Part shown: positions 1 to 64,000 of the stretch, piece after piece | How the letters are laid out: each line of letters starts with the position of its first letter | Numbering within the stretch: the stretch's first letter is position 1 | Source: Squalus acanthias | Lineage: Eukaryota | DNA: 64,000 bases | Direction: 5' to 3' | Assembly (NCBI GenBank): GCA_030390025.1 | Contig: CM059426.1 | Location: 160,518,001 to 160,582,000, forward strand | Position numbers and translations under genes: made by a program | The notes under the pieces: generated by a model | What the model saw: the letters and a program-made list of their open reading frames with translations, nothing else | The model's database searches: none | Told to the model about the DNA's origin: nothing

Positions 1-104
1 AAGGGAAAATAGCATGGGTTGGCCAGAAGTCGATGGAGGCGGGACTAAAACCCGAGAAGTGGGAGTCCCGCCTCCATAAGCTCCTCATTGGCAAAATCCA
101 GCCC
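1..104. mobile_element. Right end of a Harbinger-type MITE, cut by the window edge
   Basis: Closely matches 28692-28797 (aagggaaaatagc...gatggaggcggga...agtcccgcctcca...caaaatc), ends in a TIR-like aaaatccagccc and abuts CR1 coding sequence. Confidence 0.7.
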
Positions 105-715
105 ATAGAGTACAAAAGCAAGGAAGTTATGATGAACCTTTATAAAACACTGGTTCGGCCTCAACTGGAGTATTGTGTCCAATTCTGGACATCGCACTTT
201 AGGAAGGATGTGAAGGCCTTAGAGAGGGTGCAAAAAAGATTTACAAGAATAGTTCCAGGGATGAGGGACTTCAGTTACGTGGATAGATTAGAGAAGCTGG
301 GGTTGTTTTCCTTGGAGCAGAGAAGGTTGAGAGTTGATTTGATTGAGGCGTTCAAAATCATGAGGGGTCGAGACAGAATAGAATGAGAGAAACTGTTCCC
401 ATTGGCAGAAGGGTCGAGAAACAGAGGACACAGATTTAAGGTGATTGGCAGAAGAACCAAAGGCAACATGAGGAGAAACTTTTTTACTCAGCGAGTGGTT
501 AGGATCTGGAATGCACTGCCTGAAAGGGTGGTGGAGGCAGACTCAATCACGGCTTTCAAAAGAGAGTTGGATAAGTACCTGAAGGAAAAAATTTGCAGGG
601 CTACGTGGAAAGGGTGGGGGAGTGGGACTAGCAGAAGTGTTCTTGCAGAGAGCCGGCATGGGCTCGACGGGTCGAATGGCCTCCTTCTGTGCTGTAACCA
701 TTCTATGATTCTAGA
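105..715 (+). mobile_element. CR1 LINE 3' fragment (ORF2 C-terminus and 3' UTR)
   Basis: ORFs 33..386 and 402..737 give LYKTLVRPQLEYCVQFW, LERVQKRFTR and FFTQRVVRIWNALP; ends in a CR1-type attctatgattct tail; one in-frame stop. Confidence 0.93.
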
Positions 716-2134
716 TTTGTGGAAATTAGGTATTTAATTTTCCTCTGTTTGAATCATGCTGAGGACTGGCCGATTATGGAGTACTGTGTACAGCAGTCAA
801 GGGTAAGTTTTAGACTTTGCTAACCTCACTCTCCTGGTTGCAGGTGCAAATATCTGGAAACTGCTTTTAGGAAATAATTTGTTCAAGAGATGTGTAATGT
901 TATATTATAAATAAGGTGAATCATAGCCTAAACCCAGGAAATCTTGCAGATCAACCAAATCCAGTATATCATTGTAAAACAATGGAGTTAATAAGTGTGT
1001 GGGGGGTGTAGGGTGGGGGAGCGGGGGGGCAGGGCGGCAACCGAGCCTTTCCATATTGCCTCAATAGGAAAAACCTCCCAGTTAACAATGGTTAAAAGAA
1101 TTAATGGATCTTCACTGCTGTTGAGGCACCTTGCTTGACTACTGTAAAAGTGTTCATGTCTCAAATGATCACAATGATAGAACATTTGAAGTTGGTCTTC
1201 CTGCAAATTCTGCTTAGCAAATGAGACAGAAATACTCTTCTGTTTGCATATTGAACCTTTAGGGAGAATGGAAGGATGCTCTATATTTCCTCTCTTTCTC
1301 ATCTTTCCTTCCTACCGACCACCCTCTTCTCCAGCAGTGAAAGCACCTGTTAGCTAATTTGAGCCCGAGGCCTCAGATCAAAGAATGCAATTATCAGTCA
1401 TTGCCTTAGCCCTGACCTCTGTCAATCTGCAGCATCTGCCCCATCTCTCCAAGACATTAGATCCATCTCCTGCTTCCTTGATCTCCTCTCACTTTAACTC
1501 TTGATAACTCAAATTACTCTTCCTGGCCCACATACTTGCCAACATCATCAATGGCTCCCTTTACTTTGACACATCCCTCTCCCTTTCAAAATCAACATCA
1601 TAATCCTTACTCCAAAAAGCCCATGCCATACATCCTCTTCAATTACTACCCCATTTCTAACTTCTCTTTCCTCATCAAGGCTGTTGAACATGTCAGCTCT
1701 CTCACAAATCCCTGTTCAGATCTCTTCAGTCCAATTTGCACTCTGCACATAACACCAATACTCCCCTGCTTAAAGTCACTGACAATATCCTCTGTGATCG
1801 CAACCATGGCATATTATCCCACCTTGTCCTCATCAACTTCTCCATAGGGTGTTTAACAGTTAACCATGCAATCTGCCTCCAGTGCCTTCCCTTCGTTATC
1901 AATCTATGTGGAAATGTTCCTGCATGGTTCTACTCATACCTGTCCTAATCCACCCAGCACTTCTCTAGTAATGGATTCTCTTCTTGACCCGCTTCGTTAT
2001 GTCTGGAGTTTCCCAAAGATCCATCATTGGCCTCATCTTTTTCTTATCTACATTATAGCACTCAATGGCATTATCCACAGGTATGAGGTCAGCTTCCATA
2101 TGTATTCTGATGACACCCAACTCTACTTTTCCAC

Positions 2135-2958
2135 TAATACAAAAGCAAAATGCTGCGGATGCTGGAAGTCTGGAATAAAAACAGAAAATGCTGGAAATAC
2201 TTAGGTCTGTGGAGAGAGAAACAGAGTTAACGTTTCAGGTCGATGACCCTTCGTCAGAACTGGAAAAAACTGGAGATGGAACAATGTTTTTAAGCAAGTG
2301 TCGGGGCAGGGAGAGGGGGGAGGGGAGGAAAGAACAAAAGGGAAGGTCTGTGATAGGATGGAATGCAGGAGAGATTAAGAGACATTAAGAGAGATTAAGA
2401 GATATTAAGAGAGATTAAGAGATGGTGCAAGGCAAAAGGAGATGGTAATGGGACAAGTTAAGAAACAAAAGATGGCTCTCGATGAAGTGTAAATGGCAGA
2501 ATGAAAGACAGCTGCCATGTGGGAGAGAGAAAAAAATATATAAAATAAAATAAATGGGAAAAAAAAAGAATAGGGGCCGAGGTTATGATCTGAAATTGTT
2601 GAACTCTATGTTGAGTCCAGAAGGCTGTAAAGTGCCTAATCAAAAGATGAGGTGCTGTTCCTCGAGCTTACGTTGAGCTTCATTGGAACAGTGTAGGAGG
2701 CCGAGGACGGAGAGGTCAGAGTGGGAGTGGAACGGAGAATTAAAGTGACAGGCGACCGGAAACTCGGGGTCACCCTTACGGACTAAACGGAGGTGTTCTG
2801 CAATGAGGTCACCCAATCTGTGTTTGGTCTCCCCAATGTAGAGGAGACCACATCGTGAGCAGCGAATACAGTGTACTAAATTGCAAGAAGTACAAGTAAA
2901 TCACTGTTTCACCTGGAAGGAGTGTTTGGGGCCCTGGACAGTGAGAAGGGGGGAGGTA
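2135..2958 (-). mobile_element. 5'-truncated Penelope-like element (GIY-YIG C-terminus plus 3' pLTR)
   Basis: Colinear with 8409-9175; flanked by the direct repeat acttttccac (2125-2134, 2959-2968). Confidence 0.88.
2225..2261 (-). ncRNA. Minimal type I hammerhead ribozyme motif
   Basis: Minus strand reads AGTT-CTGACGA-AGGGTC-ATC-GACCT-GAAA-CG-TT-AACT: CUGANGA and GAAA core, stem I AGTT/AACT, stem II, palindromic stem III as described for Penelope-like elements. Confidence 0.8.
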
Positions 2959-3360
2959 ACTTTTCCACGACTTGCCTCAACCCCACAGCTGCTTATGTGC
3001 CTGTCTCACATTAAGTCATGGATGAGCCAGAATTTCCTCCATCTGGAAGACCAAAGCAATTGTTTTCACCTCCCTTCAAAAATTCTGCTCTCTTTCCATT
3101 AATTCCATCCACTTCCCTGGCTGCTTACTCAGGGCGAACCAGACCAAGTGTTCAACTCAGAGCTGAGCTTTATAACACAAATCCTCTCCTTCAACAAGAC
3201 TGCTTACCACTTTCGCAACATCACCTGTCTCCATTCTTATTTCATTTCTACTGCTGCTGAAATTCTTATCCACACTTCTGCCACCTCTAGACTCCAATTT
3301 CTCCAATATCCTATGTAAAAAAATGTGTAAGAAAAAGATTTAAGTTAAGTGTTGTATATT

Positions 3361-4136
3361 GGCCCATAATTTGCGGTCAGCGGCAAAGCAAAGGCGTTCG
3401 CTGCTGGCCCCGAAGTAAGCTCCGCACAAAGATCTCGCCATCTCTGTGGCAAGAAGTTCGGCTTTTCCGACACGTAATTGAAATCAACGCAAGTTAATGG
3501 GGATCCCAGCGAAGAGCTGTTGTGACGTCAACAGGCTGTCTACGCAGCCAATCAAAACGCAGAATTCTCACAGACAGTGAACCAGGAAGTGGGTAAGCTC
3601 CTTTGATTCTAAATTTTTAAAAATGTCAGAGATACAAAAACAAAGATTGAGACTCTCACATAAGAAAAAGGCAAACCTGAAATAAAGATGAACAAATTTA
3701 AAAAAAATTAAATTCTTTTTTAAAGTTTCTTAAAAATTTTAATTTTTATTAAAATGGATAAATTTGACACACCACAAAATTAAAATTAGTTTTTCAGGGT
3801 CATAACCTTTGTTTAGCAGTCAATACGCTGTTAAACCCCAGTTACACCTAATCCAAAAGGGTCTAACGTTTAATGGGGTATTTAACAGCGATATTACTGT
3901 GGAAGAGCTGAAGTTTTTGTCAGTTTGCATGATTTGGCATATTACACTGATTGCCAGCTCTGGGGGGAGTTTGCAACAGCCCACCCTGTGGAGAAGCAGT
4001 GAATGACAGACTGCAACTTCAGGATTTCTGTGTTAGGCTGTGCCTGCGCTAAATCCTGAAGTGGCGGTCAGTTTCAAAGGCGAAATGATGGCGTACGCTG
4101 CCAGTTCACCGTCATCAGGACCGCAAGTTCCGGCCC
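3361..4136. mobile_element. Harbinger-type MITE, family A
   Basis: Imperfect TIRs ggcccataatttgcggtc / gaccgcaagttccggccc; colinear with 57736-58483. Confidence 0.8.
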
Positions 4137-4188
4137 AATATGTTAAGGGTATGACTAGACAGCAATGTTTTTGATCTTGGTGCTATAT

Positions 4189-5926
4189 GGGGGCGACTTT
4201 AAACTGCTGTTTGCCCCTTTCTCGCCTGAACGACAGGCTGCTGGTAGTTGAAAAGCTGGTTTGCAGCTCTACCATCCCTTGGATGCACATGATGCAATTT
4301 TAGGCAGCCATGTAAATGAGCGAACAGCAAATCTGCCTGTTTTGGCAGGAGAATATTTAAATATGCAAATTGTCATAGGCAGTGCACTCTCCATCCCTCT
4401 GTACAGGCAGTGAGCAGTCTGACCGACAGTCCTTAAATGGACCGTGAGTGGACACTCCAGAAAGTGGACCAAACCTTTCTTTTATTTTATTTTTGTGGGA
4501 CCAGGGAAGGCAGGAGTGCTCCTCCTGGCTGTACAAAAATACTGCAACCCGCTGCGGGCCTGTTCTAGCCCCCTTCTGGGATCAGCTCCCCACCCCAGGC
4601 CCAGGCCCAACCTGCCAGTCATCTCTGCCCGGAAACCGGACGATTTCCCACCCTCCCACCGCTGGTGAGCTGTAGCGGAGCGCCCGGTGGCACCGCAGCT
4701 TGCTGGCTACATTTGAACGAGGCCTGAAGCAGAAAATGGTTCAAGCCTCTTGACACCGGTTTGGGGCGAGGCTCCTGCTCCAGCTTCAGGCGGTGACCGA
4801 GGCTCCTCCTCCAGGCGGTGACCGAGGTTCCTCCTCCAGCTTCAGGCGGTGACCGAGGTTCCTCCTCCAGCTTCAGGCGGTGACCGAGGCTCCTCCTCCA
4901 GGCGGTGACCGAGGCTCCTCCTCCAGCTTCAGGCGGTGACCGAGGCTCCTCCTCCAGGCGGTGACCGAGGCTCCTCCTCCAGGCGGTGACTGAGGCTCCT
5001 CCTCCAGGCGGTGACCGAGGCTCCTCCTCCAGCTTCAGGCGGTGACCGAGGCTCCTGCTCCAGCTTCAGGCGGTGACCGAGGCTCCTCCTCCAGGCGGTG
5101 ACCGAGGCTCCTCCTCCAGGCGGTGACTGAGGCTCCTCCTCCAGGCGGTGACCGAGGCTCCTCCTCCAGCTTCAGGCAGTGACCGAGGCTCCTCCTCCAG
5201 CTTCAGGCGGTGACCGAGGCTCCTCCTCCAGGCGGTGACCGAGGCTCCTCCTCCAGGCGGTGACCGAGGCTCCTCCTCCAGGCGGTGACCGAGGCTCCTC
5301 CTCCAGGCGGTGACCGAGGCTCCTCCTCCAGGCGGTGACCGAGGCTCCTCCTCCAGCTTCAGGCGGTGACCGAGGCTCCTCCTCCAGGCGGTGACCGAGG
5401 CTCCTCCTCCAGGCGGTGACCGAGGCTCCTCCTCCAGGCGGTGACCGAGGCTCCTCCTCCAGGCGGTGACCGAGGCTCCTCCTCCAGCTTCAGGCGGTGA
5501 CCGAGGCTCCTCCTCCAGGCGGTGACCGAGGCTCCTCCTCCAGGCAGTGACCGAGGCTCCTCCTCCAGGCAGTGACCGAGGCTCCTCCTCCAGGCGGTGA
5601 CCGAGGCTCCTCCTCCAGCTTCAGGCGGTGACCGAGGCTCCTCCTCCAGGCGGTGACCGAGGCTCCTCCTCCAGCTTCAGGCGGTGACCGAGGCTCCTCC
5701 TCCAGGCGGTGACCGAGGCTCCTCCTCCAGCTTCAGGCGGTGACCGAGGCTCCTCCTCCAGGCGGTGACCGAGGCTCCTCCTCCAGGCAGTGACCGAGGC
5801 TCCTCCTCCAGCTTCAGGCGGTGACCGAGGCTCCTCCTCCAGGCGGTGACCGAGGCTCCTCCTCCAGCTTCAGGCGGTGACCGAGGCTCCCCCTCCGGCT
5901 TCGAGCTAAAAATGAAAGTTCTCCAC
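4189..5926. mobile_element. Harbinger-type MITE containing a minisatellite
   Basis: Ends gggggcgacttt / aaagttctccac with a 3-bp TAT duplication. Confidence 0.62.
4776..5903. repeat. GC-rich minisatellite with 25-bp and 31-bp unit variants
   Basis: Unit aggcggtgaccgaggctcctcctcc with or without agcttc, near-identical across about 1.1 kb. Confidence 0.97.
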
Positions 5927-8408
5927 TATATTTTCAAAGTGAAAATATTCCCCTGTTGAGAAACTGTGCAAATATAATGTTCAGTTGTACATTCCTTTGT
6001 ATACATTGGTTTAAATAAGATATATTGGAGCCTGTTAAGAAAGGTATGAGTGTTTGTAATGTTAAAGTTATGCAGAGTATGAGATATTGTGAATGGATGG
6101 TATCACAGCAGGTGGCTGGTGCTGGAAGCTAAATGAATTGCCTTCCATTCTTCTGCTTTAAATAAGCTGCAGGAGGGAAGGGCTATGATCAGAACATAGC
6201 ATGTGACGGAGGCTTGTCTTGCATCAGCAAGAAGCTGCAACAGTAGCAAAGAGCCTGGAAGAAGTGAAGAAAATGGATTTTTTAAATACCCTATAAAATG
6301 ATAAATGGAGGCAGGAAATAGACAAGTCTAATAGAGACATCACAAAATCATTATAGTTGTCTACACATACACTGCGGAAGAGGGAAAGTCACTGACTGCT
6401 GAGTGTTTATACTAGCATCCAACACAGTGAAGGATTTAAAGTCCTTTGGGAGACTATACTGTCTTGCTTTGTGTGTGAACAAAGACTTTTAAAAATCGCT
6501 GCTGTGCCATCATTTGTCTTTCCCGTCCAGATTACTTAATGCCTATTCTTGGTAACCAGCCCCTAGCCATTTTCCCACTCAACCACAAGGGGGCTTGATA
6601 GCAATGACTCGAAATCTCATTTTGTACTTTTTGCACAATGTTGCTGTCATGGTACGATTCCATTATTGTTATTGCCACTGTTTGATTTGCACCATGTCTT
6701 CCTGCAAAGAGATTTTAGATGATTGCTATTTTCACATGACAATGCAGAAAGGTGTATAATGAACTTAAAGAAATTACCTGTCACATTGCATTGTGTTCCA
6801 CATGTGCAGTTTTTAAAGGTAGTGAAGAAATGCTCCTAGCTGATTGCCAGTGCCATTATTAGAACCACACATTCTGTGGTATTAACCAAAGCTAAAGCAT
6901 ATAAAACTGCTGCACCTGTGCTCTACAATCCAGTTCAAAATGGTTGTAGACAAATGCTGGCAAGATGAGAAGATGTGGGATGAGATCACCGAAGGATCTA
7001 CAGACAACAAATTAATCTTCCTAATTGATTTCCTGTGGTGATGCACGCAGGGAGCCAAGTGTCATTTTCAGGTCAAGCAGGGTTAGAGGACAAGAGCAGA
7101 TAACTGAACCCAGACAAAGGGGTTTGGGAGGGGAAGGGAGAGAGGGGGGGCGGGGGGAATGGTGTTGGTTGAACGGTGTTGGGCTGTAAACATATGGGAG
7201 TAAACAGAGCAGGATATTTCAGTGTCAGAGAAATTTAATGAGCACATCCAAGAAGCAAAGAGCTGAACTTAAGGAAAGCCTTTAAGGCACAAATTCCCAG
7301 ATGAATGAAGAAAATGAGTGCCAGCTAATGATCCCTTTAATTCGCGCTGAAAATGGCAGCTTTCTGACTTGTACCACCAATAGTTTGTGGGTGGGTTGAG
7401 GAAGTAGTGGTGGCAGCGCTGATGGCTTTGTGGAGGGGGGTTTCTCACCATGTCAGTTGAACCCAGTTTGAATATTTTAATTAGGCCCAACCTGTTTGTG
7501 GTGGAATCGCTGGCTGCTTAAATCGAGGCCTGCTCGAAAATTGGAACAGAGGTAAGTCAGCCTTTATTTCCCCCGAATTTTAGTCTCTCTACTGCCCTGT
7601 TTTCAGGTATAAACGGGTGGTACTGAGACAAAAAAATCATCCCCTTTGTGTTAACATTTTTACAATGGCAATAGCCTGTCTACATGTCATGGTGTAGATG
7701 CTGGTCCCCCGACTAGATGATATTGTGCAGCGAGTTACCAAGATCCACCCCCAATTTTGTTTGTTCACTTGGGTTTTTTTTAACTAAATTTGGTCAGCTT
7801 GTATTCTACTAAGCTCCCCCAAATTTTTTAATGTTTAATATTTCAAACAAAATCTGCCCTGCTTCTGCTCCCTCCAGTCTCTAGGGCCCACCCACAATTC
7901 CTTCCTTTTTTCCTGTTTTGTTTTATTTATTTAATTCACTGCTTTTTTCCCCCCACATTTTGTAATTCTTCCACTGCCGAGGGGAAGCAGGACTGCCTTC
8001 ACATAATATTGCCTCCTGACAGTTCCAGCCACCACCATAATCAGTTATTTATTTGATTCTTGGCCTAACATTATTTACTTAATTCTGTGGCTCAGTTATT
8101 ATTTATTTCATTCCTGACCTCAATATTATTTTCATTCCCGACCCGTTATTACTTATTTCATTCTCTGGTTCCGATATTATTTATTTCATTCTGTGGTTAC
8201 AATATTATTTATTCAGGTCTGTATCTCATATTATTTATTTACTTCATGTCCTCCAAGGATGTCTGCTGACAGGCCTAGGCAGCTCCTTAATTATTCAATT
8301 CCTGGCTCAATATTATTCTTATAACTTGTGGCCCCCATATTATTTATTTCATTCTGTGGTTCTGACATTATTTATTTAATTCCAGCCCCCAACATTGTTT
8401 AATTAACT

Positions 8409-9670
8409 GAAATAACAACAGAAAGCGCTGGAAAAACTCAGCAGGCCAGGCAACATCCGTGGAGAGAGAAACAGAGTTAACGTTTCAGGTCAAAGACCCT
8501 TCAGCAGAACTGAGAAAAAAGCAGGAAATGAAATAGATAAAAAAGCAAGTTTGGAGGCTGGGGGAAGGAATAAAAGAACAAAAGGGGAGGTCTGTGAGAA
8601 GTAGAGACATTAAGAGATGCTCAAGGCGAGACGAGATGGTAATAGGACAGGTTAAGAAACAAAAGATGGCTCTAGAAGTGTGAAATGCGCTGGCAGAATG
8701 AAAGACAGCTGCCATGGGGGAGAGAGAAAAAAAAGGGAAAAGGCACAAACCAAAAGTGTGGATAAAAAAAATATATATATCTATGGTAGGGGCCGAGGTT
8801 ATGATCTGAAATTGTTGAACTCTATGTTGAGTCCAGAAGGCTGTAAAGTGTCTAATCGGAAGATAAGGTGCTGTTCCTCGAGCTTACGCTGAGCTTCCGT
8901 GGAACAATGCAAGAGGCCGAGGACAGTGAGGTCTGAGTGGGCATGGGGCGGTGAGTTAAAATGACAGGCGACTGGAAGCTCAGGGTCAACCTTACAGACT
9001 GAACGGAGGTGTTCCGCAAAGCGGTCACCCAATCTGCGTTTGGTCTCCCCAATGTAGAGGAGACCACATCGTGAGCAGCGAATACAGTATACTAGATTGC
9101 AAGAAGTACAAGTAAATCGCTGTTTCACCTGGAAGGGGTGTTTGGGGCCCTGGAGAGTGGGAAGGGGGGAGGTACAAGGGCAGGTGTTGCATCTCCTGCG
9201 CTTGCACGGGAAGGTGCCGGGCGAAGGGGAAGGTGTGCTGGGGGTGATAGAGGAGTCGACTAGGGTGTCTCGGAGGGAGCAGGTCCCTACGGAATGCTGA
9301 AAGGGGAGGTGAGGGCAAGATACGTTTGGTGGTGGGATCACGTTGGAGGTGGCGGAAATGGCGGAGGATGATCCGTTGAATGTGGAGGCTGGTGGGGTGA
9401 AAGGTGAGGACAAGGGGAACTCTATCATGGTTCCCGGCGGGAGGGGCAGGGGTGAGGGCAGAAGTGCGGGAGATAGAATGGACACGGTCGAGGGCCGTGT
9501 CAACCACGGTAGAGAGGAATCCTCAGTTCAGGAAAAAGGAAGACATGTCGGAAGCACTGGTATAGAAGGTGGCATCGTCGGAGCAGATGCGGCGGAGACA
9601 GAGAAACTGGGAGAAGGGAATAGAGTCCTTACAGGAGGCGGGGTGGGAGGAAGTGTAGTCCAGGTAGCTG
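8409..9670 (-). mobile_element. 5'-truncated Penelope-like retroelement (RT C-terminal region, linker, GIY-YIG endonuclease, pLTR)
   Basis: ORFs contain KDSIPFSQFLCLRRICS, RVPLVLTFHP, CKRRRCNTC, VYCIRCSRCGLLYIGETKRRLGDRFAEH and PSGLN; 13-bp duplication tgtttaattaact (8396-8408, 9671-9683). Confidence 0.95.
8799..9670 (-). pseudogene. Penelope ORF remnant with GIY-YIG endonuclease, frameshifted
   Basis: Coding sequence is split over ORFs 9523..9765, 9025..9507 and 8799..9503. Confidence 0.88.
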
Positions 9671-9778
9671 TGTTTAATTAACTCTTGGCTTAATATTATT
9701 TTTTTCATTCTGTGGCTCCGACATTGTTTATTTAATGAATGTGTGCTGATATTTATTCTACACATTTGCTAGGATATT

Positions 9779-12312
9779 GGCCCAGATTTCGTGGTCAGTG
9801 GTGAACAAATGGTGCTCGCCGTTCATTACACTTACACTTGCCCACAGACTTTCTCTGGGATTTTGCACTGGAACTTGCGGTGATTAGAAATCCAAACCGG
9901 TGCGGCACCCTCTACAGGAGATCTGTGATCTGTTTGAAGAGGGCAACTGTGTGTCTCCTAAACCAATCAGATGGAAGAATACTTACTGAGACACGCAGGC
10001 CGGAATTTTGCCCACCTTGGCATATTCAGTGCGGGCAGTGGCCATGGTGGGTCACGACCCCGCTGCTGGCTCCATCCCGCTGCTGAAAACGAGCTTACGT
10101 TAATAGGGCCTATTACGCCCGCCCAGCGCGTTACCCGGCCCAATTAAATGTAGCGGGTCTGGTGACGTCATTCATGACGCATTTTCAGCCGGGATCTTTA
10201 AAGGGACCATGGCCACATTAGATTTGACGTTCAATCTAACATAGTGCTGTCAGTATTCTACAACATTGGAGTGCTGCAAACACTGACAATCACTGCACAG
10301 AGGCAGAGGGCTGCACCCAGGTTCTCCGATGATTCCCTCCATATGCTTATGGAGGGAGTCAGAGCACGCAGGGAGGTCCTCTTCCCTTCCGATGGTCGAA
10401 GAGACCTCCCCAGGTGACCAAAACAGCCTGGTTGCAGATTGCAGAGGTGGTCAAAAGCAGAGATATGGTCAGGAGGACCTGGGTGCAGTGCCACAAACGT
10501 TTCAATGATCTCATTAGATCAGGAAACGTTAGTACAAAGTCACACTCAACTTCATCCTCCTGTGCCTCTCATCACATCCCCATCACTCTGCCTTCCCTAC
10601 CCTACTCCTGCACATCCTTACTCACACCAACTTACCTTGCAACTCCACCCATCCCTCTCTCTCTATCTACATTATCACATCCACATCTCACTAGCCACCC
10701 CTCACACTCACCCTCATCCTAGAGCAATCATACCAACTAACAACACACAAGGGTAGCCACTTGGGTGTTTTATCTAATGTTCATGTAAAGTTTCTGTTAA
10801 TGTGGTGTCAAACATAAAAATCTTTACTTTCAACACTTTGCGTTCTTGGACAGATTTGTGTGCACCTTTGGAAGTGGCTTAGTGAGTTGCAGTGAATGGT
10901 GAGACATAACGGTACCCCCCGCAATGGTGATGAGTGTGAAAGGAATGGCTTGGGCATTGTAGGGATGCTTTATGGTGTTGGTGTGGGGTGGTGCCAACCT
11001 GCACATCATGTGGCAGCCAGGGTGCACAGCGTAAAGTTAACTAAATCTGGCCATGGTGAGGCCATCCCTGGCTCCTGGGCAGCAATGTGCTCGGGTGCTG
11101 ATGCCCTGTGTCCAGTGCAGCATCAGGAGATTGCAGAGAAGGTTGGTGTTGTTGTTGGTGCTGCTGGTGTGCCTGGTGCTGCTGATGTTGGGGCTGATCA
11201 TGGTGGGATTCTGAGGACCAAGGTGAGACAGTATAAAGGGCACCCATGTTGATGGAGTAGATGGCAGGTGAAGTACAGATGACAGAAGCATTCTGTCAAT
11301 GGTGAGAGAGTTCTTCCAATGAGGCGAGACTGGATGGAGACTTTGCTGGAAAGACTTGCAGCCTGCAGAATCTGTGCTGGAAATGGACTGAGCAACAGCT
11401 TCTGCCTGAGGAAAGTGATCATCTGTCAGGTGGGAGCTTTTACTGTCCATTTGATGCTGTCAAATAATCAGCTGGAGCAATGGCCACTGAACTCCCGCCT
11501 CAGGTTGACAGACGTTCTTCCCGAGCAGTGTGGTTGCCGTGGCCATGCAGTTAAATTTAAAAATTAAGTTAAAAAAGCCTGTTAAGGGTCTGACAACTAG
11601 CTGTTAATCATCTCAGTTCAGTCGCCCGCCGCTGCCGGTCGGGTCGGCTCCGCGATGATAGACACGCCTGGGGGAATGGCACGTGGGGGCGGCGGGTTCC
11701 CGAACCGGTCAAACATAACAACTTTCCCACCCAACCTACCACCGATCGCACCCGCTACCACCCCATAAAATTGTAAGTTAGAATAGTTAATTTAATGCTA
11801 AATCATGTATAGAAAGCGAAATAAAGAGGAAAAGAAAAATGGGATTAAGAGAGACAGAGATAAAAGAGAAAGAAAAGTAAAATAAATATTTACATTTTTT
11901 AATTTTTTTAAATTTCAAACAATAATTAAAATCTGAAGGAATAAGACTCCACACTATAAAAGTTAATTTTCAGGGCCAGAGAGTTTGTTTTGGAATAGTT
12001 AAAACTTATTGCACCGTTAAAAATTCACTGACACTGGAATGGACAGGCCCTAACTTTTTCTGGTGTTTTTAGTTGTTATCTATCAGGTAAGTACAGCAAC
12101 TTCACGCCATTCCATGTGTTTAAATGCCGAGTTTCTCGGCGAGATACTGTTGCAGAGAAGCTTCTGGTAGAGCAGGGCAACTCGGACAGCAACTTCCTGA
12201 TTTCCACATTTAAATACGCATGTGCGGTCACCAGAAGTTGCTGTCTGATTCACTCTTTAATAACGGTGAGCGCTGATAGCCTGACCGTTACTTTTACCTC
12301 AAAATTCTGGCC
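9779..12312. mobile_element. Harbinger-type MITE, family A, with a nested Harbinger
   Basis: TIRs ggcccagattt / aaattctggcc; parts 9779-9997 and 11773-12312 are colinear with 15481-16168. Confidence 0.78.
9998..11772. mobile_element. Internally deleted PIF/Harbinger element (Myb/SANT exon on +, probable transposase 5' remnant on -)
   Basis: Starts ggccggaattttg; 10290-10530 encodes RAAPRFSDDSL..MEGVRARREVLF..TKTAWLQIAEVV..RTWVQCHKRFNDL. Confidence 0.8.
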
Positions 12313-12377
12313 GTACTTTACTTAATTCATTGACTCCAATATTATTTATCTAAGTCATTGAATATAACTTTCCACTT

Positions 12378-12536
12378 GGGCAGGGTGTAAAATGAATGGT
12401 AGCAGATTGGACCTCTGTTATACACCCCACCTTTTTTTCTTATCCAAATCGAATGGAATTTTGGGCGGGGTGTATAACGGGCAGCCAATCCACTATGGCC
12501 TGTTTAATGCTCCTGCCAAAGTTGAAAGTTCAGCCC
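12378..12536. mobile_element. Short Harbinger-type MITE remnant
   Basis: Internal inverted segments (gttatacacccc / ggggtgtataac), right end aaagttcagccc; similar to 40676-40847. Confidence 0.5.
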
Positions 12537-12586
12537 ACTATTTCTTTAATTCATGGGCTCAGTATGCCTGCTCACCTCCTTACATT

Positions 12587-13213
12587 GGCCTATAATTTGC
12601 TGTCAAAATAACGGCGAGGCTAATGGCGCTCATCGTTATTTATGCGCAAATGCTACAGCAACTTCAGGCGAGGGCAGATGGACAATTAAATGCAAAAATC
12701 CATGTCAGTCTAAGTACCCTTTTTAATGTCATGTTAAGTGTTAATTACTGCAAGTCAACCTCTCAGGCACTGATAATGAACGATTACAAGTGTGGAGTTT
12801 CATTCCTTCAGGTTTTAATTGTTGGAGATTTAAAACATTTTACATTTAATTTTTTTTTTTTACTTTTACCTTTCTGTCCCTTTTTTCTCTCTCTCTTAAT
12901 CTAATCTTTCTTTCCCTCTCTTTATTTTCTTTCTATACCTGATTTGACATTGAATTCACCCACTCTAATTTACACTTGCTTCTCAGTCCTTGCGCTGTTA
13001 ATTTCACAGCCCTTCAATCTGATTGTCTAAGGAGTGACACATTTGTTTGCCCTGTTCACTCAAGTCCCAGGTTCCTGGATTCCCTCGCTACGACGATGTC
13101 AGCTCACATTCCAGCAACATGTAGTCCAAGATATCATTGCGATTAAATGGGCATGGGCAAGCCTAATTAACAGCAGACCCCTTTTGTTGCCCTGCTACAG
13201 CAAACTATGGCCC
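12587..13213. mobile_element. Harbinger-type MITE, family A, opposite orientation
   Basis: TIRs ggcctataatttgctg / cagcaaactatggccc; interior is reverse-complementary to parts of 11800-12312 and 15481-16168. Confidence 0.75.
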
Positions 13214-13279
13214 AATGTCACTCTCTGGTTTTCAGTCAGAGAGAAGTTTCAATTGTGTTTTAACTGTGGGTAGTGTTCC

Positions 13280-13574
13280 TAGACAGTTTCCTAGAAGTAA
13301 AGGGAATTAAGGCTTTCGGGGAGCGGGCAGGAATTTGGACATGAGTCTAGGTTCGGATCGGTCATGGCCCTGTGGGTAGCGTAGCGGGCCCAGGGGCCGT
13401 GTAGCCTGATCCTGCTCCTATTTTGTGTGTCCAATTCTGTTGGGTTCAGGAGATGGTTCTGTGATAGTAGATTGGCGGTTAGGATCAGATCAGCCATGAT
13501 CTTATTGAATGGCGGAGCAGGCTCGAGGGGCCAATTGGCCTACTCCTGCTCCTATTTCTTATGTTCTTATGTTC
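13280..13574 (+). mobile_element. CR1 LINE 3' end with a doubled 3' UTR module
   Basis: Matches 23818-24082; (TTCTTATG)n tail. Confidence 0.88.
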
Positions 13575-13639
13575 CCACATCCATCTGAACTCCCTCCTCA
13601 TCAATGAAGCGCTTTCTAATACCAAAAAAAAGCGAGGCC

Positions 13640-13911
13640 GCAATGGTGGCGGCAGATACCCACAATGCGCTGTGCTACGTTAACCGCTCTATTGCGTGAG
13701 CGGAGCGGACACACGTGCTGGCTATGGGAGCAGCTGCACCAGCTCGGGAAGGAGCCGGGCAGGAAAAAAATTGCCCTGTTCCAGGTACAGCAGCGCTGGT
13801 CACCAAGCAAACATGCAAATTTTTCTCCCAGGCTGTTCACAGGAGTGCCCAGGAGATCAATCTTTCAATTCTGGAAAACTCCCACTTAATTCGTGAGGGT
13901 TGGCAACCCTA
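13640..13911. mobile_element. Probable hAT-type non-autonomous element fragment
   Basis: Right end reads TAGGGTTGCCAAC on the minus strand, a common hAT terminus; the other end was not found. Confidence 0.4.
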
Positions 13912-14527
13912 TAGCAAGGCCAGTATTTATTGCAGATCTCTGAAACTGAACTAGTATCAAGAAGCATCGTGCTGCCCAAAACCATGCCTCTGGCATCAGC
14001 TTCTTATGGTTCGCATCAACAGCTAGACAAGAGATAAGGAAAGAGAAAAGAGTACGAAATAGAAGAGAGAAAGGGGCTGCTTTTCTCAATACTTTGAAAG
14101 AAAAAAGGTGTTTCACAAACTAAAGTCTAATTATAGTTGTTGAATTTGCAGTGAAACTCCATCAGGACAGTTTGCCTAAAAAAGCTATTTCTCCAACGTT
14201 CATTACCATAGCGATGAAGGGAGGGAGGCTGGAATGAATGCATCCCGGTAGGCTTCCTCATTACCCATTTTGTAGCTCTAAATCATTTTTCTCCTTATGT
14301 GTCAATGAGGCTGTTAGACCCATTACCAATCTTTTCCAGAAAGCCATTAGTGCCCTCTTCACAGAGAGTAAATCTGAACATTTACTACGCTATCATTTAT
14401 CTTTTCTAAAGCATTACATTGGCGCATATCCTCCAATGTTGTTAAAGGATAGTCCAAGGATTTGATTGATTATGGACATTTCCTCTTAGTACAGTTAAGA
14501 AGTATAATGAGAAACCTATAAAATTAA

Positions 14528-14643
14528 GGGGTATATTTTCCTCTGGTTACTGATGTAAGCGCAAAAGTCAGTTTGAGTAGAAATCCCATTTGCCTGTTCA
14601 TACTCACATTAATTCACATTAACGACCAGAGGAAAATTTAACC
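14528..14643. mobile_element. Short palindromic MITE
   Basis: ggggtatattttcctctggt / accagaggaaaatttaacc inverted ends. Confidence 0.5.
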
Positions 14644-14947
14644 ATAAATCTTTAAATGTTAAATTTAAAATGTAATAGCTGCAGGATTAAAATGAATTCA
14701 TGTAATCCTAGGGGTGAAGCATTGGATTTCAAATCCTAATCTGACTGCCATTCACATTCAGCTTCCTGGGTGAGAAGGTTTAGCCAATTCTATTCAGAGC
14801 AACTCATAGTATCCAGTCTGGTAAAGCTTGGCAGGGAGACAATGTTAGACAATGTACCGTTATATTTTACAGCAGTTGTGGAGAAGTTCATGGCACAGAG
14901 TACGACAACAAGAAAGGATAAGTAAACATTTTAAAGAAAAAGTACTA

Positions 14948-15250
14948 CAGGTTGAGCGTCCTGAATCCGGCAACCTCAAGACCGAGGCCGAACCGGTTTT
15001 TGTGTTTTTCAGGACTTCGGAACATGTTTCTGATGTCCGAAGTCCGGAAATATCGCAACCTGGGCTCGGGCGTTTCCGGACTTCGGACATCAGAAACACG
15101 TTCCGAGTCCGGAAATGCCTGGGCCCAGGCTGCGGTTTGACAGGGTGTCCGGATTCCGGACCATTTTACGGATTCCGGACAACCCTGCCACCAATCGTCC
15201 CGGAGTCGGAATCCAGATTCCAGAACTCCGGATTTTGGACGCTCAACCTG
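14948..15250. mobile_element. Tc1/mariner-superfamily (pogo/Tigger-like) MITE
   Basis: Perfect TIR CAGGTTGAGCGTCC / GGACGCTCAACCTG flanked by TA on both sides; internal inverted repeats rich in TCCGGA. Confidence 0.88.
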
Positions 15251-15480
15251 TAATAGCATTGCAATGTATTCTTTGACACTAGAGGGCACCCTAACTATTT
15301 ATCTACTCCGGAGAAAAAAAGTTCTCGGAGAACAAAGACAGGAATATAGGAACAGGAGTAGACCATTCAGCCCCTTGAACCTGTTCCGCCATTCAATTAG
15401 ATCATTGCTGATCTGTACCTCAAATCCATTTATCCGCTTTTGCTACATATCTCTTAATACCCTTACTCTAACAAAACTTT

Positions 15481-16168
15481 GACCCGGATTTTGCGGTTAG
15501 TGGCATAGGAACGACACTCACCGTTTACTACAGTGACAGCTGCCCACAGAGTTTTCACCAGCTTTTGATTGTAGGCTTGCTGTCATCGGGCGCCTGATCC
15601 AGCGCGGCGCCCTCTACAGGGCATCTGTGGCGTCTGTGAGCAGGATAAGACACAGTGAGGCTCAGCAATCAGATTGAAGAATTCTCACTGAGCCCTGCAG
15701 TCTAAACCAGGAAATATAAATTAGATTTAAATCATGTACAGAAAGTGAAATGAAGATTGGGAAAGAACAATGGAAATAAGAGACAGACAGAAAAAGTAAA
15801 AAAAATATATTTTTTTAAAATCGCCAACATTAATTAAATTCTGCAGGAATGAGACTTCACACTTGAAAAATTAAATTTTCAGTGCCAGAGAGGTTGATTG
15901 ACAGTAATTATGACTGATTACACCATTAAAAGTTCACTTACACCTGAATGAAGTACCACAACTTCACGTCCTTACATGTATTTCCATGCCGAGTCTATCG
16001 GCGAGGTACTGTTATAACGCAGCCTGTGGAGGAGCAGGGTAACAGCAATTTCCAAATTTCCGTGTTTAACTGCGCATGTGTGTACATCGGAGGTTGCTGT
16101 CTGATTTATTCCATAATAATGGTGAGTGCTGTTAGCTTCACCGTTATTCTCAATGAAAAAAACGGACC
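15481..16168. mobile_element. Harbinger-type MITE, family A
   Basis: Colinear with the other family A copies and cleanly interrupts CR1 sequence. Confidence 0.78.
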
Positions 16169-17706
16169 ATTATCGACCTCAGTTTTGAATATTTAAATTG
16201 ACCGAGCCTGAGCAGCTTTTTAGGGAGACAGTTCCAGATTTCCACCACCCTTTGTGTGGCCCAGCTCTAACTTTAAGGTTGGACTCCCTCACAAGAGGAA
16301 ACAATTTCTCTCTATCTACCCTATCAAATCCTTTAATCATCTTAAATACTGCAATTATATCACCCCTTAACCTTCTATACTCAACTCAAGGGAATACAAG
16401 CCTCGTCTATGGAACCTGCCCATATAATTTAACCCTTTTAGCCCCGGTATTCTGGTGAATCTGCGCTGCACCCCCTCCAAGGCCAATATATTCTTCCTGA
16501 GGTGCAGTGCCCAGAACTGAATGTAATACTCCAAATGGGGTCTAACCAGAGCTCTATATAACTGAAACATAACTCCCACCCCTTTGTATTCCAGCCTTTT
16601 TGAGATAAAGGACAACATTCCATTATCCTTTTTAATAATTTTTTGTACCTGTTCATTAGCTTTTAGTGATTTCTGTACTTGGACCCCTAAATATTTCTGC
16701 TCCTCCACAGTTCCTAATGTTTTATCATTTAGAAATAATCTGGTCTATGTTACTTAGGTCCAAAGTGGATGACCTAACAATTCCCCAGATTGAACTCCAT
16801 CTGCCACAGTTTTGCCCATTCACTTACTCTATCAATGTTCCTTTGCAACTTCCTGCTCCCATCTACACTACTTACTGTGGCACCTAACTTAGTGCCATCA
16901 ACAAACTTAGATATACGGCTCTCTATTCCTTCATCCAAGTCATTAATAAATACAGTGAAAAGCTGAGGCCCCAGTACAGATCCCGAGAGGACACCACTAG
17001 TCACATCCTGCTAATTAGAGTACATACCCATTATACCTACTCTCGGTCTCCTACCTCCTAAGCAATTCCCGACCCATGTCAATAGGAAGCCTCTAATTCC
17101 ATACGCTTTCATTTTTGCTAACAGTTGCTTATGTGGAATCTTATCGAATGCCTTCTAATAGCATCCATAGACACTCCCTTATCTACCACATTAGTAACCT
17201 CCTCAAAAAATTCAACTAGGTTCGTTAGAAATGACTTACCCTTTACAGATCGATGCTGGCTCTCTGATCAGTTCATATTTGTCCAACTGCTCAGCCACTC
17301 TGACCCTAATAACAGTAACTTTCCCACAACAGGTCTATAATGTTCTGGTTTCTCTCTCTCATCCTTCTTAAATAATGGAGTGGCATTGAGAATTTTACAA
17401 TCCAAGGGGACAATTCCTGATTCAAGAAAGTTTTGGAAGATCTTGACTAAAGCTTCTGCAGTTTCCTCACCTACTCATTTTAATGGCCCGGGGTGGAAAA
17501 CATCAGGTCCTGGAGATTTGTCAATCTTCAGTTTTATTATTTTTTCTATTATCCTTTTTATACATATGTTAAATCTAGTAAGTAGCTCCCTTGATTTATT
17601 TTTAGTTTCCCTGTATCTCTGGTGCTTTATTCTCTTTCTCTACTGTGAAGACCGATACAAAGTAATTATTTAGCAAGTCTGCTATTTCCTGATTTTCAAT
17701 TACAAT

Positions 17707-18450
17707 GGCCCAAAAATTAGTCTCTCTACGCGAGAGTACGCACTGTGTACTCTCGCGTATTCTGTCTCCAATTGCCGGTTTTCTGCATGCACTGCGCATG
17801 CGCTGAAAACCGGCACTTGGTGATTTCAAAAGGGGGCGGTTCCTAAGTGAACCACGTGCGCGCTACAGGCTGCGTGCACGCAGTGCACTTAGTGCTTTGA
17901 ATGCGCAGGTAAGCATGGAAGATTTTGCACATAAAGAAAGGAGGCGTAAGACCCTCTTTTAACAAGGTAAGTAGTTAATTAAGTATTATTTTGAATTTTT
18001 TTCAACAGGTATATCTTTTTTAGAGACTTTAAAGAAAGGTAAGTTTATTTTTATAACTTTTTAAAAGATTTTAAATTTTTTCAAAAATGTAATTTTTTGT
18101 TTAAAGTGGTTAATTTATTTAACTATACTTATTTTATTAATGTGATGGTTTTTTAAAAAATTTAATTGAGGTTTAGCTGTTCTTTTGGGGGGGGTATAGA
18201 TTCATAGCTTTCACAGCACTTGCAGTGAAAACTATGAATGAAAGATGGTGTGCTGCCATTGGCTCTAACTGAGTCACGTGATCCCACAGCTCGCACGAAT
18301 TAACTGCGCCTGTGGGATACGCAAGCACTGCCCAGCTGCTGTCTAGAAACTCAAGTTCGTGCGAGCTCGGAATGAAAAAGCCGGCGCGCAGTGAGATATC
18401 GCGGGGAAGCCTTACCCCCGCAGGAAGACTCCGTCTTTAATTTCTGGGCC
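17707..18450. mobile_element. Harbinger-type MITE
   Basis: TIRs ggcccaaaaatta / taatttctgggcc; CR1 sequence continues on both sides. Confidence 0.8.
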
Positions 18451-18519
18451 ATTATCACCTGCGTCTGTCTTTAAGGGGCCCACATTTATGTTATTTATGA
18501 ACATTACAGTAAGTCTGGA

Positions 18520-18980
18520 AATAGACCATTCAAGTAGGTTCAAACTTCTTCACACTGGTGAGGAATCCTGGGAAAGTTCTGTTGGGCCAAAGAGATGCAC
18601 AGAAGAAGACAAGTTGAGGTCCTGCTGCTGTAGTCAATCAGTCAATGAGGACGCCCTGCACAATATGCCCTCTGATGCTCCTTGCAACGGTGAGAACAAT
18701 GGCTAGTTTGCATCGTAGATGAGCTGGGCATCCTGGCAATAGAAGCCTTTCCTGTGCATGTAAGTCAATGGCTGCTTGTTTAGTGCCTTCAGTGCCATGT
18801 GCGTGTCATGGTGGTATCGCAAACTCTGGGGAATCCAGTTATCCTGCAGTAGGCTCTGGCTCTGTGCCGCTACTGCCTGGAGGCGATGCATACATGGAGA
18901 AATTTGGCTACTCAATGAAAGAGGGTGTCCATCACCTGCACTATACATGTCATGACAGATCCCTGGTTAATGTTGCACAG
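18520..18980 (-). pseudogene. PIF/Harbinger (HARBI1-like) DDE transposase remnant, part downstream of the CR1 insertion
   Basis: Minus strand gives LCNINQGSVMTCIVQVMDTLF and DTHMALKALNKQPLTYMHRKGFYCQDAQLIYDA, matching the D.TH..I..P...Y.NRKG..S.N.Q...D motif. Confidence 0.75.
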
Positions 18981-19190
18981 CTCTTTTACAGCGGCGGACC
19001 TGGGCGAGAAGTGAGTGGAGCAGCGAGGCTATAAAAGCCTGCGGTATCCAGGTAGGCCCCTCTTTTACAGCGGCGGACCTGGGGGAGAAGTGAGTGGAGC
19101 AGCGAGGCTATAAAAGCCTGCGGTATCCAGGTAGGCCCCTCTTTTACAGCGGCGGACCTGGGCGAGAAGTGAGTGGAGCAGCGAGGCTAA
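18981..19190 (+). promoter_or_regulatory. 79-bp tandem monomers at the CR1 5' end with TATA boxes
   Basis: Units start at 18981, 19060 and 19139; TATAAAA at 19030 and 19109 lies 30 bp before the next unit start (ctctttt). Confidence 0.7.
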
Positions 19191-19361
19191 AAAGCTATAC
19201 AGGGTGATTGCTTTAATAGTGCGGGTCGCAGTGGTTGCTGGGTAAGTTTTTTTTTTACCTGTATATAAGTTGGCGGTTTCTAAACCCGAGACACTACACT
19301 TGTAGTGTCCCCCACCCTTCCACCTCCTCTAACCTAAAGGGGGTGAGTGTATATCAGGAGG

Positions 19362-19709
19362 CCCGGTGAGTATCTAAACTCACTTTCACGGGCTTTTGTT
19401 TGCAGAGGCTGCTGTCAGGAGCGGAGAGAGCCGAGGCCCGGTGAGTATCTAAACTCACTTTCACGGGCTTTTGTTTGCAGAGGCTGCTGTCGGGAGCAGA
19501 GAGAGCCGAGGTCCGGTGAGTATCTAAACTCACTTTCACGGGCTTTTGTTTGCAGAGGCTGCTGTCGGGAGCAGAGAGAGCCGAGGTCCGGTGAGTATCT
19601 AAACTCACTTTCGCGGGCTTTTGTTTACAGAGGCTGGTGTCGGGAGCGGAGAGAGCCGAGGACCGGTGAGTATCTAAACTCACTTTCGCGGGCTTTTGTT
19701 TGCAGAGGT
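19362..19709 (+). repeat. 75-bp tandem array (about 4.6 copies) in the CR1 5' UTR
   Basis: gtgagtatctaaactcac begins at 19366, 19441, 19516, 19591 and 19666. Confidence 0.95.
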
Positions 19710-19994
19710 TTACCAATCTCAGACCGGCGGCAGCGTTCCAGAGCCACGTTACGATTCAAAACATGACGTGGGCAGGAGGGAGCGGCTGATTGGGTGAGTA
19801 CGGCAGGTTAGTATTTATACTACTTTATAGTTTGATAGTTAAGGTTCATAGATTATAAAGTTTCGAAGATCTTAATTTTGTGATTATAATTTCTAGTGCT
19901 AGTAACCAAGGGCCCTTGAGTAATTCATTTAATTGAGTGAAATTGGTGGTATTGATTTGATTTAATTAAAGTTCAATTAATTAAAGGGTAAGTC

Positions 19995-20942
19995 ATGGCA
20001 GGACAGCCCAGCCCCGTGTTGTGCTCCTCCTGCTCTATGTGGGAAATCAGGGACCCTTCCGGTGTCCCTGACGACCATGTGTGCGGGAAGTGTATCCAGC
20101 TGCAGCTACTGACAGCCCGCATTGCAGCGCTGGAGCTGCGGCTGGATGCATATTGGACCATTCGCGATGCTGAGAACCTCGTGGATAGCACGTTTAGTGA
20201 GTTGGTCACACCGCAGGTGAAGGGTGTACAGGCAGGAAGGGAATGGGTGACCACCAGGCAGAGTAGGAGGTGCAGGCAGGTAGTGCAGGGGTCCCCTGTG
20301 GACATCCCCCTCTCAAACAGATATACCGCTTTGGATACTGTTGGGGGGGATGACTTTGGGGAAGGCAGCAGCAGCCAACTTCCTGGCACCATGGGCGGAT
20401 CTGCTGCACAGGCTGGGAGGAAAAAGAGTGGAAGAGCTATAGTGATAGGGGACTCAATTGTAAGGGGAATAGATAGGCGTTTCTGCGGCCGCAACCGAGA
20501 CTCCAGGATGGTGTGTTGCCTCCCTGGTGCAAGGGTCAAGGACGTCTCGGAGCGGCTACAGAACATTTAGGAGGGGGAGGGCGAACAGCCAGCTGTCGTG
20601 ATGCACATAGGCACCAATGATATAGGTAAAAAAGGGGATGAGGTCCTAAAAGCAGAATATAGGGAGTTAGGAGGTAAATTAAAAAATAGGACCTCAAAGG
20701 TAGTAATCCCAGGATTGCTACCAGTGCCACGTGCTAGTCAGAGTAGAAATAGGAGGATATTTCAAATGAATACGTGGCTAGAGGAATGGTGCAAGGGGGA
20801 GGGATTCAAATTCCTGGGACATTGGAACCGGTTCTGGGGGAGGTGGGACCAGTACAAACCGGACGGTCTGCACCTGGGCAGGGCCGGGACCGCTGTCCTA
20901 GGGGGAGTGTTTGCTAGTGCTGTTGGGGAGGATTTAAACTAA
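19995..20942 (+). pseudogene. CR1 ORF1 (zinc finger, coiled coil, SGNH esterase) with one internal stop
   Basis: CSSC..HVCGKC, VIGDSIVRG, HIGTND and DGLHL motifs; ORFs 19995..20570 and 20598..20942 are in the same frame, separated by TAG at 20568-20570. Confidence 0.92.
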
Positions 20943-23881
20943 TGTGGCAGGGGGTTGGGAACCTGAGCAGGGAGACAGAGGAAAGCATGTCAGGAAGGGA
21001 CAGAAGGTATGGAGTAAAAGGTAAAGTGTTAAATAAGGAAAAAGCAGGAAGTAAGTGTCGCAAAGCACATTTGAAAGTTCTTTATCTAAATGCACGTAGC
21101 ATTCGTAACAAAATTGACGAGTTAACGGCACAAATAACTATGTATGGGTATGATCTTGTGGCCATTACAGAAACATGGCTGCAGGGTGACAACGTCTGGG
21201 AATTAAATATGCCAGGGTATTTAACAATCAGGAAGGACAGGCAGGAAGGAAGGGGAGGGGGGGTGGCTATGTTAATAAAGAAAGGAATCACTGTAATACA
21301 GAGAAATGATATTGGGTCAAAAGATCAGGATAATGAAACAGTTTGGGTAGAGATTAGGAATAATAAGGGGAAAAAAACACTGGTGGGCATAGTATATAGG
21401 CCTCCTAATAGTTGCAACTCTGTTGGAAGAAGTATTAATCAGGAAATAGTTGGGGCATGTAATAAGGGAACAGCTATAATTATGGGCGATTTTAACTATC
21501 ATATTAACTGGACAAATCAAATAGGGCAGGGCAGCCTTGAGGAAGAATTTATTGAGTGTCTTAGGGATGGATTTCTTGAGCAGTATGTAACTGATCCTAC
21601 AAGGGGGCAAGCAACCTTGGACCTGGTACTGTGTAATGAGTCTGGATTAATTAATAATGTCCTAGTTAAGGATCCCCTTGGAATGAGTGACCATAACATG
21701 GTTGAATTCCATATCCAATTAGAGGGTGAGAAGGTTGGTTCTCAAACAAGCATACTGAGCTTGAATAAAGGAGACTATGATGGCATGAGAGCAGAATTGA
21801 TTAAAGTGGACTGGGAAAATAGATTAAAGGGTAAGACGGTACATGAGCAGTGGTGTTCATTCAAGGAGTTATTTTACAACTTTCAAAATAAATATATTCC
21901 ACTGAGGAAAAAAGGGTGTAAAAGAAATGACAGCCATCCATGGCTAAGTAAAGAAATTAAAGAAAGTATCCAACTAAAAACAAGGACATATAAGGTAGCC
22001 AAAGTTAGTGGAAGTATAGAAGATTGGGAAGTCTTCAAAAGACAACAAAAAGTAACTAAAGGATTGATTAAGAAAGGGAAAATAGACTATGAAAATAAAT
22101 TAGCAAAAAATATAAAAACAGATAGCAAGAGTTTCTATAGTTATATAAAAAGAAAAAGGGTGGTTAAGGCAAACATAGGTCCCTTAGAGGATGAGACCGG
22201 GAAATTAATGGTGGGAAACATGGAGATGGCAAAAATGCTGAACAAATATTTTGTTTCAGTCTTTACGGTAGAGGACACTAAGAATATCCCAACACTGGAC
22301 AAACAGGGGGCTCTAGTGGGGGAGGAGCTAAATATGATTAAAATTACTAAGGAATTGGTACTCAGTAAAATAATGGGACTCAAGGCGGATAAATCCCCTG
22401 GACCTGATGGCTTACATCCTAGGGTCTTGAGAGAAGTGGCAGTAGGAATTGTGGATGCTTTGGTAATAATTTTCCAAAACTCCCTGAACTCAGCAAAGGT
22501 CCCGGCAGATTGGAAAACTGCTAATGTAACACCCTTATTTAAAAAGGGTAGTAGGCAGAAGGCTGGAAATTATAGACCAGTTAGCCTAACATCTGTGGTG
22601 GGTAAAATTTTGGAGTCTATTATTAAGGAGACAGTAACGGAACATTTAGATAAACATAATTTAATAGGACAAAGTCAGCATGGCTTTATGAAGGGGAAGT
22701 CATGTCTGACAAATTTGCTCGAGTTCTTTGAGGACATAACGTACAGGGTGGATAAAGGGGAACCAGTAGATGTAGTGTATTTAGACTTCCAGAAGGCATT
22801 TGACAAGGTGCCACATAAAAGATTATTACTCAAGATAAAAAATCACTGGATTGGGGGTAATATTCTGGCATGGGTGGAGGATTGGTTATCTAACAGGAAG
22901 CAGAGAGTTGGGATAAATGGTTCATTCTCGGACTGGCAACCAGTAGCCAGTGGTGTTCCGCAGGGGTCGGTGCTGGGTCCCCAACTCTTTACAATCTATA
23001 TTAACGATTTGGAGGAGGGGACCGAGTGTAACATATCAAAGTTTGCAGATGATACAAAGATGGGAGGGAAAGTAGAGAGTGAAGAGGACATAAAAAACCT
23101 ACAAGGAGATATAGACAGGCTGGGTGAGTGGGCAGAGATTTGGCAGATGCAATACAATATTGGAAAATGTGAGGTTATGCACTTTGGCAGGAAAAATCAG
23201 AGAGCAAGTTATTATCTTAATGGCGAGAAACTGGAAAGTACTGCAGTTCAAAGGGATCTGGGGGTCTTGGTGCAAGAAAATCAAAAAGTTAGTATGCAGG
23301 TGCAGCAGGTGATCAAGAAAGCCAATGGAATGTTGGCTTTTATTGCTAGGGGGATAGAATATAAAAACAGGGAGGTATTGCTGCAGTTGTATAGGGTATT
23401 GGTGAGACCGCACCTGGAGTACTGCATACAGTTTTGGTGTCCATACTTAAGAAAAGACATACTTGCTCTCGAGGCAGTACAAAGAAGGTTCACTCGGTTA
23501 ATTCCGGGGATGAGGGGGTGGACATACGAGGAGAGGTTGAGTAGATTGGGACTCTACTCATTGGGGTTCAGAAGAATGAGAGGCGATCTTATTGAAACAT
23601 ATAAGATTGTGAAGGGGCTTGATCGGGTGGACGCGGTGAGGATGTTCCCAATGATGGGTGAAACTAGAACTAGGGGACATAATCTTAGAATAAGGGGCTC
23701 CTCTTTCAAAACTGAGATGAGGAGAAACGTTTTCACTCAGAGGGTAGTGGGTCTGTGGAATTTGCTACCCCAGGAAGCTGTGGAAGCTACTTCATTAAAT
23801 AAATTTAAAACAGAAATAGACCATTTCCTAGAAGTAAAGGGTATCAGGGGTTACGGGGAGCGGGCTGGAAATTGGACATGA
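20942..23881 (+). CDS. CR1 ORF2: apurinic-like endonuclease plus reverse transcriptase, 979 aa
   Basis: LYLNARSIRNK, ITETW, YRPP, MGDFN, SDH, NYRPVSLTS, LDFQKAFDKV, GVPQGSVLGP and FADD motifs in one uninterrupted frame. Confidence 0.98.
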   Translation: MWQGVGNLSRETEESMSGRDRRYGVKGKVLNKEKAGSKCRKAHLKVLYLNARSIRNKIDELTAQITMYGYDLVAITETWLQGDNVWELNMPGYLTIRKDRQEGRGGGVAMLIKKGITVIQRNDIGSKDQDNETVWVEIRNNKGKKTLVGIVYRPPNSCNSVGRSINQEIVGACNKGTAIIMGDFNYHINWTNQIGQGSLEEEFIECLRDGFLEQYVTDPTRGQATLDLVLCNESGLINNVLVKDPLGMSDHNMVEFHIQLEGEKVGSQTSILSLNKGDYDGMRAELIKVDWENRLKGKTVHEQWCSFKELFYNFQNKYIPLRKKGCKRNDSHPWLSKEIKESIQLKTRTYKVAKVSGSIEDWEVFKRQQKVTKGLIKKGKIDYENKLAKNIKTDSKSFYSYIKRKRVVKANIGPLEDETGKLMVGNMEMAKMLNKYFVSVFTVEDTKNIPTLDKQGALVGEELNMIKITKELVLSKIMGLKADKSPGPDGLHPRVLREVAVGIVDALVIIFQNSLNSAKVPADWKTANVTPLFKKGSRQKAGNYRPVSLTSVVGKILESIIKETVTEHLDKHNLIGQSQHGFMKGKSCLTNLLEFFEDITYRVDKGEPVDVVYLDFQKAFDKVPHKRLLLKIKNHWIGGNILAWVEDWLSNRKQRVGINGSFSDWQPVASGVPQGSVLGPQLFTIYINDLEEGTECNISKFADDTKMGGKVESEEDIKNLQGDIDRLGEWAEIWQMQYNIGKCEVMHFGRKNQRASYYLNGEKLESTAVQRDLGVLVQENQKVSMQVQQVIKKANGMLAFIARGIEYKNREVLLQLYRVLVRPHLEYCIQFWCPYLRKDILALEAVQRRFTRLIPGMRGWTYEERLSRLGLYSLGFRRMRGDLIETYKIVKGLDRVDAVRMFPMMGETRTRGHNLRIRGSSFKTEMRRNVFTQRVVGLWNLLPQEAVEATSLNKFKTEIDHFLEVKGIRGYGERAGNWT

Positions 23882-24082
23882 GTTTGAGTTCGGATCGGTC
23901 AAGGCCCTGTGGGTGGCGGAGCGGGCCCAGGGGCCGAGTGGCCTGGTCCTGCTCCTGCTTCTTGTGTTCTTTAGAGTTGAGGTTGGATCAGATCAGCCAT
24001 GATCTCATTGAATGGCGGAGCAGGCTCGAGGGGCCGATTGGTCTACTCCTGCTCCTATTTCTTATGTTCTTATGTTCTTATG

Positions 24083-24260
24083 TCTTATGATAGGCTGGAA
24101 GCATGCAAAGCCATGAAAGTTGAGGGCTGCTGTCACTTTGATTGCCATGGACAGAACAGTTGATACAATGGAGTAAGTATGCCATTTATGTTGTTTCTGC
24201 AGGGTTTCTGCCGATCTTCCACTGAAGCTATAGCAGGAGATCAGGAGAACATTCACGGAA
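24083..24260 (-). pseudogene. Harbinger transposase remnant, part upstream of the CR1 insertion
   Basis: VLSMAIKVTAALNFHGFACFQ resembles LPVAVKVT.ALNF.A.GSFQ (compare 49520-49580) and leads into LCNINQ on the other side of the CR1. Confidence 0.7.
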
Positions 24261-25109
24261 ATTCTACCAATAGGTGTTCTCCCTCAAAGCACATCTGAGG
24301 TAGGGAAGGACAGAAAAAATACCAGTCCTTTTGCTATGATCATCTATCAGACTCCCACCCTCGCCCTAAACAGCAATATTAATAATAACATAGGTTTCTT
24401 CAAACTTCTTCACATAAGAACTTTCTTAGTGGGAAATGGCTGAAAAAATTGATTCCAGTTCCTTCAGTGATCGTTTGAAAATTCATGTGAACATTTTCAG
24501 AGCACATCAATTTAAATGGCATGAAGAAGATCCCAGGAGATTAACAGGACTTAAAGTTCAGTTTCCTTTAAAATAGTCTCTTCTTCTTTATCCTGAGAAG
24601 TCACTATTCTAAAACCCTGTGTAGATACTTCCCATGATAGATGTCAGTCTCAGGTTTATTTCCTTCTCAGCCCCAAGATATTTTGGGTTACAATTTTCAA
24701 ATCCCTGAAAACCAACAAAACATAATGAAATGACAGCAGAAGTTTTGAACAAAATGTAACAATTTAAAACAAAAGCGTCTACGGCTAAAAATTCGATTGC
24801 CCCCGAAAACGGGCGCAAGGATCACGATGCAGGATCAACCCTCGCCTGTTCAAAATAATGCAAGCAGCATGGAAACTTTGTGCTGCCTGCTGATTAACAT
24901 GGTTGTGGCGTGCAGCCCAGCGCTGAACATGCTGCTGAGTGGCTGCAGGCTCAGAAGGGGGCCCAAGATCGTGCGAGGCTAGCACCAATTAAAGCTAGCC
25001 TTCACGTCTTAAAGCCAGTCTGCACCCCTTAAAGGGGAGATGCATTCTGGCTGTAGCAGGTGATTCAACTGGCTGGGGAACAGAGCCTGAGCAGGAAAAA
25101 GTACTACTG

Positions 25110-26997
25110 ATGATGCAACAGGGGAGAGAGCGTGCTCCAAGGTTCTTGGATGCAGCACTGGAGGCTTTGGTGCAGGAGGTGGATAGGAGGAGAGAGGTCC
25201 TGTTTCCACAGGGGTCCAGGAGGCCCTCCAGGCATATTGGTAAAAGGCAATGGGAGCAGACAGCTATCATGGTCAATGCCAGCAGTGTAGCCCCGAGGAC
25301 CTGGATGCAGTGCAGGAAGAAGTTTGATGACCTCACATGGGTGGTCAAGGTGAGTGAATTCATCTTCAAATACCATATCTCACCATCTGCACCACTAGCC
25401 TCACACACTGCTCAATGCACCACACCCTCGTCACTCACCTACCAACAATGTCTACCAAACACGACTCATACCTCACAATCATAGCTTCACCTCACCCTCA
25501 CACACATACCACTGCTTCAAGACTCACACCCACATCTCACAGCTTGCATACACTTTCAGCTATTCAACATGACATGCACATCACCCAAACACATTGCACC
25601 ACACCCAGTGACACACTTCCCTCTCTCTTGCAGGACAAGGTGGCTCACAACTGGAGGCAGCAGGACTTAACTGGCGGAGGACAGGCACACCTGCATAACC
25701 TTACCCTCATGGAGGAGACTGTGCTGGCTATTATTGGGAGGGCCTGTGGCCAGCAACGGGGCTGAAAGAATACAAGATGTTGGCAGCCTCATATGTAATC
25801 CAGCTTTTCACATCCCACTTCCCCCTCATTGGCTGCCGTGTTTCCCACATCACAACAGTGACTCCACTTCAAAAGTTCTTCATTGGCTGCAAAGCGCTTT
25901 GAGATGCCCGGTGGTCATGAAAGGCACTATATAAATGCAAGTCTTTCTTTCTTCTTTCTTTCATCCCACAGTCTCTTCTGATTCAGAAGCTGCACATGGT
26001 GTAAGCATGCCCCTCTTGCTTTCCCCACCTCCCCTCACCACAACCCTACCCTTGAGCCTCTCTCCTTTCAGATAGCCAAGAACTGCCACCTGGCCAGGCC
26101 CTGGTAGAGGAGCAAGAAATCGAAGAGCAAGAAGACAGTGATGATGAAGGCACAGCACCATCACTCGATTTCACACTTGCAGCCATTAGCTCAGATATTG
26201 ACACTCTGCGTACTTTAGAGGATAGGTTAGAGGCAGGATTTGTACGTGGTGAGTCACCAAACATGAGTGACCTGCAGCCAGCGCAGGGGGAAAGGGTAGC
26301 ACAGGTGCCAGCTCCTTGGAGGGCGAGGTCGCACACGAGTTCTGCTACAGAGGGCTCAGATGAGGACTTTGATGGGGCAGGCTACAAAAGAAGGCTGATG
26401 AGTATGCACAAGAGATGCTTGGTGCACAGGCAGGCCTGCCAGAAAGCCTGAGTGCAAGGTCAAGGAGCATGGAGGACTCTGACACCAACCTTGCACTGGA
26501 CTTTGCACAGTGCTTGGAGCCCATGCTTTCCAGCATGGAAGTGATGGGCAGATCCATTAGCAGACTTGTGGAGCTAACCATCATGCAGCGTCTGATGGCC
26601 AATATCTCAGCTTTCATTGCAGCACAAGCAGAAGCCACCCAACGTCTGAGTGCAGCATTGGAAGCTCAGACTTCTGTCATGCATGCTCAGCTTGCTGCCA
26701 CGCAAGCTCAGACTGCTGACATCATTGCTGCGTTTACCAGTGTGGAAAGGGGCTTGCAGGGTATCACAGCAGTCCAGTAATCTGTCCTCCAACATTCGCC
26801 GCCCCGGGAAAGTGGCAGTGGCTCCGTGGAGCATGAATCTGCTGTCCTCTCTCAGGATGACATTCATCCACCCACCACTGCCACTCCGCCAGTGCCCTTG
26901 CTATTGCCCGTCAGCCAGCCAGCCCATGCCGAGGTGGCTTCTAGGCCCAGAACTGTTCAAGGCCATCCTGCAAGGACATGTGCAGCCTATAAATTAG
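25110..26997 (+). pseudogene. Spliced Harbinger Myb/SANT-like DNA-binding protein gene
   Basis: Exon 1 25110-25349 (RAPRFLDAALEALVQEV..W..RTWMQCRKKFDDL) then gtgagt; acceptor cttgcag at 25633; exon 2 DKVAHN..TGGG..EETVL; probable exon 3 from 26072; later frameshifts. Confidence 0.85.
25829..25961 (+). mobile_element. Deu-domain SINE 3' fragment inserted in a Myb intron
   Basis: ttggctgccgtgtttcc..acaacagtgact..cttcaaaag..aaagcgctttg..ctatataaatgcaag with a (TCTT)n tail; absent from the paralogous intron at 63900-63960. Confidence 0.75.
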
Positions 26998-27472
26998 GTT
27001 TGGAATCTTTCTTTTTTGGTGGCTTTTATTTCAGCATTTTGGCTTAGAGGACGCAGTGATGGTCCAGAACAGAGGGGTGGTAAGGTGTGTGACTGTTGTA
27101 CAATGGGGATTTAGGGTTGTGTTCAGTGGAACCGTAGTCGAATGAGGCGATCATGGACAGCCCGGCCGGAGACGGGTGTGCTGGTTGCCTCCTCCCTTCC
27201 TCCTCTTCCTCCTCCTCTTCCTCCCTGTGAGCAGCTTGTCCTCTTCTTTGCTGCCTCTGCTCCATCTCCCCATCATGCTGCAGGACAAGGGGGATGGCAA
27301 CTACCGCACCCATGACTGGAAGCAAGTGGTTTGACCAGAACTCTTGAAGTCAGAACCGAGGCCTTCTCCACTTGCAGCACCACTCCCTGTCACCTCTTCA
27401 ACTTTAAACAACTCTGGAAAGCACCAAAGACTTCTGCAAACTTACACAGAGCCAGTAGAAATTAATCAGCAA

Positions 27473-30425
27473 CTACAACAACAACAACAACAACGCATAT
27501 TTATATAGCGCCTTTAATATAATAAAACATCCCGAGGCACTTCACAGGATTGTTCTCAAGGAAACAAAAAACAAAATTTGACACCGAGCCATATAAGGAG
27601 ATGTTAGGGCAGGTGACCAAAAGCTTGGTCGAAGAGGTAGATTTTAAGGAGCGTCTTAAAAGGAGGAAATAGAAGTGGAGAGGCGGAGAGATTTAGGGAG
27701 GGAATTCCAGAGCTTAGGACCTAGGCCGGCAATGGTGGAGCATTTAAAATCGGGGATGTTCAAAAGGCTGGAATAGGCAGAGCGCAAAACTATGGGGCTG
27801 GAGGAGATTACAGAGATAGGGAGGGGCGAGGCCATGGAGGGATTTGAAAACAAGGATGAGAATTTTAAAATCGGTGCATTGCTTAACTGGGAGCCAATGT
27901 AGGTTAGCAAGCACTGGGGTGATGGGTGAGGGAGACATGGGGGGCGATTTTGCCAGCCCTGGGGAGGCGGGTGTGGAGGCGGGAGTGCCAGGAAAATGGC
28001 AGAATTTGGGGGCGGGTGCCCAACCCGCCCCCAACCAGCCTCCATGCCATCTTGCCAGAGGCAGGTAGCCATCCCGCGCCGGGTCCCATCTCCTTGGAGG
28101 CGGGAAGGGATTAAAGCCTATTAACTGCCTGTTAACAGGTAGTTAACAGGCAGAAAATAGGATTATCCCCTTTTTGCCCTCACAAGTACGGGCTTCCCGA
28201 AGGCTCAAAAACCCGCCAGCTCAGCGAGGTGAGTAGTGGGTTTGCGGGGGTTGGGGGGGGGGGTGGGGTGGGTGCTAAAGTATGCTGTGAAGGTAAGTGA
28301 TGGGTGCAAGAGTGGAGAGGTGAGTATCTGAGGTAAGTGCAAAGTGTTAGTAAAAGTGTACTTACCTTTGTTTCTCCCTGCAGGCTTCAATCGGTCTGTA
28401 TGCGGAGAGTCTCGGACCTCCGTGTTGCAGATGGCAAATGGCCGTTGCATTCTCAGATGCAACAACCATCTCATTTCTGTAAAAGAAAGAAGTTTGGTGA
28501 GGTCTTGAATTCAAGACCTCATCAAACTACAGAGAATGTCAGTGTTTGACAGCTTCACAGAGCTGTCAAATGATGACAATTCATCTGTCAACAATTTTTG
28601 ACAGATGAAATATCATACGTTGACGTTCTCTGCAACTGACTTTCCCTTAATTGGCCTGCTAAGCCCGCTGGGTGGGCTTAACAAGGTCAATCAAGGGAAA
28701 ATAGCGTGGGTTGGCCACAAATTGATGGAGGCGGGACATCGACCCGCCAAGCAGCAGTCCCGCCTCCAATGCGCCCCCATTAACAAAATCGGCACCCAGG
28801 TGTGAGTTAAGACACGGGCAGCCGAGTTTTGGATGACCTTAAGTTTATGGAGGGCAGAACTAGGGAGGCCAGACAGGAGTGCATTGGAATAGTAAAGTCT
28901 AGAGATGATTAAGGCATGGTTGAGGGTTTCAACAGCAGGTAAGTTGAGGCAAGGGTGGAGACGGGTGATATTCCGAAGGTGGAAATGGGCGGTCTTAGTG
29001 ATAGAACGGATATGAGGCAGGTAGCTCAATTCTTGATCAAATATGACACCAAGGTTGCAAACTGACTTGGTCAGCCTTAGACAGTTGCTGGGAAGAGAGA
29101 TCGAATCAGTGGAAAGGGAATGGAGCTTGTGGCGTGAACCGGAGACATGGTTTCGGCCTTCCCGATATTTAATTGCAGGAAATTACTTCTTATCCATTGC
29201 TAGATGTCGGACTAGCAGTCTGATAGTTTAGAGATGGTGGCGGGTTTGAGAGAGGTGGAGGAGAGGTAGAGCTGGGTATCATCAGCGTACATGTGAAAAC
29301 TCACATTGTGTTGCCGGAAGATGTCACCGAGGGGCAGCATGTAGATGAGAAAAAGGAGGGGGGTCAAAGATAGATCCTTGGGGGACACCAGAGGTAACGA
29401 TGCGGGAATGGGAAGAGAAGCCGTTGCAGGTGATTTTATGGGTATGGTTGGAAACAGAGGCGTGAAACCAGACGAGTGCAGTCCCATCCGGCTGGACGAC
29501 GGTGGAGAGGCATCGGATCTGAATTTTGTGGTCATCATGTCAAAGGCTGCAGACAGGTCCAGAAGGACGAGCAGGGATAGATTACCTTTGTCGCAGTCAA
29601 TTAGGATGTCATTTGTGACCTTGGTAAGAGCAGTTTCAGTACTGTGGCAGGGGCGGAAGCCTGATTGGAGGGATTCAAACAAGGCATTCTGGGAAAGATG
29701 GGCACAGATTTTAAAGCAACAACATGTTCATGAACTTTGGAGAAGCAAGGGAGGTTGGAGATGGGGGCGATAGTTTGCAAGGATGGAGGGGTTAAAGGTT
29801 GTTTTTTTGAGGAGAGGGGTGATGACTGCAGATTTGAAGGAGAGGGGGACAATACCAGAGGAGAGAGAGAACCGTTAACAATATCCGCTAACATGGGAGC
29901 CAGGAAGGAAAATTGGGTTGTCAGCGATTTAGTAGGAATAGGGTGGAGAGCGCAGGAGGTCGGTCTCATTGACAAGATGAGCTTTGAAAGGGCAAGAGGG
30001 TAGATAGGAGAGAAATTAGATAAATATGCAAATTTAGGGTTAGGGCAGGGGGAAAACAGAGAGGAAGTCAGATCTGGTGGGTTAGGGGGAGGAAAGAAAT
30101 TGAAAGCAGAAGCAGTTGAATGGATGCAGTCGATCTTTTTAACAAAGAAGTCCATGAGCTCCTCACATTTATTGTTGGAGGTAAGGGAGAAGGAGACAGG
30201 GGAGGGTGAAGAGAAGAGGTTTGAGAAGATGGTTAGTTGTGGAGAAGAGAAGCCTGGTGTTATTTTTGCAGTCCTGGATGATCTTAGAATAGTGGGCAGT
30301 TTTAGTGATGGAGAACAGGACCTGGTAGTGCTTTATATGATCTAGCCAAATCTGGTGATGGATGATTAGACCAGTTGTCCGCCAAAGACGTTTAAGTCTG
30401 CGTCCCTTGGACTTAAGGAAGCGCA
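27473..30425 (-). mobile_element. L2 LINE, 5'-truncated, interrupted by a MITE at 27939-28797
   Basis: QSGFRPCHSTETALTKVTNDIL, LLDLSAAFD, FHMYADDTQLY, KLKVIQNSAARVL and KLWNSLP; (GTT)n tail. Confidence 0.93.
27939..28797. mobile_element. Harbinger-type MITE
   Basis: TIR-like gggggcgattttg / caaaatcggcaccc; L2 is continuous across it; right end matches 1-104. Confidence 0.8.
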
Positions 30426-30579
30426 TCAATCAAAAATATAGTTTTTAATTCAAAACACAGATCATACCAAGAGTTAGATTTTTAATATTTACAAAATTTT
30501 GTTCTGCCATTCTTAAATGTAAAAGTAGATTGTTTCTTCACTCTTTTTAGGTGTCCCTCTGCGCACCACATTTCCTCAC

Positions 30580-30982
30580 AACAACTACAACAGCAACAAC
30601 ATGTATTTATATAGCGCCTTTAAAGTCGTAAAATGTCCCAAGGCATTATAAAACAAAATTTGACACCGAGCCACATGAAGAGATATTAGGGCAGATGACC
30701 AAAAGCTTGGTCAAAGAGGTAAGTTTTAAGGAGCGTCTTAAAGGAGGAAAGTAAGGTAAAGAGACGGAGAGATTTAGGGAGGGAATTTCAGAGCTTAGGG
30801 CCTAGGCAGCTGAAGGCATGGCCGCCAAAGGTGAAATGATGAAAATCAGGGATGCGCAAGAGGCCAAAATTGGAGGAGCACAGAGAGCTCGGAGGGTTGT
30901 AGAGCTGAAGGAGGTTACAGAGATGGGGAGGGGCGAGACCATAGGGGAATTTGTAAACAAGGAGGAGAATTTTAAAATTAGA
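30580..30982 (-). mobile_element. L2 LINE 3' fragment
   Basis: Colinear with 27473-27870; ORF FKILLLVYK..GLAPPHL..GPKL. Confidence 0.88.
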
Positions 30983-31274
30983 TTCTAATAAAGCAAGATC
31001 ATAGATCACACACCTGAATACATCCCAATTTGTGCTGTTCTCACCTATGTGGATGCTAATTGGTCTCTCTGGCCTCTGTTATACAAGAAGCTTTTCAAGC
31101 TATGTGCTATGTCTTACAGATGTACTTAATCAGTGTATCATCTGGGATTTAGTCAGAACACTAACAGGGAGATAGATTATAAAAAGATCAGATTTAATTT
31201 CCTTAGAACTTCAGTTTTTATTTTCTATCACTTGGTGAACTCTTTCATGAAACCCCACCTCACCATCTTTTTAC

Positions 31275-31582
31275 AAAATAATTCTTGGTTTATGGGCATC
31301 GCTGGCAAGGTCAGCATTTATTGACCATCCCCACTTGCTCTGGAAAAGGTGGTGGTGAGCCGCCTTCTTGCTGCAGTTTGTGTGGTGAAAGTGCTCCCAC
31401 AGTGAAGTTAAGTCGGGAATTCCAGAATGTTGACCCGGTGACAATGAAGGGACAGGGATACATGTCCAACTCAGGATGGTGTGTGACTTGGAGGGTTACA
31501 TGGAGGTGATGGTGTTCTTGCTGCTCTCGACCTTCTAGGTGTTGTAGGTCACGAGATTGGGAGGTGCTGCTGAGGAAGCCGA
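31275..31582 (-). mobile_element. 3' fragment of the LINE family at 51586-54788
   Basis: Colinear with 51590-51905. Confidence 0.8.
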
Positions 31583-32319
31583 GAAAAGCATTAAGCTACC
31601 CAGTCTCAGTTATACAGTACAGTCCAAATTTGTAATGTTAATTATACTTCGTTAAATTTTAAAAAAATCATGGACTTTGAAACACAGAAAAAATATGCTG
31701 CCACCAGGGTGAATTTATATGAGATAAATATGCAGGCTTTGCAAAATCAGGTACAGTGACTTAAAATATGTATTTGTGATTCTGTATTTTTATGGTAGCA
31801 ATAACAATTTTCATCTTCTTGAATATTTTCTGGTGCATAAATCTGTAATTTTTTCAGGCTATGAAACATTTAAGATTTTCATTTGCCTTTTGTCTTGTTG
31901 AAGCATTACTGGTTTGCTGGCAAAGTGAGCTATTTAATTCCCTCCAGGACTTTAAATTTGATGACAATATGGAATTCAAAGCTCTGGCAAGTGTAAGATT
32001 AATTTCATTAGTTTATAAGTTTGCCATCAGCAAAAAATTGAAAGTAAACTATTGTCCAATGACAAGTAATAACATTATAGGTAGTTGAGAAAGGGATGTT
32101 CAACACTGTATTCACAGCTAAAATATAAGGGATAGCAATAGATTGTTGTCTTTTTTAACATTTTCGATGGTCCGATATATTTGTGTGATTTTACTTTATA
32201 ATGCTTTGCACCGTGTGAATTTATAGACCTTTTGCAAATGTTCAGACGCAGAAAATCCTGGTTGCACTTTAAAAGGTGCAAAGGATATTAAACACTCAGC
32301 ATGCCATTGCCTATTTAAA

Positions 32320-32458
32320 GTCAAGCATGTGCCCCCTTTTTAAAGGGGCACAACCAATAAAGACTGTAACTTAACAAAAAAGTTTAAAGGAAACTTCACA
32401 AATTAAATTAAAATTCTATACCCGGGGGTGATGATGCACTCCAGTCCCTCCGGTGCCT
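32320..32458 (-). mobile_element. Possible Tx1/L1-type LINE 3' end
   Basis: Minus strand reads APEGLECIITPGYRILI followed by a stop and the hairpin gtgccccctttttaaaggggcac; resemblance to Tx1 ORF2 C-termini is from memory only. Confidence 0.35.
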
Positions 32459-32789
32459 CAGCATGCCATGGTTTCTAAAAAACAAAAAGCACTAATTATC
32501 CAATTAATGGTATTGACTGAGGTTTAAGGAACAAATCCAAGCTTGTTTCCAATTAGTAACTTCACCTGGGTTCCATTTACTCCACTCAAACTCTCTCCAA
32601 GTTTTTTCCCCAGTTGCCTGGGTGCAATTTGTTATTCAAATACGCCTTATGTTGTTGGTACAGGGTTTCTTTATTCTTATTCATATAGTCCTCATCTTCC
32701 CCCTCTTGTATCTGTTTTTTCTGGGTGTCTTTATGCTGTTATAGTACATACTGGGTATAGAATTTCCTAATGATCAACTGCAGTTTATT

Positions 32790-33038
32790 CAAAAAGAAAA
32801 TACTGCAGATGCTGGAAATCTGAAATAAAAACAGAAAATGCTGGAAATACTCAGCAGGTCAGGCAGCATCTGTGAAGATAGAAACAGAGTTAACGTTTCA
32901 GGTCGATGACCTTTCGTCAGAACTGGACGAACTGGACTCCAGTTCTGACGAAAGGTCATCGACCTGAAACGTTAACTCTGTTTCTCTCTTCACAGATGCT
33001 GCCTGACCTGCTAAGTATTTCCAGCATTTTCTGTTTTT
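32790..33038. mobile_element. Palindromic Penelope pLTR derivative with two outward-facing hammerhead motifs
   Basis: Arms 32827-32927 and 32938-33038 are inverted with 2 mismatches; 14-bp duplication aactgcagtttatt. Confidence 0.9.
32941..32977 (+). ncRNA. Minimal hammerhead ribozyme motif (mirror copy on - at 32888-32924)
   Basis: AGTT-CTGACGA-AAGGTC-ATC-GACCT-GAAA-CG-TT-AACT. Confidence 0.82.
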
Positions 33039-33279
33039 AACTGCAGTTTATTTCTTGCCAAACCTCCGGTAATGATGTTACCAGCAGTAACCCTCTTGTG
33101 TGAAGATCGCTGGATGTTAAGAGCACAAAGCACCCTGACAGTCACTATCTACACTGACAGCTACCGCTGACAGAAAAAGCTTTCTAACTAAAAACAGAAT
33201 AAAAGATATATTAACAATAACCGTACCATGGACTAATGTCAATACTGTAATTGAATCTCTAGGGACACTTGCCAAATGT

Positions 33280-33718
33280 GGTGCAAATTGGGCAGTGGGC
33301 GGAATACTTGAGAATACTTGGGAAGAGGTGGGGAATTCCAAACGACTCCGAAGGGCTCACTTAAAGAGGGGATGAGGCAATCTGGGGGGGGGGCGCGTGG
33401 AAGGGCTGGTAGCGGCGTAGACCATTCCTGCTGGTCCCACAAAAATCATTTCAAAAACTTACCTCAGTTGTTTCGGGAAGCAACCTCCCTTTAAGGGCTG
33501 CTGGTTCGGCTGTTCCACATCCAGTACCAATATGCTTAGTATGTTCAGTGCCCGCCATGCCCATTCGTACTTGAAAATTACAACAACTGGCATAGGACCC
33601 CAATTTAAATATTGAAATAAAGTCCCTGCCTGTTTTGAGGCCTGTTCGAACATTGAGTCGGGCAGGCCTTGGGCAACCAGCGGGCATGCGGGACATGTTT
33701 CTTTTTACAATTGTATCT
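33280..33718. mobile_element. Degenerate Harbinger-type MITE
   Basis: Shares internal motifs (ctgg.cccacaaaaa..aaacttacct, ccccaattt..atatt) with 37419-37818; ends poorly defined. Confidence 0.5.
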
Positions 33719-33950
33719 ACGGAGGACCACATTTTTCAGCATGAACGGAAGACATAGAACATCTCCTCTGTGTTCAGATAATTGTTCTAAATCACTTTGT
33801 GGGTTACAGCATTATCTGGATCTCCTGATTAGAATGCCATTTTCTCATTTTTCACCATAATATCTATTCTTCTCTAATAGTTATAAATGTGCTTTCTGTT
33901 TTAATTGTATTTCTGCTTCAGCAGGCTACAAATTCACTGGTTTTTTTTAA

Positions 33951-34556
33951 CGGAATTTTAATTCATCAATTTCAAGAGCCGAGCCTCATTAACATCCCAC
34001 CGGCCAGCCTGAAATGGGCGTCCAGAGGGAGTTTGCTGGCTTTGAATCAACGAAGATCAGGTGACATGGAGGCCGCCAATCCAGCTTTCAGGTAAGTCAC
34101 AAGAAGGGTTTGGGAAGGTTTCGGAGGCAGGAAAGGGTGGTGAGCCCTGGCAGCAGTGGCCCAAACTTTCCTTGTGAACTCTTACTCCTCCAGGCTCCAC
34201 GAAGATAGGTTTTAAACTTACCTGACTGGGTCTCTGCAGGGTGTCTGCAGGTTGCAATCTAATTGAATGGTGGAACGGGCTCGAGGGGCTGAATGGCCTA
34301 CCCCTGTTCCTATGATGTGCTGAGCGAGGCTTCCGCTAAGTAGGCAGTTAAAATAGCAGGAGGTCCTATCTAAGAGGTGGGACCTATGTTTGCATTTATT
34401 TATGAGGCTCCTCCTGAGTCAAGCAAGCACTTCAGCTGCCCAAGAAAATAACGGTGTTAAAATAACCGTGAGATGGGAAACAAGGAGTATATGCACTGCT
34501 TGGATTTTAACTCCCATTCCCTGCTTTCCGCCCAGTGGACAAAGTTAAAATTCCCC
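33951..34556. mobile_element. Degenerate Harbinger-type MITE with a short CR1-type tail inserted (34257-34313)
   Basis: cggaattttaa / ttaaaattcccc ends; gaatggtggaacgggctcgaggggctgaatggcctacccctgttcctatg is a CR1 3' tail. Confidence 0.6.
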
Positions 34557-36254
34557 TTAAATCATAGTACATTGTACAATCTTGGTGCAATGAAAGAAAT
34601 ATTTTTACCTCTGAAACCTATATTTATTTAAATTTACATATGTATAAATCTTTTTTATGTAAGGCTCCATTTATCGAATTTTCTTTGCAAACATCATGAT
34701 TTATTAAAACTTGTCATAGACAATAAAAATAAATAATGAGGTGTAGTGCATTGTGGGTGTGTTTCAAATTTTCGCCCCTCTGTGGCACTACATCATGCTA
34801 GTCAAATCTTTATTTTTAATACTTAGCTTTAGTAAATTCTGATTTCCAGTAATTAGGTAAGATATTTCCTACTTTAATGTTCAGCCTGACTATATCCCGA
34901 CTTTTCACCTTTGTCCCAATTAATGCATTTCATGGTTTCATGACATGAGCTGGCTGATAGGGGACAGGTCCGAGTTTCTGCAGCACTGAGCAGATTCCCC
35001 AAGCTGTACTGTCGCCTAACTTGCTGCTTTTTGTTTAGGTTTGTAAGGCACCATTTAAGATATTCATAATTTACACAGGAATACAGTCTATTATTTGCTA
35101 CTCTCTGCCCAGGCCATAGATATATATTCTTAAAAATTATGATTAGCTTTAAAATGGATCGATAGAATAATGCTGGGAGGGGTATATTGCTGTTGGATTT
35201 TTTTCTGTTTCTCTGCTAGTGTTTCTATGACTTATTTAAGGTTAGCGTTTTTATGTTGTTGTTTGATTATCTTTTCATTCACTTCTTGCTCTGTGATGTA
35301 TATTCTGTTTTTACGTTGTTGCTGCCTCTTTTTCTGCCTTTTAATGTTTTTTTCCATATATGTTACATTGATCTCTCTCTTTACTACCTTACACGTTTTC
35401 TCTGTCTGAGTTTCTCTGCCTCTTTCCTTTGTGGCCCATCTCGTGAAGTTTCCCCTCATTTTCACTCATGCACATTGTAAGTGGAAAATCTCTCGGTGGC
35501 ACTGTTCCTGCAACCAGCTATAGCAGGGGCCAGTATGCGGTACCTCCCACACATTAAATGTGACACTTTGGCAGCCAATCGTTTTTGCTGAGACTTGCAA
35601 AATTTCAGCAGCCAGAGGTTTTTTTCCCGAAACAGAGCAGGCACCAGTTTTCCTGAAATATTACAAGGCTTCCACAGGCAGCAGGTTTGTGTTCTCTGAA
35701 AGATTGTGAAATTTGTGTTGCTATTTATCTTATTGAAGGGCTTTTGAATTGTTCAGGTAATAACCATTTACAGTGTGTTATATTGCCTTAGGAAAGTGAT
35801 TGTGTTCTAGCAAACACCACACTCTATGTATTGTTGTAAGTGCTGTTCTTCAAAGGACACCTGCAATTCTGCACAATCACCCCCAATCTCCCAATCTTGC
35901 CTATTGGGGGTTACGGAAAGAAACATGAAAAGCAAGTCATCCCACTCTGCTTTTCAAAGTTCATAGCGCTCATTGCAAGAGCCATGTTGAGAGAGGTTTG
36001 GAAACAGGTTGCCTGTCTGCCTATACTTTTGACAAAGGAATAGTACCTAACAGAGGGAGCTATAAAGAAGGGGAGAAATACAAATTAATGTTAAATTAAA
36101 CTAGTGGATTATTGTGGTGTTGCTTATGGGGCGTCTGAGGATCACCCTGTTTCCTAACGACGGGAGTTATACTATGTAATTCACAATGCATTATTATACA
36201 GTTGATCTCCTGTGGTGTTGCTTGCAGACAAAATAAAAATGGTGTCTCCTATCC

Positions 36255-36612
36255 ACGAGTGCACAATCTAGGCTGGTACTCCACTGCAGTACTGAGGGGG
36301 TCGCTGCATTGTCAGAAATGTCAAACCAAGGCCACATCTACCTGTTCCAGTGGTTCAGGTGGCTGTTAAACATCCCATGGCATCATTTGAGAAAGAGCAG
36401 TTCTCCAGTGATCTGGATTTCTCCCTCAGTCAATACAACCAAAAACACCAAAGATTAACAAATCATTCATCACACTGCTGTTTGTGGACTATTGATGGCT
36501 GCTGCATTTTTTACCATAATAATAATGACCAGATCTTAAAAGTAATTAATTTTGTGTGAAGTGCTTTGTGATGTTTCAACATGATAAGGGACTATACAAA
36601 TGGAAATTTTTC
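36255..36612 (+). mobile_element. Old Deu-domain SINE (SacSINE1/AmnSINE-like)
   Basis: gcagtactgaggg..gctgcattgtcag, atcccatggca..tttg..aagagcag, ttcatcacactgctgtttgtgg, and a tail like 25829-25961. Confidence 0.65.
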
Positions 36613-37418
36613 CTTGTTTCTGTAACTGTTTTTTTTCTTTGCTATTCTATAAATGTTTCTGTGCCTCTATTTCTGTTTGTGTTGCTCTCTTTCTCTCACT
36701 CTCTCTCACTCTCTCTCTCTCTCTGTAAGACTGACATGCATATTTTTCATTGAGGTGCCTGCATAGTTCATTTTGTTCCCAGCTCATTTTCTCTCTCGTT
36801 CCCTATCACTTTTTTTCTAAATTGCTCCTTCCTTCAGCCTTCTCTCTCTTTTGTATGTCTCCCACTGTATACCTCTCGCACTGTCCTTTTACTTATGTAA
36901 CTTCGACATCTTTATTAAACGTAAGGAAGATGGTAGCTGACATGTTGGGAGTGGGAACTGCGATTAAATATGAACTGGCTGTGGTGAAAATGTTGCAACA
37001 TGCACAGGTGAGAGACAAATTGGGGTATCAGGGTTAGTGGATGAGGCTGGGAAGAGTGCAAGTTTGGGGTTTGCCATGTGATGGAATGGTTGCAGGCAGC
37101 GGAGGGGCTGGAAGAAATGAGCAGCCTGGGCTCAGTGTATGTCCTCTACTTCCTCACTTGGTGTTTCCTTCAAGTGTTTCCCCAATGAGAAGGTAAAATG
37201 AAGTGGATGGCTACTAGGTGTCAATGTCTGCCTCTAAGGATGAAAGTAGTCCAATTTGTGGGTAGATAACTTTATGCTGGATCAGTAAATGGCCTTGCAA
37301 TTACAGGCAACACAAGTATTGGTGCGGCTCCTCCACTTCCCCTTGCTCCTCCTGACTTGTGCTCTTTGCCACAAGTGCTTCCTCCCACAATTTACTTAAC
37401 AACTCTCTTAGAATGGAT

Positions 37419-37818
37419 GGGCTAGATTTTGACTATCAGGCGTCCGGCCAATAGTGCCGATGGAAAGTCTGGTCCATCCGGGCTGCAGGCAGAACACAGG
37501 ACACCTGGGGAAATATTAGGCAAACCAGGCCCTGCTCCTCCAGGCCCCACAAAAATAAATCAAAACTTATCTTTGGGCTCCTCTCCGATTGGACCATCAG
37601 TTGAAACTGGGTGCACATGCTCCGCCCAGTTCTCTCCTAAAATGGCATTCAGGGTCTTATGTACTTCGCAAGACCCCAATTTGCATATTATAAGGGCCTA
37701 TCGCCTGAAACAAACGGGTAATTTAATCACCCTGAGGTGGGCCCCTTTGAAGATGGCTGCAGCTGGCATAAATGGGGTGGTGAGGCATTTTTGTGCCACC
37801 GCTGTTAAAATCTAACCC
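37419..37818. mobile_element. Harbinger-type MITE
   Basis: TIRs gggctagattttgac / gttaaaatctaaccc with a 3-bp GAT duplication. Confidence 0.82.
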
Positions 37819-38097
37819 GATGTATCTGGGCTGGCACTTGCCACTGTAGGGGTAACTGAAACTGGCTGCTATAATATGTTCTATTGAGATGGGTCCTTGG
37901 GCTTTGCCATCTCTTCCTGTCAGGTGTTTAGAGGAGCAGAAGAATGTATTTTAGAATGCTGGCTATAAGACACTGCTTGAAACATAGCGTATATGGCAAG
38001 ACATTCTGTTGTTTAATGCCGGAGCACTGCAATTTATGCCTGTGTAATAAGAGAACAGAGACAAGTTTACATTTTGGGTAGGGACTCTCTATAAGAA

Positions 38098-38214
38098 CCG
38101 AAACATCAACTTGTCTGTTATCTCCACAGATGCTGCCTGACCTGATGAATGTTTCCAGCATTTTCTTTTTCTGTTGTTTCAGAATTCCAGCATCTGCAGT
38201 ACTTTGCTTTTGTA
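38098..38214 (+). mobile_element. Penelope pLTR 3' fragment
   Basis: Reverse-complement homolog of 57972-58087; only the 3' half of the hammerhead (cgaaacatcaact) remains. Confidence 0.78.
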
Positions 38215-38429
38215 GTTTGGTGAAACATGGGCATGCCCCAGAATTTGGAATGTAAGTGAACAGTTGCCAGAGGGCTATGCATTCTCTCTCTCTCGGACGC
38301 TCCACTTTTGCAGTGAAATGCTGTGAAGTTACATTTTAAGGCAACCTTGTATAAACAAACAATATGCAAGCACACTTAGCTTGGCAACCTTTCCTCCTCA
38401 CCTGCTCTCACATTCAAGGCACAGGTCAG

Positions 38430-38600
38430 TCAGCATGGACTCTGTCAGCAACCTCCGTCCTGGCTGCTCCTGCACTGTTCTTAACTGGAGGATGTCTTTC
38501 ATTTCCATAAAAATGTCCACCCTTTTTGCAGGTCCTCCTGCAACAGGATGTCTCGAAGTGCAACACCAAATGGAACCTTTCTGACTTGTGCTCTTGCTCC
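38430..38600 (-). pseudogene. Possible degenerate Myb/SANT exon
   Basis: Across frames: DILLQE..KRVDI/FYG..AARTEVADRVHA, similar in spacing to AWLEVAEEVSS at 47270. Confidence 0.35.
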
Positions 38601-38688
38601 AGCAATTTCAATCCCTCTTCAGTAGCAGGATTGCTTAAAGTGCAACCAGCAGCCCTATAAGAGCTGGATAAGCAACCCTTTGAGTGTC

Positions 38689-39168
38689 CATGCTAAATAG
38701 TTACACGACCCTCGAGCAATCCATGTCCAACTTCTTAGAGTGACAAGTGGCTCGAGATTCAGCAATAACAGGTCTGTGATGCCCTTAGATGTCTAGAACT
38801 GCATGGATCAGCATATGCTTATCCAACACTGTCAACTGTGGGTAACCCATTAAACCCTATTCATGATGGGGCTTGGAGATTGTAATTATTTCCCATGATC
38901 AAGAAATTCCCATTAAGTGTAAGTTATAAGTTGGAGTTGATTAAGCCCCTGCTCTTTGTAGATGAATGATTGAATAGGACTCTGGATCTATTATGCTGAC
39001 ATTCAGAACTGGGGTCCTGATTAAAAGGGATGGTCAGGCATTCTTATTGTGCCAGTGGAGGACGAACAAAAGCGAAAGCGTTTGATAAGAATATTTTCAC
39101 TAATAAAGAATGAAAGCCGGAGGTTCGAAGACTATCAGATACCGTAATAGTTCCAACTATAAATGATG
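38689..39168 (+). pseudogene. Decayed, rearranged 18S rRNA fragments
   Basis: gcaataacaggtctgtgatgcccttagatgt and ttgattaag.ccctgc.ctttgta (3' part of 18S) followed by gaataggac, agcgaaagc.tttg and ggaggttcgaagac.atcagataccgt (central part). Confidence 0.9.
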
Positions 39169-39518
39169 GCACAAGGTCAACTCATTGCACTGCAGATATG
39201 CACAACACTCAGAAAGCAGCAGGTCCAGAAATGGATTATTAGAGCCATACATAATTTGTTTTTTTCTTTCTTTATTGCACAGCAGAGAGCTAGATTTTAC
39301 CAAGCATAAAAATGGCACAGTTCCTAATTGTCACAGTTTAGGAACACAGATTGCAAACTGAGCTGAAGCATGATCAAAGCCCAGGAAATATCAGAAGGAA
39401 ATCACTGGGACGCTAGTTGAATCACAGCCCCTGGGATTTCTAAGTTTATGGCCATCTTTATTGACATATTTCGGCATTATTTGTTTAATGTGTCTATAAA
39501 TTTAATTTCAGACATATA

Positions 39519-40182
39519 GGCCCTGATATTTACTCAGGGCCAGGAAGAGAGTGGGAGTGGGGTAGATTTTCGAACCGGATGTATGGGTTTCCCAGACATC
39601 CTGCCCAAATTAATGTCTTTTAAATTTTTTCTGGCGGATTCCCACCTGACAGCCAGCCTGATGGATAGGCTAACTGCCTGTTGCGGTAAAGCAGGCGGGG
39701 AGTTGATGCCAGGTAAGTCAGAGATCGCGGGAGGTGGTTGGACATGAGGAGGTCGGGGCTGGACATTGCGGGGGTGGGTGGGTGGGAGGCGAATTGGACA
39801 TTGTGTGGTCCGATTGCGTGGAGTAAGCTTGTTGTGCCTGGGGGAAACACTCCTGCTCCTCATGGCCCACAAGCAGTGCAATAAAGGTACTTACCTCATG
39901 GATCTGGCACTTCTCGCCTCCTTTACCTGCATAGATTCCTGAGCCATGGGAAACCCAGCCTCCATGGGTTAAAAATAACAATCCAGTTAAAATGGAGGCA
40001 CGCACCTACCTTAAAAGATTTCAGTGACCGACCCGCCTCCGAGAGCAGATCGGTCACCCATCCCCAGACCTGTCTCTGTTTAAACTTTAAGTGGGTGGGT
40101 TGGTATTGGGTTTCAGATTTTTATAATCTTACCTTCCCACCCATCCCCAACCCACCCATCCTTGAGTGTTAAAATTCCACCC
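39519..40182. mobile_element. Harbinger-type MITE
   Basis: ggccctgatatttac / ttaaaattccaccc ends with a 3-bp ATA duplication. Confidence 0.7.
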
Positions 40183-40397
40183 ATATATTCAGAGGCTTAA
40201 AGAACAACAGCCACTGAAAGAAGTGGGAGCAAAATTGTTTCAACAATTTGATTGGTTGACTTTGTGTTACTTGTTGGTTTCAGGTTGATAGCTTTGAAAA
40301 AAAATGCAGCAACTTAATTGGTTGGTTTTATGGTGGCTGTTGTTTATTGACTGCTGCTTTTCAGACCTGTCCAGTGAATGGAACTGTTTTTTGATTG

Positions 40398-40525
40398 GAT
40401 GCATTTATATAGCGCCCTTCACAACCTCAGAACGTTCCAAAGCGCTTTACAGTCAATGAAGTACTTTTGAAGTGTAGTCGCTGTTGTAACATAGGAAACG
40501 TGGCAGCCAATTTTTGCACAGCAAG
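40398..40525 (-). mobile_element. Deu-domain SINE 3' fragment
   Basis: Reverse-complement homolog of 25829-25945. Confidence 0.75.
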
Positions 40526-40675
40526 TTGGATATTTGAGCTAATCACAGGGCTAAGTTAACAGATTGTGGTTGTCTGAGCCAATCATAATTTTCTTGCTGT
40601 ACAAACAAGTGATGTGTTTGAAGTGTGACACCTTTGTGGCATAACACCTTTGAGAGCTGTGGTGCTACAGACCTG

Positions 40676-40847
40676 GGCCTAGAAATTCGTCTCAGACGCT
40701 GGTGCAAAACGGGCAGAATCGGATTGGCCGCCTGTTATACACAGCGCTTGATATCCAGCTCCATTGAATGTCAGGCGTTGCGTAGAATGGGGGGGCCCAT
40801 CTGATACCACCCGTTTTGCACCACAGCCTGAAATACATTTTTAGGCC
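40676..40847. mobile_element. 172-bp palindromic Harbinger-type MITE
   Basis: ggcctagaaat..tggtgcaaaacggg / cccgttttgcacca..atttttaggcc. Confidence 0.78.
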
Positions 40848-42139
40848 ATGTACTAGGTGCAAGGCTTTTAATCCTATAGATGGCAGGGAGGGGAAAATCC
40901 ATGAAACATTACAGCTATCTTCTCCAGCTATGCATGTTTGCGAAAATAATGGCTATTTTGAATAGTCCACAATATAATAAAAGATGAAACTTTATTTTCC
41001 GTGGTGTGTTCTTTATGTTCTATTACAGTGCTGTTGTCCACAGGGAGGAAGAAACAGACCAGATTTTTCACCCATTGACTATGAATGGCTGATAAATCTA
41101 GCCCAGAGCCACAACATAAATTTGCAGAGAGCTCAATTACCAGCAGGAGATGGGATTGTATTCTGAAACTAAGAAAACATGATGTATCTTTATTCAGATG
41201 TAAACACTCACTGTCAACGAAAAAGGCAAGCAGAACAAAAATGTTTACCTAACATAACTGTAAAACTGTCTAATGTTGACCAAAGTGCTAATGGTTACAA
41301 TGGAGCAGCAGATCTGACTCTCCAATTGGGAAATTCAGTCCCCATCTATTGCTTTAATTAGCTCCACATCTGTTATTCCACCATAAAACCCGCTGCATCA
41401 TTCCCAAGCAGGGTAATATAGTCACAAATGAAGCTTAGAAAGTGTTAGTTCCTTCATCTCAAAAGGTGAGAATAAAATAATAGCATTTTCCACTGTTATG
41501 AAAAAAATCTCTATCAAGTGGTCCTATTTTTAATTACTTATCTATTTTTATTAAGCTATATACAGATTACTCTAGTTAGAAAGCAAGGGATATATTGTAG
41601 TCCTCTGGAGTTTTGGGGCATGATCAGTTCTTGCTATTATCTGAACTTAAACTCCACCTGGTAAGCTAATTGCAGAAAGGTAACGCTCCAGAAGGTGTTC
41701 TGTCTGCTGCAGATCAAGCTTTTACCACGTCTTTGCTTAAGTATTTTAAATGAATTCATTTATTTTAAAATGTATTGTTACACATGATTTTTATGCAATA
41801 AAAAAGTCATCTCCCACAGCCACAGTTGTGAATGCAGCCAGTTGTCTTGCAAGGTTTTTAGGAAAAGAAATTTAATCCCTTTCAGAGCAATTTACCATTA
41901 CGTGGCTAAGATTCGGATAGTTTATTAATTTGTGGAAAGGTGAATTCCTAATAATGATTTTATTAAGGAGCAGGGAAATCATACTTGCACTGAAGTACTG
42001 ACAGTAATTATAATACAATAGTTATACTCTGATTATCTGCTTTGTGCTTCTATAGAATTAATTTCTTAGCACTGCATTCTGGATCACTTAAAAAATGTTT
42101 CAGTATTTCTTGTTATTTTCACTTTCTGTTATACTTACT

Positions 42140-44681
42140 GGCCTAGAAATTGTAGTACGCCAGAAACCTGCTGGTAACAGCCCCGGCCAAGGCTAACAGC
42201 GGTGCGGAAAATTTGTGGTGTAATGCGCTCTTTCTGGCGCTAAGCTCAACAGGAGGCTGAAGGTCGCGTCTGTGTCCCACTTGCAGTTAAGGAGAACGGG
42301 GAAGAAACAAGAGAACCTGTAGGCCATGTAGGGAACAGTTGCCATATTTGTTACAACACTTTACCTGCCACCTGCTCACCAATCAATGTTACAGGCAAAT
42401 TGTTAATGAATTTGTGGGGAGTCTGTCAACTGTGCCGGGGAAGTCCTGGTTTGATCGTACTTGGGGTTTTATGAGATCGGAGGAGAAGGGGGGAAGGTGT
42501 GGGTGTACAACAGGGCATATTAATTCTCGAAAGTCTGTACCTCTCATAGCGCTGAAGAAGGCATGCAGCAATCAGCGTTGTTGAAAGGGACCATAGGTCA
42601 TTTTTTTTTACATTGAGCCAAGATGGCCCATTTTATGCTTTCAAGGAATCTCCCTTATCACTTTACTCACACATCTCATTCTAAAAGAATGGAGACTAAG
42701 CCAAGCTCTTTATTTTAAATGCTTGTTTAAATTTTCCTGTAGCAGGAAGAAAAAGATGTAGGACAGGAATGATCAAATCCAGTGCTTTGTAGTTTTTGAA
42801 ACCATTATACTGTGGTCATAATTTCATTGATATGCTGAGGTCACTTTAGTCACTGGCTTAAGAGGGTCTGACAACTCAGGGCTTTTTACTATTCCGTGCT
42901 GAGGACTCATATCTGATAACTTAAACAATTTGAATTCATACTTCAGATTTCAGAGATCAAAACACTGAACATCCACAGGTGATTCCTAATCTGAACCTCA
43001 AGCTTACTCTTCTTGTCATTCAGAAGTAATCACCTGCAAAATTCTGCATCTTCCCATTTGTTACATTCAGTATTACCATCTCAGGCAGGACAGTTTCAAA
43101 TAAGCAAACCACCAGAAAAACAATTAAACTGTATCTACAAATCTCAAGGGTTGCCTCTCAAGTCATAGGCTTGTGAATAATATAAACACTGCTACGTGGA
43201 GAGTCCTGTCTGTCTTACATTTGTCAGTTGAAGCATCCTAGATTCATAGAAGATAGGAGCAGGAGTAGGCCATTCGGCCCCTTGAGCCTGCTCCGCCATT
43301 CGATGAGATCATGGCTGATCATCCAAACTCAGTACCCTGTACCTGCCTTCTCCCCATATCCCTTGATACCTTTAGCTTTAAGAAATATATCTAACTCATT
43401 CTTGAATATATTTAATGACTTGGCCTCAACTACCTTCTGTGGTAGAGAATTCCACAGGTTCACCACTCTCTGGGGGAAGAAATTCTTCCTCATTTCTGTC
43501 CTAAATGGCTTACCCCTTATCCTTAGATTATGACCCCTGGTTCTGGACTCTTCGACCATCGGGAACATTCTTCCTGCATCTAGTTTGTCCAGACCTGTCA
43601 GAATTTTATATGTTTCGATGAGATCCCCTCTCATTCTTCTATACTCCAGCGAGTATAAGCCCAATCGACCCAATCTCTCCTCATATGTCATTCCTGCCAT
43701 CCCAGGTATAAGCCTTGTGAATCTTCGCTGAACTCCTTCCATGGCAAGAACATCCTTCCTCAGATAAGGCGACCAAAACTGCACACAGTACTCAAGGTGT
43801 GGTCTCACCAAGGCCCTGTACAACTGCAGCAGGACATCCCTGTTCCTATACTCAAACCCTTTCGCTATGAAGGCCAACATACCATTTGCCTTCTTCACCG
43901 CCTGCTGCACCTGCATGCTTACCTTCAGCGACTGGTGCACAAGGACACCCAGGTCTCGTTGCACTTCCCCTTCTCCCAATCTATTGCCATTCAGATAATA
44001 GCCTGCCTTTCTGTTTTTGACACCAAAGTGGATAACCTCGCATTTATCCATGTTATATTGCATCTGCCATGCTTCTGCCCACTCACCCAACCTGTCCAAA
44101 TCATCCTGGAGTTTCTCGGTATCCTCCTCGCAGCACACACGCCCACCCAGCTTTGTGTCATCTGCAAACTTGGAGATATTACATTTAGTTCCCTTATCTA
44201 GATCATTAATGTATATTGTGAATAGCTGGGGTCCAAGGACCGATCCCTGCAGTACCCCACTAGTCACTGCCTGCAACTCGGAAAAAGACCCATTCATTCC
44301 TACTCTCTGCTTTCTGTCCACCAACCAGTTCTCTATCCAAGTCAATACCTTGCCCCCAATCCCATGTGCCTTAACTTTACACGCTAATCTCTTATGCGGG
44401 ACCTTATCGAAACCCTTTTGAAAGTTCAAATACACCACATCTTCATGGCTGTTAATGCTGCAATCTGCTGCTGGGCGTCAACTCAGCGTTGCATGCCGAC
44501 TGACATCACGCTCCGAATAATTACAATATTTCGGCGAGTGCAGGCAACGGTAGCCCTGCCAACCTTCCGAAAATTGCCGCCACCGCGGGACCCACTGGCA
44601 GCAGGCAAAAGTGTGGCGGCCACCATTTTTTCCCCTAATCGGGCAGTGACGGTTGGTGCTAAACCTCAGAATTTCTAGGCC
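42140..44681. mobile_element. Probable Harbinger-type element enclosing a CR1 fragment
   Basis: Matching ends ggcctagaaatt / aatttctaggcc; they may belong to two separate copies. Confidence 0.5.
43243..44441 (-). mobile_element. 5'-truncated CR1 LINE with an open 369-aa RT C-terminal frame
   Basis: ORF 43329..44438: FQKGFDKVPH, GSVLGPQLF, FADDTK, LYRALVRPHLEY; 3' UTR at 43243-43328. Confidence 0.94.
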
Positions 44682-47132
44682 ATTCTGTTTATATTGCTTA
44701 TCGCATTCTCCTTATTTAATTGTTTTGATACTATGGAAGTCAATACTTGAAGACATATTCCAGGGAAGACTCACAAAAATCATATTCATGAGCCTTTCCC
44801 TAACATTTTACAGTCCCTTAATTAATAAAAAATGTAACGCTTACCTGCATGTGTCATTTTCTCATCAGCAGCCCTATGTTTTTGGCAGTTATAGTCACTA
44901 TATATTCCCAAGCTAGTTTTTTGGATGATATAGCAAACATGTTGCAGGAAGACATGGGCATATTGGAAGATGAGTCCACAATCTGCCTGCTTCAGTGCTG
45001 AGCGAAGTATCTGTCCAAAATAAAATGCGGCACAAATATTCTTCCCTCCCCATACTTAGTCCTTTTACACTTCTTAATAAAGTGATTTTCCAAGTGTTTT
45101 TTTTTTGATTATTTATATCCAACTAATTTTGTGCTTCAATAATCCATACATTCTTTCAGGTAGTTACCAATCATGGCGTTCGTTTGTTCTAAGATATATG
45201 TTTCAGCTGGATGCTATCCAGCCTAACTTAAACCTTCCTCTCTTATGCCCTGGTTGGTATATAAAGATGGTATTAACATGCCTAATGGTTCTGTTGGATA
45301 AGGGTAAGTGAAGACTCTTTGATTTCCCACTACTATCTCAGTATATGTTCCCAAGTAGTCACCATTATAAAGCAGAGAATCCCATGCAACATTTTGCAAT
45401 GAAGTAATAAGTAGCACAGATGCCTAAATCCCCATCACCATGGGCAAAGTGATCTCATTCCTGGGCAATTTATTTTTGTCGAGAAACCAATTTGAGGGAC
45501 CAAGGCCAGCAGTGGAGGACACTATTAAAGCTGAAAGGAGTGGAAGAGAAGATCAGATATATCAAAATATAGTGCTTTGGTGATGCCAAGTTTGGATTTT
45601 AAAAACCTGCAGGTTAGCAGAGGAAAGAAAGACTGAGTGAAGTAAGGATATCCACAATTTTCAGATCCTGAATAAAAATGCCTTAGAGTAGAAGACAGTT
45701 CAGTAAGTCTTGTGACAGTTGAAGGCTGGAGATGAGAAAGTTTGGCCGATGATATGACAGGCTATTTCTTCTACTCTGTCCAGGAGTACGAGAGAAGTGT
45801 TAGAAAAATATCCTCAGATATGGAAGTTGTTTTTTAGCCTTGGGTGGATGTGGGCTTCATAGAAAGTTATGAGTTATTGAGGGGAAAATAACTGTTTGTG
45901 TTTGACATGAGAAAGGAACCCAAGCTTCTTGGTGACAGATTTAGCGATGAAGGAGATTTGGGGCTTCCATTTGAGCTCAGAGGAGAAAGTAAAGCTAAGA
46001 ATGTCCATTGCTGAAGAAGAACTAAAGGTGGAGCCATCAATGTTAACGTTTCAAATGGCTCCTCTTGTGAAGTGCCCTAGGATGTTTGCCCCTATGTTGA
46101 AAGTTCTATACAAGTTCAAGATGTTGTTGTCCTCAGCCACCACATGACACATGGCTGGTTCAAACAGTTTTCACTATCATGTTTTTGTGTTTGTTGTACA
46201 TCAGCTATAGTGCCTGATGTCCTGACTGAGCAGGCACCTCTATTGTGATAATGCCAGCCTGCACGTATCGTTCACAGCCTGTCCTTCAAAAATCAACTAA
46301 AAAGTGAGGTTAAGTAACATTATATGAGATAAACCTAGCCGCCCAGCATTGAAAATTCTCTACTACATGGCATATGACTTGAGCTCACTTTCCTCTCTGT
46401 TCTATACCTTACTCAAAATCAATTCATTCCCATCCCCAAAAATAATCGGGGCTATTGGGCTTCTAACACCTCATTTCACATCACTCTGTTTTGAAATCAA
46501 TGCAGATTTGAGCATCCAAGGAAGCCCAAAATAAATGAAATGGATATTCCATTCCATCAGGCCCTATTTACAAATGTCTGAATTTTAACATGATAAATAT
46601 GTGGTTATGTGCTAACTCTGTTGTGTGTCATCCCATGAAATAATTGTTTGGATTATGGTGCAATTTTAACCCAGCGGACAGCTGAAAAGGCAGCCAATTG
46701 AACATATGAGAAAGATGTTGGCCTCAAAGAACATTCAAAGGCTAAGGTCACCAGAACTAAGCTGGCAGCAACTCTTATTATACAGGTCCAATACTAGCTA
46801 GATGTAGTAATCTGAAACTGAATCTAAATAGGGAACAATGAAACTTGTTATACGGAATTAATGGCCCCGATAATACTCTGAGGCACGTTGGGAGCGGAGG
46901 TGGTCCAATAACATTGTGGGAAACCCTGAAGTAAGTTCAGCGCATCTGTCTGTGGCAGTTTAACGCAGTCACCTCATTATTATTTTACTTCTGGGTTTAG
47001 CGTTGATTGTGTGGCAGTGGGCATGATGCAGACCCTCATGACGCGATCTCAGCTCCAGTATTTAAAGGGCCAATTCAAAGATGGAATTTGGAACTGTTGG
47101 GTGTTGGAAGTAAGAGAGGAGGAACTTTGACA

Positions 47133-48629
47133 ATGGATTCAGGTCAATGGCTGCGCCCCGCTTTAAAGACGCTTCCCTCGATGTACTGCTGGGGGCAGTG
47201 ATGAGCCGCAGAGAGATACTCTTTCCCAACAATGGGAGGAAGAAAGCTGCTGCTGCCACAAAGAAGGCTTGGCTGGAGGTGGCCGAGGAGGTCAGCAGCA
47301 GGAGGGTAGTGCCACGCTCCTGAATTAATCGCAGGAAGCGCTTTAATGACCTAAGCTAGTCAGGAAAGGTGAGTACAGTTGCACGTTCACCTACATCCCG
47401 CTGTGCACAGTATTGGCACCCCTACCCCGCACTCTGCCTTGTCAAGCCTACTTCATCACATCACTCCTCACACCCACTTATCTTACAAGCGCACTACTCC
47501 TTAATTTCTAAGCATTTCCTCACATCCCCATCTATCTATCCACTACTACCACTCAATCTCACCCTTAGGCAATCTGATACCTTTCTCTGATTGTGACTAT
47601 TACCAAATGCACTGTATCCATCGGGTGAACACATGCCATTACAGTCACTCATAGGTCTGCTCTTTCCCCCCATTGCAGAAGAGAGTACAGAACACAAGGG
47701 AGAGGGAGAGAAATGGAGGGGGGCCTCCACAGATTTCCCAGCTAACAACTGCAGAGGAGGAAGCGCTGAAGATCAGTGGCAACCCTGGCCATCGGAGATG
47801 GGGAAATGGAGAGATGGGGACCCCACAGCTACCTGGTGACAGAATGAAATATAATGCACACACATGTCATGGCAGGGACAGCAGTGGACAGACCGCATTG
47901 GAGGGCACAGCCCTCTCCAAGCTCTGCTTAGCTGGACACAGATGCTACACCCTGGGAGCCATCGATAAAAAACAGAATCATTGAAGAGCAGCAGAGAGCG
48001 TTCGATGTACTGTTAGGTCTTCCAAGCACACTGACCACGAGTGCAAAGAGAATGGAGCAGTCCGTCTCAAACATGAGTTGGTTGATGTCGTAGGGCATTG
48101 CGACGATGTCTTCTTGCATGGATAGAGTGGCCAGCTCCATGGAACATCAATTGCCGTAATTAAATGAGTCCATGCAAGCCTTGACCATGACCATGCACAC
48201 TCTGGATGCCAAATTGTCTGCCAATTTAAATAGAATGACAGATACTTTAGACTTGGCCTTACAGTGCCTCACTGATCTGCACCACGTTGCTCTCCAGCAC
48301 AGTGGGGCTGGGCCATGAGAGGGATGATGGCGAAAGGGGACATGGGAGTGGGGACTCAACTCAAAGTGCTTCCACTTCTCACCCGTTCCCCCCCTCAGTC
48401 AGTACTCGACATGCTGCCGCATCTCCCGATGGCCGAACCTGCTCCTGCACAGGTGCAGGTGGAGCAGTCGTTGGCGGGGCCCTCACGGGCTCCAAAACCC
48501 AGAGAACGTCGGCCAAGAACATCTCAGCAGTCAGAGCAGGGATCTGAGCAGACTGCCTCTACCTCTGCTCGAGCCACAGGGGTTGCACCACGTAGGAGCG
48601 GAAGGAAAAGGAATAGTAAAGATTTGTAG
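47133..48629 (+). pseudogene. Spliced Harbinger Myb/SANT-like gene
   Basis: Exon 1 to 47368 (PRFKDASLDVLL..RREILFP..KKAWLEVAEEV..RKRFNDL) then gtgagt; acceptor cattgcag at 47678; exon 2 KRVQNTRERERNGGGPP; basic C-terminus RRSGRKR; internal stops. Confidence 0.83.
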
Positions 48630-48879
48630 TTGTACAAGGGTATGCACATAGGTGTATGAGAAAATGTTATGTTGTGCAAGATACCGTTCTTTAGTAGAAT
48701 CATATAAATATTATTACTTTGCACCACTTTCCAGTCTTGCCCATTCTTGATTGCTGGGTGGCAAGTCACCTTTTACTTGCTGGTTGATGAATGAGAAGGC
48801 ATGAATTGACGGGGACCAATGGGGGGATGTGCAAAGGGTGGTTGGTTGTTTGCAGAACTACTTTGTGTCAGTGGCATTG

Positions 48880-49896
48880 GGAGGGGGTGAGGTGGCGGGA
48901 AGAGTGGCTGTTGCATGTGCTTCTGACATCGGTCCACTGGTGCAACCTAAGTGACCCTTGCATTAATAAAGGCATCCCTGACATCCAGGGCAATAATGTA
49001 AGCAGCTGGTGCTGCATTGCTCTGAGTACCTTTCTCCTCCTCGTCTTCCTCCTTCTCGGATTTGTCTGCAGACGATGTGCGCTCTACACCTTGTTCCTCC
49101 TGCAGGTCCGAACCTCACTGGTATGCAATGTTGTGCAGAGCGCAGCTCACCACAACCATTCTGGAGACCCTGGCTGGTGCGTACTGAAGGGCACCTTCAG
49201 ATCTGTCCAGGCACCTGAAGCACATGCCAATGGCTTGCTCAATGAGACATCTGGTGGTCATCTGGCTTTCATTATCGCGCTCTTGGGCTTCATTGGTTGG
49301 GTTTCTCATACTTGCCATCAGCCAAGTTTGAAGTTTGTCTCCGAGCAGCCACCCTTTAAGTCTGTTTGCAAACCCGAGTACCCACTCATTCTGACTGGCA
49401 TCATCACGGGCGAAGTTGACATAATTGCCGTCCCTGGCAAACAAGCCATCAGTCACCTGTTTTATGCATTTGTGGGCCACTGTTTGGGAGATCCTGGATA
49501 TGTCTCTGGCAGAGCCCTGGAAGGATCCAGAGGCAAACATTTGAGGGCAGTGGTGACTTTGGCAGGCACTCGTAACACGTGGCCACCAGGTCCAGCAGGG
49601 AGCAGGTCTTCTTCTAGGAGGCTGCAGTTGTCTGCCACCACCTGACATGACAACCTCAGCCTTCGGAAGCACTGCAGTTCCGACAGGTCAAGGAAGTTGA
49701 GCCTCTGCCTATACACCCTTTTTCTCCGGTACACCCTTTGCCTCCTGCGAGCTGCACCCCTCTGCTGCTCCCCTCTCTGCTGCTCCCCTCTGTGATGTGC
49801 AGCGCCAGGTCTGTCAACAGCAGCCTGCTGCTTCTGCTGATGGTCATATTGTTCCTCCTCTGAGGTCCAAACTAAGGCAGCCAAGGCGCCACTCAT
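48880..49896 (-). pseudogene. Harbinger (HARBI1-like) DDE transposase with frameshifts and an internal deletion
   Basis: RVYRQRLNFLDLSELQCFRRLRLS, GSFQ..DISRISQ..HKCIKQVTD, GWLLGD, TRCLIEQAIGM, FRCLDRS.GALQY.P.RV..VV.CALHN. Confidence 0.92.
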
Positions 49897-51585
49897 CCTG
49901 ATGTGATTCAGAAAACCTCCAAAGTGTAGAAACTAAGCTCTCAGCAAAATTACTGTGAACAAACCCTTTCCACTAGTAGGTAAGAAAGCAGCTGTGAGTA
50001 TTGAGTATTTATTGAAGTATTTGCATGCGTTTTAATCAGCCCCTTCAATTGTTCTCGCCTTCCTTTCAATGGCGAGTTTCTGGAAGCCCGGGAAACCTGT
50101 AGATGTGACGTTAAAGTTAAAAATGTGTTGAAATATTGCTCCAATTGAGTGTTTAGGGTATGTTAATAATCAAACTGCCTCTTCCGAGGGGGATATGCAC
50201 AACCAGCCTAACGCGCCCGAGTTAAAAACGGACGATAGCGGGCTGGAGCCGGCTTCCTGACACACTCGCATTTTTGCTGGCTTAAACCCCGCACCTAAAG
50301 TCATGCACTCCTCCAGGTTAAAATTCCCCCCAATTAGTCTAATGTACACAGCAAAAGGGACCATCACAGAAATTAAAGGCACAATACCAAAACAAAAATT
50401 GGTATTAGAATTCATGAAACATCTATAATGGACTAAAGGCACAGCATTCCATAGGAACCAGATGTGCAGGAATTGAAAAATTACCTCCAAAAGGTAGGGA
50501 AAATACCCAAAATAGCCATGGTTTGATTTCAAGTGCCATTCCCAATAAAAGTGGCAAGGAGAATGTCTGTTATAAATAGCATAAGTTATATTCAGTATCA
50601 CATTAATTTACACAATAGGGTTGTAGACCAGAGTGGATCTGTTGATATCAGTGGATAAGAGTGCTTCCTGTTTTGTTGGCAGTTTCTCTCTTCTATTTGG
50701 TGAGGCTGGTAAATCAAGACACCCCATGATGCTTTTCAACTAGCCTGAGGATATGTTAGTCCATCAATGAGATACTGCTGCTTCCCCAGTATGGGACTGA
50801 TGTGCCAAAAGACACAAATTAGAATTATAATTGCACACATATAGCATACAAAGTTATTGTGGGCTCATGTGGCAACACAGTAAGGCTGTTCTTGTTGAGT
50901 TGGTCAGGATTTATACCAGTCTATTGTATTGTCTTGATACTGTGGCAATCAATACCCTTATTGAAGGCATACTTCAGCAAAGGCTCACAAAATTCATATT
51001 TGTGATTCTTTCCCAAGCATCTGACAGGACATTCATTAATTTTTTTTTATCATAAAACGAATTTGTGAATGATATTTTATGCATCCATTCTGCAATCATG
51101 TTACCTAATAGATAATGAAGACAGAATTTCAATCAGCAACATATTATTTCTTAATTAAAAAGAAGTAATCACATAGAATCATAAAATAGTACAGCACAGA
51201 AGGAGGCCATTCAGCCCATCAAGACAGTACCGGCTCTTTCGAAGGGCAATCCAGTTAGTCCCACTCCCCCGCTCTTTCCCCATATCCCTGCAATTTTACG
51301 TCTTTAAAGTATTTATCCAATTCCGTTTTGAAGGCTACTATTGAATCTGTATCCACCACCCTTTCAGGCAGTGCATTCCAAATCCTAACCACTCGTTGCG
51401 TAAAAAAGTTTTCCCTCATTTTGCCTCTGGTTCTTTTGCCAATCACCTTAAATCTGTGCCCTCTGGCTATCGACCCTTCATCCATTGGAAACAGTTTCTC
51501 TTTACTTACTCTATCTAAACCCTTCATGATTTCAAACACCTCTATCAGATCTCCTCTTATCCTTCACTGCTCTAAGGAGAACATT

Positions 51586-54500
51586 TTTTTTTATTCGTTC
51601 ATGGGATGTGGGCGTCGCTGGCAAGACCAGCATTTATTGCCCATGCCTAGTTGCCCTTGAGAAGGTGGTGGTGAGCCGCCTTCTTCAGCTGCTGCAGTCC
51701 GTGTGGTGAAGGCACTCCCACAGTACTGTTAGGGAGGGAGTTCCAGGATTTTGACCCAGCGACGATGAAAGAATGGCGATATACTTCCAAGTCAGGATGG
51801 TGTGTGACTTGGAGGGGAACTTGGAGGTGGTGATGTTCCCATGCACCTGCTGCCCTTGTCCTTCTAGGTGTTAGATGTCACGAGTTTGGGAGGTGCTGCC
51901 GAAGAAGGCTTGGTGAATTGCTGCAGTGCATCTTGTAGATGGTACACACTGCAGCCACGGTATGCCGGTGGTTGAGGGAGTGAATGTTTAAGGTGGTAGA
52001 TGGGGTGCCAATCAAGCGGGCTGCTTTGTCTTGGGTGGTGTCGAGCTTCTTGAGTGTCGTTGGAACTGCACTCATCCAGGCAAGTGGAGAGTATTCCATC
52101 ACATATACCTGACTTGTGCCTTGTAGATGGTGGAAAGGCTTTGGGGAGTCAGGAGGTGAGACACTCGCTGCAGAATACCCAGCCTCTGACCTGCTCTTGT
52201 TGCCACAGTATTTATGTGACTGGTCCAGTTAAGTTTCTGGTCAAAGGTGACCCCCAGGATATTGATGGTGGGGGATTCAGCGATGGTAATGCCCTTGAAT
52301 GTCAAGGGGTGGTGGTTAGACGCTCACTTGTTGGAGATAGTCACTGCCTGGCACTTGTGTGGCGCGAATGTTACCTGCCACTTATCAGCCCAAGCCTGAA
52401 TGTCGTCCAGGTCTTGCTGCATGCGGGCATAGACTGCTTCATTATCTGAGGAGTTGCGAATGGAACTGAACACTGTGCAGTCATCAGCGAACATCCCCAC
52501 TTCTGACCTTATGATGTAGGGAAGGTCATTGATGAAGCAGCTGAAGATGGTTGGGCCTAGGACACTGCCCTGAAGAACTCCTGCAGCGATGATTGACCTC
52601 CAACCACCACAACCATTTTCATTTCTGCTAGGTATGACTCCAGCCAGTGGAGAGTTTTCCCCCCGATACCGATTGACTTCAGTTTTACTAGGGCTCCTTG
52701 ATGCCACACTCGGTCAAATGCTGCCTTGATGTCAAGGGCAGTCACTCTCACCTCACCTCAGGAATTCAGCTCCTTTATTCATGTTTGGACCAAGGCTGTA
52801 ATGAAATCTGGAGCCGAGTGGTCCTGGCAGAACCCAAACTGGGCATCAGCCTAGTGCTGATAAGTAAGTGCTGCTTGACAGCACTGTCGATGACACCTTC
52901 CATCACTTTGCTGATGATTGAGAGTAGACTGATGGGGCGGTAATTGGCCAGATTGGGTTTGCCCTGCTTTTTGTGGACAGGACATACCTGGGCAGTTTTC
53001 CACATTGTCGGATAGATGCCAGTGTTGTAGCTGTACTGGAACAGCTTGGCTAGAGGTGCGGCTAGTTGTGGAGCACAAGTCTTCAGCACGACAGCCAGGA
53101 TGTTGTTGGGGCCCATAGCCTTTGCTGTATCCAGTGCGCTCAGCTGTTTCTTGATATCACGTGGAGTGAATCGAATTGGCTGAAGACTGGCTTCTGTGGT
53201 GTTGGGGACCTCAGGAGTAGGCCGATATGGATCACCCACTCGGCACTTCTGGCTGAAGATGGTTCCAAACACTTCAGTTTTGCCTTTTGCACTCACGTGC
53301 TGGGCTCCCCCATCATTGAGGATGGGGATATTCATAGAAGGACAAGCAGAGCTTTGATCTGATCCGTTGATTGTGGGATTGCTTAGCCCTGTCTATAGCA
53401 TGCTGCTTCCGCTTTTTAGCATGCATGTAGTCCTGTGTTGCAGCTTCCCCTGGTTGGCACCGTATTTTTAGGTACGCCTAGTGCTGCTCCTGGCATGCTC
53501 TTCTACACTCCTTATTGAACCAGGGTTAGTCCCCTGGCTTGATGTTAATGGTAGAGTGAGGGATATGCCGGGCCATGAGGTTACAGATTGTGGTGGAATA
53601 CAATTCTGCTGCTGCTGATGGACCACAGCACCTCATGGATGCCCAGTTTTGAGCTGCTAGATCTGTTCTGAGTCTATCCCATTTAGCACGGTGGTAGTGC
53701 CACACAACACGATGGAGGGTGTCCTCAGCGTGAAGACGGGATTTCGTCTTCACAATGACTATGCAGTGGTCACTGCTACCAATGCTGTCATGGACAGATG
53801 CATCTGTAACAGGTAGATTGGTGAGGACGAGGTCAAGTAGGTTTTTCCCTCATGTTGGTTCTCTCACCAGCTGTCGCAGGCCCAGACTGACAGCTCTATC
53901 CTTCAGGAATCGGCCAGCTCGGTCAGTAGTGGTGCTACCCCAAGCCACTCTTGGTGATGGACATTGAAGTCCCCCACCCAGAGTACGTTCTGTGCCCTTG
54001 CTACTCTCAGTGCTTCTTCCAAGTGGTGTTCAACATGGAGGAGTACTGATTCATCAGCTGAGGGAGGGCGGTAGGTGGTAATCAGCAGGAGGTTTCCTTG
54101 CCCATGCTTGACCTGAAGCCATGAGACTTCATGGGGTCCGGAGTCAATGTTGAGGACTCCCAGGACCACTCCTTCCCGACTGTATACCACTGTGCTGCCA
54201 CCCCTGGTTGGTCTGTCCTGTCGTTGGGACAGGACATACCCAAGGATGGTGATGGAGGAGTTTGGGACATTGGCTGAAAGGTATGATTCTGTGAGTATGA
54301 CTATGTCAAGCTGTTGCTTGACTAGTCTGTGGAACAGCTCTCCCAATTTTGGCACAAGTCCCCAGCTATTGGTGAGGAGGACTTTGCAGGGTCGACCGGT
54401 CTGGGAGTGCTGTTGTTGTGCCCGTACCCGGTGTCGAGTGGTCCGTCTGGTTTTATTCTTATTGTTTTTCGTAGCAGTTTTTTTACAACTGAGTGACTTG

Positions 54501-54788
54501 CTAGGCCATTTCAGAGTCAACCACAAGGCTGTGGGTCTGGAGTCACATATAGAACAGGTAAGGATGGCAGATTTCCTTCTCTAAAGGGCATTAGTGAACC
54601 AGATAGGTTTTTAAGACAATCTGGTAGTTTGATGGTCACCATTACTGATACTAGCTTTTTATTCCAGATTTATTTATTTAACTGAATTTAAATTCCCGAG
54701 CTGCCGCAGTGGGATTTGAACTCACTTCTCTGGATCATTAGTCCAGGCCTCTAGGATTACTAGTCCAGTAACATATCCAGTATGCTAC
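51586..54788 (-). mobile_element. Nested CR1/L2-group LINE of a second family, with a tRNA-SINE-like head, decayed ORF2 and poly(A) tail
   Basis: Endonuclease motifs DIVILTESYL, TYRPP, VGDFNVHH; RT motifs NYRPISLLS, LDIKAAFDRVWH, QGSVLGP, FADD; ends gaataaaaaaaa. Confidence 0.92.
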
Positions 54789-54790
54789 CA
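54711..54790 (-). promoter_or_regulatory. tRNA-like RNA polymerase III internal promoter (A and B boxes)
   Basis: Minus strand: TGGTAGCATACTGG (A-box-like, 54790-54777) and GAGTTCAAATCCC (B-box, 54723-54711). Confidence 0.72.
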
Positions 54791-56065
54791 TTCCCCAGCT
54801 TCTCCAGTTTATCCAACTGTAATCCCTCATCCCTGGAACCATTCGAGTAAATCTCTTCTGTAGCCTCTCCAACGCCTTCACGTCCTTCCTAAAGTGTGGT
54901 GCCCAGAGTTGGACACAATACTCCAGCTGGGGCCGAACTAGTGTTTTATAAAGGTTTAACATAGCTTCCTGGCTTTTGTACTCGATTTATAAAGCCCAGG
55001 ATCCCATATGCTTTATTAAATGGTTTGTTAACCTGTCCTGCCACCTTCAAAGATTTGTGCACAATCACCCCCAGGTCTCTCTGTTCTTGCATTTCCTTTA
55101 AAATTGTGCCATTTAACTTGTATTATCTCTCTTCATTCTTCCTACCAAAATATATCACCTTACACTTTTTTGCGTTGAATTTCATCTGCCATGTATCTGC
55201 CATTCCAGCAGCCTGTCTATGTCCTCTTGAAGTCTATTACTATCTTCCTCACTGTTTACTACAATTCCAAGTTTCATGTCATCTGCAAATTTCGAAATTG
55301 TGTCCTGTCATTAATGTATATCACAAACAGCAGTGGCCCTAGTACTGAACCCTGGGGAACACCACTGTGTACCTCTATCCAGTCCAAAAAACAGCCATTC
55401 ATCACAACTCTCTGTTTTCTATCCATTAGCCAATTTTGTATCCATGCTGCTACTGCCCCTTTTACCCCAAGAGCTTCAATTTTGCTAACAAGCCTAATAT
55501 GTGGTACTTTATCAAATGCCTTTTGAAAGTCCGTATACACATCAACTGCACTGCCTTCATCAACCCTCTCTATTACTTCATCTAAAAACTCAATCAAGTT
55601 AGTTAAACATGATTTGCCCTTCACAAATCCATGCTGGCTCTGCTTTATTAGTCCATGCTTGTCCAAGTGGCTGTTAATTTTCTCTCGGATTGTTGTTTCT
55701 AAAAGCTTCCCCACCACCGACATTAAACTGACTGGGCTGTAATTGCCAGGTTTATTCTTCTCCCCTTTTTTGAACAGGGGTGTAACATTTGCAATCCTCC
55801 AGTCCTCTGGCACCACCCCTGTATCTAAGGAGGATTGGAAGATTGTGGCCAGCACCTCCGCAGAAATAACATAGGAATGCTGAACTGAGTGCTGATCCAA
55901 AATAAAACCTTATATAAGTAGACCATTCTTTCAGCAGACACTTCTTTTACATTATACAATATGTAGCCTTTTGCCCTACCTGCCAGTGTTGCTTTGCAGT
56001 TTTTGTCTAAGACGTAAGTAGATTAGATAAATAACATTTACATAATCATAATATCACTACTGTAT

Positions 56066-56574
56066 TAACAACAACAACAACAACATTTATATAGCGCCTT
56101 TAACGTAGTAAAACATCCCAAGACGCTTCACAGGAGTATTAAAAGACCAAAAAAATTTGACACCGAGCCACATAAGGAGAAATTAGGGCAGTGACCAAAA
56201 GCTTGGTCAAAGAGGTAGGTTTTAAGGAGCGTCTTAAAGGAGGAGAGAGAGGTAGAGAGTCAGAGAGGTTTAGGCAGGGAATTCCAGAGCTTAGTGCCAA
56301 GGCAACAGAAGGCACGGCCGCCAATGGTTGAGCGATTATAATCAGGGATGCTCAAGAGGGCAAAATTAGAGGAGCGCAGATATCTCAGGGGGTTGTGGGG
56401 CTGGAGGAGATTACAGAGATAGGGAGGGGCAAGGTCATGGAGGGATTTGAAAACAACGCTGAGAATTTTGAAATCGAGGCGTTGCTTAACCAGAAGCCAA
56501 TGTAGGTCAGCGAGCACAGGGGTGATGGGTGAACGGGACTTGGTGAGAGTTAGCACCAAGTCCCGTTCACCCAT
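56066..56574 (-). mobile_element. L2 LINE 3' fragment with a fold-back at its 5' junction
   Basis: PITPVLADLHWL..RLDFKIL..LAPPYL..KLWNSLP; (GTT)n tail. Confidence 0.92.
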
Positions 56575-57735
56575 TAAATAGCATGAAATACTCACTCCTG
56601 TGAGCAATCAAAAGACTTCCACATTTCCTTTTATATTGTGAATGTTTTAAAAAGTTTAAAGTCCATTCTATATCACTTTGAATACAAGGGGATAATGGTC
56701 AATCATTTGTTCATAAAAAGCTGCTAACAACAAAAAACAAAATTGTAATTCAAAACATTAGAGCAAAGCTGCTGATTTTTATTGAGCAAGAAGGATAACT
56801 GCTGGACAACATGGTCACAGATGGACACCAGTTATGAATTCTTGCATTAATCATGATACAGATATGCTTCAGCACTCCCTCTGTTGAAGATACATGGAAG
56901 TATATTAGGATTACATAACAGACTGTTAAATTCTGATGTATAAAGTTTCTGCGAATGACCTAACACTACCAGGGATTTTGCTTAGTAGCTACAACAATCT
57001 GCCATGGGGCAATGTAGCTATGAAATTGAGGAAACTATGAAGAACAACTTTAAATGTGATATTAGGGGTTCAGATTCAGGCAGACAAATGTATATGTGTC
57101 TCTCAGTAGTATTTTGGTAATGGAAAGAGCAAGGGTATAATTTCTGAGTATCAGATGCAAAGGTATTTAGATAGTGATCAAGTACATATGCCACTGAGCA
57201 ACTGCACACCATTTTCACCTCTTCAAAGTGTTGACTTGCTGCCAGCAGAAGATTAAGCTCCCCAGTCACAGAGACCAGTAATAATCACAGTTAGGCATTA
57301 TAACAAGATATGAGGCCCTTGAGCTGTATAACCATATGACGTACTCAATGTAGAGCTGATTGGAGAGTGGGCACCTGACCAAAACCCCCAGAAAACACTG
57401 GTTAGCTGAGCAGGAAGTGCACCTGGAAGTAGTTGAGACCATATAAGCACTAGAGTGAATTCCACCAACCCCACACCAAAAGGTTGTCCTCAGAGAAAGT
57501 CACTTGGCAGTTCCATGTCTTGTTTTCAAAAATAAAATAACCTGGCCCAGTTCAACAACGTAAATAAGATCACCAAGGAAAAATGCTGTTCAACTAGCAA
57601 ACCTGACAAGCAACTGGCAGGGAAAGCAAACCAACAAGGAATCTAACAGCAGCTCAACAGCAGCTGCTGCCGTGCAGTGTATGTCCATTTGTCAGTGAGT
57701 GAATGAGCGATTGAGTGGGAGGGGAGAAGAATATT

Positions 57736-58483
57736 GGTCCATAATTTGTAGTCAGCAGCGAAGCAAAGCCATTCGCTGCTGGCCCTGAAGAAAGCTGCCC
57801 TTAAAGATCTTGCGATCTCTGTGGCGAGAAGTTTGGCTTTCTCGACGTTCAATTGAGATCGGTGCAGTACAGTGGGGAATTCCTAGTGCGCTCTGCTGTG
57901 ACGTCAACAAGCTGTCTAATCAGCCAATCACAATGCAGAATTCTCACAGACAGTGAACCAGGAAGTGAACAATAATACAAAAGCAAAATACTGCGGATGC
58001 AGGAAATCTGAAATAAAAACAGAAAATGCTGGAAATACTCAGCAGGTCAGGCAGCATCTGTGGAGAGAGAAACAGAGTTAACGTTTCAGGTCGATATTCC
58101 TTTACTTGTCCCATTACCATCTCCTTTTGTCTCACACCATTATCCCTTTTGTCTTTTAATCTCTTTTAATTTAGCAGTCAATATGCTGTTAAAACCCCAG
58201 TTACACGTAATCCAATAAGGTATAACTTTTAATGGGGTATTTAACAACGGAAAAGCCCAAGTTTTCGTCAGGTTCAATGATTTCCCTGATTACGCTGATT
58301 GCCGGCTATGGCGGGGGGAGGGGGTGCGGCCACAACACAGCCAGTGTCGGAGCAGTGAATGACTTTAGGATTTCTGTGTTAGAATGCGTATGCGCTACGT
58401 CCTGACATTGCAGGCAGTTTCAAAGGGGTAATGACAGCAAACGCTGCTCGTTCGTTGTAATTATCCACCGTAAATTCCAGGCC
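57736..58483. mobile_element. Harbinger-type MITE, family A, with a Penelope insertion
   Basis: Colinear with 3361-4136 except that the AT-rich centre is replaced by 57972-58170. Confidence 0.82.
57972..58170. mobile_element. Penelope pLTR fragment with a 5' inversion
   Basis: 57972-58095 matches 2135-2244; 58104-58170 is the reverse complement of sequence near 2375-2458. Confidence 0.8.
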
Positions 58484-58594
58484 AATAAGGAAAGCATGGT
58501 AATAGCTTTGTGCTTGGGGAAGGCTTCAACCTGTCCCTCCCCCACTCCCTCTATGCCTTCAGCCCCACAATTTCAAGGGCAATGTGCTCATAAC

Positions 58595-59252
58595 GGCCTT
58601 GATATTTACCCTTTCCCCTCCTCCCCGCATGATGGTAGGGAGGAGTTAAAAATGCAAAACGCGACCCAAACTCACCGTGTACGCGCCTGCCATCGTTATT
58701 ACGGCTGTGGGTAGAAAGGCGTGCGAGTGAAACACCTTGGAGAAGTGGAACACTTCATTAGCATATTTAACTCAGGATCCCACAGCGCAATTGGGAGCCT
58801 GATTAAAATTCAACTGCTGCCGGCCGGGATTCCCGGCAATGAAATAGAGACAGGAGCTGCCAACTGCAGCAAGCTAGTCCTTTTTCAAGCACTCCTTTCC
58901 AGTGCTCCTCCCAGTCCCTCAAGGAAGCCTTCGGCATCCCTTCTGCTGGATCGAGGCCTCGATCTCACCCCTGCCATGATCACCGCACTCCCCACCTCTC
59001 AACCAAACCCCGATCTGCTGGGGGCCGCCCCCAAGGATCCCCGGCTGCAACTTCCTGAGGTTGGTTTTTCCACCTGGCAGCCAGCCAGCCGTTCAATTTG
59101 GCCAGCTGCCGGGCAGGAAACTGAAGAAAAAAATTAGAATGAGGTGCTGCCGTTAAGTTCAGCATGACCTGCGTGACCCCAGCCTTAGCGGATTTCCCCT
59201 GTGCTAATATGCTCCCCTGCACTTTCCCCGCCTCCCCATAAATATCAGGGCC
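58595..59252. mobile_element. Harbinger-type MITE
   Basis: TIRs ggccttgatattta / taaatatcagggcc. Confidence 0.8.
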
Positions 59253-59704
59253 AATGAGTCAAAAAGCTTCCTCTGGTCCATTGTTTCAGCCTGCTGTACG
59301 AGGCCTTTTCCTGTAAGCAGAAACAAAATGTAAATCTGTAAAAGCAGAAAAAATGTCACCCACATACTCAAAGTGCTGCCACCTTGTGTGAATCCATGAA
59401 TGTGTGACATGCAAGTATCTTGTGTTAGCCATATGCTCAGTGCTTCCTACCTGCATGATCCATGTGCAATGTTAGAAGTATGTTTGTGCCCCAGCAACAA
59501 AGTCTGCCCTGCAGCAAAATGATCATGTACATGAATGTGTGAAAGAGCTGAAAGATTGTATGAGTGCTTCATATGTTGCCTGAATGAAGCTGCACCAGGT
59601 TGATAGAAAACTCTTTGTAACATGCATCATGTGCCAAACCCACTCATGTGGGCAAATTCTAGGCACTCTTACCTTATCAATCTTCCAGAGTCCTGAAAAT
59701 GTTT

Positions 59705-59811
59705 AATAAAAAATAAAAACAGAAAATGCTGGAAATACTCAGCAGGTCAGGCAACATCTGTGGAGAGAGAAACAGAGTTAACGTTTCAGGTCGATGACCC
59801 TTCGTCAGAAC
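59705..59811 (-). mobile_element. Solo Penelope pLTR piece with an intact hammerhead motif (59776-59812)
   Basis: 14-bp duplication tcctgaaaatgttt (59691-59704, 59812-59825); CTGACGA..GAAACGTT on the minus strand. Confidence 0.87.
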
Positions 59812-60971
59812 TCCTGAAAATGTTTGTAGCATATTCTCTCACAACCTATGGGGCTGGGCGACTATATTCGCTCCTTGACCTCCTCCACAAAGACATTTCG
59901 AAGTGTGGTGCTGAAGAGAGCAGCCCTCCTTTGCTGTGTTTCCTAGAGCAACACCCCAGTGTCTTCAAATGGAGCAGTCTTGCTCCCATACCTTCAGCCT
60001 TTTCTTCTGCGGCCTTGCTGGAAATCCTGCCGACACAGTCTGCTCACTGGACTTGGGCCAATGTGTGCAAGGAGTATACAGTATATAAATTATTATAATG
60101 CACTGTCAAAATACACATGATATGTGGCCTGTGATTTGGTCCCAGTAATACTGCACTGGAACTGGATAATCGGCCCTATAATTTCTGCTTGTCCAGTAGC
60201 TAAAGAGGTGTTTGTGTTGTACAAGAACCAATTAATGTTGCTAATTTCTTTATAGTTGGAAAAAATAGCATTGACACTGCACTTTTATCTGCTGACATCA
60301 GATGATTTGACATTTAGTAACTTATTACTCATTCATCAGTTCCTGACGTTTATAGAATAGGCTCCCCCCTTCCGTTTTTACAATGAGCTCAATAAATATC
60401 TCCAAACATTAATAATCATGTGTTAGTGCTATTGTCTGCAACTCTCCTTTAGACTTTACATTATAAAATTAATGTTTTTGGGAGTATGATCACATTTGTG
60501 CTGTGTAAAGGGATTTTAACATTAGCACTGACATTGTTTTGGCCTCAGACAGTAACAATACAGCATATTACCCCAACAGTGCATTACTCAGTTTATTTTA
60601 TGTTTGTGAAAGGCTCATTACTTTATGAAAGATCCATAATTCACCATCGTCATAAATGTAAGTAAGTGATGAGGTCTTCCTCATGAATAAAATAAACTGA
60701 CTATGGCATACTATTTGTTTAATATTATAATTATTATGTTTTTAATTCTTTAACTCGCTCATTTTCTTTTGCTTTTTTTGACCTTATATCACAAATGGTT
60801 GTGGTTCCCATAGTGATTTTTACTGCTGTATCCTTGCTTTTGTGACATCATTACCTATCAAGATGTTTATATTTATAAAGTGAATTAGTTATGGTGCCTT
60901 AAACATTCAGAAAGTCGCACTTAGAGTGTACTGCATAGTAGGGCAGTGACTATTTCCCCACGTGTCTATTA

Positions 60972-61232
60972 TAACAGCAACAATTTGCACTTATATGCAC
61001 TTTAACATAAAAGAACATCTCAAGATGCTTAACAGATGGAAACAGATGCCAAGCCAGGGAACAAGAGAGGGATGACCAAAAGTTGGGGCAAACAATGGGT
61101 TTTGAGAGGTCTTCTGAAGCAAGATAGAAATATGAAGAGGGAAAAGGGTTTAAGGAGGGAGTTTCAGAAAGTGGGGCCAAGGTTGCTGAAGTATCCACTA
61201 CAAATGGTGCAGCAAAAGGAGGGAAAGATAAA
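60972..61232 (-). mobile_element. Old L2 3' fragment
   Basis: Degenerate match to 27473-27745. Confidence 0.65.
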
Positions 61233-62698
61233 GGCCGGAATTTTCCCTTCAAAAACGATGGGTTTGGAGCGTGGGGGCAGTTAAATTGTTAAGAATGGAA
61301 TTCCCGACCAACCCGCTCCCAGGGGGCGTTACCTCAATTTAAATATTGTAATGAGGCTGGAAGCCTTTTTTTAACCTCCATTTTGTGTTTAACTGCCTGT
61401 GGACGGGTTTCACACAATTCGTGAAACCTGGCAGTTAAACTGAGGTGGGGACTGCTGCATCCAGGAGGTAAGTGGCTTTATACCTACCTCCTGGATCCAG
61501 GGTCCCTGCCATACCCACCCCCTGCGATCGGATGCTTCGTGATCATTCCCAGGCCTCCCGATCAACGATGATGATGAGGCCAGCCACAATCCTCCGGTGG
61601 CCGGCCCCGATCCTCTGCCCTCCCTCCATCCGATCCCTGACCGACCCACCCCGCAATCCCCGATCCCCCCCTTTCCGCGATCCCCGACCACCCCCCCGGC
61701 GATCCCCAATCCCCCCCTTCAGCGATCCCCGACCACCCCCCCGCGATCCCCGATCCCCCCCCTTCAGCGATCCCCGACCACCCCCCCGCGATCCCCGATC
61801 CCCCCCCTTCCGCGATCCCCGACCACCCCCCCGCGATCCCCGATCCCCCTCCTTCAGCGATCCCCGACCACCCCCCGCGATCCCCGATCCCCCTCCTTCA
61901 GCGATCCTCGACCACCCCCCCGCGATCCCCAATCCCCCTCCTTCAGCGATCCCCGACCACCCCCCCGCGATCCCCGATCACCCCCCTTCAGCGATCCCCG
62001 ACCACCCCCCGCGATCCCCGATCACCCCCCTTCAGCGATCCCCGACCACCCCCCGGCGATCCCCAATCCCCCTCCTTCAGCGATCCTCGACCACCCCCCC
62101 GCGATCCCCAATCCCCCCCCTTCAGCGATCCTCGACCACCCCCCCGCGATCCCCAATCCCCCTCCTTCAGCGATCCCCGACCACCCCCCGCGATCCCCGA
62201 TCACCCCCCTTCAGCGATCCCCGACCACCCCCCCGCGATCCCCAATCCCCCCCCTTCAGCGATCCCCGACCACCCCCCCGCGATCCCCAATCCCCCTCCT
62301 TCAGCGATCCCCGACCACCCCCCGCGATCCCCAATCCCCCCCCTTCAGCGATCCCCGATCCCCCCCTTCAGCGATCCCCGACCACCCTCAATCGCCTGCC
62401 GTGCCCCGATTCCCAGCCGATCCTGCAATCCCCCCCCACCGATCCTCTCTCCCCCCTCCTGATTGCCGACCCCACTCCCACCGATCCCCGACCCCCCTCC
62501 TGCGATCTCTCGCCTGGACCGACCCCTCACAACTGAGGCCTACCAGCCCGCAGCCAGCCAGCCCCTCAAGCTGGCTGGCTGCGGGCGAGAAACTGAGGCC
62601 TCACAGTAAAATTGACAGGGCCTGCGGGAAACCCGGCCTCCCGGGTTTCCCGTGCGCCTCGGACCCCCCAACACACCTCCCTGAAGAAAATTCCGGCC
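61233..62698. mobile_element. Harbinger-type MITE containing a minisatellite
   Basis: Perfect 13-bp TIR ggccggaattttc / gaaaattccggcc with AAA on both sides. Confidence 0.85.
61650..62390. repeat. C-rich minisatellite, about 43-bp unit made of two gcgatcccc subunits
   Basis: gcgatccccgaccaccccccc plus gcgatcccc(a/g)atcccccccttca repeated, with variable C-run lengths. Confidence 0.95.
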
Positions 62699-62893
62699 AA
62701 AGATTTAGTGAGTAGCAACATACATTGGTCTGGCCATTATCCAATCAAGTTGTAAGTTTTTCTGAGTTTTTCTAGCTTATGACAATTACCTTCTCACTTC
62801 TTCCTGCTTACATTAGAATAGAGCTTTATTACAAGCTGCAATAGTTTCTCTGTCGCATGCATCCTGTGATGTATCAAGCAGATAACAAACTTA

Positions 62894-64000
62894 GGGGTTA
62901 AATTTGATAACGCATAAAAACGGGCGCGGGCACCATAATGCGTGATATGCCCGCACCCATTGAAAGGAGCTCAGGCAGCATGTTGAATTCATGCTGCCTG
63001 TTAATTATAATGATTGTAGCACACAGCCCAGTGCTGAACGTGCTGCTGACAGACCATGTGCTCAGCAGGCGGCCCAAGTTCCCAATGTTCGCGCAAGGCT
63101 AGCTTTACTTAAAGCTAGCCTGCGCCTCTTAAAGGCAGTCTGCACCTCTTAAAGGTGATAGCAAAATACTGCAGATGCTGGAAATCCGAAATAACAACAG
63201 AAAACGCTGGAAAAACTCAGCAGGCCAGGCAGCATCCGTGGAGAGAGAAAGAGAGTTGACGTTTCAGGTCTGATGAAAGGTCATCGACCTGAAACGTCAA
63301 CTCTCTTTCTCTCTCCACGGATGCTGCCTGGCCTGCTGAGTTTTTCCAGCGTTTTCTGTTGTTACCTCTTAAAGGTGAGCTGCCTTCAGGTGATGAAAAA
63401 TTTTAAAAGTGCTTCTGCACTAACCCACTTGGCTCAACAGGCCAGCGAAAGGGCACCCAAGGTCTTGGACGCAGCACTCGAGGCCTTTGTGCAGGGGGTG
63501 AAAACTGGTAGAGAGGATCTCTACCACAAGGGGCCAGAAGGCCCTCTAGAAAGAAGGATAAGGGACCAGATTACCGAGGCGGTCACTGTCAGCAGTGTCA
63601 CCCCCAGGACCTGGCTCCAGTACCCAAAGAAGTTTCATGACCTCAGACGAGTGGTCAAAGTCAGTGAATGCATCTTCAAAAGCCGTCTCCTACCAACTGC
63701 ACCACTAGCCTCACACACTGCTCAATGCACAACCCCCCCATCACTCACCTACCAACAAGGTTTACCAAACACGAGGTACACCTCCCATTCCTACCTTCAC
63801 CTCACCCCCTTGGAGGAGACGGTCCAGCCATTCTTGGCAGGGACATGGCTGAGCCCTTGACCAGTGATGGGGCTGAAAGGATACAAGATGCTGGTGTCCT
63901 CATACATTATCCTCCTTCTCACATCCCACTTTCCCCTGATCTCACAATATCTTCTGATTTACAAGCTGCACATGGTGTAAGCATGCACCCCTTGCTTTCC
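62894..64000 (+). mobile_element. PIF/Harbinger element, left part, with decayed Myb/SANT exon (about 63430-63659)
   Basis: Colinear with 24782-26030; ERAPKVLDAALEAFVQGV..PRTWLQYPKKFHDLRRVVK. Confidence 0.85.
63159..63363. mobile_element. Palindromic Penelope pLTR derivative with a hammerhead core
   Basis: Inverted arms of about 78 bp; CTGATGA-AAGGTC-ATC-GACCT-GAAA-CG-TC at 63270-63298; 15-bp duplication acctcttaaaggtga. Confidence 0.9.

Follow-up and report, generated by a model that had tools for sequence, protein, structure and literature searches.

LINEs are commonly taken to be transcription units of RNA polymerase II (Pol II), and SINEs to be units of RNA polymerase III (Pol III) that share only a tail with the LINE that moves them. 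RTE-1_DAn and the elements related to it, known to us through a one-sentence description in PMC5786205, are LINEs with tRNA-like sequence that matches the heads of SINE2 elements, and in this they resemble the dogfish element reported here, although they belong to the RTE clade and ours to the CR1 group. The bipartite tRNA-SINEs of RTE and Vingi (CoeSINE4, WALLSI2 and SINE2_Gav, as portrayed in the accessible part of PMC5786205) join a tRNA head to the 5' part and the 3' tail of a LINE, as does the short form of our element described below; in them, however, the head is borne by the non-autonomous form only, whereas in sharks the long coding element is headed too. The HCD SINEs of bivalves, which are mobilised by Zenon, are tRNA SINEs with tails that match CR1-Zenon, but according to the text at hand (PMC11481361) only 35-61 bp of tail are common to SINE and LINE, unlike in the shark pair. 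Persaeus, a SIDE of the lepidopteran Zenon (PMC6740152), keeps both the 5' and the 3' ends of its LINE, as the shark short form does; the portion of that paper available describes it as free of tRNA homology and of a Pol III promoter, whereas the shark form has both boxes and is in that sense no SIDE. The two described elasmobranch SINEs, SacSINE1 and HE1 (PMC5499810, PMC10468316), are likewise tRNA-derived shark elements, and are set apart from the short form by their descriptions, as far as these are accessible, in that SacSINE1 combines a Deu body with an L2 tail and HE1 bears a V domain. The nearest system is the elasmobranch Zenon itself. In the accessible text of Stuart et al. (2026, PMC13343379), Zenon is reported from five elasmobranchs, hagfish and coelacanth, without an ORF1 and with a poly(A) tail that is unique to it among CR1-group elements, and the elasmobranch members, about 3.2-3.3 kb long, have a single APE-RT ORF and the same 5' 400 nt as the element at this locus.

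The locus lies in a window of 64,000 nucleotides of Squalus acanthias DNA (the whole stretch analysed), where a preliminary description had read a LINE with a tRNA-SINE head fused to ORF2. On the minus strand the order is host CR1, tRNA-like head, body, endonuclease-RT frame, short 3' UTR, nine A residues and host CR1 again (Table 1). The head with its A and B boxes, the SINE-like body behind it, and an endonuclease frame entered near 54390 that runs through the RT to the poly(A) were all recovered as described, with ARAGORN calling a tRNA in the first and with Pfam and tblastn tracing the last. By Pfam, the endonuclease (PF03372) sits in a frame that is open from 54580 onward, and is followed by RVT_1 in two pieces. 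When five full-length relatives serve as tblastn queries, their matches cover a single ORF2 between about 54420 and 51660, with five changes of frame, and the trimmed ORF2 pieces hold 7 stops. The roughly 400 nt on the 5' side of the endonuclease consist of head, body and linker only, so that there is no room for an ORF1; its absence had been correctly noted, but it is no novelty, being the normal state of Zenon elements (PMC13343379). Basic N-terminal stretches like the one that follows the linker are found in the protein relatives P0021 and P0024. The clusters P0021 and P0032 hold intact relatives of 962-983 aa on contigs of 3.6-4.0 kb, which are probably compact single-ORF elements. Loose contig ends, numbering in the thousands, put the 3' end of the element at 51584-51586, where 1,855, 2,612, 2,197 and 65 contigs of four runs enter unrelated flanks, and the 5' end (54794) was placed by eye against SquAca_Zenon-1/2/3. 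In this decayed copy, neither the head nor the body nor the tail folds better than shuffled sequence (z 1.15, 0.05 and -0.76, respectively).

Table 1. Features of the Zenon element and its surroundings; positions are those of the window.
Feature	Position	Strand	Basis
Zenon LINE, whole element (decayed full-length copy, 3,211 bp)	54794-51584	-	sequence; tblastn
tRNA-derived head, with two tandem anticodon-like hairpins (about 54768-54751 and 54746-54730)	54700..54794	-	ARAGORN; Rfam tRNA; sequence; SquAca consensuses
Putative Pol III A box	54777..54787	-	pattern search; A-box-like word opens 7/7 elasmobranch consensuses (by eye)
Putative Pol III B box	54713..54721	-	pattern search; B-box words in 6/7 elasmobranch Zenon consensuses
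Conserved body (5' UTR), ~215 nt, common to LINE and short form	54485..54699	-	body words only in elasmobranch Zenon rows; joint at 54484/54485
A-rich linker of variable length, then basic stretch in endonuclease frame	54392..54484	-	sequence; consensus lengths by eye
Single ORF2, with five frame changes and several stops	51647..54391	-	ORFs; Pfam; tblastn
AP endonuclease, within ORF2	about 54391-53935	-	PF03372
RT, within ORF2	about 52850-52340	-	RVT_1
Short 3' UTR and poly(A) (51592-51584)	51584..51646	-	sequence; contig ends
Tail retained in short form, joined to body at 54484/54485	51584..51687	-	contig joints
Second Zenon copy, 5'-truncated 3' fragment	31282..31578	-	78% over 310 columns (self-comparison)
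Host CR1 ORF2, part upstream of insertion	54795..55900	-	self-comparison; Pfam; tblastn
Host CR1, part downstream of insertion	51174..51583	-	80% to window 304-713; junction alignment

As had been proposed, the older host CR1 runs on across the insert, judged against the uninterrupted copy at 105-713. The junction is an overlap of G-runs with about 1 host base missing. The 4-bp CATT duplication suggested for it fails, since its 5' copy (54792-54789) lies inside the element's own head according to the SquAca consensuses and cannot be a target-site duplication. None of the CR1 copies of the window matches the insert at the DNA level, and on this evidence its tail is not common to canonical shark CR1, in contrast to the HE1/HER1 pair. 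Elsewhere in the window (20918-23881, plus strand), a stop-free canonical CR1 ORF2 of 987 codons marks an apparently young CR1 copy, and the 192-codon piece that precedes it (19992-20570) looks by motif like what we take to be an esterase-type ORF1.

We assign the A and B boxes of the head on the usual patterns of such boxes; 55 nt separate them, and neither strand of the 64-kb window has another pair of this kind. ARAGORN's tRNA spans 54773-54700, and the Rfam tRNA model matches 54789-54701 with 19 bits, under its cut-off of 29, and with an extra stretch of 31 nt that reads as a second anticodon-like hairpin; the doubled form is present in the SquAca consensuses also. Both boxes are retained across the consensuses while the hairpin between them varies (by eye). 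The dogfish consensuses have a second hairpin (window 54768-54730) with a stem unlike that in the consensuses of white shark, whale shark and catshark, and the stingray consensus lacks this hairpin (by eye). A match to Rfam sR23 was dismissed as chance (E 2.3). As to the tentative likeness of the body to MER131 and Meta-domain SINEs in the preliminary description, among the MetaSINEs, which carry the Meta domain immediately behind the tRNA region, BivaMeta-SINE1 rows in the part of the PMC4824008 supplement available have two short words in the same order at another spacing (by eye), and only one of four window words occurs in that supplement (file 2), in a V-SINE. MER131 is noted to end in poly(A) in the accessible text of PMC5753468.

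The element holds what characterizes Zenon, in that its ORF2 encodes an AP endonuclease and an RT, an ORF1 is lacking and poly(A) stands at 51592-51584, and on its 5' match, rather than on its RT, we assign it to the elasmobranch Zenon family. Table S2 of PMC13343379, in the portion seen, gives 10 Zenon consensuses, comprising 7 from elasmobranchs (2,886-3,314 nt; SquAca_Zenon-1/2/3, CarCar, RhiTyp, ScyCan and HypSab), 2 from hagfish and 1 from coelacanth, and we compared the 5' 400 nt of each row. Head and body open all 7 of the elasmobranch consensuses, as against none of the 3 from hagfish and coelacanth, and those 7, which represent four shark orders and one ray order, begin 0-3 nt from the first base of the tRNA. 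Set against SquAca_Zenon-1 over ~310 nt, the window copy shows 3 gaps and about 25 substitutions, an identity of ~92% (by eye, 5' end only) and so, over that end, above 80% to a published elasmobranch Zenon consensus. Four window words match those 7 rows alone, and six B-box words match 6 of 1,003 consensus 5' ends, every one an elasmobranch Zenon; in the HypSab consensus the B box is degenerate. The head-ORF2 junction is thus not peculiar to this locus, and the earlier proposal that head and ORF2 form a single, recurrent unit is upheld in 7/7 published elasmobranch consensuses. Table S3 of the same paper lists intact ORF2 in 0/2313, 1/1419, 3/612, 0/396, 1/294 and 0/59 copies (six of seven families); we read these denominators as near-full-length copies, not all of which may carry the head. 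With 0-3 intact ORF2 among tens to thousands of copies per family, present-day activity is doubtful.

Among the runs listed, 14 of 24, from five organisms, hold 0.54-0.63 of the element's words, and four runs were compared with the element at 80% likeness; all of these are contigs, which show no start, strand, cap or copy number. All 30 bins of the element are covered, with depth declining toward the 5' end, the pattern that truncated LINE copies should give. Three observations count against a Pol III-headed LINE: the 32 contig pieces listed include none that spans body and endonuclease, there is a dip in depth at 54355-54469, and the 24 rows listed (16,479 further rows exist) hold no 5' loose end. 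The unspanned junction and the dip are also what would be expected if the head-ORF2 junction were a one-off chimera, or an artefact of consensus building from an abundant SINE beside truncated LINEs. This explanation is largely refuted and we give it very little credence, as the same junction is found in 7 per-species consensuses, in the window copy and in separate gene models; in addition, depth in the three DNA-like runs is not much greater over the head than over the endonuclease, although this is a poor measure. The close protein matches are decayed pieces within shark gene models (of those identified, four are whale shark and one is horn shark). The endonuclease piece is matched by 27 of 163 proteins, 3 of which (P0004, P0009 and P0013, the last named as whale shark) also match the body by tblastn, as P0015 and P0028 do by eye, and gene models that hold body and endonuclease support the junction independently of the contigs. 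An apparent body match in P0001 was discounted, since it arose where the alignment extended out of a host domain that is unrelated. The NCBI model "CWC25 homolog" of Heterodontus francisci (P0002) starts with sequence derived from Zenon ORF2, through either exonisation or an artefact of the gene model.

Short forms with the same head and tail had been predicted, and a head-to-tail joint is present in 4/4 runs. It connects 54484/54485 to 51682-51687 in at least 9, 10, 9 and 2 contigs (4 of the 15 joints listed, with 7,240 further), and in one run there is also a joint to 51656. The short form is therefore head, body and the last ~100 nt, about 420 nt in all, with about 2,800 nt skipped; its joint sides are only 24-32 letters, so that it is known from joints and not from whole copies, and the at least 30 contigs that share the joint over the four runs are no measure of amplification or of copy number. 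It has the makings of a tRNA-derived SINE, being short and non-coding, with an A/B-box head and a tail common to its partner LINE. Judging from the joints, it may be either a deletion product of the LINE, as Persaeus is of butterfly Zenon, or an older SINE that donated the head.

The head likely serves as an internal Pol III promoter from which the whole 3.2-kb single-ORF Zenon LINE is transcribed, a reading to which we assign a probability of about 0.55. Pol III would start at the first base of the head and would read through 3.2 kb since no terminator intervenes; ORF2 protein would then be made from a non-standard start and bind the 3' tail, and the RNA would be inserted by target-primed reverse transcription, while the short form of ~420 nt would behave as a SINE that relies on this promoter and this tail. 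That LINEs insert by target-primed reverse transcription, with ORF2 bound to the 3' tail, is established.

A scan of the window copy's sense strand for terminators of four or more T, which the preliminary description had called for on the consensus, returned none (0 T4 runs and ten T3 in 3,202 nt). Base shuffling predicts 4.99 T4 runs (P 0.004) and dinucleotide shuffling 2.02 (P 0.11); with the protein fixed, 6.37 are expected from uniform codons (P 0.0007), 4.73 from codons weighted by third base (P 0.007) and 2.60 from permutation of the element's own codons (P 0.052). The depletion is thus weak under the strictest nulls, which counts against Pol III transcription. Over the element, 3,692 nt pass without a T4 run, double the length of the second-longest such stretch in the window. 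As controls we used CR1 copies of the window: the stop-free CR1 ORF2 has 8 T4 runs, in line with all its nulls, and five other CR1 pieces have 1-5 each. The second tail (31275-31578), which is more decayed, has 2, and this counts against Pol III transcription. Most contigs have fewer T on the sense strand than the window copy (in X1, 65 places lose T and 27 gain it). The PMC13343379 supplement holds 2,750 T4 and 1,110 T5 in the whole file, roughly at least 1.6 runs per 400-nt cell, and there is no T4 in the 7 elasmobranch Zenon cells of 400 nt (by eye), weak evidence as those 7 are related. The element has a general preference for C over T at third bases, with all six two-fold C/T amino acids favoring C, and the absence of T4 fits selection against terminators and also a C-rich codon bias, maybe a trait of the lineage.

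A Pol II origin of the full-length RNA has also to be considered, with the head fixed in the family, transcription driven from the head/body region or by host promoters, the boxes kept for the short form or for RNA structure, and the lack of T4 a by-product of C-rich codons. The insignificant dinucleotide and borderline own-codon results and the uniform preference for C agree with such an origin, as does the general view of LINEs as Pol II units (stated in the accessible text of PMC5786205), and a capped RNA would ease translation. We nonetheless think it unlikely, though a serious contender, as the consensus 5' ends coincide with the first base of the tRNA in five species and both boxes are retained in the long element; moreover, the upstream AUGs, being out of frame, would hinder ordinary scanning of a capped RNA too.

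In the window copy there are 7 such AUGs upstream of the endonuclease and none is in its frame. Six consensuses have an A-rich linker of 30, 30, 30, 26, 29 and 22 nt, and the window copy one of 28 (by eye), and because the linker length varies, frames upstream of it are not conserved. In HypSab, the only row in which both the closest shared AUG and the endonuclease start are readable without evident gaps, the two are out of frame by one base. ORF2 may begin at a non-AUG codon or depend on a frameshift, or else the consensuses may contain an error at this place. RNA made by Pol III usually has no cap, and together with upstream AUGs that are all out of frame this counts against transcription by Pol III. 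Yeast pre-tRNAs have been reported as capped, in the accessible text of PMC13451320. A division of roles would avoid translation of an uncapped RNA, in that Pol III would make the 3.2-kb template while other copies, through capped read-through transcripts made by Pol II, would supply the protein in trans; this would still account for the retained boxes and the absence of T4 from the strand, and 39% of whale-shark CR1-Zenon copies are given as lying in introns in the part of the preprint available (bioRxiv 10.1101/443036). We consider this quite improbable, since supply in trans would leave only weak selection on ORF2 in Pol III copies, yet head and ORF2 have been kept together across sharks and rays.

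To return to Pol III transcription of the headed LINE, the Zenon elements of hagfish and coelacanth lack the head, as by report do those of butterflies, so that a single gain in the elasmobranch line is probable, through an RT template switch before the split of sharks and rays. The full scenario, of an autonomous LINE transcribed by Pol III that captured a tRNA promoter, purged its T-runs before the shark-ray split, is translated in a non-standard manner and gave rise to its own SINE by internal deletion, is more tentative than its promoter component and in our estimation falls a little short of even odds. Were it true, it would provide a natural protein-coding Pol III transcript, with a tRNA promoter kept across sharks and rays and a terminator-free coding strand of 3 kb, and would raise the question of how such a Pol III RNA is translated. 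The family also offers a direct case for the question of SINE-body origin (posed in the accessible part of PMC5786205), as the long form has head, body and tail in common with the short one, and annotators of repeats in elasmobranch genomes may record this single family as two, a SINE and a LINE.

What is new here is the tRNA head as a feature of the family, visible in published sequences yet unremarked, the family and its lack of ORF1 being already known. The accessible text of PMC13343379 and of its preprint makes no mention of a tRNA, promoter or polymerase and does not describe the short form; in their accessible portions, the whale-shark preprint (10.1101/443036) names CR1-Zenon only and the dogfish genome paper mentions neither Zenon nor tRNA. 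We found no publication on a tRNA-headed Zenon and no paper text with any of five sequence words from the window, although Repbase, Dfam, SINEBase, the Zenodo file or supplements may already note the head. Metagenome scans gave 254 pattern matches, none of them confirmed, and viral contigs yielded nothing; 8 exact 18-mer metagenome matches were rejected as chance, having no further likeness to the insert.

The window holds other repeats besides. Tandem arrays at 4767-5902, 18981-19195 and 19358-19708 have periods of about 56, 79 and 75 bp, respectively (self-BLAST offsets). A repeat of ~100 bp occurs in both orientations and up to 99% alike at 2132-2274, 8396-8513, 32787-33052, 38091-38214, 57970-58095, 59700-59819 and 63160-63367, with some close inverted pairs, and may represent the ends of a non-autonomous DNA transposon. 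Another is present in three copies, 73-81% alike (27472-27940, 30578-30978 and 56067-56607), and presumably encodes an L2-type C terminus, judging from the look of its frame.
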